A stretch of DNA of 64,000 bases from Mustelus asterias (taxonomy: Eukaryota), in assembly GCF_964213995.1 (NCBI RefSeq), contig NW_027590136.1, positions 248,001 through 312,000 on the forward strand, in the 5' to 3' direction. The notes beneath the pieces are model-generated. The model was given only the letters and a program-made list of their open reading frames with translations. It was not told the DNA's origin and ran no database searches. The translations under genes were made by a program, and so were the position numbers. Shown in pieces: positions 1 to 64,000 of this stretch. Every line of letters begins with the position of its first letter. Position 1 is the stretch's first letter.

Positions 1-127
1 TCAGCCCATCGAGCCTGCACTGACAACAATCCCATCCAGGCCCTATCCACATATTTACCTGTTAATCTCCCTGATACCAAGTGGCAATTTATCATGGCCA
101 AATTATCATGGCAATTATCATGGCCAG

Positions 128-470
128 GGGTGGCGCGGTAGCACAGTGGTTAGCACTGCTGCTTCACAGCTCCAGGGACCTGGGTTCGATTCCCGCTTGG
201 GTCACTGTCTGTGTGGAATTTGCACATTCTCCTTGTGTCTGCGTGGGTTTCCTCCGGGTGCTCCGGTTTCCTCCCACAGTCCAAAGATGTGCAGATTCGG
301 TTGATTGGCCATGCTAAAATTGCCCCTTAGTGTCCTGGGATGCGTAGATTAGAGGGATTAGCGGGTAGAATATGTAGGGATATGGGGGTAGGGCCTGGGT
401 GGGATTGTGGTCGGAGCAGACTCGATGGGCTGAATGGCCTCTTTCTGTACTGTAGGGTTTCTATGATTTC
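128..470 (+). mobile_element. tRNA-derived shark SINE (HE1-like), inserted into an older minus-strand SINE
   Basis: GGTGGCGCGGTAGCACAGTGGTTAGCACTG A-box, GGTTCGATTCCC B-box, conserved body and CR1-like 3' tail. Confidence 0.85.
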
Positions 471-474
471 TATG

Positions 475-650
475 AATCTGTCTAACCGGCACATCTTTGG
501 ACTGTGGAAGGAAACCGGAACACCCGGAGGAAACCCACACAGACACGGGGAGAATGTAGAAACTCTGCACAGACAGCGACCCGAGGCTGGAATTGAACCC
601 GGGTCCCTGGCGCTGTTAGGCAGCTGCACTAACCACTGTGCCACCGGGCC
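475..650 (-). mobile_element. tRNA-derived SINE 5' part (its tail lies at 1-100)
   Basis: Reverse complement of the SINE head; uninterrupted paralog at 24405-24715. Confidence 0.8.
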
Positions 651-700
651 ACATGTCAGTGCCATCGCCCGACTCCAGCCCAGTCTCAGCTCATCTGGAA

Positions 701-868
701 CCCTCACCCATTCCATTGTGACGTCACTCTCTCCATCCCGTTCCATTGTGACGTCACACCCTCACCCATTCCATTGTGACGTCACACCCTCACCCGTTCC
801 ATTGTGACGTCACACCCTCACCCATTCCATTGTGACGTCACACTCTCACCCATTCCATTGTGACGTCA
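701..868. repeat. 28-bp minisatellite, each unit with a palindromic CRE TGACGTCA (6 units)
   Basis: TGACGTCA at 719, 749, 777, 805, 833 and 861. Confidence 0.95.
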
Positions 869-869
869 G

Positions 870-1450
870 GGCTTCACTCTCCGATCACAATCCCTGCCGG
901 CCTCCCACATGCAGCCTCAATGGCGGCAGTCAGCCCGGGTCTAACACTACAAGCTGCCGCTCCATTTGGTACAAAGGGGGGGACCGGGAAGTTCATTTCC
1001 GGGGATTGGGTTTGAGTTTGAACAACATGTTTACAAAGTCTCTCCACCCACCCGCCACATTTATCATTCCCCGCACGCCGCCCTCTACCTTGTATTGATC
1101 TCGCTTCCAAACTAAAACCGGCCGTCTGCCATTACCCGCACTGATGTGGAGATGCCGGCGTTGGACTGGGGTAAACACAGCAACAAGTCAAACAACACCA
1201 GGTAAAAGTCCAACAGGTTTATCTGGTTCACCCGCACTGCGCATGCTTCAGGTCCCGCCCCTCATTCACTCCGATTGGTTGGAGGACCAGCCGCTCCTGC
1301 TTAGTCCTTCAGTCCCGCCCCCTCTTCCTATTGGTCCGGAGCTGCCGTCAATCAGTGCCCGGGCATTGTGATGTGGAGCATGCGCAGTGTCATTGCTATC
1401 CTTGGCGCTTGTTTGTCCCGGAGAAGCGGAGTCAGCGTTAGGCGGTGGCT
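870..1450 (+). promoter_or_regulatory. CpG-rich ZNF promoter module, copy 1 (NRF1-like TGCGCATG, CCAAT boxes, GC boxes, ETS-like CGGGAAG)
   Basis: Motifs are visible; the same module precedes the ZNF genes at 22780 and 42306 in inverted orientation. Confidence 0.65.
1144..1229 (-). mobile_element. Short Penelope-derived terminal-repeat insertion with 10-bp TSD (ACCCGCACTG)
   Basis: Matches the element end at 17730-17805; absent from the paralog at ~23915. Confidence 0.75.
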
Positions 1451-1801
1451 GGGAGGATTTGGAAACACTTTGTGGATCCGCAAACCCTTCAGAATCATTG
1501 TCAGCTCCCTGGTTTGCAGCTGCGGGGCTTCTCCCTCCCTCCCTCCCTCCCTCCCGGGAACAGGCCCAGGTTAACGGCCCCATCCTGGCTCAGCCACTGG
1601 AGGATGGTTCACATCAGAGGATGGGGGAGGGGGACAATAAATAAGAGGTTACACTTTGGCCTCAAATCAATGAGGACTCTGATCTCTGGGAAGGAAGGAA
1701 ACCCTGGGAGGTGGGCGGGGAGGATTCACAAACACCCGCTGGAGGCCCCAACATTGGTTTTATTGTCAGTCTGCAGACAGGAGCTGGAGAACTGAACCCA
1801 G

Positions 1802-1964
1802 TAAGAGTTTTAACAACACCAGGTTAAAGTCCAACAGGTTTATTTGGTAGCAAACACCATTAGCTACCATTAGGTGTTTGCTACCAAATAAACCTGTTGG
1901 ACTCTAACCTGGTGTTAAAACTCTTACTGTGTTCACCCCAGTCCAACGCCGGCATCTCCACATC
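1802..1964. mobile_element. Fold-back Penelope-derived mini-element with 14-bp TSD AGAACTGAACCCAG
   Basis: Inverted arms at ~1801-1858 and ~1873-1927; TSD at 1788-1801 and 1965-1978; absent from the paralogs at ~23350 and ~42880. Confidence 0.8.
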
Positions 1965-2519
1965 AGAACTGAACCCAGACAGAGGAGAGGGAGGGAGCAA
2001 ACTGGGAGTGGAGAAAAGAAATTGTGAGGTGGGTTTGGATTTCAGCCCAGGGAGGAGGGAGAGTTTGTGGGACAGGAATTTATTGATTGGGGAACAAGAG
2101 AGGAAGAAATGTTCCAGAGAATTAGAATTGCCTGTTCAAAATTTCTATCCTGGACTGACAGTGATTAATTTTGTAAACTCCTTTTACAGGTGAGGTGAAG
2201 AAACATCACATCAAAATCAGACAGAGTCTCGATTCACTTGGACTTAAATATCCTCCGACTTTGAATGTGGAAGAAGAAATGTTTGTCTTCTGTCTGGAGG
2301 AGAAGATTTCAAACATCAGCGTGACTGAAAAAGCACCAAGATACGCGCACACCCGAGTGAGAGTGTTTCAGTGAGTTGACTGTGGAAAGAGCTTTATCCA
2401 GTTACGCAGCCTTAAAAAACATCACAGCATTCACAGCGAGGAGAAACTGTACACGTATTGTGTGTGGATGAGGCTTCAACTGATCGTTTAACCTGGAGAA
2501 ACATCAGGACACCAGCACC

Positions 2520-3359
2520 ATGGAGAAACCGTGGAAATGTGGGGACTGTGGGAAAGGATTCAGTTACCCTTCTCTGCTGGAAAACCATCGGCGCAGTCAC
2601 ACTGGTGAGAGACCGTTCACCTGTTCTGTCTGTGGGGAGGGATTCATTCAGTCACCTGGCCTTTGGTCTCACCAGAGAATTCACACTGAGGAAAAGCCAT
2701 TCACCTGCACCTCCTGTGGGAAGAGGTTCAGGCATTCTTCAGCACTCACTGTGCACCAACGCACTCACACCGGGGAGAGACCATTCATCTGCTCCGACTG
2801 TGGGAAGGGATTCACTCAGTCATTCCACCTGCTGTCACACCAGCGAGTTCATTCTGGGGAGAGGCCGTTCACCTGCTCCGACTGTGGGAAGGGATTCACT
2901 GGGTCATCCCACTTACTGTCACACCAGCGAGTTCACATTGAGGAGAAGCCATTCAGCTGCACTGACTGTGGACGGAGTTTCAGACAGGCATCCTCCCTCA
3001 TTGCACACCAGCGAATTCACACTGGGGAGAGACCGTTTACTTGCTTTGTGTGTGGAAAGGGATTCACAGTTTTACCCACCCTGCTGAGACACCAGAAAAT
3101 TCACACTGAAGAGAAGCCATTCAGCTGCACTGACTGTGGAAAGAATTTCAGGCAGTCATCCAACCTCACTGCTCACCGACGCACTCACACTGCAGAAAGA
3201 CCATTCACATGCTCAGTGTGTGGGAAGGGATTCAATCGGCCATCCAACCTCTCTGCTCACCAGCGAGTTGACACAGGGGAGAGGCCATTCACTTGCTCCG
3301 TGTGTGGGAAAGGATTCGCAGTCTTTCAACCTGCTGGCTCACCAACGCACTCACACTAA
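2520..3359 (+). CDS. C2H2 zinc-finger protein; 8 intact fingers, then a degenerate and frameshifted tail running to 3441
   Basis: CxxC-x12-HxxxH repeats with TGERPF linkers; Kozak ACCATGG start. Confidence 0.85.
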
Positions 3360-4704
3360 GAGGCCATTCAACTACTCTGTGTGTGGGAAGGGATTCACTC
3401 AGTCACAATGGCTCCTGAGACATCAACAAGTTCACAAGTGACTGCAGGGGTTGGATTCTGCTGTTTTTGCTGCTATTCAGTATTGACAGTCTGACAATAT
3501 TTTATTTCTGCTGATGTGAACAAACCCTATAACTAGCTGGAATTTAATATTCTGGAAGTGTCACTGATTTTCCGGGCTGCAATGTCACTTTTTAAAAGCA
3601 CCACCAGTGATCTTCCCTCTTAACTGAAGAACTCTCAACAGGAACCTGTTTAGAATAAAGTTAAGAACTTTTGCTTCAATTCTAATTTGATCTTTGGGCA
3701 AAATCTACAATTCAGTCTCTGAAAGATCCATCTGCAGGGCACAAAGTATTTATTTTCAATGCTTGTATTGAGATTTTCTGGAAAGCTACTCTTTGATTTT
3801 TAAGGGCTATTTTTTGGTTTCCAGGGCATCGTTTTCCATTCTCAGTAACTCCTTTATTAGTGATGTAGTCACGTAGTAACATTACCTTTTGTGTTTCTGT
3901 TAGTTTACTTCTTTGAATAAGATAGCACAAATACTGAAGACTGTGTATACATTAAATCTTTTAAATTGGAATCTATGAATGATATGTTGTGTTAATTTAC
4001 TTTAAAAATACTCCCATACTCTTTCCAAAATGAGAATTCTAACTATTGGACACAAGGTAACTGAATCAGATATTCATTGGTTCAGACGGTGGAGCAGGAA
4101 AAATCTCTCCCGATTCTGATCTTCATTGTGTGTGGATTTACATTGATAACCCATCAATAACCTCACTACACCAGCTGAGATCAGCTCTGACCGGGGATTC
4201 TGTATGTTGTCTGTGAACGTTCAACTGCAAATAAAAGCAGTTTAGAATATGAACCTGGATGAATGGATCTCAATTTCTAATGTGACGACCCAAGTGATTG
4301 GTAAGTATGTTCACAATATCTGGTTACTCCAATTCCTGAGCTGTAAACCCCACCTCCTGAGATATATAAAAATAATTGAGACTTGTTCAGCAGAATGGGG
4401 AAAGCTCTGCCGATGGTTGGATCATTCCTTTTGAGGCTCACACTGCTATGAAACTAGTTCTGTAGCAGGAAGACACAACTCCTCCACACATCACCGATAG
4501 GCTGCTGAGTCAGTGAACTTTTCTCAAAATAGGTGGCAAAGCTGTTCCTCCAGTTTGAGACTCTGTCTCTGCAGATGTAGCAACATCGGGAGAGACAGAA
4601 TCTGTGATTGGAGGAGATGGTCCTCACAGTTTCTGTCTCTCCCATGTACAGGATGATTTATTTTCTTCCAGTTGCTCCTCCCAAGACAGAATTTCTGCGG
4701 GCCT

Positions 4705-5290
4705 TTTGGCAAGTCATGTTGCAGCTTTATAGAACCTCAGTTAGGCCGCACTTGGAATATAGTGTTCAATTCTGGTCGCCACACTACCAGAAAGGCTTTG
4801 GAGAGTGGAGAGGGTACAGAAAAGATCTACCAGAATGTTGCCTGGCATGGAGGGCATTAGCTATGAGAAGAGGTTGGAGAAACTTGGTTTGTTCTCACTG
4901 GAACGACGCAGGTTGAGGGCGATCTGACAAAGTCTACAAGATTGTGAGGGGCTTGGGCAAAGTGGATAGAAGCTTTTTCCCAGGGTAGAAGAGTCAATTA
5001 CTCGGGGGCACAGGTTTAAGGTGCGAGGGGCAAGGTTTAAAGGAGATGTACGAGGCAGGTTTTTTACCCAGAGGGTGGTGGGTGCCTCGAACTCGCTGCC
5101 GGGGGAGGAAGTGGAAGTAGATACAATAGTGACTTTTAAGAGGCGTCTTGACAAATACATGAATAGGATGGGAATGGAGGGATATGGTCCCCAGAAGGGT
5201 AGGGGGTTTCAGTTCAGTCGGGCAGCATGGTTGGTGCAGGCTTGGAGGGTCGAAGGAATGTTCCTGTGCTGTAATTTTCTTTGTTTTCTT
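4705..5290 (+). mobile_element. CR1 LINE 3' fragment
   Basis: LYRTSVRPHLEYSVQFWSPHY and RFFTQRVV motifs. Confidence 0.9.
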
Positions 5291-6753
5291 TTGAGAGTGA
5301 ATTCACCATCCACAGCCATTTATTTTGAACCCTGGTTTGAAATATTCTCACTCTGGGTTTAAGGCTTCACGGCGTAATACACAGATTTAGATCTTACCAC
5401 CAAACACCAATTCATATCCTCATCCGAGTCCCAGATTTAAATGTGGTTGTCCAAACTAGAAAACATATATAATTTGACTCTTTTTAAACCTGATTCACCA
5501 CACCCTGCCACACTAATTACAAGAGATTGTGTTTGGGACCAGTTGTTCCACTAATGTGTTGTTCTCAATGATGACAGTTTTAACCTCTCCGTAACCTGTC
5601 CTAACCCTTCTGCCCTCCAGGGGGCTCTGTTTTTCTGATGGTGACATTCCCTGTTTACCCAGTCAGCCCTTGAATTGTTTGTGAATCTCGTCACATGTCG
5701 GTTAGACTGGATCAGGGCGGCAGATTTCCTTCCTTAAAGGGCATTACAGAACCAGATGTGTTTTTACAACAATTAATTCATGCTCATCAATATTTTTATT
5801 GAAACGTGGTGGGATTCAAACCCAGGTCCCAAACTCATTATAATAAATAGAGAAAATGCTGGATAAACTCAGCAGGTCGGTTCTTTTCAGAACTCCAGCA
5901 TCTGCTGGATTTTGCTTTACCTCCAAATCATTCTCCTGGATTACTCCTGCTCTGGCTCTAATTCCAGTCAGCTCAGACAACAAAAACAGGTTTCACAAAA
6001 TCACAAACATTTAAAAAAGGAGGTAGTCAAAAGGCAGGTAACTATAGGCTGGTTAGCTTAACTTCTGTAGGAGAGAAAATGCTTGAATCTATCATCAGGG
6101 AAGAAATAGCGAGACATCTGGATATAAATTGTCTCATTGGTAAGACGCAGCATGGGTTCATGAAGGGCAGGTCATGTTTGAGTAATTTGGTGGAATTCTT
6201 TGAGAACATTACATGTGCAGTGGACAATGGGGAACCTGTGGATGTGGTGTATCTGGATTTCAAGAAGGCATTTGACAAGGTGCCGCACCAAAGACTGCTA
6301 CATAAGATAAAGGTGCACAGTGTTACGGGTAATGTATTAGCATGGATAGAGGATTGGTTAACTAACAGAAAGCAAAGAGTGGGGGTAAATGGGTGTTTTT
6401 CTGGTTGGCGATCAGTGACTAGTGGTGTGCCTCAGGGATCAGTGTTGGGACCGCAATTGTTTACGATTTACATAGATGATTTGGAGTTGGGGACCAAGTG
6501 TAGTGTGTCAAAATTCGCAGATGACACTAAGCAAAGTGTGCAGAGGACGCTGAAAGTCTGCAAAGGGATATAGATAATCTAAGTGAGTGGGCGAGGGTCT
6601 GGCAAATGGGGTACAATGTTGGTAAATGTGAGGTCATCCATTTTGGTAGGAATAACAGCAAAATTGACTATTATTTAAATGGGAAAAAATTGCAGCGTGC
6701 TACTGTGCAGAGGCCAAGCTGATTGGAGGAGGGAAAGCAATTCCTCCTCCAAG

Positions 6754-6790
6754 ACTTGATCTCATTTGCATCTTAGCCAAAAGGCCGAGA
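6754..6790 (-). ncRNA. U2 snRNA 5'-end fragment (not a full gene)
   Basis: Minus strand reads TCTCGGCCTTTTGGCTAAGAT (21-nt match to the U2 5' end as I recall it), then AGATCAAGT after a short insertion. Confidence 0.7.
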
Positions 6791-6854
6791 TACTGCTTTA
6801 AAAAATTGCTTCATATGAAACATATGAAGCTTCAATGTAACCTAATGACCTCAA

Positions 6855-7566
6855 ACAAACCTCTGCAAGACGTGCCGGATCATTGACACGGATGCCATCA
6901 TCTCACGTGAGAACACCATCTACCAAGTACACGGTACCTACTCTTGCAACTCGGCCAACATTGTCTACCTGATACGCTGCAGGAAAGGATGTCCCGAGGC
7001 ATGGTACATTGGGGAAACCATACAGACGCTACGACAACGGATGAATGAACACCGCTCGACAATCACCAGGCAAGACTGTTCTCTTCCTCTGGGGGAGCAC
7101 TTCAGCAGTCACGGGCATTCAGCCTTGGATCTTCAGGTAAGCGTTCTCCAAGGCAGCCTTCACGACACACGACAGCGCAGTCGCTGAGCAGAAACTGATA
7201 GCCAAGTTCCGCACACATGAGGACGGCCTAAACCGGGATGTTGGATTCATGTCACATTATCAGTAACCCCCACAGCTTGCCTCCTGGGCTTGTAGAATCT
7301 CACTAGCTGTTCTGTCTGGAGACAATACACATTTCTTTAACCTGTGTTTAATTTTCCCTCCACCCACATTGTCTGTACCTTTAAGACCTGGCTGGTTAGA
7401 GGATACGCATTCTAATCAGTATTCTGCAACTTGATTTTGTCTGTTTGCACTGTTTGAGAGCACATTTCCACTCCATCTGACGAAGGAGCAGTGCTCCGAA
7501 AGCTTATGGTATTTGCTACCAAATAAACCTGTTGGACTTTAACCTGGTGTTGTGAGACTTCTTACG
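6855..7566 (+). mobile_element. Penelope-like element 3' fragment (GIY-YIG endonuclease plus terminal repeat)
   Basis: Translates as IVYLIRCRKGCPEAWYIGET..LRQRMNEH. Confidence 0.85.
7473..7509 (+). ncRNA. Minimal type-I hammerhead ribozyme motif
   Basis: CCAT-CTGACGA-A-GGAGC-AGT-GCTCC-GAAA-GC-TT-ATGG. Confidence 0.75.
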
Positions 7567-8269
7567 CTGTGCAGAGGGACAGGGGTGTCCTTGTGCAGGA
7601 ATCTCAAAGAGTTGGTTTGCAGGTGCAACAGGTAATTAAGAAGGCAAATGGAATTTTGTCCTTCATTGCGAGAGGGATGGAGTTTAAAAACAGTGAGATT
7701 ATGTTGCAGCTGTATAAGGTGCTGGTGAGGCCACACCTGGAGTACTGTGTACAGTTTTGGTCTCCTTACTTGAGAAAGGATATACTGGCACTGGAGGGGG
7801 TGCAGAGGAGATTCACGAGGTTGATTCTGGAGTTGAGAGGGTTGGCTTATGAGGAGAGACTGAGTAAATTGGGGCTATGCTCATTGGAATTCAGAAGAAT
7901 GAGGGGAGATCTTATAGAAACATATAAGATTATGAAGGGAATAGATTAGAAGCAGGGAAGTTGTTTCCACTGGCAGGTGAAACTAGAACTTGGGGGCATA
8001 GCCTCAAAATAAGGGGAAGCAGATTTAGGACTGAGTTGAGGAGGAACTTCTTCAAACAAAGGGTTGTGAATCTGTGGAATTCCCTGCCCAGTGAAGCAGT
8101 TGGGGCTACCTCATTGAATGTTTTTAAGGCAAGAATAGATAAATTATTGAACAGTAAAGGAATTAAGGGCTATGGTGAGCGGGCGTGTAAGTGGAGCTGA
8201 GTCCACAAAAAGATCAGCCATGAGGCTCGAGGGGCCAGATGGCCACCTCCTGCTCCTAGTTCTTATGTT

Positions 8270-8362
8270 CTTCCCACAATCCCCACATTTCCATGGCATC
8301 TCCCTGTGACTGCAAATTATGTTCCAAAAGGCCAGATGATTGGTTGAAGCTTTCACCACACC
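8270..8362 (-). pseudogene. ZNF relic truncated by a CR1 insertion
   Basis: CGESFNQSSGLLEH and [10 protein letters not shown] in two frames. Confidence 0.6.
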
Positions 8363-9959
8363 TGACTAAACCTCTGACTAACCTGACTAAAACTGAGGAT
8401 AAAGTATTGGTGTCTGTAAGGGCTAAAATAATACCCTTGGCTTCCTTGTAGATCTGTGGCATCAAGTTCACGACTCCTTCATGAATCATCCTCTTGGCCT
8501 CTCACCTGTCAACTGTCCATGAGAATCTTACATGTTTCAGAATGTTGACTGCTCATTCTTCCAAACCCAATGAGTATAGGTGCAACCCTTCCCCAAAAGA
8601 CAACGAGTTGGATTCTTTGGCCTCACTTCCCCAAAACTGGAGAATCCCCCCCCCCCGCCCCACCGAGGTCAAAGGACCTTTGTGTGGTCCACCCCCCGGC
8701 CTGCTACGATTCCTGTGGTGGGTGGGATGGGAGAATTCTCCCCTACACCTTCACAACCCTTTCCTCAAAAGACAACACCTTCATCTTAGAACTTTCTCTG
8801 AACTCATTCCAATGAAAACATGTCATTCCATAAGTAGGGAGACCAGAACCGCACACAGTATTCCAGCTGCTATCTCAGCAATGTCCTGTGTAGGTGCAGC
8901 AAGTTCCCTTTCTCAAACTCCACCCCCTTGCAGTAAAGTCCAACACTCCATTTGCCTTCTTCTTTACTTGCTGTACCTTCATCCTATTTGTTCACGATTC
9001 ATGTACAAGGACACCCAGATTCCTCTCTACGGCAGTATTCTTCAGTTTCTGTATATTTAAACAATTTTTTGCTTCTCCACTCTTCCTGCCAAAGTGGAAA
9101 AGCTCCCACTTTCCCACACTATACTCCATCTGCCATTTTTCTGTCCATTCAGGTAACTTATCTGTGTCCCTTACAGATTTTTTGTAATAACCTCACAACT
9201 TGCTTTTCTACCTATGTTTGTATCATCAATTCTGGCTTCATCCAAGTCATTGATCAAGGTGGCTGTTTTTCTCTCTCTCAGTTGTGGGTGATATTTGTCT
9301 CTATTCTCCTGGAAACTGAATGAATCTTGTTCCAAACTGGGTTCAATATCAGACATTTCAGGGAGTCAGGAATCATTCGCCCCTGAACCTACACTGGTAA
9401 AACCCCAGGCAGTTCCTCAGTAAGGATTTTTCTGGTTCCTCACCATATATTAGTCAGGATACTGAAACCCAGCTTTTTTACAGTCCACTCCTGGAGGCCC
9501 CACTCCCTGAGCCGACAACATTCAGCAGTGTCAGTGCTGAAGTTTCACAGTGGGAGTGATTCCCAGAGTAACTGTCAATCATATCACCATTGATGTCCAG
9601 GTTTGTGTATTTTTAGTTATCCTGATGTCTAACACACACACATCAATAAAACAGGGAATTCCTGCAAACAAACTGCAGCTTCTTCTCTATCTGGAAATCC
9701 AATGTTTGTTGAATAATTGTCCCAGCGGTTAACAGGCTCCTGTGAACTCATCCAACTCGTATTTTAATACTGACTTTAACAAATATATTTTAAATAGGTT
9801 TATTTTAAATGAGTTAAAACCAGCCTTAAAATGGTAGATATAGTATAATAACCATAGTACTTTCCAGACTGGAAACTTTAACCTGCTGTTTCACTTTCAT
9901 TTAGGAGCAGATCCCAGTTTTACACCAATCTCTGATTCAACAGCATTCACCGTCATTCT

Positions 9960-10135
9960 AAAAACAGAAGTTGCTGCAAAATCTCAGTAAGTCTGACAGA
10001 ATCTGTAAAGACAGGAACAATTAATGTTTCCAGTTGAATGTGACTCTTCTTCAGTGTCAAAACATTAGCTCTGTTTCTCTCTCCAGAGATGCTGTCAGAC
10101 CTGCTGAGTTTTTACAGCACTTCTTGTTTTTATTT
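9960..10135. mobile_element. Inverted-repeat non-autonomous element (GATGCTGTCAGACCTGCTGAG family) with a degenerate hammerhead-like core
   Basis: The arms are mutually reverse-complementary; minus strand shows CTGAAGA...GAAA. Confidence 0.55.
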
Positions 10136-10275
10136 ACGAGTTCAGGACTCAGACAAGACAATCCACAATACAAATCTTACAATTGGGCCAGGGTTTATTA
10201 ACATCAGCAGAAACAGACACCAATGAAAATGGTTGGGACCTCGATGTGATTAACAGCAAAATTCAGTCCTTGCAG

Positions 10276-10682
10276 TCACTCGTGAACATGATGGTGTTTC
10301 AGCAGGTGAGGTGACTGAGTGAATCCCTTCCCACACACGGAGCAGGTGAATGGCCTGTCCCCAGTGTGAATTCGCTGGTGCTTTACCAGGTTGGATGATT
10401 GACTGAATCCCTTGCCATAATCAGAGCAGGTGAATGGTCTCTCCCCAGTGTGAACTCGCTGGTGTCTCAGCAAGGTGGATGAATCAATAAATCCCTTCCC
10501 ACAACTGGAGCAAGTGAATGGCCTCTCTCCAGTGTGACTTGGCTGGTGTTTTAGCAGGTTGAATGACTGAGTAAATCCCTTCCCACACTCGGAGCAGATA
10601 AATGGCCTCTCCCCAGTGTGAATTCTCTGGTGTTTCAGCAGGTCGGATGAATCAGTGAATCCCTTCCCACAATCAGAGCATC
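10276..10682 (-). pseudogene. 5'-truncated ZNF array tail (5 finger repeats, one with C to Y) fused to the 3' UTR of the upstream ZNF
   Basis: The ORF switches from UTR-derived text (…TVGQWRG) directly into CSDCGKGF. Confidence 0.75.
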
Positions 10683-10773
10683 CTCTCCATTGACCAACTG
10701 TGAGAATGAACAAAATGCAGTTCTGGATGGAATTGAGAGCAGAAACAATAACAGCAGAATCCAACCCCTGGAA

Positions 10774-11448
10774 TCACTCGTGAACTCGCTGGTGTCTCAG
10801 CAGCAAGAATGAAACTCTGAATCCCTTCCCACAGTGAGGGCAGGTGAATGGACTCTCCCCAGTGTGAACTCGCTGGTGTGCCCGCAGGTTGGTTGAAGAA
10901 GTGAATCCCTTCCCACACTGAGAACACGTAAATGGTCTCTCCCCCGTGTGAACTCGCTGGTGCCTCCGCAGGTGGGATGAACAAGTGAATCCCTCCCCAC
11001 ACTGAGAGCAGGTGAATGGTCTCTCCCCAGTGTGAACTCGCTGGTGTGTCTGCAGGTCAGATAACTGAGTGAATCCCTTCGCACACTGACAGCAGGTGAA
11101 CGGTCTCTCCCCAGTGTGAACTCGCTGGTGCCTCCGCAGGTGGGATGACTGAGTGAATCCCTTCCCACACTGAGAGCAGGTGAATGGCCTCTCCCCAGTG
11201 TGAACTCGCTGGTGCCTCCGCAGGTTGTATAAATGACTGAATCCCTCCCCACACTGAGAACACGTGAGCAGTCTCTCCCCAGTGTGAACTCGCTGGTGTT
11301 TCTGCAGGCTGGATGACTGAGTGAATCCCTCCCCACACTGAGAGCAGGTGAATGGTCTCTCCCCAGTGTGGTTGCGCCGATGAACTTCCAGCTCAGACGG
11401 GTATCTGTATCCCTTCCCACAGTCCACACATTTCCATGGTTTCTCCAT
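10774..11448 (-). CDS. C2H2 zinc-finger protein, 8 fingers
   Basis: MEKPWKC start, intact array; paralog of 59576-60166. Confidence 0.88.
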
Positions 11449-13112
11449 GGTGCAGGTGTCCTTGCCTCTCCCTTGGGTTACCAATCAGTCGAAGCCTCGT
11501 CCACACTCACAACACGGGTACAGTCTCTCCCCGCTGTGAATGTTGTGATATTTATTCAGGCTGTGGAACTGGTTAAAGCTCTTTAGTCAGTGCACTGGAA
11601 CACTCTCACTCGACAGTGTGTTGGTGCTTTTCCAGTCACACTGATGTTTGAAATCTTTTCAAATCAACAGACCGGACAATCATTTCTCCTTCTAGATTCA
11701 ATGGCCGATGATATTCAGCTCCCAAGGAATATGAGTCTGTCAGATCTAGACGTGAAGTTTGAGATTTCGGTCTGTGGTTCCTCTTTCAGTATCCTGGAAA
11801 ATGAGTTTACAAAAGTCATCAGTGTCAGTACAGGATAGAAATTCAGAACAGACAATTCTAGTTTCTATCGAACATTCTTTCCTATTTCAGTCCTAAAAAG
11901 CTGTAAATCTCCATCCCACACACTCTCCCTCCATTCTCAATCTGCTGTATCTAATATTCACCCTCCCAATTCTCCTGAAGGTGCTGATTGAGGCTGATTG
12001 ACAGATCCATGCTCACTGCTTCCTGTCCTGGACACAGAGACCATAACAAATAGGAGCTGCAGTCGGCCATTTGGTCCATCGAGCCTTTTAAACTATTCAA
12101 TGAGATAATTCGTTCATCTACCTCAGCATCATTCTCCCCACACTAAACCCATATCCCTTGATATCCTCAATATCTAGAAACCAATCAATCTCTCTCTTGA
12201 AAATAGTTGATGACTGAGGCTTCACTGTCCTCAGGGGTTGAGAATTCCAAAGCTTTAGCACATCCTTGAGTGAAGAAATCCCCCCACATCTTAGCTTTTG
12301 CTCCATCTTCTTGTCTGTTCCCCATAACTCTTGACACCATTGTCAGTCAAAGATCTGTCTAACTGGAATATATTCAATGATCCTCAGCCTCCACTGGTCC
12401 CTGTGGAAGAGAAATCCAAAAGACTAACAACCCTCTGAGGGAAGAGATGTCTTGAAATATATAACGTAGCTACAGTTCCATATTACAAGATATTCAGATC
12501 CCAAGGAATATGACTCTGTCTAGATGTGACGGTTGAGATTTTTGCCTGTGATTCCTCATTCAATATCCTATGAAATGAGTTTGCAAAAGTCATCACAGTC
12601 AGTATAGGATAGAAATTCAGAGCAGACAATTCTAGTTTCTATGGAACATTCTTTCCTATTTCATTCCCAAAAAGTTGTAACTCTCCATCCATATCTATGG
12701 ATTCTATTTAAAAATGAAAGTGGTTGGGCATTTGAAGGAAATAAACTTTCAGGAGAGTGAGGATATCGAGTGGGAATGGGACTGGAATGTTATACAGAGT
12801 CAGCATGGACTCGAGTTACCGAATGGATTCCTTCTGTGCTGTAATGACTTTATGACTGGAAATGTACAACATCGCTACAGCATTATATTACAATGCAAGA
12901 ACTAATAATAAAAGTATTTTATTACAGAAACATAAATAATATATCTAATCTGGGTACCATATAATAACACCAGACATATCTCTGTCCTATATTAACGTTC
13001 TGTCCCCTTAAATGTCAGCCATCTCCTGGGGAAAGCTGCCCTTTAATGTGAACATGAGGAAAAAGACCATTCTTTTCGACAGACAAATAAATGTGTCAAG
13101 CTGAGGGAGCAA

Positions 13113-13590
13113 AGGATGTTCACCAGGCTGATTCAGGGAATCGCGGGACTGATGTATGAGGAGAGATTGACCAGGTTAGGATTGTTTTCATTGGAGTTCA
13201 GATGAATGAGGGGGTATCTCATAGAGACTTATAAAATTCTAAGAAGTCGAGACAGGATAGATGCAGGGAAGATGTTCCCGATGGAGTCCAGAACCAAGGG
13301 TCACAGTCTGAGGATTCAGGGCAGACCATTTAGGACGGAGGTGAGGAGACATTTCTTCACCCAAAGAGTAGTCACCCTGTGGAATACATTACCACAGGAA
13401 GTAGTTGGTGCACAAAACATTGAATGTATTCAAGAGGCGGCTGGATAAAGCACTTGGGGTGAATGGGATCACAGGTTATGGGAAAAAGCAGAATTAGGCT
13501 ACTCAGTTGGATGATCAGCCATGATCATAATGAATGGCGGAGCAGGCTCGAAGGGCCAAATGGCCTCCTCCTGCTCCTATCATCTCTGTT
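13113..13590 (+). mobile_element. CR1 LINE 3' fragment
   Basis: LIETYKIL and FFTQRVV motifs; typical 3' tail. Confidence 0.85.
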
Positions 13591-13784
13591 TCTATATCAA
13601 TGTCTTTAAGAGCGAGAGAGAGGGAGACCTGGGCCAACCTTTCCAGAGTCTGCACCCTCCCTGGATTCACTTCCTTTCCCTTCAGTTGCTGCAAGTCCCC
13701 AATTTCCCCCAGAATGAGAAAAGAAATGGAAAAGGGGAGAAAAGAAAGTGTGTTACTCACAGATGTTGGCCTCTTTTAGGTCAA

Positions 13785-15273
13785 AACAAATAAACAAACT
13801 CAGATTAAGTCAGGACAAAGTAAAAGGGGCAGCTCCCCAAAAGGAGGGGGAACAGCCCGAACAGAAATCAAAGTACAAAGGAAACTTAAAAACATCAAAT
13901 TAAAATGTGATTATTAGGGTCGATAACGCACCCCAACCCCTGCGGTGCCCAGCGGGCGCGGAAGGCGTCAACCGCGCCCGTGGACACCGCATGCTCCCTC
14001 TCCAGGGACACCCGGCCGTGAACGTAGCCGCGGCAGAGGGGAAGACAGTCAGGATGGACGGCCCCCTCGATCGCCCGCAGCCTGGACCGGTAAATGGCGC
14101 GTTTCGCCAGGCCCAGGAGCAGGTTCACGAGGAGGTCGCCATCCCGACCCCAACAAAAAGAAAGTGCAACCTGAGACACAAAACATAGACATGGTCCACG
14201 GACTTCACAAGGCCACAGAAGGGGCAAGCTTCATAGCCCGTGAACCAGTGAATCCTACGGTTGTGCGGAACTGCTGCATGCATCACCCTTCACCCCACGT
14301 CCCCGATGTAATTGGGGCAATCCCTCCGTAGAGGGACCTCTACGGAAACAAGGCCCGCCAAGGTGTATCCGGGCGACAGGCAAGGAGGCGGTAGTGGAAG
14401 GTGTGCAGCAGCAGCCCGCACAGGAAACGCCTCCGCGCGGTAGGAAAAGGCACGGAGGACATTTCCGCGAGACGGCTCAGGCTGTGGGGCACCTCACCCA
14501 GGGGAGGGGGCTGAGGCTTTGGGCCAATGTGGAATTCTGTCCGAACAGGGGAATGCTCGGGCGGGATCCCACCGCACGCCTGCGCCGCCTCGAGTTTGCG
14601 TGCACTTTCGGGGCCGAGCACGACCGTCCTAAGGTCTAGGATGGCTTTGGCCGCGTGCCGGACGGTCGTCCCCACGCGCTCAGCCAGCACGCGGGGGCCC
14701 ATCCAGCCCGCTCCTCCGCCATCGAGCATGTCCCCGATTCTGGTCACCCCGGCGTCCACAGCCCTCCTCTCCGCCAGCCACCTGAAGTCATACGGCTGGA
14801 GGAGCGGATTCCTGAGCAGCGGCTCTCGCACGAGAGCTGCTACTCCTGACGGGGGAGAGCTGTGTCGCGAGGCGCCCGTGTTCCAGACGGTGAGGAGGTC
14901 CTGGTAAAAGATGGGCAACTCCTGCAGGGCGGTCGAAGCACGCCCCAGTTCGATATGCAGGAGCTGCACGTCATAATTGAGGCCGTGCCAGTGGCAGAAG
15001 AAATATGGCACACCATTGTGGAGGGGGCTCAACGTAAAGGTACCTTTAGCGGAAGGTCGCTATCTGAGTGCGGAGGCACACCAGACCTTGCCCGCCCTCC
15101 TCAAGCGGGAGATACAGAACCGCAGCAGGGACCCAGTGCAGTCGATTGCCCCAGAAGAACCGCAGGAGGGTACTCTGGATATCGGTGACAAAGCCAGGGG
15201 GAGGGGTCAAAGGGACCAGCCGGTACCACAGCATGGAGGTGAGCAGCTGGTTTATGATGAGAACGCGCGCCCG
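13785..15273 (-). mobile_element. Tx1-clade (L1-like) LINE, C-terminal part of ORF2, frameshifted
   Basis: RARVLIINQLLTSMLWYRL, LYLPLEEGGQGLVC and LLLGLAKRAIYRSR; GC-rich. Confidence 0.8.
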
Positions 15274-15939
15274 TGAATGGTCACAAACACTCACCTCTGA
15301 AACAATTTAACTGATTTTAATATTAAAATCTCCTGCTGGAGCCTGCAGCTGGAAAGATATCAGAAGCATTGGCATCAGAGAAAAATCTCCCAGTTGAGGA
15401 AATCCCCGGGGAGCGGGGGTGATGTCACTGTGCAATTGTAAGTATGTGATGAGATCACAGACAGGAACACAGAATACCTGGGTCTGTGCAAACCAGTGAA
15501 CACCACACATTATGGAGGATGTGAGGCTCCTTGACAGGGTGCAGAGCAGATTTATCAAAATGGTTCCAGGGATGAGGAATTATAGTTACAATGTTAGGCT
15601 GGATAACTTGGGGTTGTTCTCCTTGGAGCAAAGTAGATTGATTGAGGTGTACAAGGGTACATGGAGGTGTCAAAGTTTACATGCTCTGTTTACACGTGTA
15701 CAAGCTCTGACTATGGGTCATCCAGTCTCGAAACGTTGGTTCTATTCTCTCTCCACAGATGCTGTCAGATCTGCTGAGATTTTCCAGCATTTATTGTTTT
15801 TATTTTCCTTTCTTTTTCCTTCTCTACCACCGCTCTGCCTCATCAATAAGACATTGGGACTCAGGGTTGATGCAGTTTGATGGACAAGTTGTCTCCATTC
15901 TGAGCACTGGGGAACAAGCCCCTCCCACTGATTGACAAC

Positions 15940-16360
15940 ATTGCCCTCTACAAACATGGCGGCCGCACGTGCGCACTGCTGCCTATTGCCCCCAATAAAG
16001 ATGGCGAACGTTAACCCTGGACGAACACGAGGAGCTGCAGCCTTGCTCGGTACAAACTGGGTCCGGGAAGTTCTCTTCCGCGGTTTGCGGCTTACACAAC
16101 ATGCTTATGCAGCGTTTCCACCCACCTGGACGATCCATTGCTCTCTCCGTACCTCCAATCACCTCTAACAGATTTCCGAGCCCACAGCAAAAGCCGTTTC
16201 CCATCGCCATTACTCATACTGCGCATGCTCGAGTCAAAGGTGGCCCCGCCCCTCGTTCGCTCCGATTGGTTGGAGGACCGACCGTTCCATGTCGGTCCTG
16301 CAGCACTGTCCCCTCTTCCCATTGGTCCGCGCTGCCGTCAATCAGCCGGGCATTGTGACG
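15940..16360 (-). promoter_or_regulatory. CpG-rich promoter, probably serving the ZNF at 10774-11448
   Basis: YY1-like AACATGGCGGC and AAGATGGCG, TGCGCATG, two CCAAT boxes; related to the module at 1230-1370. Confidence 0.5.
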
Positions 16361-16447
16361 GTGATTTGCTGCTTGTCCAATAATAACAGTAAGAAGTTTA
16401 ACAACACCAGGTTAAAGTCCAACAGGTTTATTTGGTCGCAAACGTCA

Positions 16448-16485
16448 CACAAGCTTTCGGAGCCTCAAGCTCCTTCTTCAGGTGA
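16448..16485 (-). ncRNA. Minimal hammerhead ribozyme motif
   Basis: CAC-CTGAAGA-A-GGAGC-TTGAG-GCTCC-GAAA-GC-TT-GTG. Confidence 0.7.
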
Positions 16486-17676
16486 GTGGGAATTCTGTTC
16501 ACAAACAGGGCATAGAAAGACACAGACTCAATTTACAGAATAATGGTTGGAATGCGAATCCTTGCAGCTAATCAAGTCTTAAAGGTACAAACAATGTGAG
16601 TGGAGAGCTTCCACTCTAAACACGTTAAAGAAGCCATCCCCTGCGGACAAGCCCTCCGTATACACAGGATCTGCTCGGATGAGGAGGATCGCAACAGACA
16701 CCTCCAGATGCTGAAAGATGCCCTCATAAGAACAGGATATAGCGCTCAACTCATCGATCGACAGTTCCGACGCGCCACAGCGAAAAACCGCACCGACCTC
16801 CTCAGAAGACAAACACGGGACACGGTGGACAGAGTACCCTTCGTCGTCCAGTACTTCATCGGAGCGGAGAAGCTACGGCATCTCCTCTGAAGCCTTCAAC
16901 ATGTCATTGATGAAGACGAACATCTCGCCAAGGCCATCCCCACACCCCCACTTCTTGCCTTCAAACAACCGCACAACCTCAAACAGACCATTGTCCGCAG
17001 CAAACTACCCAGCCTTCAGGAGAACAGTGACCACGACACCACACAACCCTGCCACAGCAACCTCTGCAACACGTGCCGGATCATCGACACAGATGCCATC
17101 ATCTCACGTGAGAACAGCATCCACCAGGTACACGGTACATACTCTTGCAACTCGGCCAAAGTCGTCTACCTGATACGCTGCAGGAAAGGATGTCCCGAGG
17201 CATGGTACATTGGGGAAACCATGCAGACGCTGTGACAACGGATGAATGAATACCACTCGACAATCACCAGGCAAGACTGTTCTCTTCCTGTTGGGGAGCA
17301 CTTGAGCGGTCACGGGCATTCGGCCTCTGATATTCGGGTAAGCGTTCTCCAAGGCGGCCTTCACGACACACGACGGCGCAGAGTCGCTGAGCAGAAACTG
17401 ATAGCCAAGTTCTGCACACATGAGGACGGCCTCAACCGGGATATTGGGTTCATGTCACACTATCTGTAATCCCCACAGCTTGCCTGGACTTGCAGAGTCT
17501 CACTGGCTGTCCTGTCTGTAGACAATACACATCTCTTTAGCCTGACTTGATGCTGTCTCCACTCACATTGTTTGTACCTTTAAGACTTGATTAGCTGTAA
17601 GTATTTGCATTCCAACCATTATTCTGTTAATTGAGTTTGTGTCTTTATATGCCCTGTTTGTGAACAGAATTCCCAC

Positions 17677-17715
17677 TCACCTGAAGAAGGAGCTTAAGGC
17701 TCCGAAAGCTTGTGG
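17677..17715 (+). ncRNA. Minimal hammerhead ribozyme motif
   Basis: TCAC-CTGAAGA-A-GGAGC-TTAAG-GCTCC-GAAA-GC-TT-GTGG. Confidence 0.72.
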
Positions 17716-18311
17716 CTTTTGCTACCAAATAAACCTGTTGGACTTTAACCTGGTGTTGTTAAACTTTTTACTGTGTTTACCCAGTCCAACGCCGGCATCT
17801 CCACATTAGTAATAACAGTGACAGAGTCTCAGTGTAACAATGACACACACAGGCTCCAATTCATTCAGAGTGGAGATGGGGCACAGAGACAACACAGCAA
17901 AGCACTGACTTACTCTGAGTGTAACAAATACAATGTTTGTTAAAATATTTAGAGTCACGTTGCAGTATGTTAGTGAACAAAGCATTAGATCCAATGTAAT
18001 GGTAATACAGTCAGTATCTCACGCACCATAACCAAAGTTTAGGTTTCATTTGATAGTGTGAGTGAGTCATGGTCTACTGATATAATGTATTTAAATTCCG
18101 ATGTGTGTTACTCTGCCACTGTCAGTATAGACAATAACCTGTCTGTTATTCCAATTCTGCTGTATTCTACAACTGCAGTTTCAGTGTCTCTGAGGTCATT
18201 TTAACTGCAGGTAATCTGACATTAAGGGAGACAAGAGGCCCAACAAACATTTGATTATAATAGGAGGACAAAGTGAAAGGGAGCAATGATATTTTAAGGT
18301 GTCTGTGTTGT

Positions 18312-18625
18312 GGTGAGTGTCACTGGGAGGTGAGTGATAAAATACAAGTGGAAACATCATGACAGAGACACATGTGACTGACTCGGCCTGACTGAGAGCT
18401 GTTATACTCGAGGCGAGAATAATGAGGACATGGCGAACTCTTGAGATTTCTGATATCTGAGGTGTATCTGTTAGAGGAACTGAAAATAATCAGTTCCTCC
18501 TCATGGTCATCTCCAGTTCTCAAGTTACACAGACACACAGGAAAGAGATCTGACAGCTCATCAAACCCAATATTTTAATCTTCTGTTTGAGACACATTAT
18601 AATCGAAAAGATCAAATATTAAAAC
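18312..18625 (-). pseudogene. Decayed antigen-receptor V gene segment with a degenerate 23-RSS
   Basis: Splice acceptor CTCCTCAG at 18626; across frames NVSQTE, SLSC, NW, ELIIFSSSNRY and ITALSQAESVT(gt)CLC; then CACTTGT-23 nt-ACACTCACC. Confidence 0.55.
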
Positions 18626-19564
18626 CTGAGGAGAGATACATTCAGAATGTCACAAAGATGAGTGAACTGTCTAATTATTCCCATTCACCATAACTTTGCC
18701 AATTTATCCTCTGCAAGTAGTTATCCAATTCCCTTTGAAAGTTACTACTAAACCTGCTTCTAGCACCTGTCAGTTTGTGCATTCCAGATCATATCAAGTT
18801 ATTGTGTAAAACATTCTCCTTATCACCCCCTTCAGTTCTGTTGTCAATTATATTAAATCTCTGTGTCCTCTGCTTACAGACCCTCCTGCACCGGGGAAAT
18901 CGATTCTCTCCATCGACAGACCCTCCTGCTCCTGGGAGATAATTTCTCTCCATTGACACTATCATAAATCATTTGTCATTTTAAACAACTCTATTAAATC
19001 TCCCCATCACATTCCCTGATCTAAGATGGATAACGCATGTTTTTCCTGCCCTGAAGAATTATATGGACTCAAAATGTTAACTTTCTGAACAGATGCCGCC
19101 GGACCTGCCAGGTTTTTCTGCTTTTCTCCCTGTTTTTCCCTCTGTAATCAATCAGAAACTCTTCATGATTTTGAACATCTTGATCAAATAGGAACACACA
19201 AAGCCTGAGAGAGGTACAGAGGGAGAGACAGAAAGACTGAGAGAAAAACTGAGAGAGATTTTAAAAAGCAGAAAGATGAGGTGGTCAAAGATAAAAGCTG
19301 AGAAACAGAGGAAACAAGCAATACAGAGAGAATGATATAAAATATAAGGGAGCAGGCTATCAGTTCCTGGCTATGGGGAGCAGAGGGAACTCAGTGACTG
19401 ATCCACAAACACAGCCGGTTATATCCGGGGAATGGAAACTCTGAACAGAAATAACTGGCTCATTTGTAAATGTCACTACAAAGTGACCTGTGTGACTCTG
19501 CCCTGACTCTGTGGACAGATAAAGGCCGCATTGACAGATGTTATAAACCATAGAACTGTTAATA

Positions 19565-19895
19565 AACCATAGAAACCCTACAGTGCAGAAAGAGGCCATT
19601 CGGCCCATCAAGTCTGCACCGACAACAATCCCATCCAGGCCATATCCCTACATATTTACCCGCTAATCCCTCTAATCTACGCATCCCGGAACACTAAGGG
19701 GCAATTGAGTTTGGCCAATCAACCTAACCCGCACATCTTTGGACTGTGGGAGGAAACCGGAGCACCAGGAGGAAACCCACGCAGACACGAGGAGAATGTG
19801 CAAACTCCGCACAGACAGTGACCCGAGCCGGGAATCGAACCCAGGTCCCTGGAGCTGTGAAGCAGCAGTGCTAACCACTGTGCTGCCGTGCCACC
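19565..19895 (-). mobile_element. HE1-like SINE
   Basis: Full SINE with A and B boxes and tail. Confidence 0.85.
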
Positions 19896-20289
19896 CGTTC
19901 TCACCAGATTGATGTGCCTGGATTTATTTTCTGCTCAGAAGTGAGATGTGCGTTTTTGAACCGGCAGCAGAGAAACAGGAAGTTGTGTTACCCGAGAATG
20001 AAACAGCCAGCGTCAGTTTGATGTTATCACCGTGAAAAGTCTTCCTGTCTGTGAGGGTGAACTCACTCTGACAGCATCAAGAACAACCACACAGATTGCT
20101 GCCGTTCTCAGCATTACATTCACCTCCATTCCTATTTTAAACAATAAAGAAAGGAGATTATTTGGATTTTTAACACATTCACTGAATTGGGAGATGGACT
20201 GAGGGTCATCACTGGGAGAAATGAGGAGGAATTAGAGAACAAATGAGTTTTCCCAAAGAGGGTTATTAGAAAAGAGGAGATTTAAAGTG

Positions 20290-20720
20290 AGTCAGGGCCT
20301 GTCAGAGGAAGTGGGAGAGAGAAACAGAGAGGATTGAATCTCCATCAATTAAATGTTTTCTCAGACAGCGAAGAGAGATGAAATGTGTTTGTGCTTTTTC
20401 AGAGAGAGGTAATGAGAGAGAGAAAACAATGAATAAGTTTAAGCATTATCTGAAATAGGAAGGTTAAATGAGTGAGTGTTTGAAAGAACGATAGAGAGAC
20501 AGTAAGTGACGAAGACAGTTTCTGAGAGGAGAGAGGTTAAGTGAATGTGAGAGAGGAGCGAGGTTAGAGTGTAAGAGAGGTGGAAGGTAAGGTGTGAGTG
20601 AATGCCTGGAGAGAGAGAGAGACGTTCAGTGAGTGTGAGAGAGATGAGAGATGTTGAGCGATTGAGTTTCTGAGAGAGAGGAGATGTTAAGTGAGTGAAT
20701 GTCTGAAAAAGAGGAGAGCA
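20290..20720. repeat. GA-rich low-complexity tract
   Basis: GAGAGA and GTGAGT repeats. Confidence 0.7.
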
Positions 20721-21631
20721 GGTTCACACCCAGGGATCACTGAGAATGATCAAAATAAGGAGATCACCCAGAAAACTACCAACAGGAAACTTCAGCTGAA
20801 CACATCACTCATTCTTAAATGGTCAGTCAGGGCTCTGGTGCAGCTCAGCTTCTCTCTGTTCTCTTTATAATGGTTAAAGGCTGATAGGAGTGAGGTTTAT
20901 TTAAAAGGATAGTGTATGGGAAGCACACATCAACAAAACTGAGAATTCTTGGACACACACTGCAGCTCCTTCTCTATCTGGGAATCAAATTGTTGTCTAA
21001 TTGTCCCAGCAGTTAACAGGCTCCTTTGAACTTCTCCAGCTCCTCCTTTAATGCAGACTTCAACCAATTTATTTTAAGCCAGTTTCTGTTCAATAAACCA
21101 GGACTGACACACATACATTAAAATGTTTTAGACTTTTTTTCATTTTTAGCTTGGAAACCTAAACCTGCCGTTTCACTCTCAGTCAGGAATAGATCCCAGT
21201 TTTACACCAATCTTTGACAGCACGTTTCCAGCATTCACCGTTGTTCTTCCTGACTCTAAACACAGTTGTAAAGGAGCTTCTGTTCCGTGTCTAGGAGCTC
21301 TGAACCATGGAAAAGAACGACTGGGACACATTTCTTACACACCTCAGGATTCACCCACACGGGGACTTTGCTGTCAGTGAAAAGTGACGAAAAAGACCAA
21401 AGTGCTGTGTGACCCTCTCAGCGTGACCCTGAAGGACTGGGTCAAGAATGAAGTTCTGTTCCTCCTGTATGACCCTCCCTCAGATTGCCCTTTCTGAGCT
21501 CCAGCCTGGTGACGTTAAACACTCAAATGGAAAAGACAAAAATCTACAACAATGATTCAATCAAATGTCTATTTCACATTTATTCAGAATATCAAACCTC
21601 AACAGAAGAAAAAAGTCAGAGTGAACATGAT

Positions 21632-22780
21632 TCAGACCTGGATATGATTAACAGCATCGATAAGTGTAGAATCCAAACCTTGCAGTCCCTTGTGAACTCG
21701 CCGGTGTGTTAGCAGGTGGGATGACTGAACAAATCCCTTTCCACAGACATTACAGGTGAACGGCCTCTCCCCAGTGTGAACTCGCTGGTGTTTCAGAAGA
21801 TAAGAGAAATGAGAAAATCCCTTCCCACAGACAGAGCAGGTAAATGGCCTCTCCCCACTGTGAACTCTCTGATGTGTCAGCAGGTTGGATGACTGACTGA
21901 ATCCCTTCCCACACATGGAGCAGGTGAACGGCCTCTCCCCAGTGTGAACTCGCTGGTGATTCAATAGGTTGGATGAACGAGTGAATCCCTTCCCACATAC
22001 GGAGCAAGTGAATGGCCTCTCCTCACTGTGAACCTGCTGCTGTGTCAGAAAGTTGTATGAACGGGTGAATCCCTTCCCACATTCAGAGCAGGTGAACGGT
22101 CGATCCCCTGTGTGGAGTTGCTGGTGTATCAGAAGGTTGGATGAATTAATGAATCCCTTCCCACAGTCTGAGCAGGTGAAGGGCCTCTCCCTAGTGTGAA
22201 TTCTCTGGTGGTTCAATAGGGCAGATGGATGGCTGAATCCCTTCCCACACACACAGCAGGTGAATGGCCTCTCCCCAGTGTGAGTATATTGGTGCGTCAG
22301 CAGATCTTTTTTATTTTTAAAGCTCTTCTCACAGTGGGAACAATTAAAAAGTTTGTTATCAGAGTGAACAAGTTGATGTGTCTGCAAGTGGGATGACTGA
22401 ATGAATCCTTTCCCACACACACAGCAGGTGAACGGTCTCTCCCCAGTGTGAATACGTTGGTGCGTCAGCAGATCTTTTTTGCATTTAAAACTCTTCCCAC
22501 AGTCAGAACATGGAGACAGTCTCTCATCAGTGTGAACAAGTTGGTGTGTCACAATGTGGGATGAGCGAGTGAATCCCTTCCCACACACAGGGCAGGTGAA
22601 CGGCCTCTCCCCAGTGTGAACCCGTTGGTGAGTCAGAAGGTTGTATGAATGGGTGAATCCCTTCCCACAAACAGAGCAGGTGAACGGTCTCTCCCCAGTG
22701 TGACTGCGCTGATGAACTTCCAGTTGTGATGGGAAACTGATTCCTTTCCCACAATCCACACATTTCCACTGTTTCTCCAT
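21632..22780 (-). CDS. C2H2 zinc-finger protein, 13 finger repeats (9th degenerate)
   Basis: 382-aa ORF. Confidence 0.9.
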
Positions 22781-23699
22781 GGTGCTGGTGCCCTTGTGTT
22801 TCTCCAGGTTGGATGATCAGTTCAAGCCTCATCCACACACACAACATACACGTAGTTTCACCCTGCTGTGAACTGTGATTTTTTTTCAGGCTGTGTAACT
22901 GGTTAAAGCTCTTTCCACAGTCGGTTCACTGGAACACTCTCACTCGGGTGTGTGTTTGTCCTGCTGCTTTTCTGGTCACACTGATGTTTAATTTCTTTGC
23001 CCACAGGCAGAACAGACAAATATTGCTCCTTCCATATTCAAAGACCGATCATATTCAGCTCCGAAGGAACTGAATGACTTTGTCAGATGTGATGTTCGGT
23101 TTGAGTTTTCTGTCTGCCATTCCTTCACTTTGAATATCCTGTAAAAACAGTTTAGAAAAGTCATCACTGTCAGAACAGGATAGAAACTCTGAACAATTCT
23201 AGTCTTTCTGGAACATTTTTTCCTTTCTTGTTCCCCCAAATCTGTAAATCTCCGTCCCACACACTCTCCCTCCTCCCTGCGCTGAAATCCAAACCCATCT
23301 CACCATTTCTTTCCTCCACTCCCAGTTTTCTCCCTCCCTCTCCTCTGTCTGGGTTCAGTTCTCCAGCTCCTGTCTGCAGACTGACAATAAAACCAATGGG
23401 TCTTATTGGGGGCGTTGGGGCCTCCAGCGGGTGTTTGTGAATCCTCCCCGCCCACCTCCCAGGGTTTCCTTCCTTCCCAGAGATCAGAGTCCTCATTGAT
23501 TTGAGGCCAAAGTGTAACCTCTTATTTATTGTCCCCCTCCCCCATCCTCTGATGTGAACCATCCTCCAGTGGCTGAGCCAGGATGGGGCCGTTAACCTGG
23601 GCCTGTTCCCGGGAGGGAGGGAGGGAGAAGCCCCGCAGCTGCAAACCAGGGAGCTGACAATGATTCTGAAGGGTTTGCGGATCCACAAAGTGTTTCCAA

Positions 23700-24190
23700 A
23701 TCCTCCCAGCCACCGCCTAACGCTGACTCCGCTTCTCCGGGACAAACAAGCGCAAGGACAGCAATGACACTGCGCATGCTCCACATCACAATGCCCGGGC
23801 ACTGATTGACGCCAGCTGCGGACCAATAGGAAGAGGGGGCCGGACTGGAGGACCGAGCGGGAGCGGCTGGTCCTCCAACCAATCGGAGTGAATGAGAGGC
23901 GGGGCCTGTAGCATGCGCAGTGCGGGTAATGACGACGGATGGACGGTTTTAACTCGGTAGCGAGATCAATACGAGGTAGAGGGCGGCGTGCGAGGAATGA
24001 TAAATGTGGCGGGTGGGTGGAGAGGCTTTGTAAACATGTTGTTCAACCCCAAACCCCGGAAATGAACTTCCCGGTTCCCCCCCTTTGTACCAAATGGAGC
24101 GGCAGCTTGTAGTGTTAGACCCGGGCTGACTGCCGCCATTGAGGCTGCATGTGGGAGGCCGGCAGGGATTGTGATCGGAGAGTGAAGCCC
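23700..24190 (-). promoter_or_regulatory. ZNF promoter module, copy 2
   Basis: Inverted paralog of 870-1450. Confidence 0.65.
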
Positions 24191-24356
24191 TGACGTCACA
24201 ATGGAATGGGTGAGAGTGTGAGGTCACAATGGAATGGGTGGGAGTGTGAGGTCACAATGGAATGGGTGAGAGTGTGATGTCACAATGGAATGGGTGAGAG
24301 TGTGACGTCACAATGGAATGGGTGAGAGTGTGATGTCACAATGGAATGGGTGAGGG
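24191..24356. repeat. 28-bp CRE minisatellite, copy 2 (6 units, 2 perfect CREs)
   Basis: TGACGTCA, TGAGGTCA and TGATGTCA units. Confidence 0.92.
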
Positions 24357-24404
24357 TTCCAGATGAGCTGAGACTGGGCTGGAGTCGGGCGATGGCACTG
24401 ACAT

Positions 24405-24715
24405 GTGGCCCGGTGGCACAGTGGTTAGCGCAGCTGCCTAACAGCGCCAGGGACCCGGGTTCAATTCCAGCCTCGGGTCGCTGTCTGTGCAGAGTTTCTA
24501 CATTCTCCCCGTGTCTGGGTGGGTTTCCTCCGGGTGTTCCGGTTTCCTTCCACAGTCCAAAGATGTGCAGGTTAGACAGATTGGCCATGATAAATTAACC
24601 CTTGGCATCAGGGGGATTAACAGGTAAATATGTGGATAGGGCCTGGATGGGATTGTTGTCGGTGCAGGCTCGATGGGCTGAATGGCCTCCTCCTACAATG
24701 TATTTTATGATTCAT
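24405..24715 (+). mobile_element. HE1-like SINE
   Basis: SINE head, body and tail. Confidence 0.82.
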
Positions 24716-24837
24716 TACTGTTAATTAATTAATTACTTTGAATGAAGGTGGTCTTGATGATGATGTGGACGTGGTTGGAAGCTCATATTGGGATGAACTA
24801 TTTCACCCTGGTTGTGAACAGCCTGTTTCAGCCTCAG

Positions 24838-25207
24838 ACAGTAAGTAATCTCACAACACCAGGTTAAAATCCAACAGGTTAATTTGCTGGCATAAGCCAC
24901 AGGATTTTGGAGCGCTGCTCTTCATCAGGTGAGTGGGAGTTCTATTCACAAACAGGGCACAGAGACACAAACTCAATTTACAAAATAATGGTTGGAATGT
25001 GAGTCTTTACAGGTAATCAAGTCTTAAAGGTACAGACAATGTGAGTGGAGAGAGGGTGAAGCACAGGTTAAAGAGATGTGTATTGTCTCCAGCCAGGACA
25101 GTTAGTGAGATTTTGCAAGCCCAGGCAATTTGTGGGGGTTACAGACAGTGTGAGTTACAGATAGTGTGACATGAACCCAAGATCCCGGTTGAGGCCGTCC
25201 TCATGTG
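24838..25207 (-). mobile_element. Penelope-like 3' fragment with a degenerate hammerhead
   Basis: Reverse complement of 17415-17775. Confidence 0.82.
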
Positions 25208-26107
25208 TGATTGACAGATCCATGCTCACTGCTTCTTGCCCTGGATGCAGAGAGCTGAAAATTTCCATGCAGGCTGCCAGACAAATAAATGTCTACATTA
25301 CTGGAGTAAAAATGTGTGGAATATACAGACCGAATTCACTTCATTCCCTTCAGTTGCTGCAAGTCCCCAATTTCCCCCAGAATGAGAAAAGAAATGGAAA
25401 GGGGGAAACATTGATTTCCTCCCAGATGTTGTCCAGAGGAGGAAGTTTCAATCTGAAGCTCATTGGACAACTTCCGCATTGTGACATCACAATGGAGCCT
25501 GCCTGAATCAGCGAATAGGAATCTCTCTTCCTACATCAAGAGCTGATGTTTCTTGTCTGGATGACCCTTTGTCAAAGCTCTGAAACATCTGTTCTTTTCT
25601 CTCCATACAGATGCTGCCAGACCTGCTGAGAATGGGGAGACAGTGTGTGGGATGGAGATTTACAGCTTTTGGGGAATGAGAGAGGCAAGAATGTTCCATA
25701 GAAATTGTCTGTTCTGAATTTCTATGCTGTACTGACACTGATGACTTTTGTAAACTCGTTTTACAGGATATTGAAAGAGGAATCACAGGCCGAAATCTCA
25801 AACGTCATGTCTAGACGTGACAGAGTCATATTCCTTGGGACCTCAATATCATCGGACTTTGAATCCAGAAGGAGAAATGATTGTCCGGTCTGTCGATTTG
25901 AAATGTCAGTGTGAGTGAAAAAGCATCAACACACTGCCACACTTGAGTGAGTGTGTTCCAATGCACTGACTAAAAAGCTTTAACCAGTTACACAGTTTGA
26001 ATAAATATCACACCATTCACAGCGGGGAGAGACTGTAATCTTGTTCTGAGTGTGGGTGAAGTTTCAACTAATTGTCTAGTCAAGAGAGAGGTAAGGACAC
26101 CTGCACC

Positions 26108-27286
26108 ATGGAGAAACCATGGAAATGTGGGGACTGTGGGAAGGGATACAGAGCCCCATCTAAGCTGGAAGCTCATCGACGCAGCCACACTGGGGAGAGA
26201 CCATTCACCTGCTCTCAATGTGGGAAGGGATTCACTCGATTATCCCTCCTGCAGAGACACCAGCAAGTTCACACTGGAGAGAGGCCATTTTCCTGCTCTC
26301 AATGTGAGAAGGGATTCAGTCAGTTATCCGACCTGCAGAGACACCAGCGAGTTCACACTGGGGAGAGGCCGTTCACCTGCTCTCAGTGTGGGAAGGGATT
26401 CACTCAATTATCCACCCTGCGGACACATGAACGAGTTCACACTGGGGAGAGGCCATTCACCTGCTCTCAGTGTGGGAAGGGATTCATTCTGTTATCCAGC
26501 CTGCGGATACACCAGCGAGTTCACACTGGGGAGAAACCATTCACCTGCTCTCAGTGTGGGAAGGGATTCATTCAGTTATCCAGCTTGCAGAAACACCAGC
26601 ACGTTCACACAGGAGAGAGGCTGTTCACCTGCTCTCAGTGTGGGAAGGGATTCACTCGGTCATCCCTCCTGCAGAGACACCAGCGAGTTCACACTGGGGA
26701 GAGGCCATTCAACTGTTCTCAGTGTGGGAAGGGATTCACTCAGTCATCCATCCTGCGGACACACCAGCGAGTTCACACTGGGGAGAGACCGTTCACCTGC
26801 TCTCAGTGTGGGAAGGGATTCACTCAGTCAGCCGACCTGCAGAGACACCAGCTACGTCACACAGGGGAGAGGCCGTTCACCTGCTCTCAGTGTGGGAAGG
26901 GATTCATTCTGTTATCCAGCCTGCGAATACACCAGCGAGTTCACACTGGGGAGAAACCATTCATCTGTTCTCAGTGTGGGAAGGGATTCACTAACTCATC
27001 TGATCTGCGGACACACCAGCGAGTTCACACAGGGGAGAGGCCGTTCACCTGCTCTCAGTGTGGGAAGGGATTCACTCAGTCATCCCACCTGCAGAGACAC
27101 CAGCGAGTTCACACTGGGGAGAGACCATTCGACTGTTCTCAGTGTGGGAAGGGATTCACTCAGTCATCCAACTTGCAGACACACCAGCGAGTTCACACTG
27201 GGGAGAGGCCGTTCACCTGCTCTCAATGTGGGAAGGGATTCAGAGTTTCATCCCACCTGCTGAGACACCAACAAGTTCACGAGTGA
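26108..27286 (+). CDS. C2H2 zinc-finger protein, 14 fingers
   Basis: MEKPWKC start; highly homogeneous CSQCGKGF repeats. Confidence 0.9.
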
Positions 27287-27509
27287 TGACAGGGGTTGGA
27301 TTCTGCTGTTATTGTTTCTGCTCTCAATTATATCCAGGACTGCATTTTGTTCATTCTCACAGTTGGTCAATGGGGAGGGTCGGAGGGTTTCTTTCTGCTG
27401 GACTGGCCGGTCTCATGACTTTGCCTCCAGTGGGCTGATGCTCTTTGAGTCTTGTTGCGAATACCTGGTTTTTAGATTTCACAAGGATCACAGAGTGACA
27501 GGATGTTAG

Positions 27510-27785
27510 GAAGTTATAGAGGTTTACAACATGGAAACAGGCCCTTCGGCCCAACTTGTCCATTCCGCTCAGTTTTTACCACTAAGCTAGTCCCAATTGC
27601 CCGTATTTTGCCCATATCCCTCTATACCCATCTTACCCATGTAACTGTCTAAATGCTTTTTAAAAGACAGAATTGCACCCACCTCTACCACTGCCTCTGG
27701 CAACTCGTTCCAGACACTCACCACCATCTGAGTGAAAAATTGCCCCTCTGGACCCTTTTGTATCTCTCCCCTCTCACCTTAAACC
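27510..27785 (-). mobile_element. CR1 LINE 3' end
   Basis: Same family as the 28383-31090 tail. Confidence 0.8.
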
Positions 27786-28382
27786 TAAAACTAAGAACAA
27801 GAAATGTATCGATAAAATGATTAGAGAATAGAGCCAACATTTTGAGTCTGAATGACACTTCATAAGAGTTGTTATGAAGGGTCATCCAGTATTGAAACTT
27901 TGGCTCCATTCTTCACAGGTGCTGTCAGACCCGCTGAGATTTTCCAGCATTTTGTGTTTTTGTTTCAGATTCCAGTATCTGCAGTATTTTACTCTTCTGA
28001 TGAAATGATTAGTTCTGATTGGAATCCCCATGACCCTCCTTCAAAACAGAGGGAGTGGTGGCAGAAGGAGAAAAATGATAAGGATGATAAAGTCTGGGTT
28101 CTGATTCTCCGAGCCCATGAAGAATTAACAAAATGAGTGAACCAGTTTATAAAGAACAGAAGTTACCCATCCCTAACAAAAACTGATCAAATTAAAATAA
28201 TTAGGTTGAGGAAGAGAACAAAAGAATTCATAGATAAAGTTTAAAATCAACTTTGTTTTGTTGTTAGAGAAGTTTTTAAAAATTATGTAAAGTGATGTAA
28301 CTGTGTGCCAAGTTTCTTCTCTCACTCCCCACCCCTTTAGGTTCTGTAGAAAAGTTAACCCTTTCAGCAGACAGTTGATTTA

Positions 28383-31090
28383 GTCATGGAGTTATAGAGG
28401 TTTCCAGCTTGGAAACGGGCCCTTCAGCCCAACTTGTCCATGCCGCCCCTTTTTTAACCCCTGTGCTCATCCCAATTGTCCACGTTTGGTCCATATCCCT
28501 CGACACCCATCTTACCCATGTAACTCTAAACGCTTTTTAAAAGACAAAATTGTACCTGCCTCTACTACTACCTCTGGCACCTTTTTCCAGACACTCACCA
28601 CCCTCTGTGTGAAACAAGTGCCCCTCTGGACCCTTCTGTATCTCTCCCCTCTCACCTTAAACCTATGCCCTCTAGTTTTAGACTCCCCTACCCTTGGGAA
28701 AAGATATTGACTATCTAGCTGATCTATGCCCCTCATTATTTTATAGACCTCTATAAGTTCACCCCTAAGCCTCTTACATTCCAGGGAAAAAAGTCCCAGT
28801 CTATCCAGCCTCTCTTTATAACTCAAACCATCAAGTCCCGGTAGCATCCTAATAAATCTTTTCTGCAGTCTTTCTAGTTTAATAATATCCTTTCTATAAT
28901 AGGGTGACCAGAACTGTACACAGTATTCCAAGTGTGGCCTTACCAATGTCTTGTAAAACTTCAACAAGACATTCCAACTCCTGTATTCAATGTTCTGACC
29001 AACATGCAGAATGCCTTCTTCACCACTCTGTCCACCTGCAACTCCATTTTCAAGGAGCTATGTACCTGTACCCCTAGATTTCTGTTCTGTAACTCTCCCC
29101 AACACCCTACCATTAACTGAGTAAGTCCTGTCCTGGTTCGATCGCCCAAAATGTATTACCTCGCATTTATCTAAATTAAACTCCATCTGCCATTCGTCAG
29201 CCCACTGGCCCAATTGATCAAGATCGCGCTACAATCCTAGATAGCCTTCTCCACTGTCCACGATGCCACCAACTTTGGTGTCATCTGAAAACGTACTACC
29301 CATGCCTCCTACATTCTCATCCAAATCATTAATATAAATGACAAATAACAGTGGACCCAGCACCGATCCTTGAGGCACGCCGCTGGTCACAGGCTCCAGT
29401 TTGAAAAACAACCTTCGACAACCACCCTGTCTTCTGTCATCAAGCCAATTTTGTATCCATTTGGCTAACTCACCCTGGATTTCATTAGATTTAACCTTAA
29501 GCAACAACCTACCTTGCGGTACCTTGTCAAAGGCCTTGCTAAAGTCCACGTAGACAGCATCACCTGTACTGCCCTGATCTACCTTCTTGGTTACCCCTTC
29601 AAAAAACTCAATCAAATTTGTGAGACATGATTTTCCACTCACAAAGCCATGCTGACCGTCCCTAATCAGTCCTTGTGTCTCCAAATGCCTGTAGATCCTG
29701 TCTCTCAAATACCTTCTTACAACTTACAGATGTGAATCACACCGCCCTTTAGTTCCCAGGCTTTTCCCTGCAGCCCTTTTTAAACAAAGGCTCCACATTT
29801 GCCACCCTCCAATCTTTAGGTACCTCACCCGTGACTATCGATGATTCAAATATCTCTGCTCGGAGACCCGCAATTTCCTCCCTAGCCTCCCACAGTGTTC
29901 TGGGATACACTTCATCAGGTCCCGGGGATTTATCTACCTTGATGCGCTTTATGACTTCCAGCACCTCCTTCTCTGTTATAAGTACACTTCTCAAGACATC
30001 ACTTTATTTCCCCAAGTTCCCTAACATCCATGCTTTTCTCAACAATAAATAATGATGAAAAATATTCATTTATGATCTCACCCATCTCTTGTGGATCCGC
30101 ACATAGATGACCTTGTTGATCCTTCAGAGGCCCTACTCTCTACCTAGTTACTCTTTGGCACTTTATGTATTTATAGAACCTCTTTGGATTCTCCTTTGCC
30201 TTATCTGCCAAAACAATCTCGTGTCCCCTTTTTGCCCTCCTGATTTCTCTCTTAATTCTACTCCTACACCCTCTATACTCTTCAAGGGATCCACTTGATC
30301 CCAGCTGCCTATGCATGTCATGTGCCTCCTTCTTCTTGACGAGGGCCTCAATATCTCGAGTCATCCAGGGTTCCCGACTTCTACCAGCCTTGCCCATCAC
30401 TCTAAGAGCAATGTGCTTACCCTGAACCCTGGTTAAAACACTTTTGAAAGCCTCCCACTTACCAGACGTCCCTTTGCCTTCCCACAGACTCCCCCAGTTA
30501 ACTGTCGAAAGTTCCTGCCTGATACCATCAACATTGGCCTTTCCCTAATTTAGAATTTTTACTTTTGGACCTGACCAATCATTTTCCATAGGTATCTTAA
30601 AACTAATGGAATTATGGTCACTGGTCCCAAAGTGATCCCTCACTCACACTTCTATCACCTGCCCTTCCTTATTTCCCAAGAGGAGGTCAGGTTTTGCCCC
30701 TCTCTAGTCGGGCCATCCACATACTGAATGAGAAATTCCTCCTGAATACACTCAACAAATTTCTCTCCATCCAAGCCTCTAATACTGTGGCTGTCCCAGT
30801 CAATGTTGGGAAAGTTAAAATCTCCGACTATTACCACCCTATTTTTCTTGGAACTATCTGTAATCTCCTTACATATTTGCTCCTCAATTTCCCACCGACT
30901 ATTTGGGGGCCTATAGTACAACCCTATCAAAGTGATTTCCCCCTTCTTATTTCTCAGTTCACCCCTTTTGACTCAGTAGGCGAACCCTCGGATATATCCC
31001 TTCTCAGTACTGCCGTGATGTTTTCCTGAATCAAAAGTGCAACTCCCCCTCCTTTCTTTCCTCCTGTTCTATCTTTCCTATGGCATCTTG
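28383..31090 (-). mobile_element. Long CR1 LINE ORF2 (APE endonuclease plus RT), disrupted
   Basis: [32 protein letters not shown] and RPHLEYCVQFW. Confidence 0.93.
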
Positions 31091-33139
31091 TTTTTAACTT
31101 GTTTTTAAATCACCCAGAAACTCGTGTCTATTTTAGTTTATAATTGTGGATTTATTGGAGCCAGTTAAATGTGGAAATTTTAAGCATACCCTGGAGGAAT
31201 TTGGAACAACTGAGAATTTTATATTGTTGTCACCTCAACCCCAGATAAAGAACAAGGAGATTGCAGGTGGTAACGTGTTTGGGATTTTAAATTAACAAAG
31301 ATTAGATGTTGCTGATAAAATCAGGCCTTGGAAGTTGGCTTAAAAAGGGTTAAGTTACAATGAAGGATCTTGCATCTTATTTTAATCAAGGAGTTGTGAG
31401 CTTGTAGTGCTCTGTCGCTTTAAGAAGCTACAGCTGCGAGAGAGAATGCTGAGGATTCATTGTTTGAAATTTACGAGCTGTGAGAATCTGTGTGTTTTGT
31501 TTGTTTTATGTGGATGTTTGTAGATATGTTTTATCATTGTTTTGGGCTACATTTGTTAAGGTTTATCTTTCTGGGGAATTAATCTTACCTTGAGTCTTTA
31601 ATTAAAGGCATTTTTGGGAGTTTAAAAACAGAATCAGAAGAATGCTTAAGTAATTAATTTTGGTTATTATTGTAAAGCACATGCTAAGTTTCTCTGTTTG
31701 TGTGTGGATGATTTTTGTGGGTTGAACGCTTTAAGCTTTGAGGTTTTTTGTCTGTGATTTAAATCAAACAGATTTTTTAAATGGAAGTGTCATGAATAAA
31801 GCTTTTTTTTTCAAAAGTTATGAACCTGGAGCCATATTTACTGACCAGAGACAGGATTCCAGGATATTTTACTAAACATGTGGGAATTTTAATCCAGATA
31901 AAACTCACTCATGAAAATGAGACTTTTAACTTGTAATGGTTATTGTAAGGGGAAGTTTTCTCACTTCCTACCAGCATGAAAGACAAGCAGACATGAGTAC
32001 AGTACAAAAAGGCAACACAAATTTTATTCTCTGTTTAAAATAACAAAACTGCAGGCCTGGGGAGAGACAGCTGCTCGTCAACTGCTCTGCCTGGCTATTA
32101 TGCGCTTTACAGTTTATAGGGTTTTGAACTTCGTGCCAAACATATGGTAATAGGCTCATCATTTACTACAAGTTACATGATCAGTATCTGCTCATAACAC
32201 AAAGCAGTGGCACAATAGCGAGATATTAAAACAGCCATTATAGATAGGTGGAGCTGATCCCATTTCCCCTGGGCTGATCTGTTTCTGGAGGGCTCCCTTT
32301 GTGATTTGAGCTTCTTGCATAATCTAATCAGTTGAGCTATTGTCTGTGTTTCCCTGCTTGGAGTCGAAAGTGATTAAGGCTGTCTGAAGTGATTAGGGGA
32401 TGCAAGGAGCCTCTCCATGAGTCATCGCATTGCTGTGAACTGTTGACAATATTTTAAAATAAATTTGATATACACACGTAAAAATATCCATGATATTAAG
32501 CATAAAAGTCGTCTTAAGCATAAAGGTCGCCCCCTTCAGTTATTTAAAATTTGGTACATATGAAACGATTCTGACCAATTCTGTGTTGGATTGATCTTGG
32601 GTTAAACTTCCTGTCAGGTCCAAAGATTTATTCCTGACACAATTAACACAATGAAAAGGAAAATTCTGGAATTGGATACTGAAGAACAGAGTTTAAAAGG
32701 AGAGATTATTAAATAGAAATGATTCCCAGACCGTGTGGTCATTAGATTGAAACAAAGGAAGGGTGCTGACATCCATTTGAGAACTTTTAATCCACCCCTT
32801 TTCAAACTGAGTCTATGTACAAAGAAAACGCCAAGGATGGTCGATAAGGGGGTCTGGAAAACATCATGATGGGGGCACCTATCTGTCCATGAGATGCTCA
32901 CAAAGCCCCATAATGCCCAGATACTAATTTTATTGAACCTATAATGTATGTAATCGATCACCATTCTGATTGGATTGTGTCCAGCCGGGATGGGCTGAGT
33001 AACTGGATAAGAATTGATGATATTCTGTGTTGGGTGGAGTTGCACATGGTCAGCCCCTGTGGCTTCTCCCCGCTGGCGTAACTCAATAAACTGTTTGTCG
33101 ATTGAATCAGGTTTGAGTGTTGAATGATTCTTCTGAGTT

Positions 33140-33300
33140 CATTCCCCACAACACACTGGGTACATTACCACTTCATCCTCGGGAGTGGCCTGATAGGCCG
33201 TGGTCCAGACTACATGTGGACTTTGGGGGGCCTTTCATGAATCACATGTTTTTGCTTGTTGTAGATGCACATTCAAAATGCTTGGAAGCACAGATCATGA
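33140..33300 (+). mobile_element. Gypsy-type LTR retrotransposon integrase fragment
   Basis: PLHPREWPDRPWSRLHVDFGGPFMNHMFLLVVDAHSK. Confidence 0.8.
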
Positions 33301-33974
33301 GTAATATTCCAGGGCAATTAGGACTAGCTTAGTGGTAAAAACTGGGCAGCATGGACAAGTTGGGCCGAAAGGCCTGTTTCCATGCTGTAAACCTCTACGA
33401 CTCTAACTACCTTTTTTGTGGCCTGAAGTTCCCACAATTGGAAAGCAGCCAGATTAGTTAAATAGACAGCATTAATTGTGAGACAATTAAATAATAAATG
33501 ATTCATTAATACATATGTTATAAAGGCTGGAAATATAAATTTGAACACAGGTTTATAACTTTTAGAATTATAAACACTTTAAGAATGGTTAAAATGCTGT
33601 GGGAATTATAAGATGTTCCCTTCCCATGCTGACAGAATAAAGAAAGATGAAAGGACTTGTTAACCTTGACTGGAGGGAATGAATCGGCTCCTGTTCAAGA
33701 TGTCTCAACATTGAATGACTGATGTGAACCAATTATCGGTCAACACTTGGGCTACCCCAAGCTAAGAGATATCGTTTGAGAGAAAGGTATGTCTTAAAAT
33801 TAAGACAATATGTGCAATTAGCTAAAAACCAAATCAATTTCATTATTGACAAGTTATAGACCAATTGGCTAATTCCTAACAATTAGCTGAGGATGGCTTT
33901 CTACATTTTGAAAGTATAAAAAAGGGGATTCGAGAAACCAATCTGGTAGAAGTTTTTAAAAGTTAACTTTTTTT

Positions 33975-34262
33975 ATAGTTTGTTTATTAGTGTCACACAT
34001 AGACTTACATTAACATTGCAATGAAGTTACTCTGATAATCCCCCAGTCGCCACACTCTGGTGCCTGTTTGGGTAAACTGAGGAAGAATTTAGCATGGCCA
34101 ATGTACCCAACCAGCACGTCTTTCGGACTGTGGGAGGAAACCGGAGCACCCAGAGGAAACCTGCACAGACACGGGGAGAATGGGCGAACTCCGCACAGCC
34201 AGTGACCCAAGCCGGGACTCGAACCCTCTGCTGTGAGGCAGCAGTGCCTCACACTGTGCCCT
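33975..34262 (-). mobile_element. tRNA-derived SINE with a different 3' tail
   Basis: SINE head and body on the minus strand. Confidence 0.75.
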
Positions 34263-35117
34263 ACAGAGAGACGTTGAGAGCTGTTAGTTTTACAAGTTAT
34301 CCACGTTTTCAGAGCCATCACTTCATGTCCTGGTTTGAGAAGGATGGAGAAGTTGAAGTTAAGCTCTCCTCCTTTTGCTGTTGATCGATACTTTGCTTTT
34401 TTATCTTTCTGACTCGTTACATTTTTAATGGTTAATAAACTTTCTGAATTCACCATTTAAAGTGTTCTTTCTTGCCATATGATTAAGACACTGGAACCTG
34501 GTGTGATTTACGATGAGGGAAGTTATTGTAAACAAGAGAACCCCCATAAATCTTAGTTCAAACAAATCAAAGTTCTTATAAATGGAATGTTATCCTTTAT
34601 TCTGAGAGAAATTGAACATAGAAGTAAAGATGTTATGCTTCAGTTGTGCAGGGCGTTGCTGAGATTGCACCTTGAACACAGGGTACAATTTTGTCTCCTA
34701 TTAAACAAAGGATATAAATACATTGGAAGCAGTTCAGAGGAGGTTTACAAGATTGATTCCCAATCCAGTAGTGTGAAACATTAACACTGTTTCTCTCTCC
34801 ACAGATGCTGCAAGACGTGTTGTGTTTTTCCAGTCCTTTCTGTATTTATTTTAAATCTACCTGTAGTGGTAGGAAAAACACTATTTACTATCCAGGATAA
34901 AATAAATGTCCTTCATCAGCTTTTGTGGATCATTTCAGTGGCAATGTGCTCTCCCAGGCTCAAAGAGCATCAGCGAACTAGAAGCAAAGTCGTGAGACCG
35001 GCCAGTCCAGCAGAAAGAAACCCTCCGACCCTCCCACTTCACCAACTGTCAGAATGAACATGGTTCAGTCCTGGATGTGATTAACAGCAGCAATAAAACA
35101 GAATCCAACCCCTGTCA

Positions 35118-35576
<459 letters not shown>

Positions 35577-35590
35577 TCAATTAAATCTCA

Positions 35591-35698
<108 letters not shown>

Positions 35699-36435
35699 TC
35701 AGGTGTGTCTGTGTCTTGGTGTATTTCCAGTCACATTTATGTTATAAAAAATTCTGACGCAGACAGAACATTAAAAGATTTCTCCTTCAAGATTGAAAGG
35801 CCAATGATATTCGGGTCCCAATCAATCAAATGTCTGTCAGATGTTGATGTGACGTTTGATTCGAGATTTCTGTCTGTAAATCCCCACCTTCTGATATCCT
35901 GCAAAAGGAGATTACAAAATTCATCAGTGTCAGTACAGGACAGAAATTCAGAACAGACAATTCTAGTTTCTATGGAACATTCTTTCCTCTCTCATTCCCC
36001 AAACGCAGTAAATCTCCATCCCACACACTCTCCCTCAATTCTCACTCTGCTGTATCTAATATTCACCCTCCCAATTCTCCTGAAGGTGCTGATTGAGGCT
36101 GATTGACAGATCCATGCTCACGGCTTCCTGTCCTGGACACAGGGAGCTGAAAATCTCCATGCAGGCTGCCAGACAGATGTCTATAATACTGGATAAAAGT
36201 GTAACATACAGGACATTACTTGAGTAGTGGTAGAGCAGGGATTTGAGGAAGATTTATATTTATGTACGGAGAGCACATGATCTAGAACTCGCTGCCTATG
36301 AGGATGGTGGAACAGAAGATTCAATCATTTCAAAATGAAATTGGATGGGTACTTGAAGGAAATAAAACTTGCAGAGGAATGTTGATAGAGAGAAAGAACA
36401 GGATTCTACAGAGAATCAATCTGCAGTCCATAAGA

Positions 36436-36592
36436 TGACGTGGAGATGTCGGCGTTGGACTGGGGTGGGCACACAACACCAGGTTCATCAGGTGAGTGGC
36501 CATTCACCTGATGAAGGAGCAGTGCTCCGAAAGCTCGTGCGATCAAATAAACCTGTTGGACTTTAACCTGGTATTGTGAGACTTCTTACTGT
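36436..36592. mobile_element. Fold-back Penelope-derived mini-element
   Basis: Inverted terminal-repeat pieces around the hammerhead. Confidence 0.75.
36505..36539 (+). ncRNA. Minimal hammerhead ribozyme motif with a canonical UC cleavage site
   Basis: CAC-CTGATGA-A-GGAGC-AGT-GCTCC-GAAA-GC-TC-GTG. Confidence 0.78.
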
Positions 36593-36659
36593 TTATAAGA
36601 TGTACAGGTTAGGTTGATTGGCCATGCTCAATTGCCACTTAGTGTCCCAGGATGTGTGG

Positions 36660-36880
36660 GTTGGGGGGGCAATGCTCGGGGGGGGGGCAATGCTCGGGGG
36701 GGGGGCAATGCCCGGGGGGGGCAAAGCCCGGGGGGGGCAAAGCCCGGGGGGGGGGGGGCAAAGCCCGGGGGGGGGCAAAGCCCGGGGGGGGGGGCAAAGC
36801 CCGGGGGGGGGGGGGGGCAAAGCCCAGGGGGGGGGGCAAAGCCCAGGGGGGGGGGGGCAAAGCCCAGGGGGGGGGGAGGG
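36660..36880 (+). repeat. G-rich minisatellite (GCAAAGCCC-Gn)
   Basis: About 11 units with long G-runs. Confidence 0.9.
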
Positions 36881-36881
36881 A

Positions 36882-37975
36882 CAGAGAGATAGTAAAAGTT
36901 TTTACAAATATATAAAAAGGAAAAGAGTAGCTAAAGTAAATGTTGGACCCTTAGTAGATGAGAAGGGGGATTTAATAATGGGAAACGAGGAAATGGCTGA
37001 GGCCTTAAACAAGTTTTTTGTATCAGTCTTCACGGTAGAGGACACAAATAGCTTACCGAAAATTGACGGTCATGGGACTGTAGGGGATGAGGTCCTTAAA
37101 ATGATTACTATTACTAAAGAGGTAGTGCTTGGGAGGCTAATGGGACTAAAGGTAGACAAGTCCCCGGGCCCGGATGGAATGCATCCCAGGGGACTGAAAG
37201 AAATGGCAGAAGTAATAGAGGATGCGTTGGTTGTAATTTATCAAAATACGCTGGACTCTGGGGAAGTGCCGGCTGATTGGAAAACAGCTAATGTGACGCC
37301 ACTGTTTAAAAAAGGAGGTAGACAAAAGGCGGGTAACTACAGGCCGGTTAGCTTAACGTCCGTAGTTGGGAAATTGCTGGAATTCATCATTAAGGAAGAA
37401 ATAGCAGGACACCTGGAAAAAAATGGTTTGATCAAGCAGACGCAGCATGGATTCATGAAGGGAAAGTCGTGTTTGACAAATTTACTGGATTTTTATGTTG
37501 ATGTAACGAGTGCGGTTGACAGAGGGGAACCAGTGGATGTGGTGTTTTTGGATTTCCAGAAGGCGTTCGATAAGGTGCCTCACAAAAGGTTGCTGCAGAA
37601 AATCAGGGTGCACGGAGTTAGGGGTAAAGTGTTAGCGTGGATTGGGGATTGGCTATCTAACAGGAAGCAGAGAGTTGGAATAAATGGGTGCTTTTCTGGT
37701 TGGCAGTTGGTGACTAGTGGCGTGCCACAGGGATTGGTGCTGGGGCCTCAAGTATTTACCATATGCATAGACGATCTGGAGGAGGGGACCGAGTGTTGGG
37801 TAACAAAGTTTGCGGATGACACAAAGATGAGTGGGAAAGTGAATTGCGTGGAGGATGCGGTAAGTCTGCAGAGAGATTTGGATAGGCTAAGTGAGTGGGC
37901 GAGGATCTGGCAGATGGAGTATAGCGTTGGTAAGTGTGAGCTTATCCACTTTGGAAGGAATAATAGTAAAATGGA
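36882..37975 (+). mobile_element. CR1 LINE RT fragment with an open frame
   Basis: KSPGPDG, NYRPVSLTS, GVPQG and FADD. Confidence 0.93.
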
Positions 37976-38174
37976 AGCTGCAATGCTGCCCCCTGTTGTT
38001 CACTTCTCCCAGTCTCAGCATTGCAGAGTGTTTAAACAAGAATGGCACATTCAGCACCATGGAATGAGAACATTCGGACTAACTCTTCGTTATACAATTG
38101 TTCTGTTTGTATTAACAGTTCACAATCCAGGTCACAGATCTGATTCAGTGAGAGGAGGTGAGAGTGCCTTTGCA

Positions 38175-38213
38175 GGTTTTTGTACGGGCTCACTGCGCCT
38201 CTGTAGCAGTGTG
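38175..38213 (-). other. 23-bp-spacer recombination signal sequence
   Basis: CACACTG + 23 nt + ACAAAAACC immediately after the V coding end. Confidence 0.95.
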
Positions 38214-38651
38214 GGGCTCAGCGCACAGTGATACACGGCAGAGTCAGAGACATGGACCCCAGTGATATTTAAAGGAACTGTTTTCTTGTCCTTGTCCAAA
38301 TCAGCAGAAAACCGGTCAGGGAAATCTGGAGACTTTTCTCCGCCCCCCGTGCTATATTTCTGCAGTAAATATCTCGGAGCTTCCCCGGGATACTGGATGT
38401 ACCAGAAGAGATTTGGAAAAGCATCCGTTGTTGTGTAATTACAATTCACTATTACGTTCAATCCTTCCTGAACCGTTAATTCAGCCGGGTCCTGGGAAAC
38501 TGAATCTTGGCCATTGATTCCTGCAACAAAATGTAGAATGTGTGAGAAATCTGTGAACAAATATAACCCATGAAACACACACTGAGGATCTGAGCTCAGA
38601 CTCACCGGGCAGCGTGGTCATTGTTATCAGTAAAGCACACAGGAGATACAT
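38214..38651 (-). CDS. TRAV: T-cell receptor alpha/delta-type V gene segment (leader exon 38651-38606, intron 38605-38521, V exon 38520-38214)
   Basis: MYLLCALLITMTTLP-G|GTGAGT…TTGCAG|GINGQDSVSQDPAELTVQEGLNVIVNCNY…LFWYIQYPGEAP…DSAVYHCALSP; no stops; followed by an RSS. Confidence 0.92.
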
Positions 38652-38815
38652 GGTTCCTGATTGGACAGTAAGCAGCGACAATGTTTACAATAAGTTGCTG
38701 CCTCTAGTCTTATATCACAGAGTGAACTCAGATCAGAGGCAGCTTCAAGTATTCAGAAACAGGGAGGCGTTTCTCAGTGCTGCGATTGGCTCATCTCCCT
38801 GAGCTGACGTCAGCT
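38652..38815 (-). promoter_or_regulatory. V-segment promoter
   Basis: CRE TGACGTCA at 38805-38812, CCAAT at ~38785, TATA-like TATAAG at ~38710. Confidence 0.55.
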
Positions 38816-38819
38816 GCGA

Positions 38820-39140
38820 ATCATAAAATCCCTGCAGTGCAGAAGGAGGCCATTCGCCCCATCGAGTCTATACCGGTCACAATACCACCCAGGCTCCACT
38901 CCCGCAACTCCATGTATTTACCCTGCGTATCCCCTGACGCTCGGGTCAATTTAGCATGGCCAATCAACCTAACCTGCACATCTTTGGACTGTGGGAGGAA
39001 ACAGGAGAACCCGAAGGGGACCCACGTAGACACTGGGAGAACATGCAAACTCAGACAGAAAGTGATCCGAAGCCGGAATTGAACCCGGGTCCCTGACACT
39101 GTGAGACAGCAGCGCTGACCATTGTGGCATCATGCCGCCC
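38820..39140 (-). mobile_element. HE1-like SINE
   Basis: SINE consensus features. Confidence 0.82.
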
Positions 39141-39366
39141 CGTAACCAGTGAACCAATCACTGTTAGTTAATGATTTAATATAGCTGGCACTTTCCAATC
39201 ACATTCCTTCCCTGGCCGTAAACTTATTTCTAAAGTCTTTGCTCTCTCTCTGCTCTCTCCCACATCATCACTTATTCTGTCTCATTAACTGGTTAACTCG
39301 CTTTCCTCAGAACTCAGTCCATCAATCTTTCTTAAGGCAGATCCTTTTTTCTAATTTAATCATTTA

Positions 39367-39670
39367 TGGGTGACACGGTGGCGCAGTGGTTCGCATTGTT
39401 GCCTCACAGCCCCAGGGACACGGGTTCGATTCCAGCCTCGGGTCACTGTCTCTGTGGAGTTTGCACTTTCTCACCGTGTCTGCGTGGGTTTCCTCAGGTG
39501 CTCCAGTTTCCCTCCACATTCCTAAACTGTGCAGGTTTGCTGGATTGGCCACGCAAAATTACCCTAAGTGTCAGGGGATAGCAGGGTAAATATGTGGGTT
39601 ACGGGGATAGGGCCTGGGTGGGATTGTTGTCGGGACAGGCTCCATCCTGCATTGTCGGGATTCAATGATT
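39367..39670 (+). mobile_element. HE1-like SINE
   Basis: A and B boxes and tail. Confidence 0.82.
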
Positions 39671-39794
39671 CAGCAGCCTAACGTACAGGGATTAATGAGT
39701 AGCATCCAGGACTCAACATAATTAATAGTTAGTGCTGTAAGTATACCGGGGATAAGTAGTCACTCAACTCTGCACCAGAAAATATTTCACGGAC

Positions 39795-40250
39795 TCATAA
39801 CATAGAAACTAGAAGCAGGAGCCTTCTCCGCCATTCATCGTAATCATAGCTGATCATGGAATTCAATATCCTGATCCTCCTTCCCCCTCGACCCCTTTAG
39901 CCCCAAGAGCTATATCAAATTTCTTCTTGAAATCAGACAACGTTTTGGCCTCAACTACATTCGGTGGTATTGAATTCCATACATTCAACACTCTCTGGAT
40001 GAAGGAATTTCCCTTCACCTCAGTTTTTCCCTTATCTTCAAAAGATGACCCATGGTTCTGGATTCCACCATTGGGAACAGTCTTCTGGATCTACCCTGTC
40101 GAACCCTGTTAGAATTTTATAAGTTTCTATGAGACCCCCTCTCACTATTCGAAACCGCAGTGAATATAATCCTAACGGATTTAATCTCTCCTCATATGAC
40201 AGAGCTGCCATCCCAGGAATCAGCATAGTAAATCTTCACTGTACCCCTCT
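39795..40250 (-). mobile_element. CR1 LINE 3' fragment
   Basis: SYEERLNPLGLYSL…LIETYKIL. Confidence 0.82.
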
Positions 40251-40640
40251 ATTCCCCAAATAGAAAAGCTCTGATTTCAATCAGTTATTATTTCTGCTCC
40301 ACGGACTTGAAAATGGAACAATTCTGAGGCTGCATTTGATAATAGATCACTTTTAAAATGTGTCGCCGGGCAGATAGGCACCGAATCCAGAATTTTTCTA
40401 AGTACAGATTAAGGAAGTTATTCACCCGGGGTAATCTGCAGATTTTGTGCGGATGGGATCGGAGAATGGTTGGATTTGATCCGGGAATAATAGGATGGCA
40501 AATGTGACATTTCACAACACTGACAATGGCTGAGCTCAGTGGGGGAATATTATTCAGCTGGGGCTGTATTGTGGCCTTCATTTCCTGCGCATTTTCGTTG
40601 AGATCCGACTCTTTTTCTCTGACCCTGAAACGTCTGCGTC

Positions 40641-40679
40641 ACTTTTTGTATGAGGCCCGCGGGAGCCTCATTCACTGTG
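40641..40679 (-). other. Orphan 23-RSS with an 8-nt V coding-end remnant (40680-40687)
   Basis: CTGAGACC|CACAGTG + 23 nt + ACAAAAAGT. Confidence 0.8.
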
Positions 40680-41325
40680 GGTCTCAGTGGGAATCAAATT
40701 GTTGTCTAATTGTCCCAGCAGATAACAGGTTCCTTTGAACTCTCCAGCTGCTACTTTAATGCAGACTTTAACCAATTTATTTTGAGCTGGTTTCTGTTCA
40801 ATAAACTGGCACTGACACACAAACACATTAAAATATTTTAGACTTTTCTGCATTTTCAGTCTGGAAATTTAATCCTGCCATTTCACTCTCAGTCAGGAAC
40901 AGATCCCAGTTTTGCACCAATCTCTGATTTAGCAGCATGCTTCCAGCATTCACTGTTGTTCTTCCTGACTCTAAACACAGTTGTAAAGGAACTTCTGTTC
41001 CTGGTCTAGGAGCGCTGAAACATAGAAGGGAGTGACTGAGATTCTTGCACATCTCAGGATTAAACCACACGGGTACTTTGCTGTCGTGAAGAGAGACGAG
41101 GAAGAGCAAAGTGCTGTTTGTCCCTCTGTGACCCTGAAGGACTGCGTCCTGTTTGCCATATGATCCACCCCCGATTGTCTTTTCTGAGCTCCAGCCTGGT
41201 GATGTTAAACAGTCAGGTGGGAAAGACAAAAATCTACAACAATTTTAAAAAACAAAGCTGGTCTATTTCATATTTATTCAGAATATTAAACCTCAACGGA
41301 TGAAGACTGTCAGAGTGAACACGAT

Positions 41326-42306
41326 TCAGTCCTGGATATGATTAACAGCATCATTAAGAGTAGAATCCAAACCTTGCAGTCGTTTGTGAACACGCTGGTG
41401 TGTTAGCAGGTGGGATGACTGAATAAATCCCTTTCCACAGACATTACAGGTGAAGGGCCTCTCCCCAGTGTGAACTCGCTGGTGTTTCAGAAGATAAGAT
41501 AAATGAGAAAATCCCTTCCCACAGACAGAGCAGGTAAGTGGCCTCTCCGCACTGTGAACTTTCTGGTGTGTCAGCAGGTTGGATGACTGACTGAATCCCT
41601 TCCCACACACAGAGCAGGTGAACGGCCTCTCCCCAGTGTGAACTCGCTGGTGATTCAATAAGTTGGATGAACGAGTGAATCCCTTCCCACAGTCTGAGCA
41701 GGTGAAGGGCCTCTCCCCAGTGTGAATTCTCTGGTGGTTCAATAGGGCAGATGGACGGCTGAATCCCTTCCCACACACACAGCAGGTGAATGGCCTCTCC
41801 CCAGTGTGAGCATATTGGTGCGTTAGCAGATCCTTTTTATTTTTAAAGCTCTTCGCACAGTGGGAACAATTAAAAAGTTTGTTATCAGAGTGAACAAGTT
41901 GATGTGTCTGCAAGTGGGATGACTGAATGAATCCTTTCCCACACACAGAGCAGGTGAACGGTCTCTCCCCAGTGTGAATTCGTTGGTGTGTCAGCAGATC
42001 CTTTTTGCATTTAAAACTCTTCTCACAGTCAGAACATGTAAACATTCTCTCATCAGTGTGAACAAGTTGGTGTGTCACAATGTGGGATGAGCGAGTGAAT
42101 CCCTTCCCACACACAGGGCAGGTGAACGGCCTCTCCCCAGTGTGAACCCGTTGGTGAGTCAGAAGGTTGTATGAATGGGTGAATCCCTTCCCACAGACGG
42201 AGCAGGTGAACGGTCTCTCCCCAGTGTGACTGCGCCGATGAACTTCCAGTTGTGATGGGAAACCGAATCCTTTCCCGCACTCCACACATTTCCACGGTTT
42301 CTCCAT
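41326..42306 (-). CDS. C2H2 zinc-finger protein, 11 fingers; paralog of 21632-22780
   Basis: 326-aa ORF, 56 aa shorter than the paralog. Confidence 0.9.
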
Positions 42307-43219
42307 GGTGCCCTTGTGTTTCTCCAGGTTGGATGATCAGTTCAAGCCACATCCACACACACAACATACACGTAGTTTCACCCTGCTGTGAACTGTGATG
42401 TTTTTTCAGGCTGTGTAACTGGTTAAAGCTCTTTCCACATTCAGTTCACTGGAACACTCTCACTCGGGTGTGTGTTTGTCTCGATGCTTTTCCGGTCATA
42501 CTGATGTTTAATTTATTTGCCCACAGGCAGAACAGACAAATATTTCTCTTTCTATATTCAAAGACCGATGATATTCAGCTCCGAAGGAACTGAATGACTT
42601 TGTCAGATGTGATGTCCGGTTTGAGTTTTCTGTCTGCCAATCTTTCACTTCCAATATCCTGTAAAAACAGTTTAGAAAAGTCATCACTGTCAGAACACGA
42701 TACAAACTCTGAACAGACAATTCTAGTTTCTCTGGAACATTTTTTCCTTTCTTGTTCCCCCAAATCAGTAAATCCCCGTCCCACACACTCTCCCTCCTCC
42801 CTGGGCTGAAATCCAAACCCATCTCACCATTTCTTTCCTCCACTCCCAGTTTTCTCCCTCCCTCTCCTCTGTCTGGATTCAGTTCTCCAGCTCCTGTCTG
42901 CAGACTGACAATAAAACCAATGGGTCTTACTGGGGGTGTTGGGGCCTCCAGCGGGTGTTTGTGAATCCTCCCCGCCCACCTCCCAGGGTTTCCTTCCTTC
43001 CCAGAGATCAGAGTCCTCATTGATTTGAGGCCAAAGTGTAACCTCTTATTTATTGTCCCCCTCCCCCATCCTCTGATGTGAACCATCCTCCAGTGGCTGA
43101 GCCAGGATGGGGCCGTTAACCTGGGCCTGTTCCCGGGAGGGAGGGAGGGAGGGAGGGAGAAGCCCCGCAGCTGCAAACCAGGGAGCTGACAATGATTCTG
43201 AAGGGTTTGCGGATCCACA

Positions 43220-43879
43220 AAGTGTTTCCAAATCCTCCCAGCCACCGCCTAACGCTGACTCCGCTTCTCCGGGACAAACAAGCGCCAAGGACAGCAATGA
43301 CACTGCGCATGCTCCACATCACAATGCCGGGGGACTGATTGACGGCAGCTCCGGACCAATAGGAAGAGGGGGCGGGGCTGGGGGACCGAACGGGAGCGGC
43401 TGGTCCTCCAACCAATCGGAGTGAATGAGGGGCGGGACTGGAGGACCGAACGGGAGCGGCTGGTCCTCCAACCAATCGGAATGAATGAGGGGCGGGACCT
43501 GAAGCATGCGCAGTGCGGGTGAACCAGATAAACCTGTTGGACTTTAACCTGGTGTTGTTTGACTTGTTGCTGTGTTTACCCCAGTCCAACGCCGGCATCT
43601 CCACATCAGTGCGGGTAATGGCGACGGACGGCCGGTTTTAGTTTGGAAGCGAGATCAATACGAGGTAGAGGGCGGCGTGCGGGGAATGATAAATGTGGCG
43701 GGTGGGTCGAGAGGCTTTGTAAACATGTTGTTCAAACCCAAACCCCGGAAATGAACTTCCCGGTTCCCCCCCTTTGTACCAAATGGAGCGGCAGCTTGTA
43801 GTGTTAGACCCGGGCTGACTGCCGCCATTGAGGCTGCATGTGGGAGGCCGGCAGGGATTGTGATCGGAGAGTGAAGCCC
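43220..43879 (-). promoter_or_regulatory. ZNF promoter module, copy 3
   Basis: Inverted paralog of 870-1450; tandem duplication of the CCAAT/GC-box unit at 43370-43500. Confidence 0.65.
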
Positions 43880-44073
43880 CGACGTCACAATGGAATGGGT
43901 GAGAGTGTGACGTCACAATGGAATGGGTGAGGGTGTGACGTCACAATGGAATGGGTGAGGGTGTGACGTCACCATGGAATGGGTGAGGGTGTGACATCAC
44001 AATGGAATGGGTGAGGGTGTGACGTCACAATGGAATGGGTGAGGGTGTGAGGTCACAATGGAATGGGTGAGGG
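43880..44073. repeat. 28-bp CRE minisatellite, copy 3 (7 units, 4 perfect CREs)
   Basis: TGACGTCA at 43908, 43936, 43964 and 44020. Confidence 0.92.
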
Positions 44074-44283
44074 TTCCAGATGAGCTGAGACTGGGCTGGA
44101 GTCGGGCGATGGCACTGACATGTGGCCCGGTGGCACAGTGGTTAGTGCAGCTGCCTAACAGCGCCAGGGACCGGGTTCAATTCCAGCCTCGGGTCACTGT
44201 CTGTGCAGAGTTTCTACATTCTCCCCGTGTCTGTGTGGGTTTCTTCCGGATGTTCCGGTTTTCCTTCCACAGTCCAAAGATGT

Positions 44284-44665
44284 GCCGGCGTTGGACTGGG
44301 GTAAGCACAGTAAGTAATCTCACAACACCAGGTTAAAATCCAACAGGTTTATTTGGTAGCACAAGCCACAAGCTTTCAGAGCACTGCCCCTTCATCAGGT
44401 GAGTGGGAGTTCTGTTCACAAACAGGGCATATAAAGACACAAACTCAATTTACAAGATAATGGTTGGAATACGAGTCTTTAAACGTAATCAAGTCTTAAA
44501 GGTACAGACAATGTGAGTGGAGAGAGGGTTAAGCACAGGTTAAAGAGATGTGTATTGTATCCAGCCAGGACAGTTAGTGAGATTTTGCAAGCCCAGGCAA
44601 GTCGTGGGGGTTACAGATAGTGTGACATGAACCCAAGATCCCGGTTGAGGCCGTCCTCATGTGTG
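44284..44665 (-). mobile_element. Penelope-like 3' fragment; hammerhead motif at 44366-44402
   Basis: CAC-CTGATGA-A-GGGGC-AGT-GCTCT-GAAA-GC-TT-GTG on the minus strand. Confidence 0.82.
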
Positions 44666-44899
44666 ATTGACAGATCCATGCTCACTGCTTCTTGCCCTGG
44701 ATGCAGAGAGCTGAAAATTTCCATGCAGGATGCCAGACAGATAAATGTCTACATTACTGGAGTAAAAATGTGTGGAATATACAGACCGAATTCACTTCAT
44801 TTCCTTCAGTTGCTGCAAGTCCCCAACTTCCCCCAGAATGAGAAAAGAAATGGAAAGGGGGAAACATTGATTTCCTCCCAGATGTTGAACAGAGGAGGG

Positions 44900-45370
44900 A
44901 GTTTCACTCTGAAGCTCATTGGACAACTTCCGCATTGTGACGTCACAATAGTGTCCTGCCTGAATCAGCCAATAGGAATCACTCTGCTTCGCGGTGACGT
45001 CTCTGGGTTCCAGTTCTCAGGCCCGGGCGCGCGGACCCAGGAGCCCCGCCCCCACCCATTGTTCCCCTCCCCCTACACCTCCTTGAACCAAGGTTTCCAG
45101 GCAACCGGCTGACGGCTCCAGCAAGAGCGAGAAGCCGCTCAGTGAGCTCTCCCTCCCCCCGGCCCAGGACTACACATGTGCGAGGGAGAGGGGAAGCTGC
45201 GCATGTGCGGGGGAGAACCCACCCTCTGATCTTCATGCTGAGGTGTTGACCAATGGGAAGAGTTGGAGGACCGGAAGGACTCTGGTCTTCCAGCCAATCA
45301 GAGTGTGGGCTTTGTGTGAATGAAGATTGATCTTCAGACAGACTCAAACTTCCTCCTGTCTCAAACATCT
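44900..45370 (+). promoter_or_regulatory. CpG promoter and probable non-coding first exon of the ZNF at 47394
   Basis: CRE, CCAAT boxes, GC box, TGCGCATG, and donor CATCT|GTGAGT at 45370. Confidence 0.55.
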
Positions 45371-45519
45371 GTGAGTAAAACACTTTCTCTTCAACCCCCT
45401 TTCCATTTCTTTTCTCATTCTGGGGGAAATTGGGGACTTGCAGCAACTGAAGAGAAAGGAAGTGAATCCAGTGAGGGTGCAGACTCTGGAAAGGTTGGTC
45501 CAGGTTTCTCGCTCTCTCG

Positions 45520-46720
45520 AACCAGAAAATGATCCATTTCTGCCCACTGTTTGCTGTTAGCCAATCTTCTATCCACGCCAATATGTTATCCCCACAGCAT
45601 GAACTTTTATTTGCTGCAATAACCTTTGATGTGGCACCTCATCAAATGTCTTCTGGAAATCTGAGTACAGCACATCCACCGGTTTCCCTTTATCCAATGC
45701 CCGATGGGGAATTTTAGAAAATTGAACAACACATCAACGATCTCACTCTGTTAAGACCCGAGAATGAAGCCCAGCAGGACCCGAGGACTCATCAGCCCAC
45801 AGCTCCAACAGTTTGCTGAGGACCACTTCCCTGGGAATTGTGCTTTTTCAGAGTTCATCCCACACTTCTGTTTTCTGATTTCCAGCTGTTTCTGAGTTTT
45901 AACTGTATCCTCTATTGTGAACACCGAGGCAAAATACTTGTTCAATTCATCTCCCAGCTCCTTATTTTTCATTATCAATTCCTGGACTCACTTTCTATTA
46001 GACAGTTAAGAAATGAGGTGGAGCAAGTGACTGAAGTGTCAGTCAGGGAGCACTATTGGGAGCACCAATAGTTTCAAAATAGTTCAGGAAAAAGATAGGA
46101 CAGGTCCACAGGTCAAGGCCCTAAACTGGAGCAGGGCCACTTTTGTGGGCATTAGGCAGGATCGAGCAGATGTCGATTAGGTGAGTTTGTTTGAAGGGAA
46201 AGGAATGACTGGCAAATGGGAGGTTTTAAAAGTGTGATATCAAGAATCCAGGGGCAGTATATTCCTGTTAAGATGAAGGGAAAGAATGGTAAATTTAAGG
46301 ATCTCTGGCAGACAAGGGACATTGAGGCTCTGGTCAGGTAAAAGAAGGAAGCATACATTGGGTTTAGGCAATCGGGGACAAGTGAATCACTCTGACTATA
46401 AAAAGTGTAAGAAAATACTGAGGAGGGAAATCAGGAGGACAAAAAGAGGGTCTGATATGGATCTGGCAGGTAAGATTAAAGAAAATTCCAAGAGGTTCTA
46501 TAGCTATATTAAGAGTAAGACGGTGGCTAGAGAGAGAATAGATCCCCTTAAAAATCAGTATGGCCATCTGTGTGTGGAGCTACAGGAGATGGGTGAGATT
46601 TTTAATGAATACTTCTCCTCTGTGTTTACTGCGGAGAGCACCATGAGGGCTAAAGAAATAAGGGAAACAAGTGGTGATGTCTTGGGCACACGCTCGTTAC
46701 TTGGGAGGAGGTATCTGCAG
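45520..46720. mobile_element. Two CR1 fragments (minus ~45520-45990; plus ~45995-46720)
   Basis: ELNKYFASVFT; IKENSKRFYSYIKSK. Confidence 0.8.
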
Positions 46721-47393
46721 CCTTATAAAAGCAAATTACTGCGGATGCTGGCGTCTGAAGCCAAGGGAGAAAATGCTGGAAAATCTCAGCAGGTCTAGCA
46801 GCATCTGTAAGGAGAGAAAAGAGCTGATGTTTCTTGACGAAATGACCCTTTGTCAAAGCTCTGAAACATCAGTTCTTTTCTCTCCATCCAGGTGCTGCCA
46901 GACCTGCTGAGAATGGGGAGAGAGTGTGTGGGATGGAGATTTACAGCTTTTGGGGAATGAGAGAGGAAAGAATGTTCCATAGAAATTGTTCTGAATTTCT
47001 ATCCTGTACTGACACTGATGACTTTTGGAAACTCATTTTCAGGATATTGAAAGAGGAATCACAGGCCGAAATCTCAAACGTCACGTCTAGGCGTGACAGA
47101 ATCGTGTTCCTTGGGACCTCAATATCATCGGACTTTGAATCCAGAAGGAGAAATGATTGTCCAGTCTGTCGATTTGAAAAGATTTGAAATGTCAGTGTGA
47201 GTGAAAAAGCATCAACACACTGCCACACTTGAGTGAGAGTGTTCCAATGCACTGACTAAAGAGCTTTAACCAGTTACACAGTCTGAATAAATATCACACC
47301 ATTCACAGCGGGTAGAGACTGTAATCTTGTCCTGTGTGTGGACGAAGTTTCAACTGATTGTCCACCCAAGAGTGAGGCAAGGAAACCTGCACC

Positions 47394-48068
47394 ATGGAGA
47401 AACCATGGAAATGTGGGGACTGTGGGAAGGGATACAGAGCCCCATGTCTGCTGGAAGCTCATCGGCGCAGCCACACTGGGGAGAGGCTGTTCATCTGCCC
47501 TCAGTGTGAGAAGGGATTTAATCAGTTCTCCAGCTTACGGACACACCAACGAGTTCACACTGGGGAGAGACCATTCACCTGCTCTCAATGTGGGAAGGGA
47601 TTCATTCAGTCATCCCACCTGCGGACACACCAGCGAGTTCACACTGGGGAGAGGCCATTCACCTGCTCTCAGTGTGGGAAGGGATTCACTCAGTTATCCA
47701 GCCTGCAGACACACCAGCGAGTTCACACTGGGGAGAGGCCATTCACCTGCTCTCAGTGTGGGAAGGGATTCACTCAGTTATCCAGCCTGCAGACACACCA
47801 GCGAGTTCACACTGGGGAGAGGCCGTTCACCTGCTCTCAGTGTGGGAAGGGATTCACTCGGTTACCCGACCTGCGGACACACCAGCGAGTTCACACAGGG
47901 GAGAAACCATTCACCTGCTCTCAGTGTGGGAAGGGCTTCACTCGGTCATCCACCCTGCGGACACATCAGCCAGTTCACACTGGGGAGAGGCCATTCACCT
48001 GCTCTCAGTGTGGGAAGGGTTTCAGCGTTTCATCCCGGCTGCTGAGACACCAGCGAGTTCACGAGTGA
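47394..48068 (+). CDS. C2H2 zinc-finger protein, 8 fingers; paralog of 26108-27286
   Basis: 224-aa ORF. Confidence 0.88.
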
Positions 48069-48289
48069 TGACAGGGGTTGGATTCTGCTGTTATTGTTTC
48101 TGCTCTCAGTTGCATCCAGGATTGCATTTTGTTCATTCTCACAGTTGGTCAATGGGAAGGGTCAGAGGGTTTCTTTGTGCTGGACTGGCCGGTCACAGCC
48201 TCCAGTGGGCTGATGCTCTTTGAACCTTTTTGTGAATACCTGGTTTCAAATGTCACAAGGATCACAGAGTGACAGGGTGTTAGGAAGTT

Positions 48290-49360
48290 TAGAGATATTG
48301 AGTCAGAAGAAAACAGAGGTTGGCAGTGCAAAGGTACATTTCTGAATGGAGGGCTGTGACAAGTGACGTTCCTCAGGGATCAGTGCTGGGACTTTTGCTG
48401 TTTGTAATATATATAAATGATTTGGAGGAAAATGTAACTGGTTTGATTGGTAAGTTTGTGGACGACACAAAGGTTGGTGGAATTGCGGATAGCGATGGGG
48501 ACTGGCAGAGGATACAGCAGGATATAGATCAGTTGGAGACTTGGGCAGAGAGATGGCAGATGAAGTTTAATCCGGACAAATGTGAGGTAATGCATTTTGG
48601 AAGGTCTAATACAGATGGGAAATATACAGTCAATGGAGAACCCTTCAGAGTATTCATAGGCAGAGGGATCTGGGTGTACAGGTGCACAGGTTATTGAAAG
48701 TGGCAATGAGGTGGAGAAGATAATCAAGAAGGCATACGGCATGCTTGCCTTCTTCGGCCGGGGCATTGAGTTTAAAAATTGGTAAGTCATGTTGCAGCTT
48801 TATAGAACCTTATTTAGACCGCACTTGGAATCTAGTGTTCATTTCTGGTCACCACACTACCAGAAGGAAGTGGGGGCTTTGGAGAGGGTATGGAAAATAT
48901 TTACCAGGATGTTGCCTGGTAGCATTAGCTATGAGGAGAGGTTGGAGAAACTTGGTTTGTTCTCACTGGAACAACGGAGGTTGAGGGGGGCGACCTGATA
49001 GAAGTCTACAAGATTATGAGGGTCATGGACAGAGTGGATAATCAGACGCTTTTTCCCAGGGTGGAAGAGTCAATTACGAGAGGCATAGGTTTAAGGTGCG
49101 AGGGGCAAGGTTTAAAGGAGATGTACAAGGCAGGTTTTTTACACAGAGCGTGGTGGGTGCCTGGAACCCGTTGCCGGGGAAGGTAGTGGAAGCAGATACG
49201 GCAGTGACTTTTAAGATGTGTCTTGACAAATATATGAATAGCATAGGAACAGAGGGATATGGTCCCCGGAAAGGTAGGGGGTTTTAGTTCAGACGGGCAG
49301 CATGGTTGCTCCAGGCTTGGAGGGCCAAAGGGCTTGTTCCTGTGCTGTAATTTTCTTTGT
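48290..49360 (+). mobile_element. CR1 LINE RT to 3' end
   Basis: [12 protein letters not shown] and RPHLE motifs. Confidence 0.9.
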
Positions 49361-50129
49361 TCTTCATTCTGTTTGGAACATCCCAAATGCCCATCCAATT
49401 TCCTTTTTAATTGTTTATTGTCGCTACTTCCTCCACCCTCGTAGGCAGCGAGTTCCAGGTCATCACCATTCACTGCATCAGAATATTCTTCCTCACATCT
49501 CCACCGCCCCCCCCCCCCCCGCCCCCCACTCCCCCTCTCTTGCATCTCTGACCCAAAACAAGAAATCTGTGTCCCCCCTCGTCCTTGTCCCATCAGCTAA
49601 TGGGAACAGCTTTTCTTTGTCCACCTTATCTAAACCTGTCAGAACCTTGTCCACCTCTATCAAATCTCCCCTCAACCTCCTTTGCTCCAAGGAAAACAAC
49701 ACCAGCCTGACATTGACAATAAAGAACAAACTAACAGAATATGTTACTGTCTGAAATCAAATGGGAATGTTTAATTTCTGTTTTAAAGATATTGTGAATA
49801 TATTGTCCTGGACAATAAAGGAATTGGAATAACTCACCTTGGGTGTGGTTGAATGGAATATGTCAATCTGATATCCACCTACAGTCTAGTGAAAGTCTGG
49901 AATATGTAGCTGGAACTCCCTTCCTAACAGCACTGTGGGTGTACGTACACCTCAGGCATTGCAGCAGTTCAAGAAGGCACCCTTGGGGTTGGGGTTGACC
50001 ATGGCCAAGGCAGCTACATACAGCCACATATTCTGTTATAATTGAAGGACTGCAGATTGAGTGTGAGGCATTGTGGGACTGGACTATCTTGACCATATTC
50101 CTGTGACTGCCCGGAAACACGTGTCTATT

Positions 50130-51567
50130 TTAAAGAACAAAGAACAATACAGCACAGGAACAGGCCCTTCGGCCCTCCAAGCCTGCACCGATCATGTGTT
50201 CCTAACGAGACCATCCGTTTGTATCCCTCTATTCCCAGTCTGTTCATATGGTTATCATTAAAATACGTCCCCTGCATATCTGTATTGAACCTTGCCCCCC
50301 CTTACCTTGAACTTGTGACCCCTTCTGTTTGTCGTTTCTGACCTGGGAAAAAGCTTCCAACTGTTCACCCTATCTATGCCCTTCATAATTTTATAAACTT
50401 CTATTAGGCCGCCCCTCCACCTCTGTTTTTCCAGGGAGAACAACCCTAGTTTACTCAATCTCTCCTCATAGCTAATACCCTCCATACCAGGCAACATCCT
50501 GGTTAACCTTTTCTGCACTCTCTCCAAAGCCTCCACGTCCTTCTGGTAGTGTGGCGACCAGAACTGGACGCAGTATTCCAAATGCGGCCGAACCAACGTT
50601 CTATACATCTGCACCATCAGACCCCAACTTTTATACTCTATGCCCCGTCCAATAAAAGCAAGCATGCCATATGCCTTCTTCACCACCCTTTCCACCTGTG
50701 TTGCCACCTTTAAGGTTCTGTGAACTTGCACATCCAGATCCCTCTGTGTGTCTATACTCCTGATGGTTCTGCCATTTATTGTATAGCTCCCCCTGCATTA
50801 GATCTACTAAAATGCATCACTTCGCATTTATCTGGATTAAGTTCCATCTGCCATTTCTCCGCCCAATTTTCCAGCCTATCTATGTCCTGCTGTATTCTCT
50901 GACAATGTTCATCACAATCCACAACTCCAGCAATCATTGTGTCGTCCGCAAACTTACTAATCAGACTTGCTACATCTTCTTCCAAATCATTTATATATAT
51001 CACAAACAGCAGAGGTCCCAATACAGAGCCCTGCGGAACACCACTAGTCACAGACCTCCAATCAGAAAAAGACCCCTCCGCTGCTACCCTCTGTCTTCTA
51101 TGGCCAAACCAGTTCTGTACCCATCTAGCGAGCTCACCTTTGATCCCGTGAGATTTAACCTTTTGCACCAGCCTGCCATGAGGGACCTTGTCAAATGCTT
51201 TACTAAAATCCATGTAGACGACATCCACGGCCCTTCCCTCGTCAGTCATTTTTGTCACCGCCTCAAAAAACTCAACCAAATTTGTGAGGCATGACCTCCC
51301 TCGCACAAAACCATGTTGTCTATTGCTAATGAGATTATTCAGTTCTAAATGTGTACAGATCCTATCTCTAAGAATCTTCTCCAACAATTTCCCTACCACG
51401 GACGTCAAGCTCACTGGCCTATGATTACCCGGGTTATCCTTGCTACCCTTCTTAAATAACGGGACCACATTTGCTATTCTCCAATCCTCTGGGACCTCAC
51501 CTGTGTCCAATGAAGAAACAAAGATTTCTGTCAGAGGCCCAGCAATTTCATCTCTTGTCTCTCTCAG
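50130..51567 (-). mobile_element. CR1 LINE RT to 3' end, flanked by a ~220-bp direct duplication
   Basis: RT ORFs at 50776-51594 and 50258-50731. Confidence 0.92.
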
Positions 51568-53098
51568 TAACTGGAAGTCCCTCCCTAACAGCACTGTGGG
51601 TGTACGTACACCTCAGGCATTGCAGCAGTTCAAGAAGGCACCCTTGGGGTTGACCATGGCCAAGGCAGCTACATACAGCCACATATTGTGTTATAATTGA
51701 AGAACTGCAGATTGAATGTGAGGCATTGTGGGACTGGACTATCTTGACCATATTCCTGTGACTGCCCGGAAACTCAGGTGTCTATTTTAGTTTAAAATTG
51801 AGGATTTCTGGGAATAATGTCTCAGATGGAGGCCAGATTATCAAATTCAGTTCTCTCAAATAATTCATAGACAAAGAAACAAGTATCTCCAAGAGAAAAC
51901 TGTCACCTCATTCATCTCATCTCGACTTCCCTTTCACTCAAATCTTCATAAACACCCAAATGTATGGATTCCTTTAAACTACACTTTCAGGAGTTCTCGA
52001 GAATCTTTAGAGTTAAATAAATCATTAAATATTCTCATAATATCTTTTAACAGAAACCAAACATTTCTGTTTGATTCCAGGCATTATCAACTTTGTTCTT
52101 TCCCTTAAACACCAGGTAATTTCCATTTTAAATGCTTGAAATAGCAACTCACATCAGATATTTATCAATTCCAATCTCAAAAGCAGGCTTGTTGGGTTTC
52201 TGAAAAGTAAAGTCTTTTATTCTCTGCTTTAATTCTCAAAACTGCTGCCTTCACTCGGATTGTTTGTGAGTGAAACCGTCATCACCTGTTTAAAAAAAAC
52301 CCATAAACAATCCATCTGGCTCTGGCCAAGATCCCAGTGAGTTAATGTGTCCAATCACAGGTTACATTAAAAAACAAAGGCTGTGTGGAGATTTATAAAA
52401 ATCAGCTGTCTGCTGAAAGGGTTAACTTCTCTGTGGAACCGAGCGAGGCGGGGAGTGGGCAGAGGAAACTTGGCAATTGTGTCAATTTACATAATTTAAA
52501 AAACTTCTCTCATGTTATTTTCTTCAATTTTGTTCAAATTTCATCTCTTTTATCTCTCCTTTTTTGAACACCAATTTCAATTTTCAATATTTGCTACTTA
52601 ATCAAAGTTGAAAGAAATACTTTGTGAAATGTGTTGTTAACTGAATCTCAACAATTTTAACTCGGATGTTTTGGAAAGTTGGAACTGGTTTGCTGCCAAA
52701 CTGCAGCCTTATCTTTCTGTTTTGGGAGCAAATTGTCCTTCACAATTCTAACCTTGAACAAGTTAATTTCAAACCCAAATACATTCCTTTCACATTTTAG
52801 TACAGTCTGAATTTATTTCAAACAGAAACTCACGGCTGTTCAAATTAAATTAATTTTTATTCCCTTTCCAAACTAATTCTTCGAATCTGTGATGCTTGCA
52901 AACAACGCCCTGCCTCAACAATTATGACTCAAATGTCCGGTATTCCTTCAACTGAGCAAACCAACTTGGAGTAAGCGTTGTGGATCATGACGGTGCAAAG
53001 GTCATGGCTAACCTCACACACCTGCATTCCCTTATCACACAGGAGAGGCAGAGGAGAGGGAGGAGTGCTTTCAGTGATTCTTTTTTTGGAGAAAACAA

Positions 53099-53685
53099 CT
53101 ACATCTGCTCACTGGTGACTGATTTGTGTCTCAGGTTGTTTGATGTTAGCAAAACATTGGGAGTGGTCTGCTTCAGGGAGGTGTCACTTTGTGGCTGAAT
53201 TAACTTCCTCAAAGTCCCCACGGCATTTTCTAACTCTTCACTTGATCTGATATTTTCTGACTGTAAATCAATATCTTGTTCCAGAGTTTGGCCGAACAGC
53301 AGTAGATTTTTCTGAGCTCCACTCACCCTATCATCTGCCCCCTGTTCCCAATGTAACTGATTGTCCAGGTCAGACGTGCTCTCCTGCCAGCAATCAGCTC
53401 CATTCTGCAGCTTATCCACCAGTTCCCTCAACTCTTTATATTTTGTACTCAGCTGTGAGGCACAGGTTTCCAATGTAACTGTAAATTAATTTATTCTGGA
53501 CTTTTTCCAACTCACTATTTCCTTTCTGAATCTCTTTAGAAAACCGATCAAGGACCCGCTCGTAATCTCCGTCACATTCTTCTCCATCTCCCAGGGTATC
53601 TTTTGCTCCTGATGCCCTTGACTCCGTTGTCAAACTGTCAGTCACATTGTAGCAGATGCCAAAGCCATTGTTGTATTTGCTTTTT
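53099..53685 (-). pseudogene. Frameshifted alpha-helical / coiled-coil coding fragment of unknown origin
   Basis: Two overlapping ORFs rich in E/K/Q/L; not recognised as a repeat. Confidence 0.3.
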
Positions 53686-53944
53686 TGAGGCAGCAGTGCG
53701 AACCACTGTGCCACTGGATGGAATGCTGGCCCAGTGGAGAGATACATAGAAACTAGAAGCAGGAGAAGGCCATTCGGCCCCTTGAGCCTGCTCCACCATT
53801 CATCTTCATCATGGCTGATCATCGAATTCAATTTCCTGATTCCACCGCCCCCCCCACCCGCCTCCCATATCCCTTGATCCCGTTAGCCCCAAGAGTATAT
53901 CTCATATCTTCTTGAAATCAGACAATGTTTTGGCCTCAACTATA

Positions 53945-54310
53945 GGGTGACATGGTGGCACAGTGGTTAGCACTGCTGCCTCACAGCGCCAGGGACCCAT
54001 TTAATTCCAGCCTTGGGTGAATGTCTGTGTGGAGTTCGCATGTTCTCCCTGTGTCTGCGTGGGCTTCCTCCGGGTGCTCCAGTTTCCACCCACAGACCAA
54101 AGATGCCCAGGTTCAGTGGATTTGCAATGTTGAATTCCCTCTTCGTCTCCCAAGCTGTGTGGGTTAGATAGGTTAGCCATGGTAAATGTGTGAGATTACA
54201 GAGATAGGGCAGGGGAGAGGGCCTGGGTAAGGTGCTCTGTTAGAGAGATGGTGCAGACTGGATGGTCCGAATTGTCCCTTCTGCACTGGAGGGATTCTAT
54301 GATTCAATGA
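53945..54310 (+). mobile_element. HE1-like SINE
   Basis: SINE head and tail. Confidence 0.8.
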
Positions 54311-55104
54311 ACACAGGAATGGTCAGAATCATTTCACATGTCCCAAATTTTAAATAACCATTACAATTAAAACTCTCTCATACTCACATGTGTGAGTTTG
54401 AATCCGGATTAAAATTCCCACAAGTTTAGCAAAGTATCCTGGAATCATGTCTCTGGCCAGTAAATGTGGTTCTAGGTTCACAACTTTTGTGAAAAAAAGC
54501 TTTATTAATTACACGTCCTTGATTTAAATCTGTTTGACTGTGAGTATGAGAGAGTTTTAATTGTAATGGTTATTTAAAATTTGGGACATGTGAAATAATC
54601 CTGACCATTCCTGTGTTCATTGAATCATAGAATCCCTCCAGTGCAGAAGGGACCATTCGGACCATCGAGTCTGCACCATCTCTCTAACAGAGCACCCTAC
54701 CCAGGCCCTCTCCCCTGCCCTATCCCTGTAAATCTGTTTGATTTAAATCACAGACAGAAAACCTGAAAGCTTGAAGCATTCAACCCACAAATATCATCCA
54801 TACACAAGCAGAGAAACTTAGCATGTGCTTTACAACAACGACGACCAAAATTACTTCCTTAAGCGTTCTTGTGGTTCTGTTTTGAAACTTCCAGAAATGC
54901 CTTCAATTAAAGACTCAAGATAAGGTTAATTCCCCAGAAAGATAAACCTTAACAAATGTAGCCCAAAACAATGATAAAACACATCTGCAAACATCCACAT
55001 AAAACAAATGAAACACACAGATTCTCACAGCTCGTAAATTTCAAACAATGAATCCTCAGCATTCTCTCTCGCAGCTATAGCTTGTTAAAGTGACAGAGCA
55101 CTAC

Positions 55105-56035
55105 AAACATTTCACAATGTACATTAATGATTTGGAAGATGGAACTGAAGGCACTGTTGCTAAGTTTGCAGATGATACAAAGATATGTAGAGGGACAGGT
55201 AGTATTGAGGGAGCAGGGGGGCTGCAGAAGGACTTTGATGGGCTAGGAGAGTGGGCAAAGAAGTGGCAGATGGAATACAATGTGGAAAAATGTGAGATTA
55301 TGCACTTGGGGAGGAGGAATGGAGGCATCGACTATTTCCTAAATGGGGAAATGCTTCGGCAATCAGAAGAACAAAGGGACTTGGGAGTCATTGTTCAAGA
55401 TTCTCTTAAAGTTAACGTGCAGGTTTAGTTGGCAGTTTGGAAGGCAGATGCAATGTTAGCATTCATGTCAAGAGGGTTAGAATACAAGAGCAGCAATGTA
55501 CTTCTTAAACTGTATAAGGCTCTGGTCAGACCCTATTTGGAGTATTGTGAGCAGTTTTGAGCCCCACATCTAAGGAAGGATATGCTGGTGTTGGAAAGGA
55601 TCTGGAGGAGCTTCACAAGAATGATCTCTGGAATGAAGAGCTTGTTGTCGTATGAAGAATGGTTGAGGACTCCGGGCCTGCACTCATTGGAGTTTAGAAG
55701 GATGAGGGGAGATCTTATTGAAACTTATAGGAAAAACTAGAACTAGAGGGCACAACCTCAAGCTAAAGGGATGATCCTTTAAAACAGAGATGAGGAGGAG
55801 TTTCTTCAGCCAGAGAGTGGTGAATCTTTGGAACTCTTTGCCGCAGAAGGCTGTGGAGGCCAGGTCATTGAGTGTCTGTAAGACAGAGATAGATAGGTTC
55901 TTGATTAATGAGGGGATCAGGGGTTATGGGGAAAAGGCAGGAGAATGGGGATGAGAAAAATATCAGCCATGATTGAATAGCGGAGAAGACTCGATGGGTC
56001 TGGTGGCCTATTTCTGCTCCTATGTCTTATGGTCT
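55105..56035 (+). mobile_element. CR1 LINE RT to 3' end
   Basis: YINDL…KFADDTK; absent from the paralog at ~31400. Confidence 0.88.
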
Positions 56036-56829
56036 AAGCTCACAACTCCTTGATTAAAATAAGACACAAGATCCTTCATTCCCCTTCATTATAACTTAAA
56101 CTTTTTTTAGCCAACTTCCAAGGCCTGATTTTATAGGAAACATCTAATCTTTGTTGATTTAAAATCCCAAACATGTTGCCAGCTGCAAAATCTTTGTTCT
56201 TTATCTGGGGTTGAGGTGATAACACGATAAAATCCTCACAGTTATTCCAAATTCCTCCAGGCTCCGCTTAAAATTTACACATTTAAGTGGTTCCCATAAA
56301 TCCTCAATCAAAAACTAAAATAGACACATGGGTTTCCAGGTGATTTATAAAGAAATGAACTGTCTGCTGAAAGGGTTAACTTTTCTACAGAACCTAAAGG
56401 GGTCGGGAGTGAGCAGAAAAAACTTGGCACACAATTACTTCACCTCACATATGATGGGGGTTTTTCTCGGAGGCTAAGTATTGAGTTGAACCCAGTTAAT
56501 ACAAAGATTTGCAAAAGACAGTATACTGGTTAAAGGCATTACTTATTGAGAAAGGCAGCTGAGCAGTCCAATTCCGTTCTAAAGTTACAATACATTGGCC
56601 GTGTAGTTATACTATTTTGAAAGTTCATTTCACCCGCCCACTCTGTCATCCTAACTGGATGCTCCAATCATGTTCGTGCACAATATTTACCTTGGCCAAT
56701 AACATCCTATCTTCTGGAAGAATGGGAATTCATTGGTCTGTAGAATCTGAAAGTTGCTGCCCACTGTTACTTTGCAACATTCACTTACGGAAGTCCATAG
56801 GGTTCAAAGGTTGCTTTCTAACTGACAGC

Positions 56830-57140
56830 ACGGGCGGCACAGTGGCACAGTGGTTAGCACTGCTGCCTCACAGCGCCAGGGACCCGAGTTCGATTCCCAG
56901 CTTGGGTCACTGTCTGTGTGGAGTTTGCACATTCTCCCCGTGTCTGCGTGGGTTTCCTCCGGGTGCTCAGGTTTTCTCCCACAATCCAAAGATGTGCCGG
57001 TTAAGTGGATCAGACATGCTAAATTGCCCCTTAGTGTCAGGCGGACTAGCTAGGGTAAATGGGGATAGGGCCTGGGTGGGATTCTGGTTGGTGCAGACTC
57101 GATGGGCCAAATGGCCTCCTTCTGCACTGTAGGATTCTGT
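56830..57140 (+). mobile_element. HE1-like SINE
   Basis: SINE consensus. Confidence 0.85.
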
Positions 57141-58482
57141 GACTCTGTGATAACTTCTATTACATAGCTTATAGGGTTCAAAAGTTCCTTTCCACTGTCT
57201 GCTGAGCTATCCCTCATCAGTAAAAAATGAATAATTCTATTCATTCTAATGTCTGGGAAGTGGGTATTTTCTATAAATCATACTGATAAAAACTGTGTTC
57301 TGTGGCTTCACTGTTCTGAAAGAATGTGGCCTGTCTCACTCAGCTTTTATCCCATTATGCTTTAGGGCAGTCTGCAGTTTGGCCAAGGTATACATTTTAG
57401 TACAAAAAGTATATATTTAAATCTGAAATACATGTTTAAATTCTCTACCAGTGGTTATATGTGTTTCTATGCAGACAGTACCTTTGTATAATATAAATAA
57501 GGCACGTTGTGGTCCTTATTCTACATTAGTCTAAGTCAGTCCACCCTGTTTCAATAGCCTTTATTAGTTTTTAATCTCAAGGTATTCTGAACCCCTCTAA
57601 CAAAATAACTTTAAAAAACTTAAAGTTTATAATTAATCTCAAGTAAGCTTACATTAACACTGCAATGAAGTTCCTGTGAAAAATCCCCTCTCTAACAACA
57701 AAAGAAACTTGATTTTAAACTTCATCTATTAATTGTTTTGTTATATTCCTCAACCTATTTTAATTTGATCAGTTATTGTTAGGGATGGGTAATTTCTGTT
57801 CTTTATAAACTGGTTCACTCATTTTGTTAATTCTACATGGGCTCAGAGAATCAGAACCCAGACTCTATCATCCATATCCTTTTTCTCCTTTTGTCACCAC
57901 TTTCTCTCTGTTTTGCGGGAGGGTCGTGGGGATTCCAATCAGACCGAATCATTTATTATAAAAGTAAAACAAAAACAGAAAATGCTGGAAAATCCCAGCA
58001 GATCTGACAGCATCTGTAGGGAGAGAATAGAGCCAACGTTTCAAGTCTGGATGACCCTTCATGAGAGCTCCTATGAAGTGTCATCCAGACTCAAAATGTT
58101 GGCGCTATTCTCAAATCATTTTATCGATAAGTTCCTTGCTCTTAGTTTCCAAAAGACAGGTAAGAAATCTGTCCAGTCCCCACTCGAGCTCTGAATTTTT
58201 CACTGGCCATGCTTGGGTTGGATTATAACCATTAGAATCCACTCTTAGAGGTCCACTTTTCAGTCCAGTGCTACTTGGAGTGTACCGTCACTTCACCGAC
58301 TACGGGTCACAAGTCCCTCACAGTTCTTATCACAAATTCATGATAAAATAATTTAAACATGCCTGAAAACGCTTCTTAACTTCTTAGTCAGCGACCTACC
58401 CCCGTCTGTTGATTAGTCAGACCCCTTTTTTACAGATTCCAGGTATCTCAGTCGCTGAACACCAGCCGGTCCTGCAATAATC

Positions 58483-58805
58483 TCATAGAATCTCTACAGT
58501 GCAGAAGGAGGCCATTCGGCCCATCAAGTCTGCACCAACCACAATCCCACCGACCCTATCCCCATAACCCCATGCATTTACCCTCGCAAGACCCCCTGAC
58601 ACTAAGGGGCAATTTAGCATGGCCAATCCACCTAACCCGCATTTCTTTGTACTGTGGGAGGAAACCGGAGCACCGGGAGGAAACCTACACAGACACGGGG
58701 AGAATGTGCAAACTCCACACAGACAGTAACCCAAGCTGGGAATCGAACCCGGGTTCCTGGCGCTGTGAGGCAGCAGTGCTAACCACTGTGCCACTGTGCC
58801 GCCCC
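58483..58805 (-). mobile_element. HE1-like SINE
   Basis: SINE consensus. Confidence 0.85.
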
Positions 58806-59575
58806 AGTTTAATTCTAACTCATTCTGAGTAAATATTCTCACCAGGTCCTCTGTTGGGGCCCTGCTGAGCAGCTTTAATGGTCCGTGATTGCAGAAACTG
58901 AGCAGTCACAGGAATGTGGTCAAGATAGTCCAGTCCCATAATGCCTCACATTCAATCTGCAGTCCTTCAATTATAACAGAATATGTGGCTGTATGTAGCT
59001 GCCTCGGCCACGATCAACCCCAACACTGCCTTCTTGAACTGCTATAATGCCTGAGGTGTAGGTACACTCACAGTGCTGTTAGGGTGGGATTTCCAGCTAC
59101 ACATTCCAGACTTTCACTAGACTGCAGGTGGATACCAGATTGATATATTCCATTCAACCACACCCAAGATGAGTTATTCCAATTCCTTTATTGTCCAGGA
59201 CAATATATTCACAATATCTTTAAAACAGAAATTAAACATTCCCATTTGATTTCAGGTATTAACATATTCTGTTAGTTTGTTCTTTATTGTGGGATGTCAG
59301 GCTGAGGTTGTTCCTCTTGGAGCAAAGGAGGTTGAGGGGAGATTTGATAGAGGTGGACAAGATTCTGACAGGTTTAGATAAGGTGGACAAAGAAAAGCTG
59401 TTCCCATTAGCTGATGGGACAAGGATGAGGGGGACACAGATTTATGGTTTTGGGTCAGAGATGCAGGAAGGTCACCCTCCGACCCTCCCCATTGACCAAC
59501 TGTGAGAATGAACAAAATGCAGTCCTGGGTGTAATTGAGAGCAGAAACAATAACAGCAGAATCCAACCTCTGGAA

Positions 59576-60166
59576 TCACTCGTGAACTCGCTGGTGTCTC
59601 AACAGGTGGGATGACTGAGCGAATCCCTTCCCACACTGAGGGCAGGTGAATGGCCTCTCCCCAGTATGAATGTGCTCATGTGCCCGCAGGTTGGATGAAC
59701 AAGCGAATCCCTTCCCACACTGAGAGCAGATGAATGGCCTCTCCCCAGTGTGAACTCGCTGGTGTATCCGCAGGTCAGATGACCGAGTGAATCCCTTCCC
59801 ACACTGAGAGCAAGTGAATGGCTTCTCCCCAGTGTGAACTCGCTGGTGCCGCCGCAGGCTGGATAAATGACTGAATCCCTCCCCACACTGAAAACACGTG
59901 AACAGCCTCTCCCCAGTGTGAACTCGCTGGTGTGTCAGCAGGTTGAATGACTGAATGAATCCCTTCCCACACTGAGAACACGTGAACGGTCTCTCCTCAG
60001 TGTGAACTCGCTGGTGTCTCTGCAGGTTGAATGATTGAGTGAATCCCTCCCCACACTGAGAGCACATGAATGGTCTCTCCCCAGTGTGGTTGCGCCGATG
60101 AGCTTCCAGCTCATTTGGGTATCTGCATCTCTTCCCACAGTCTGCACATTTCCATGGTTTCTCCAT
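59576..60166 (-). CDS. C2H2 zinc-finger protein, 7 fingers; paralog of 10774-11448
   Basis: MEKPWKC start; intact array. Confidence 0.88.
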
Positions 60167-61279
60167 GGTGCAGGTGTCCTTGCCTCTCTCTTGTGTGGAC
60201 AATCCGTTGAAGCCTCGTCCACACACAGAACACGGGTACAGTCTCTCGCTGCTGTGAATGATGTGATATTTATTCAGGCTGTGTAACTGGTTAAAGCTCT
60301 TTAGTCCGTGCGCTGGAACACTCTCACTCGAGTGTGGCAGTGTGTTGGTGCTTTTCCAGTCACACTGATGTTTGAAATCTTTTCAAATCAACAGACTGGA
60401 CAATCATTTCTCCTTCGAGATTCAAAGTCCGATGATATTGAGCTCCCAAGGAATATGACTCTGTCAGATCTAGACGTGACGTTTGAGATTTCGGGCTGTG
60501 ATTCCTCTTTCAATGTCCTGTGAAATTAGTTTACAAAAGTCATCAGTGTCAGTACAGGATAGAAAGTCAGAACAGGATTCTATTTATAAATGAAAGTGGA
60601 TGGGCACTTGAAGGAAATAAACTTTCAGGAGAATGGGGATGTAGAGTGGGAATGGGACTGGAATGTTATACAGAGAGTCAGCATGGACTCGAGTTACCAA
60701 ATGGATTCCTTCTGTGCTGTAATGACTTTATGACTGGAAATGTATAACATTGCTACAGCATTATATTACTGCAAGAAATAATAATAAATGTATTTTATTA
60801 CAGAAAAATAAATAATTTATCTAATCTGGGTACCATATAATAACACTAGACATATCTCTGTCCTCTATTAATTTACTGTCCCCTTAAATGTCAGCCATCT
60901 CCTGCCCTTTAATTGTGAACATTAGGAAAGAGACCATCCTTTTAGACAGAAAGAAGATTAACGTTTCAGGGTGGGCAGAATGAATTACAGGGAATAAAAA
61001 TGTATCAGATTTTGTTGGTTAATATAAGCTCAGAAGTGGAAGGGAAATGATCTCCAGTGGAAGAGAAACAGTTCCTGAACATTGTAAGACTAAGCTGGTA
61101 ACTCAGCAGTGAACAGAGTTGTGAAGTGGTAAAAACCTCATCAAGACATAGCTTGCGGAAATAATAGTTAAAATACACCCATTATTAGAGGCAGAGGAAG
61201 GTAGACAATGGCAGAGAGCTGATCAGGGAGGGCAGAGGTCAAAGAGAGAAATGGATGGCCATTTAAAAATCCATAAAAA

Positions 61280-62146
61280 GCATGGTTAGCAAGTTTGCAG
61301 ACGATACTAAATTAGGAGGTATCGCTGATAGTGAAGAAGGTTATCAAAAATTACAGGGAGATCTTGATCAGTTGATCGGTTAGGGAAGTGGGTCGATGAT
61401 TGGCAAATGGATTTCAGTACAGATAATACAGAGTACAGAGGCACAACCTCAGGCGAAAGGGACGATCCTTTAAAATAGAGATAAGGAGGAATTTCTTCAG
61501 CCAGAGAGTGGTGAATTTGTGGAACTCTTTGCCGCAGAAGGCTGTGGAGGCCGGGTCATTGACTGTCTTTAAGACAGAAATATATATGTTCTTGATTAAT
61601 AAGGGGATCGGGGAGATGGGGAAAAGACAGGAGAATGGGGATGAGAAAAATATCAGACATGACTGAATGGCGGAGCAGACTCGATGGGACAAGTGGCCTA
61701 ATTCTGCTCCTATGTCTTATGGTCTTAAGTGTGAGTGTTGCATTTTGGAAAGTCAAACCAGGGTAGGACTTGTACAGTGAATGGTAAGGCCCTGGGGAGT
61801 GTTGAGGAACAGAGGGACCCAGGAGTACAAGTACATAGTTGTTGGAAGTGGCGGCACAGGTAGACAGAGTGGTGAAGAAGGCATTTAGCACACTGGCCTT
61901 CATCAGTCAGGGCACTGAGTATAGGAGTTGGGACACTATGTTATAGTTGTATGAGTTGTTGGTGAGGCTGCACTTGGAGTATTGTGGACAGTTTTTGTAA
62001 CCCTGTTATAGGAAAGACATTGATAAACTGGAAAGAGTGCAAAGAAGATTTATGAGGATGTTGCCGGGACTCGTGGGTCTGAGTGATCACGAGAGGTTGG
62101 ACAGGCGAGGGCTTTATTCCTTCGAACGTAGGAGAATGTAGGAGAA
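61280..62146 (+). mobile_element. CR1 LINE with a nested CR1 3' end (~61435-61725); probably continues at 63241-63560
   Basis: KFADDTK and LHLEYCGQF motifs. Confidence 0.82.
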
Positions 62147-62461
62147 TGTAAGGCTTTGTTTTCCAAGAGGGTGGCATTACAGAGAGTAGCATTTTCTTTA
62201 AAACATTGTAAAATGCAGATACAGTTTGAGAACAATATTCTGTTACACCAGTAGTAAAAAGTGATCTTAAAAAGTCCCCCTCCCCAAATGCTGCACATTT
62301 AGACATAGTAGCATAAGTTTCAGAGTCCAACATTTTATACTTCATTGCTTCTTTTACTGTGCAATTGTAATGCCACCCTCTTGGAAAACAAAGCCTTACA
62401 GGTGTGTCTGAATGCTGGCTGTGTGCCTCAGAAAGTTGTATATTTTAAAGTTCAGCGGGGA

Positions 62462-62698
62462 CCCCCCCAGGGGATGATCGGTCACACCCCCTCTCCTCTC
62501 TTCCCCCCCCCCCCCCCCTCCCCCAGGGGATGAGACGTCACACCCCCTCTCCTCCTCTCCCCCCAGGGGATGATCGGTCACACCCCCTCTCCTCCCCTCC
62601 CCTCCCCCCAGGGGATGATCGGTCACACCCCCTCTCCTCCCCTCCCCCCCCCCCCCAGGGGATGAGACGTCACACCCCCTCTCCTCCCCTCCCCCCAG
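62462..62698. repeat. C-rich ~45-bp minisatellite running into the assembly gap
   Basis: CCCCAGGGGATGA…GTCACACCCCCTCTCCTC units. Confidence 0.85.
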
Positions 62699-62845
62699 NN
62701 NNNNNNNNNNNNNNNNNNNNNNNNNNNNNNNNNNNNNNNNNNNNNNNNNNNNNNNNNNNNNNNNNNNNNNNNNNNNNNNNNNNNNNNNNNNNNNNNNNNN
62801 NNNNNNNNNNNNNNNNNNNNNNNNNNNNNNNNNNNNNNNNNNNNN
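62699..62845. other. Assembly gap (147 N)
   Basis: Run of N. Confidence 1.
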
Positions 62846-63240
62846 CACACTCCCTCTCCTCCTCCCACCCCCTCCTGCCCTGACCAGAGGATGACCTGGG
62901 TCAGAGAGCCGTTGCAGTCTCTGACTCCTGCTCTTTGGAGGCTGCTGCGGCGAACGCAGACTTTTAGTTTGCAGGTCGGTAAAAGCGTGGACGCGGGTCG
63001 GGCCAGAAGACGGTAAAGTGGGCTTTGGTGGTAGAGTTGGGCGCGCGGTTCATTAAGTCGATTTAAATGCATGCAAATGCATTTAAATCGGCGGGCTGCC
63101 CGATTCAGGCGTGGGCCCTGGTGTTGGTAAAGCCGCGATCTGCTCGGAATCGGGCGCAGATCGTGGTACAGGCCCGATGCCCAACTTTACCGCGATTTCG
63201 CACTTGAAAACAGGCACGAAGGTTTGGTAAAATCCGGCCC
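62846..63240. mobile_element. GC-rich non-autonomous DNA transposon end (Harbinger-like TIR)
   Basis: Ends in GTAAAATCCGGCCC; internal palindromes. Confidence 0.45.
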
Positions 63241-64000
63241 ATAGTCTTTTTCCCAGGGTTGGAGAATTGAAAACTGGAGGGCATAGGTTTAAGGTGAGAG
63301 GGAAAAGATTAAAAGGGACCTGAGGGGCAACTTCTTCATGCAGAGGGTGGTGCGTACATGGAATGAGCTGCCAGAGAAAGTGGTTGAGGCAGGTTCAATA
63401 GCAACATTTAAAAAGCATTTGGATAAGTCCATGGATTGGAAAAGATTAGAGGGATATGAGCCAAACATGGGCAATTGGGACTAGCTGGGAGGGCACCATG
63501 GTTGGCATGGATCAGTTGGGCCCAAGGGCCTGTTTCCGAGCTGTGTTGCTCTATGACTCTATGTGTTGGCTGCGTCAGCATCTATTGCCCATAACTCATT
63601 GCCCTTGAACTGAGTGGTTTGCATTGCTGGGGGATGTGGTAATTTCCTTCTTTAAAGGACATTATTAAATCAGATGGATTTTCATGACAATTGTCATCAA
63701 TGGACTTCTAATTCTAGATTTTTACTGAATACAAATTTCAACATCTGCAGTTGTGGGATTCGATCCCAGGGTTCTCACTGAATTGCCCTGGATCCCTGTA
63801 TTACTAATCCAATGACATTATCACTGCACCATTGCCTCCCGATCCATGGCAAAGGAGTCAGCCTGAGATCCATGGAATCAGAGAATGCACTAAATTTAAA
63901 TTAATGCCCAGTAACACTCACCCCAAAGTAATTTCATTGTTTTCAAATTTTAAATCTCCTGCTGGAGTCTGCAGCTGCAAAGATCTGAGAGATTGGTGTC

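What the first reader, a model, noticed from the sequence alone, without database searches (positions are those of the whole stretch)
40641..40700. Orphan 23-RSS whose V gene was amputated by the ZNF duplication breakpoint 8 nt from the heptamer
Seen on the minus strand: CTGAGACC, perfect CACAGTG, 23 nt, ACAAAAAGT, in the same orientation as the TRAV 2.4 kb away. CTG AGA CC (L-R-P) fits a CALRP-type V end. At 40688 the sequence switches to the ZNF 3'-flank block. Its paralogs at ~20980 and ~9690 continue with shared non-RSS sequence, so this junction is the derived state. Inference: a ZNF block was joined into a V array right beside an RSS. Sharks are known to have germline-joined Ig genes, so a germline RAG break or nick with slight end processing is a candidate mechanism for mixing TCR V and ZNF arrays. 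This is speculative because the break is not flush with the heptamer.
Basis: partly seen in the sequence, partly recalled or inferred. Interest (0 to 1): 0.85.

Follow-up and report, generated by a model that had tools for sequence, protein, structure and literature searches.

The report
Leftover recombination signal of lost V-gene
A T-cell-receptor V gene lost everything except its last 8-10 letters where V-gene DNA abuts a duplicated zinc-finger gene block, leaving an intact-looking recombination signal with no gene; it looks like an ordinary rearrangement relic, not a cut made by the recombinase.

Summary
On the minus strand, 40679-40641 reads a perfect heptamer, a 23-nt spacer and a 7/9 nonamer. 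At two mismatches or fewer the window has 2 such sites against 0.11 expected; the other is the RSS of the intact TRAV-like V 2.47 kb downstream. The 8 nt before the heptamer match that V's coding end at 7 of 8 positions. Homology to the zinc-finger (ZNF) 3' flank stops at 40688. The closest copy (89.5% identical) and an outgroup copy (71%) share 55 more nt, so this junction is derived. A zero-difference 98-nt read contig crosses it.

I read it as a V relic at a junction between duplicated blocks. RAG involvement is not supported:
- the coding stub is still attached to the heptamer;
- the ZNF paralogs have no CAC within 72 nt of the break;
- there are no P nucleotides and no second signal end.

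One coincidence remains. The break lies 8-10 nt from the heptamer, and 10 nt is where the neighbouring V's embedded CACTGTG would be cut.

Only 2.7 kb here is V-type DNA in a ZNF/transposon landscape, so the V fragment may be the guest. The scan noted similar orphan RSSs on other pieces of this genome; I could not check them.

The parts
40641..40649 (-). Nonamer ACAAAAAGT of the orphan 23-RSS (7 of 9 to the consensus; the mismatches are the last two positions)
40650..40672 (-). 23-nt spacer. It is nearly palindromic, with arms ATGAGGC (40671-40665) and GCCTCAT (40656-40650).
   Evidence: As single-stranded DNA it folds at -7.4 kcal/mol, z -2.28; 4 of 200 shuffles fold as well.
40673..40679 (-). 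Perfect heptamer CACAGTG
40680..40687 (-). V coding-end stub CTGAGACC (reads L-R-P with the first heptamer base). The two bases before it (CA, 40689-40688) are shared with the ZNF paralogs, so the break lies 8-10 nt from the heptamer.
   Evidence: 7 of 8 identical to the neighbour V end CTGAGCCC; junction alignment
40688..41325 (-). 3' flank of the ZNF gene. It is homologous to 20979-21631 and, in part, to 9692-9946. It is about 55 nt shorter than in those copies. AATAAA lies about 85 nt before the junction.
41326..42306 (-). C2H2 zinc-finger ORF (326 aa), one member of the duplicated head-to-head ZNF pair (block 40688-48294)
   Evidence: Pfam zf-C2H2 E 6e-68
40248..40640 (-). Sequence downstream of the orphan RSS, unique within the window; presumed former V 3' flank / inter-V spacer
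   Evidence: No self-BLAST hit at E<=1e-4. Contigs of a related organism (X1) cover 40287-40629 at about 90-97% identity.
38214..38520 (-). V exon of the intact TRAV-like segment. The leader exon is 38651-38606. It contains CACTGTG at 38230-38224 (His-Cys-Ala codons), followed by 10 nt of coding end.
   Evidence: Pfam V-set E 1e-17; the best single-domain PDB matches are TCR alpha V domains
38175..38213 (-). 23-RSS of the intact V (CACACTG, 23 nt, ACAAAAACC)
36618..38013 (+). LINE reverse-transcriptase fragment that stops at RVT_1 profile position 194 of 205, with no 3' part. It forms the lower edge of the V island, 40-160 nt past the V's RSS.
   Evidence: the 3' truncation is my inference
20924..20978 (-). 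Ancestral continuation of the ZNF flank in copy B, shared with copy C at 9637-9691 and missing in copy A

Best explanation
This is the relic of a TCR alpha/delta-type V segment. Its last 8-10 coding bases, its complete 23-RSS and its former 3' flank (40687 down to about 40248) survive. The V body is gone.

The relic sits at a junction between two duplicated blocks:
- a ~7.6 kb block holding a pair of ZNF genes (40688-48294), whose 3' flank is cut about 55 nt short of its ancestral end;
- a ~2.7 kb island of V-array DNA (37976-40687) that carries the next, intact V.

The junction was most likely made by an ordinary germline rearrangement, either a segmental-duplication or a deletion breakpoint. 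It was repaired with 0-2 nt of microhomology (the CA shared by both parents) and without RAG.

Shown: the motif, the stub, the derived junction, and read support at k-mer level.

Inferred: that the parent was a V of the CAL-x-P end type; that the break was not made by RAG; that the V island rather than the ZNF block is the displaced piece; and that the RSS would still be cut in thymocytes, giving non-productive joins to J segments.
For: - RSS quality and rarity: 2 sites at <=2 mismatches against 0.11 expected; the other is the real V RSS, on the same strand, 2.47 kb away.
- The stub is 7 of 8 identical to the neighbour V's end. Read through, it gives L-R-P-T. That is the same pattern as the window's V (CALSPT) and as P0001 (CALIPT), the only database relative, at 74% identity.
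- Homology to ZNF flank copies ends exactly at 40688.
- Flank identities are A-B 89.5%, A-C 71.0%, B-C 71.4%, and B and C share 55 nt beyond the break, so A is derived.
- The zero-difference contig 40620-40717 has single-copy-like depth.
- The V island is bounded at its other side by a reverse-transcriptase fragment lacking its 3' part. So both edges look like rearrangement breakpoints.
- The far end of the ZNF duplication abuts transposon sequence, not an RSS.
- There is no CAC near the break in the ancestral-type copies.
Against: - The parent V family was not found, so homology of 40248-40640 to other V 3' flanks is untested. One database V was found. There were no V tails in the representative library. 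The metagenome scan gave 0 hits.
- The orphan spacer is unlike the neighbour V's spacer: 8 of 23 positions by my count.
- The break falls within 0-2 nt of the position where a V-embedded heptamer would be cut. A random breakpoint gives this only about 1 time in 10, even given a break within 30 nt of the RSS (my estimate).
- First-stage notes report at least three more orphan 23-RSSs at ZNF breakpoints on other pieces. If these are independent events, they argue for a site-specific process.
- Junction bridging was shown in one run only, and that run may be the assembly's own sample.
Confidence: 0.72

Rival explanations
1. One-ended RAG scar. In a germ-line cell, RAG cut the lost V at its embedded cryptic heptamer, the (C/T)ACTGTG formed by the Tyr/His-Cys-Ala codons. 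That heptamer points the opposite way to the V's own RSS, as in VH replacement. The released coding end (CA + CTGAGACC + RSS + downstream DNA) was then joined by end-joining to an unrelated break in the ZNF flank.
For: - The neighbour V has a perfect CACTGTG followed by exactly 10 nt of coding end before its RSS.
- The orphan keeps 8 certain plus 2 ambiguous (CA) nt, so an un-nibbled cut at that site fits.
- Embedded heptamers in that orientation, without a nonamer, that leave a short downstream footprint are documented for VH genes (PMC3526766 passages; PMC3918983 and PMC3585286 abstract starts).
- Germ-line RAG-like rearrangement is documented for shark light-chain genes (PMC2193156 abstract).
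- First-stage notes name similar junctions elsewhere in this genome, one of them 'exactly at the cryptic-heptamer position' (unchecked).
Against: - The V body is absent, so whether the parent had such a heptamer, or a GCA alanine codon, is unknown. The neighbour has GCG.
- The CA is equally explained as ZNF-flank sequence, since all three paralogs read CCCA.
- There is no partner heptamer on the ZNF side: no CAC within 72 nt in either ancestral-type copy.
- There are no P nucleotides.
- The papers read concern IgH, not TCR V genes: 'TCR' and 'shark' each occur 0 times in PMC3526766.
Confidence: 0.08
2. Canonical RAG product at this RSS: a germ-line coding, signal or hybrid joint, or a RAG-mediated transposition that inserted signal-ended DNA next to the ZNF block.
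For: Only the proximity of a good RSS to a rearrangement junction, and the shark precedent for germ-line RAG activity (PMC2193156 abstract).
Against: - Cleavage separates the heptamer from its coding flank, but here 8 nt of V-type coding end are still attached.
- A signal or hybrid joint, or a transposition end, would be flush with the heptamer.
- There is no inverted second RSS within the window: no plus-strand match at <=3 mismatches except a repeat-type site at 59069.
- I saw no target-site duplication at the junction.
Confidence: 0.02
3. Chance motif, or a different kind of segment. Either the heptamer-23-nonamer arose by chance in ZNF-cluster DNA, or it belongs to a D or J segment (read on the plus strand: nonamer, 23 nt, heptamer, then coding).
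For: - 29 perfect heptamers occur in the window on both strands, many inside repeats.
- 0.11 chance sites per window are expected at <=2 mismatches.
Against: - Same strand and 2.47 kb from the only V in 64 kb, plus a 7 of 8 V-end stub. My estimate of the joint chance is about 1e-6.
- Plus-strand reading: the 'coding' side is the ZNF flank, shared with copies that lack any RSS. I saw no F/W-G-x-G motif in my own reading of the three frames (sequence; no tool run).
- There is no 12-RSS upstream of the stub, so it is not a D. The only 12-spacer hit nearby is 40789-40816, with 3 mismatches and in the V-type orientation.
Confidence: 0.03
4. Assembly misjoin between a V locus and a ZNF paralog at a shared 30-mer.
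For: - Read contigs break exactly at 40688-40717 and at 40620-40649, which indicates branching k-mers.
- The bridging contig has only 30 letters on the ZNF side.
- In X20 the contig reaching 40689 has 12 unfitted letters.
Against: - The 98-nt contig is built of 31-mers that each cross the junction. Its depth is 46, level with both neighbours (38.5 and 41.8), and it has 0 differences.
- The branching is expected, because paralogs share that 30-mer.
- X20's contig carries the RSS and stub up to 2 nt past the junction.
Confidence: 0.04

Closest known systems
Truncated V pseudogenes ('relics' or vestigial V segments) and V orphons in antigen-receptor loci
   Same: A V segment that has lost most of its coding region but keeps flanking elements; it lies in the orientation of neighbouring V segments; the V DNA has been displaced among unrelated genes by duplication.
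   Different: Here the truncation is extreme (8-10 nt of coding left) while the RSS is still perfect or near-perfect, and the breakpoint is also the edge of a ZNF duplicated block. That such relics are catalogued is my recollection. My one literature search for this listed no paper holding 'orphan RSS'.
Isolated recombining elements: deltaREC in TRA/TRD and the kappa deleting element (IGKDEL / RS)
   Same: An RSS with no functional coding segment inside or beside an antigen-receptor locus. In mammals these are real RAG substrates whose joins delete TRD or IGKC (PMC3666889 passages).
   Different: Nothing here shows use in lymphocytes, a fixed partner, or a position from which a deletion would have a role. 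That deltaREC carries a V-type 23-spacer signal is recalled, not read.
VH-replacement cryptic RSS (embedded TACTGTG / CACTGTG) and its footprint
   Same: The neighbouring V carries a perfect CACTGTG in the opposite orientation, 10 nt from its RSS. The orphan retains 8-10 nt, the size of a replacement footprint.
   Different: VH replacement is somatic, joins an upstream V's coding end to the footprint, and was described for IgH. Here the upstream partner is non-coding ZNF flank with no RSS, and the event is germ-line.
Germline-joined Ig genes of cartilaginous fishes
   Same: Precedent that RAG-like activity has altered germ-line antigen-receptor genes (PMC2193156 abstract).
   Different: Those are V-J or V-D-J fusions in which the RSSs are lost and hairpin intermediates are inferred. 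Here the RSS is intact and nothing is fused to a J or D.

Membership tests
23-bp-spacer recombination signal sequence | Heptamer CACAGTG with CAC at the coding border | tested here: met
   7 of 7 at 40679-40673
23-bp-spacer recombination signal sequence | Spacer of 23 +/- 1 nt and an A-rich nonamer | tested here: met
   23 nt; ACAAAAAGT, 7 of 9, A-run intact
23-bp-spacer recombination signal sequence | Abuts a V, D or J coding segment | tested here: not met
   Only an 8-10 nt V-end stub; upstream is ZNF 3' flank shared with paralogs
23-bp-spacer recombination signal sequence | Cut by RAG in lymphocytes; quantitative RIC score | not testable with these tools
   No RIC model and no lymphoid read sets; the single read-laying run went to DNA contigs
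TRAV/TRDV-type V segment (as pseudogene relic) | Leader, V-set exon with conserved Cys and Y-x-C | tested here: not met
   tblastn with the neighbour V finds nothing at 40688-41300 or elsewhere; the best other hit is 13 aa at E 0.59 at 18274-18312. The in-frame translation upstream of the stub has 6 stops.
TRAV/TRDV-type V segment (as pseudogene relic) | Coding end and RSS like those of V segments of the same locus, in the same orientation | tested here: met
   Stub 7 of 8 to the neighbour V; L-x-P-T read-through as in the window V and P0001; same strand
TRAV/TRDV-type V segment (as pseudogene relic) | 3' flank homologous to flanks of other V segments of the genome | not testable with these tools
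RAG-made germ-line joint (coding, signal or hybrid joint, or transposition) | Junction at the heptamer border of the RSS involved | tested here: not met
   8 nt of coding flank remain on the heptamer
RAG-made germ-line joint (coding, signal or hybrid joint, or transposition) | A partner RSS at the other parent's break | tested here: not met
   In the strings, which start 8 nt before the break, the first CAC is at index 72 (copy B) and 92 (copy C)
RAG-made germ-line joint (coding, signal or hybrid joint, or transposition) | P nucleotides or a target-site duplication | tested here: not met
   The junction reads GATTCC-CA-CTGAGACC; no palindromic extension of either end and no repeat
Cleavage at a V-embedded cryptic heptamer (VH-replacement type) | GTG-ended heptamer immediately 5' of the retained footprint | tested here: inconclusive
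   The parent V is absent. The neighbour V has CACTGTG + 10 nt. The orphan keeps 8 nt plus an ambiguous CA.
Deleting element (deltaREC / IGKDEL type) | Isolated RSS used recurrently with a fixed partner to delete part of the locus | not testable with these tools
   Structure fits (isolated RSS); use, partner and map position relative to D/J/C are unknown

The most novel reading that the evidence does not exclude
In this genome RAG has repeatedly cut V segments in the germ line at their embedded CACTGTG heptamer. The released ends (10-nt footprint + RSS + downstream V units) were joined to breaks in an expanding zinc-finger cluster. On this reading the interleaving of TCR V islands with ZNF genes, and a set of orphan 23-RSSs at ZNF breakpoints, would be a genome-scale footprint of germ-line recombinase activity.
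Probability: 0.06. Interest if true: 0.85.

Novelty: new member of a known kind. Interest (0 to 1): 0.3.

Why it matters
As read here, this is a clean, datable example of how V-gene DNA and a zinc-finger cluster were mixed by duplication. It leaves a stranded RSS that probably still works.

Such a site could act as a decoy. In thymocytes it could join non-coding DNA to J segments and delete the V next to it. That can be tested directly in thymus DNA.

It would matter much more if the similar junctions noted on other pieces of this genome are independent and all sit at the embedded-heptamer position. That would extend germ-line RAG activity, so far argued from fused shark Ig genes, to large-scale genome rearrangement.

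Tried and rejected
- Simple insertion of the ZNF block into a V exon. The V's 5' part should then lie beyond the other end of the block. tblastn with the neighbour V found no V fragment anywhere else (best 13 aa, E 0.59, at 18274-18312). The far end (48295 / 27517) abuts transposon sequence.
- Simple tandem duplication of a unit running from the stub to the ZNF flank of copy B. The regions upstream of copies A and B are not colinear.
- Simple insertion of the V island into the ZNF flank. The missing 55 nt of flank do not reappear on the other side of the island; only copy C matches them.
- Deletion with copy B's weak V-like stretch (18274-18625; note s1-892947) as sister of the lost V. There is no homology between its downstream DNA and 40248-40687, and I saw no RSS after it.
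- D segment and J segment readings (my own reading of the frames).
- Transposon terminal inverted repeat. There is no inverted partner.

Searches that gave nothing useful:
- V exon against 5.8 billion proteins: 1 hit among 2 candidates.
- Exact look-up of 5 window ORFs: 0 of 5 in the collection.
- The 45-aa read-through of stub + RSS + flank against 1.84 billion representatives: 1 hit, a 1656-aa protein matched in 6 stretches, which I take as compositional.
- Metagenome scan: 0.
- Findings look-up by sequence: blank.
- Paper searches for ZNF genes in shark TCR loci. One search listed 14 papers, none on this by title. In one search, 'zinc' and 'ZNF' occur 0 times in PMC12227049.
- Paper search for 'orphan RSS': 15 of 135 papers listed, and none of the 15 holds the term.

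I did not compute a RIC score (no model at hand). I did not run the genome-wide enrichment test (only this window is readable). Supplementary files were not consulted, and no claim here depends on them.

Full report
**What is there.** On the minus strand the window reads ...GATTCCCA | CTGAGACC | CACAGTG | 23 nt | ACAAAAAGT (40687-40641).
- A scan for the consensus 23-spacer signal at two mismatches or fewer finds two sites in 64 kb, against 0.11 expected from 100 shuffles. One is this site. The other is the signal of an intact V segment at 38213-38175 on the same strand.
- That V has a 46-nt leader exon (38651-38606), a splice acceptor and an open V exon (38520-38214). The exon matches Pfam V-set (E 1e-17). 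Its best single-domain matches among solved structures are TCR alpha V domains.
- Its coding end is ...TAT CAC TGT GCG CTG AGC CC, followed by CACACTG, 23 nt and ACAAAAACC.
- The eight bases in front of the orphan heptamer match that coding end at 7 of 8 positions.
- Read through, the orphan gives L-R-P-T. The window's V gives C-A-L-S-P-T and the only database relative, P0001, gives C-A-L-I-P-T.
- A chance motif is therefore very unlikely.

**The junction.**
- BLAST of the region against the window shows that 40688-42229 is homologous to 20979-22535, and that 40688-40938 is homologous to 9692-9946. Both alignments begin exactly at 40688.
- This is the 3' flank of a C2H2 zinc-finger gene (ORF 41326-42306; zf-C2H2 E 6e-68).
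- The flank belongs to a larger duplication, 20979-27521 with 40688-48294. It contains two ZNF genes head to head.
- In the flank, copy A (here) and copy B (20979) are 89.5% identical. Each is about 71% identical to copy C (9692).
- B and C continue together for 55 nt past the point where A switches to the stub and RSS.
- All three copies read CCCA at the break. The last two bases (CA) could therefore come from either parent, and the break lies 8 to 10 nt from the heptamer.

**Read support** (the only read-laying run).
- In run X19, three contigs with no differences tile the region: 40117-40649, 40620-40717 and 40688-40910. Their depths are 38.5, 46 and 41.8. They overlap by 30 letters, as unitigs built from 31-letter words do.
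- The middle contig crosses the junction with 68 and 30 letters, one short of the tool's own bridging criterion.
- The contig breaks are expected on the ZNF side, because paralogs share that 30-mer.
- X19 may be the sample the assembly came from, so this rules out a k-mer-level misjoin but is not independent confirmation.
- In a second sample (X20) a contig covers 40395-40689, i.e. RSS, stub and two bases beyond, and then has 12 letters that do not fit.
- A related organism (X1) holds 40287-40629 at roughly 90-97% identity. No listed piece shows its state at the junction.
- Unexplained: the 40618-40671 bin is far deeper than the bins to its left in X20 (2062 against about 303), X22 and X1. In X19 overlapping contigs account for the sum. 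X19 also has a contig break at 40620-40649. Both hint at other copies of the nonamer-side sequence in the genome.

**Context.**
- Self-comparison shows that V-type DNA is confined to 37976-40687. From high to low coordinates this holds: the relic RSS and 440 nt of unique flank; a repeat at 39819-40247; an inverted pair of SINE-like elements (39368-39645 and 38818-39140); and the intact V.
- 40-160 nt past that V's RSS the sequence runs into a reverse-transcriptase ORF on the other strand. The ORF stops at position 194 of 205 of the RVT_1 profile and has no 3' part. I read this as a second rearrangement edge.
- Around this 2.7 kb island the window holds nine ZNF-type ORFs and no other V.
- So the statement that 'a ZNF block was joined into a V array' may be the wrong way round. 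A one-unit fragment of a V array, starting 8-10 nt before the previous V's RSS, may have been placed among ZNF blocks.
- I could not make any simple model fit. Insertion of either piece into the other, tandem duplication, and deletion with copy B as sister all failed (see Tried and rejected). The locus is a mosaic, and the direction stays open.

**Was RAG involved?**
- Canonical cleavage at this RSS is excluded: its coding flank is still attached.
- A signal or hybrid joint, or a transposition end, would be flush with the heptamer. There is also no second, inverted signal end.
- A two-signal recombination needs a heptamer on the ZNF side. In the ancestral-type copies B and C the first CAC is more than 60 nt past the break.
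- Neither end shows a palindromic extension.
- The far end of the ZNF duplication abuts transposon DNA, not an RSS.
- One coincidence remains. The neighbouring V has a perfect CACTGTG, formed by its His-Cys-Ala codons, in the opposite orientation to its RSS and followed by exactly 10 nt of coding end. A cut there, as in VH replacement (PMC3526766 passages; abstract starts of PMC3918983 and PMC3585286), would leave exactly CA + CTGAGACC + RSS if the lost V had GCA for alanine.
- A first-stage note on another piece of this genome describes a junction 'exactly at the cryptic-heptamer position'. That title prompted this check.
- Because the CA is equally ZNF sequence, because the parent V is missing, and because the ZNF side has no signal, I rate a one-ended RAG break at about 8%.
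- Germ-line RAG-like activity in sharks is documented for fused light-chain genes (PMC2193156 abstract). It is a precedent, not evidence here.

**What could not be done.**
It needs other V loci of this genome.
- The protein database held one relative of the V. The representative library returned no V tail like the orphan's read-through. A metagenome scan found nothing.
- Within the window the flank is unique.
- The orphan's spacer differs from the neighbour's (8 of 23 by my count), so the lost V belonged to another subfamily.

**Other notes of this scan** (unchecked leads).
- Three further notes describe orphan 23-RSSs at ZNF duplication breakpoints on other pieces. One again mentions an 8-nt stub.
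- 21 notes describe V segments or V islands inside ZNF clusters.
- If the orphan junctions are copies of this one, the event is single and ordinary. If they are independent, the RAG reading gains a great deal. This is the decisive comparison.

**Comparison with known things.**
- Structurally this is a truncated V pseudogene reduced to its RSS.
- Functionally the nearest known objects are isolated signals such as deltaREC and the kappa deleting element, which are real RAG substrates (PMC3666889 passages). Nothing here shows use.
- It fails the tested defining features of a RAG-made joint.

**Verdict.** The relic interpretation is well supported. The RAG mechanism is not supported, though a cryptic-heptamer cut is not excluded. 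Interest is modest unless the genome-wide comparison shows recurrence. The species is coded in the tools. Two 'shark metagenome' runs hold about 5-6% of the sampled words. I did not otherwise verify that this is a shark.

Noticed in passing
window 40650-40671 (minus): The orphan RSS spacer is almost a palindrome (ATGAGGC...GCCTCAT around CCGCGG). As single-stranded DNA, stub + RSS folds at -7.4 kcal/mol, z -2.28; 4 of 200 shuffles fold as well. The meaning is unknown; the neighbour V's spacer is not like this.
   Followed up: partly
window 38224-38230: The intact V carries a perfect consensus heptamer in reverse orientation (CACTGTG, from its His-Cys-Ala codons), 10 nt from its own RSS. This is a stronger embedded heptamer than the TACTGTG usual in VH genes.
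   Followed up: partly
window 40618-40725: The summed contig depth in bin 40618-40671 is about 7x the bins to its left in X20 (2062 against 303), and also raised in X22 and X1. In X19 overlapping contigs explain the rise. X19 has a contig break at 40620-40649. This suggests further copies of the nonamer-side sequence elsewhere in the genome. On the ZNF side, contigs with T at 40722 and C at 40730 carry the copy-B letters.
   Followed up: partly
window 18274-18625 (minus): A weak V-like stretch (13 aa...KYHCSLS, tblastn E 0.59) lies 2.7 kb downstream of copy B's flank end. A first-stage note calls it a decayed V. I saw no RSS after it and no homology to the orphan's flank.
   Followed up: partly
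window 38818-39140 and 39368-39645: Two copies of a SINE-like repeat in inverted orientation (75% identical to each other; many copies in the window) lie between the orphan RSS and the intact V.
   Followed up: no
window 20979-27521 and 40688-48294: The duplicated block carries two ZNF genes head to head. Identity ranges from 82% in the 3' flank to 93% further in. Copy A has about 1.8 kb extra at 44985-46819. The uneven identity may reflect gene conversion.
   Followed up: no
window 40771-40776 (minus): AATAAA is conserved in copies A and B (AATATA in C), about 85 nt before the junction. So the ZNF transcript probably ends before the relic (my reading).
   Followed up: no
   Followed up: no
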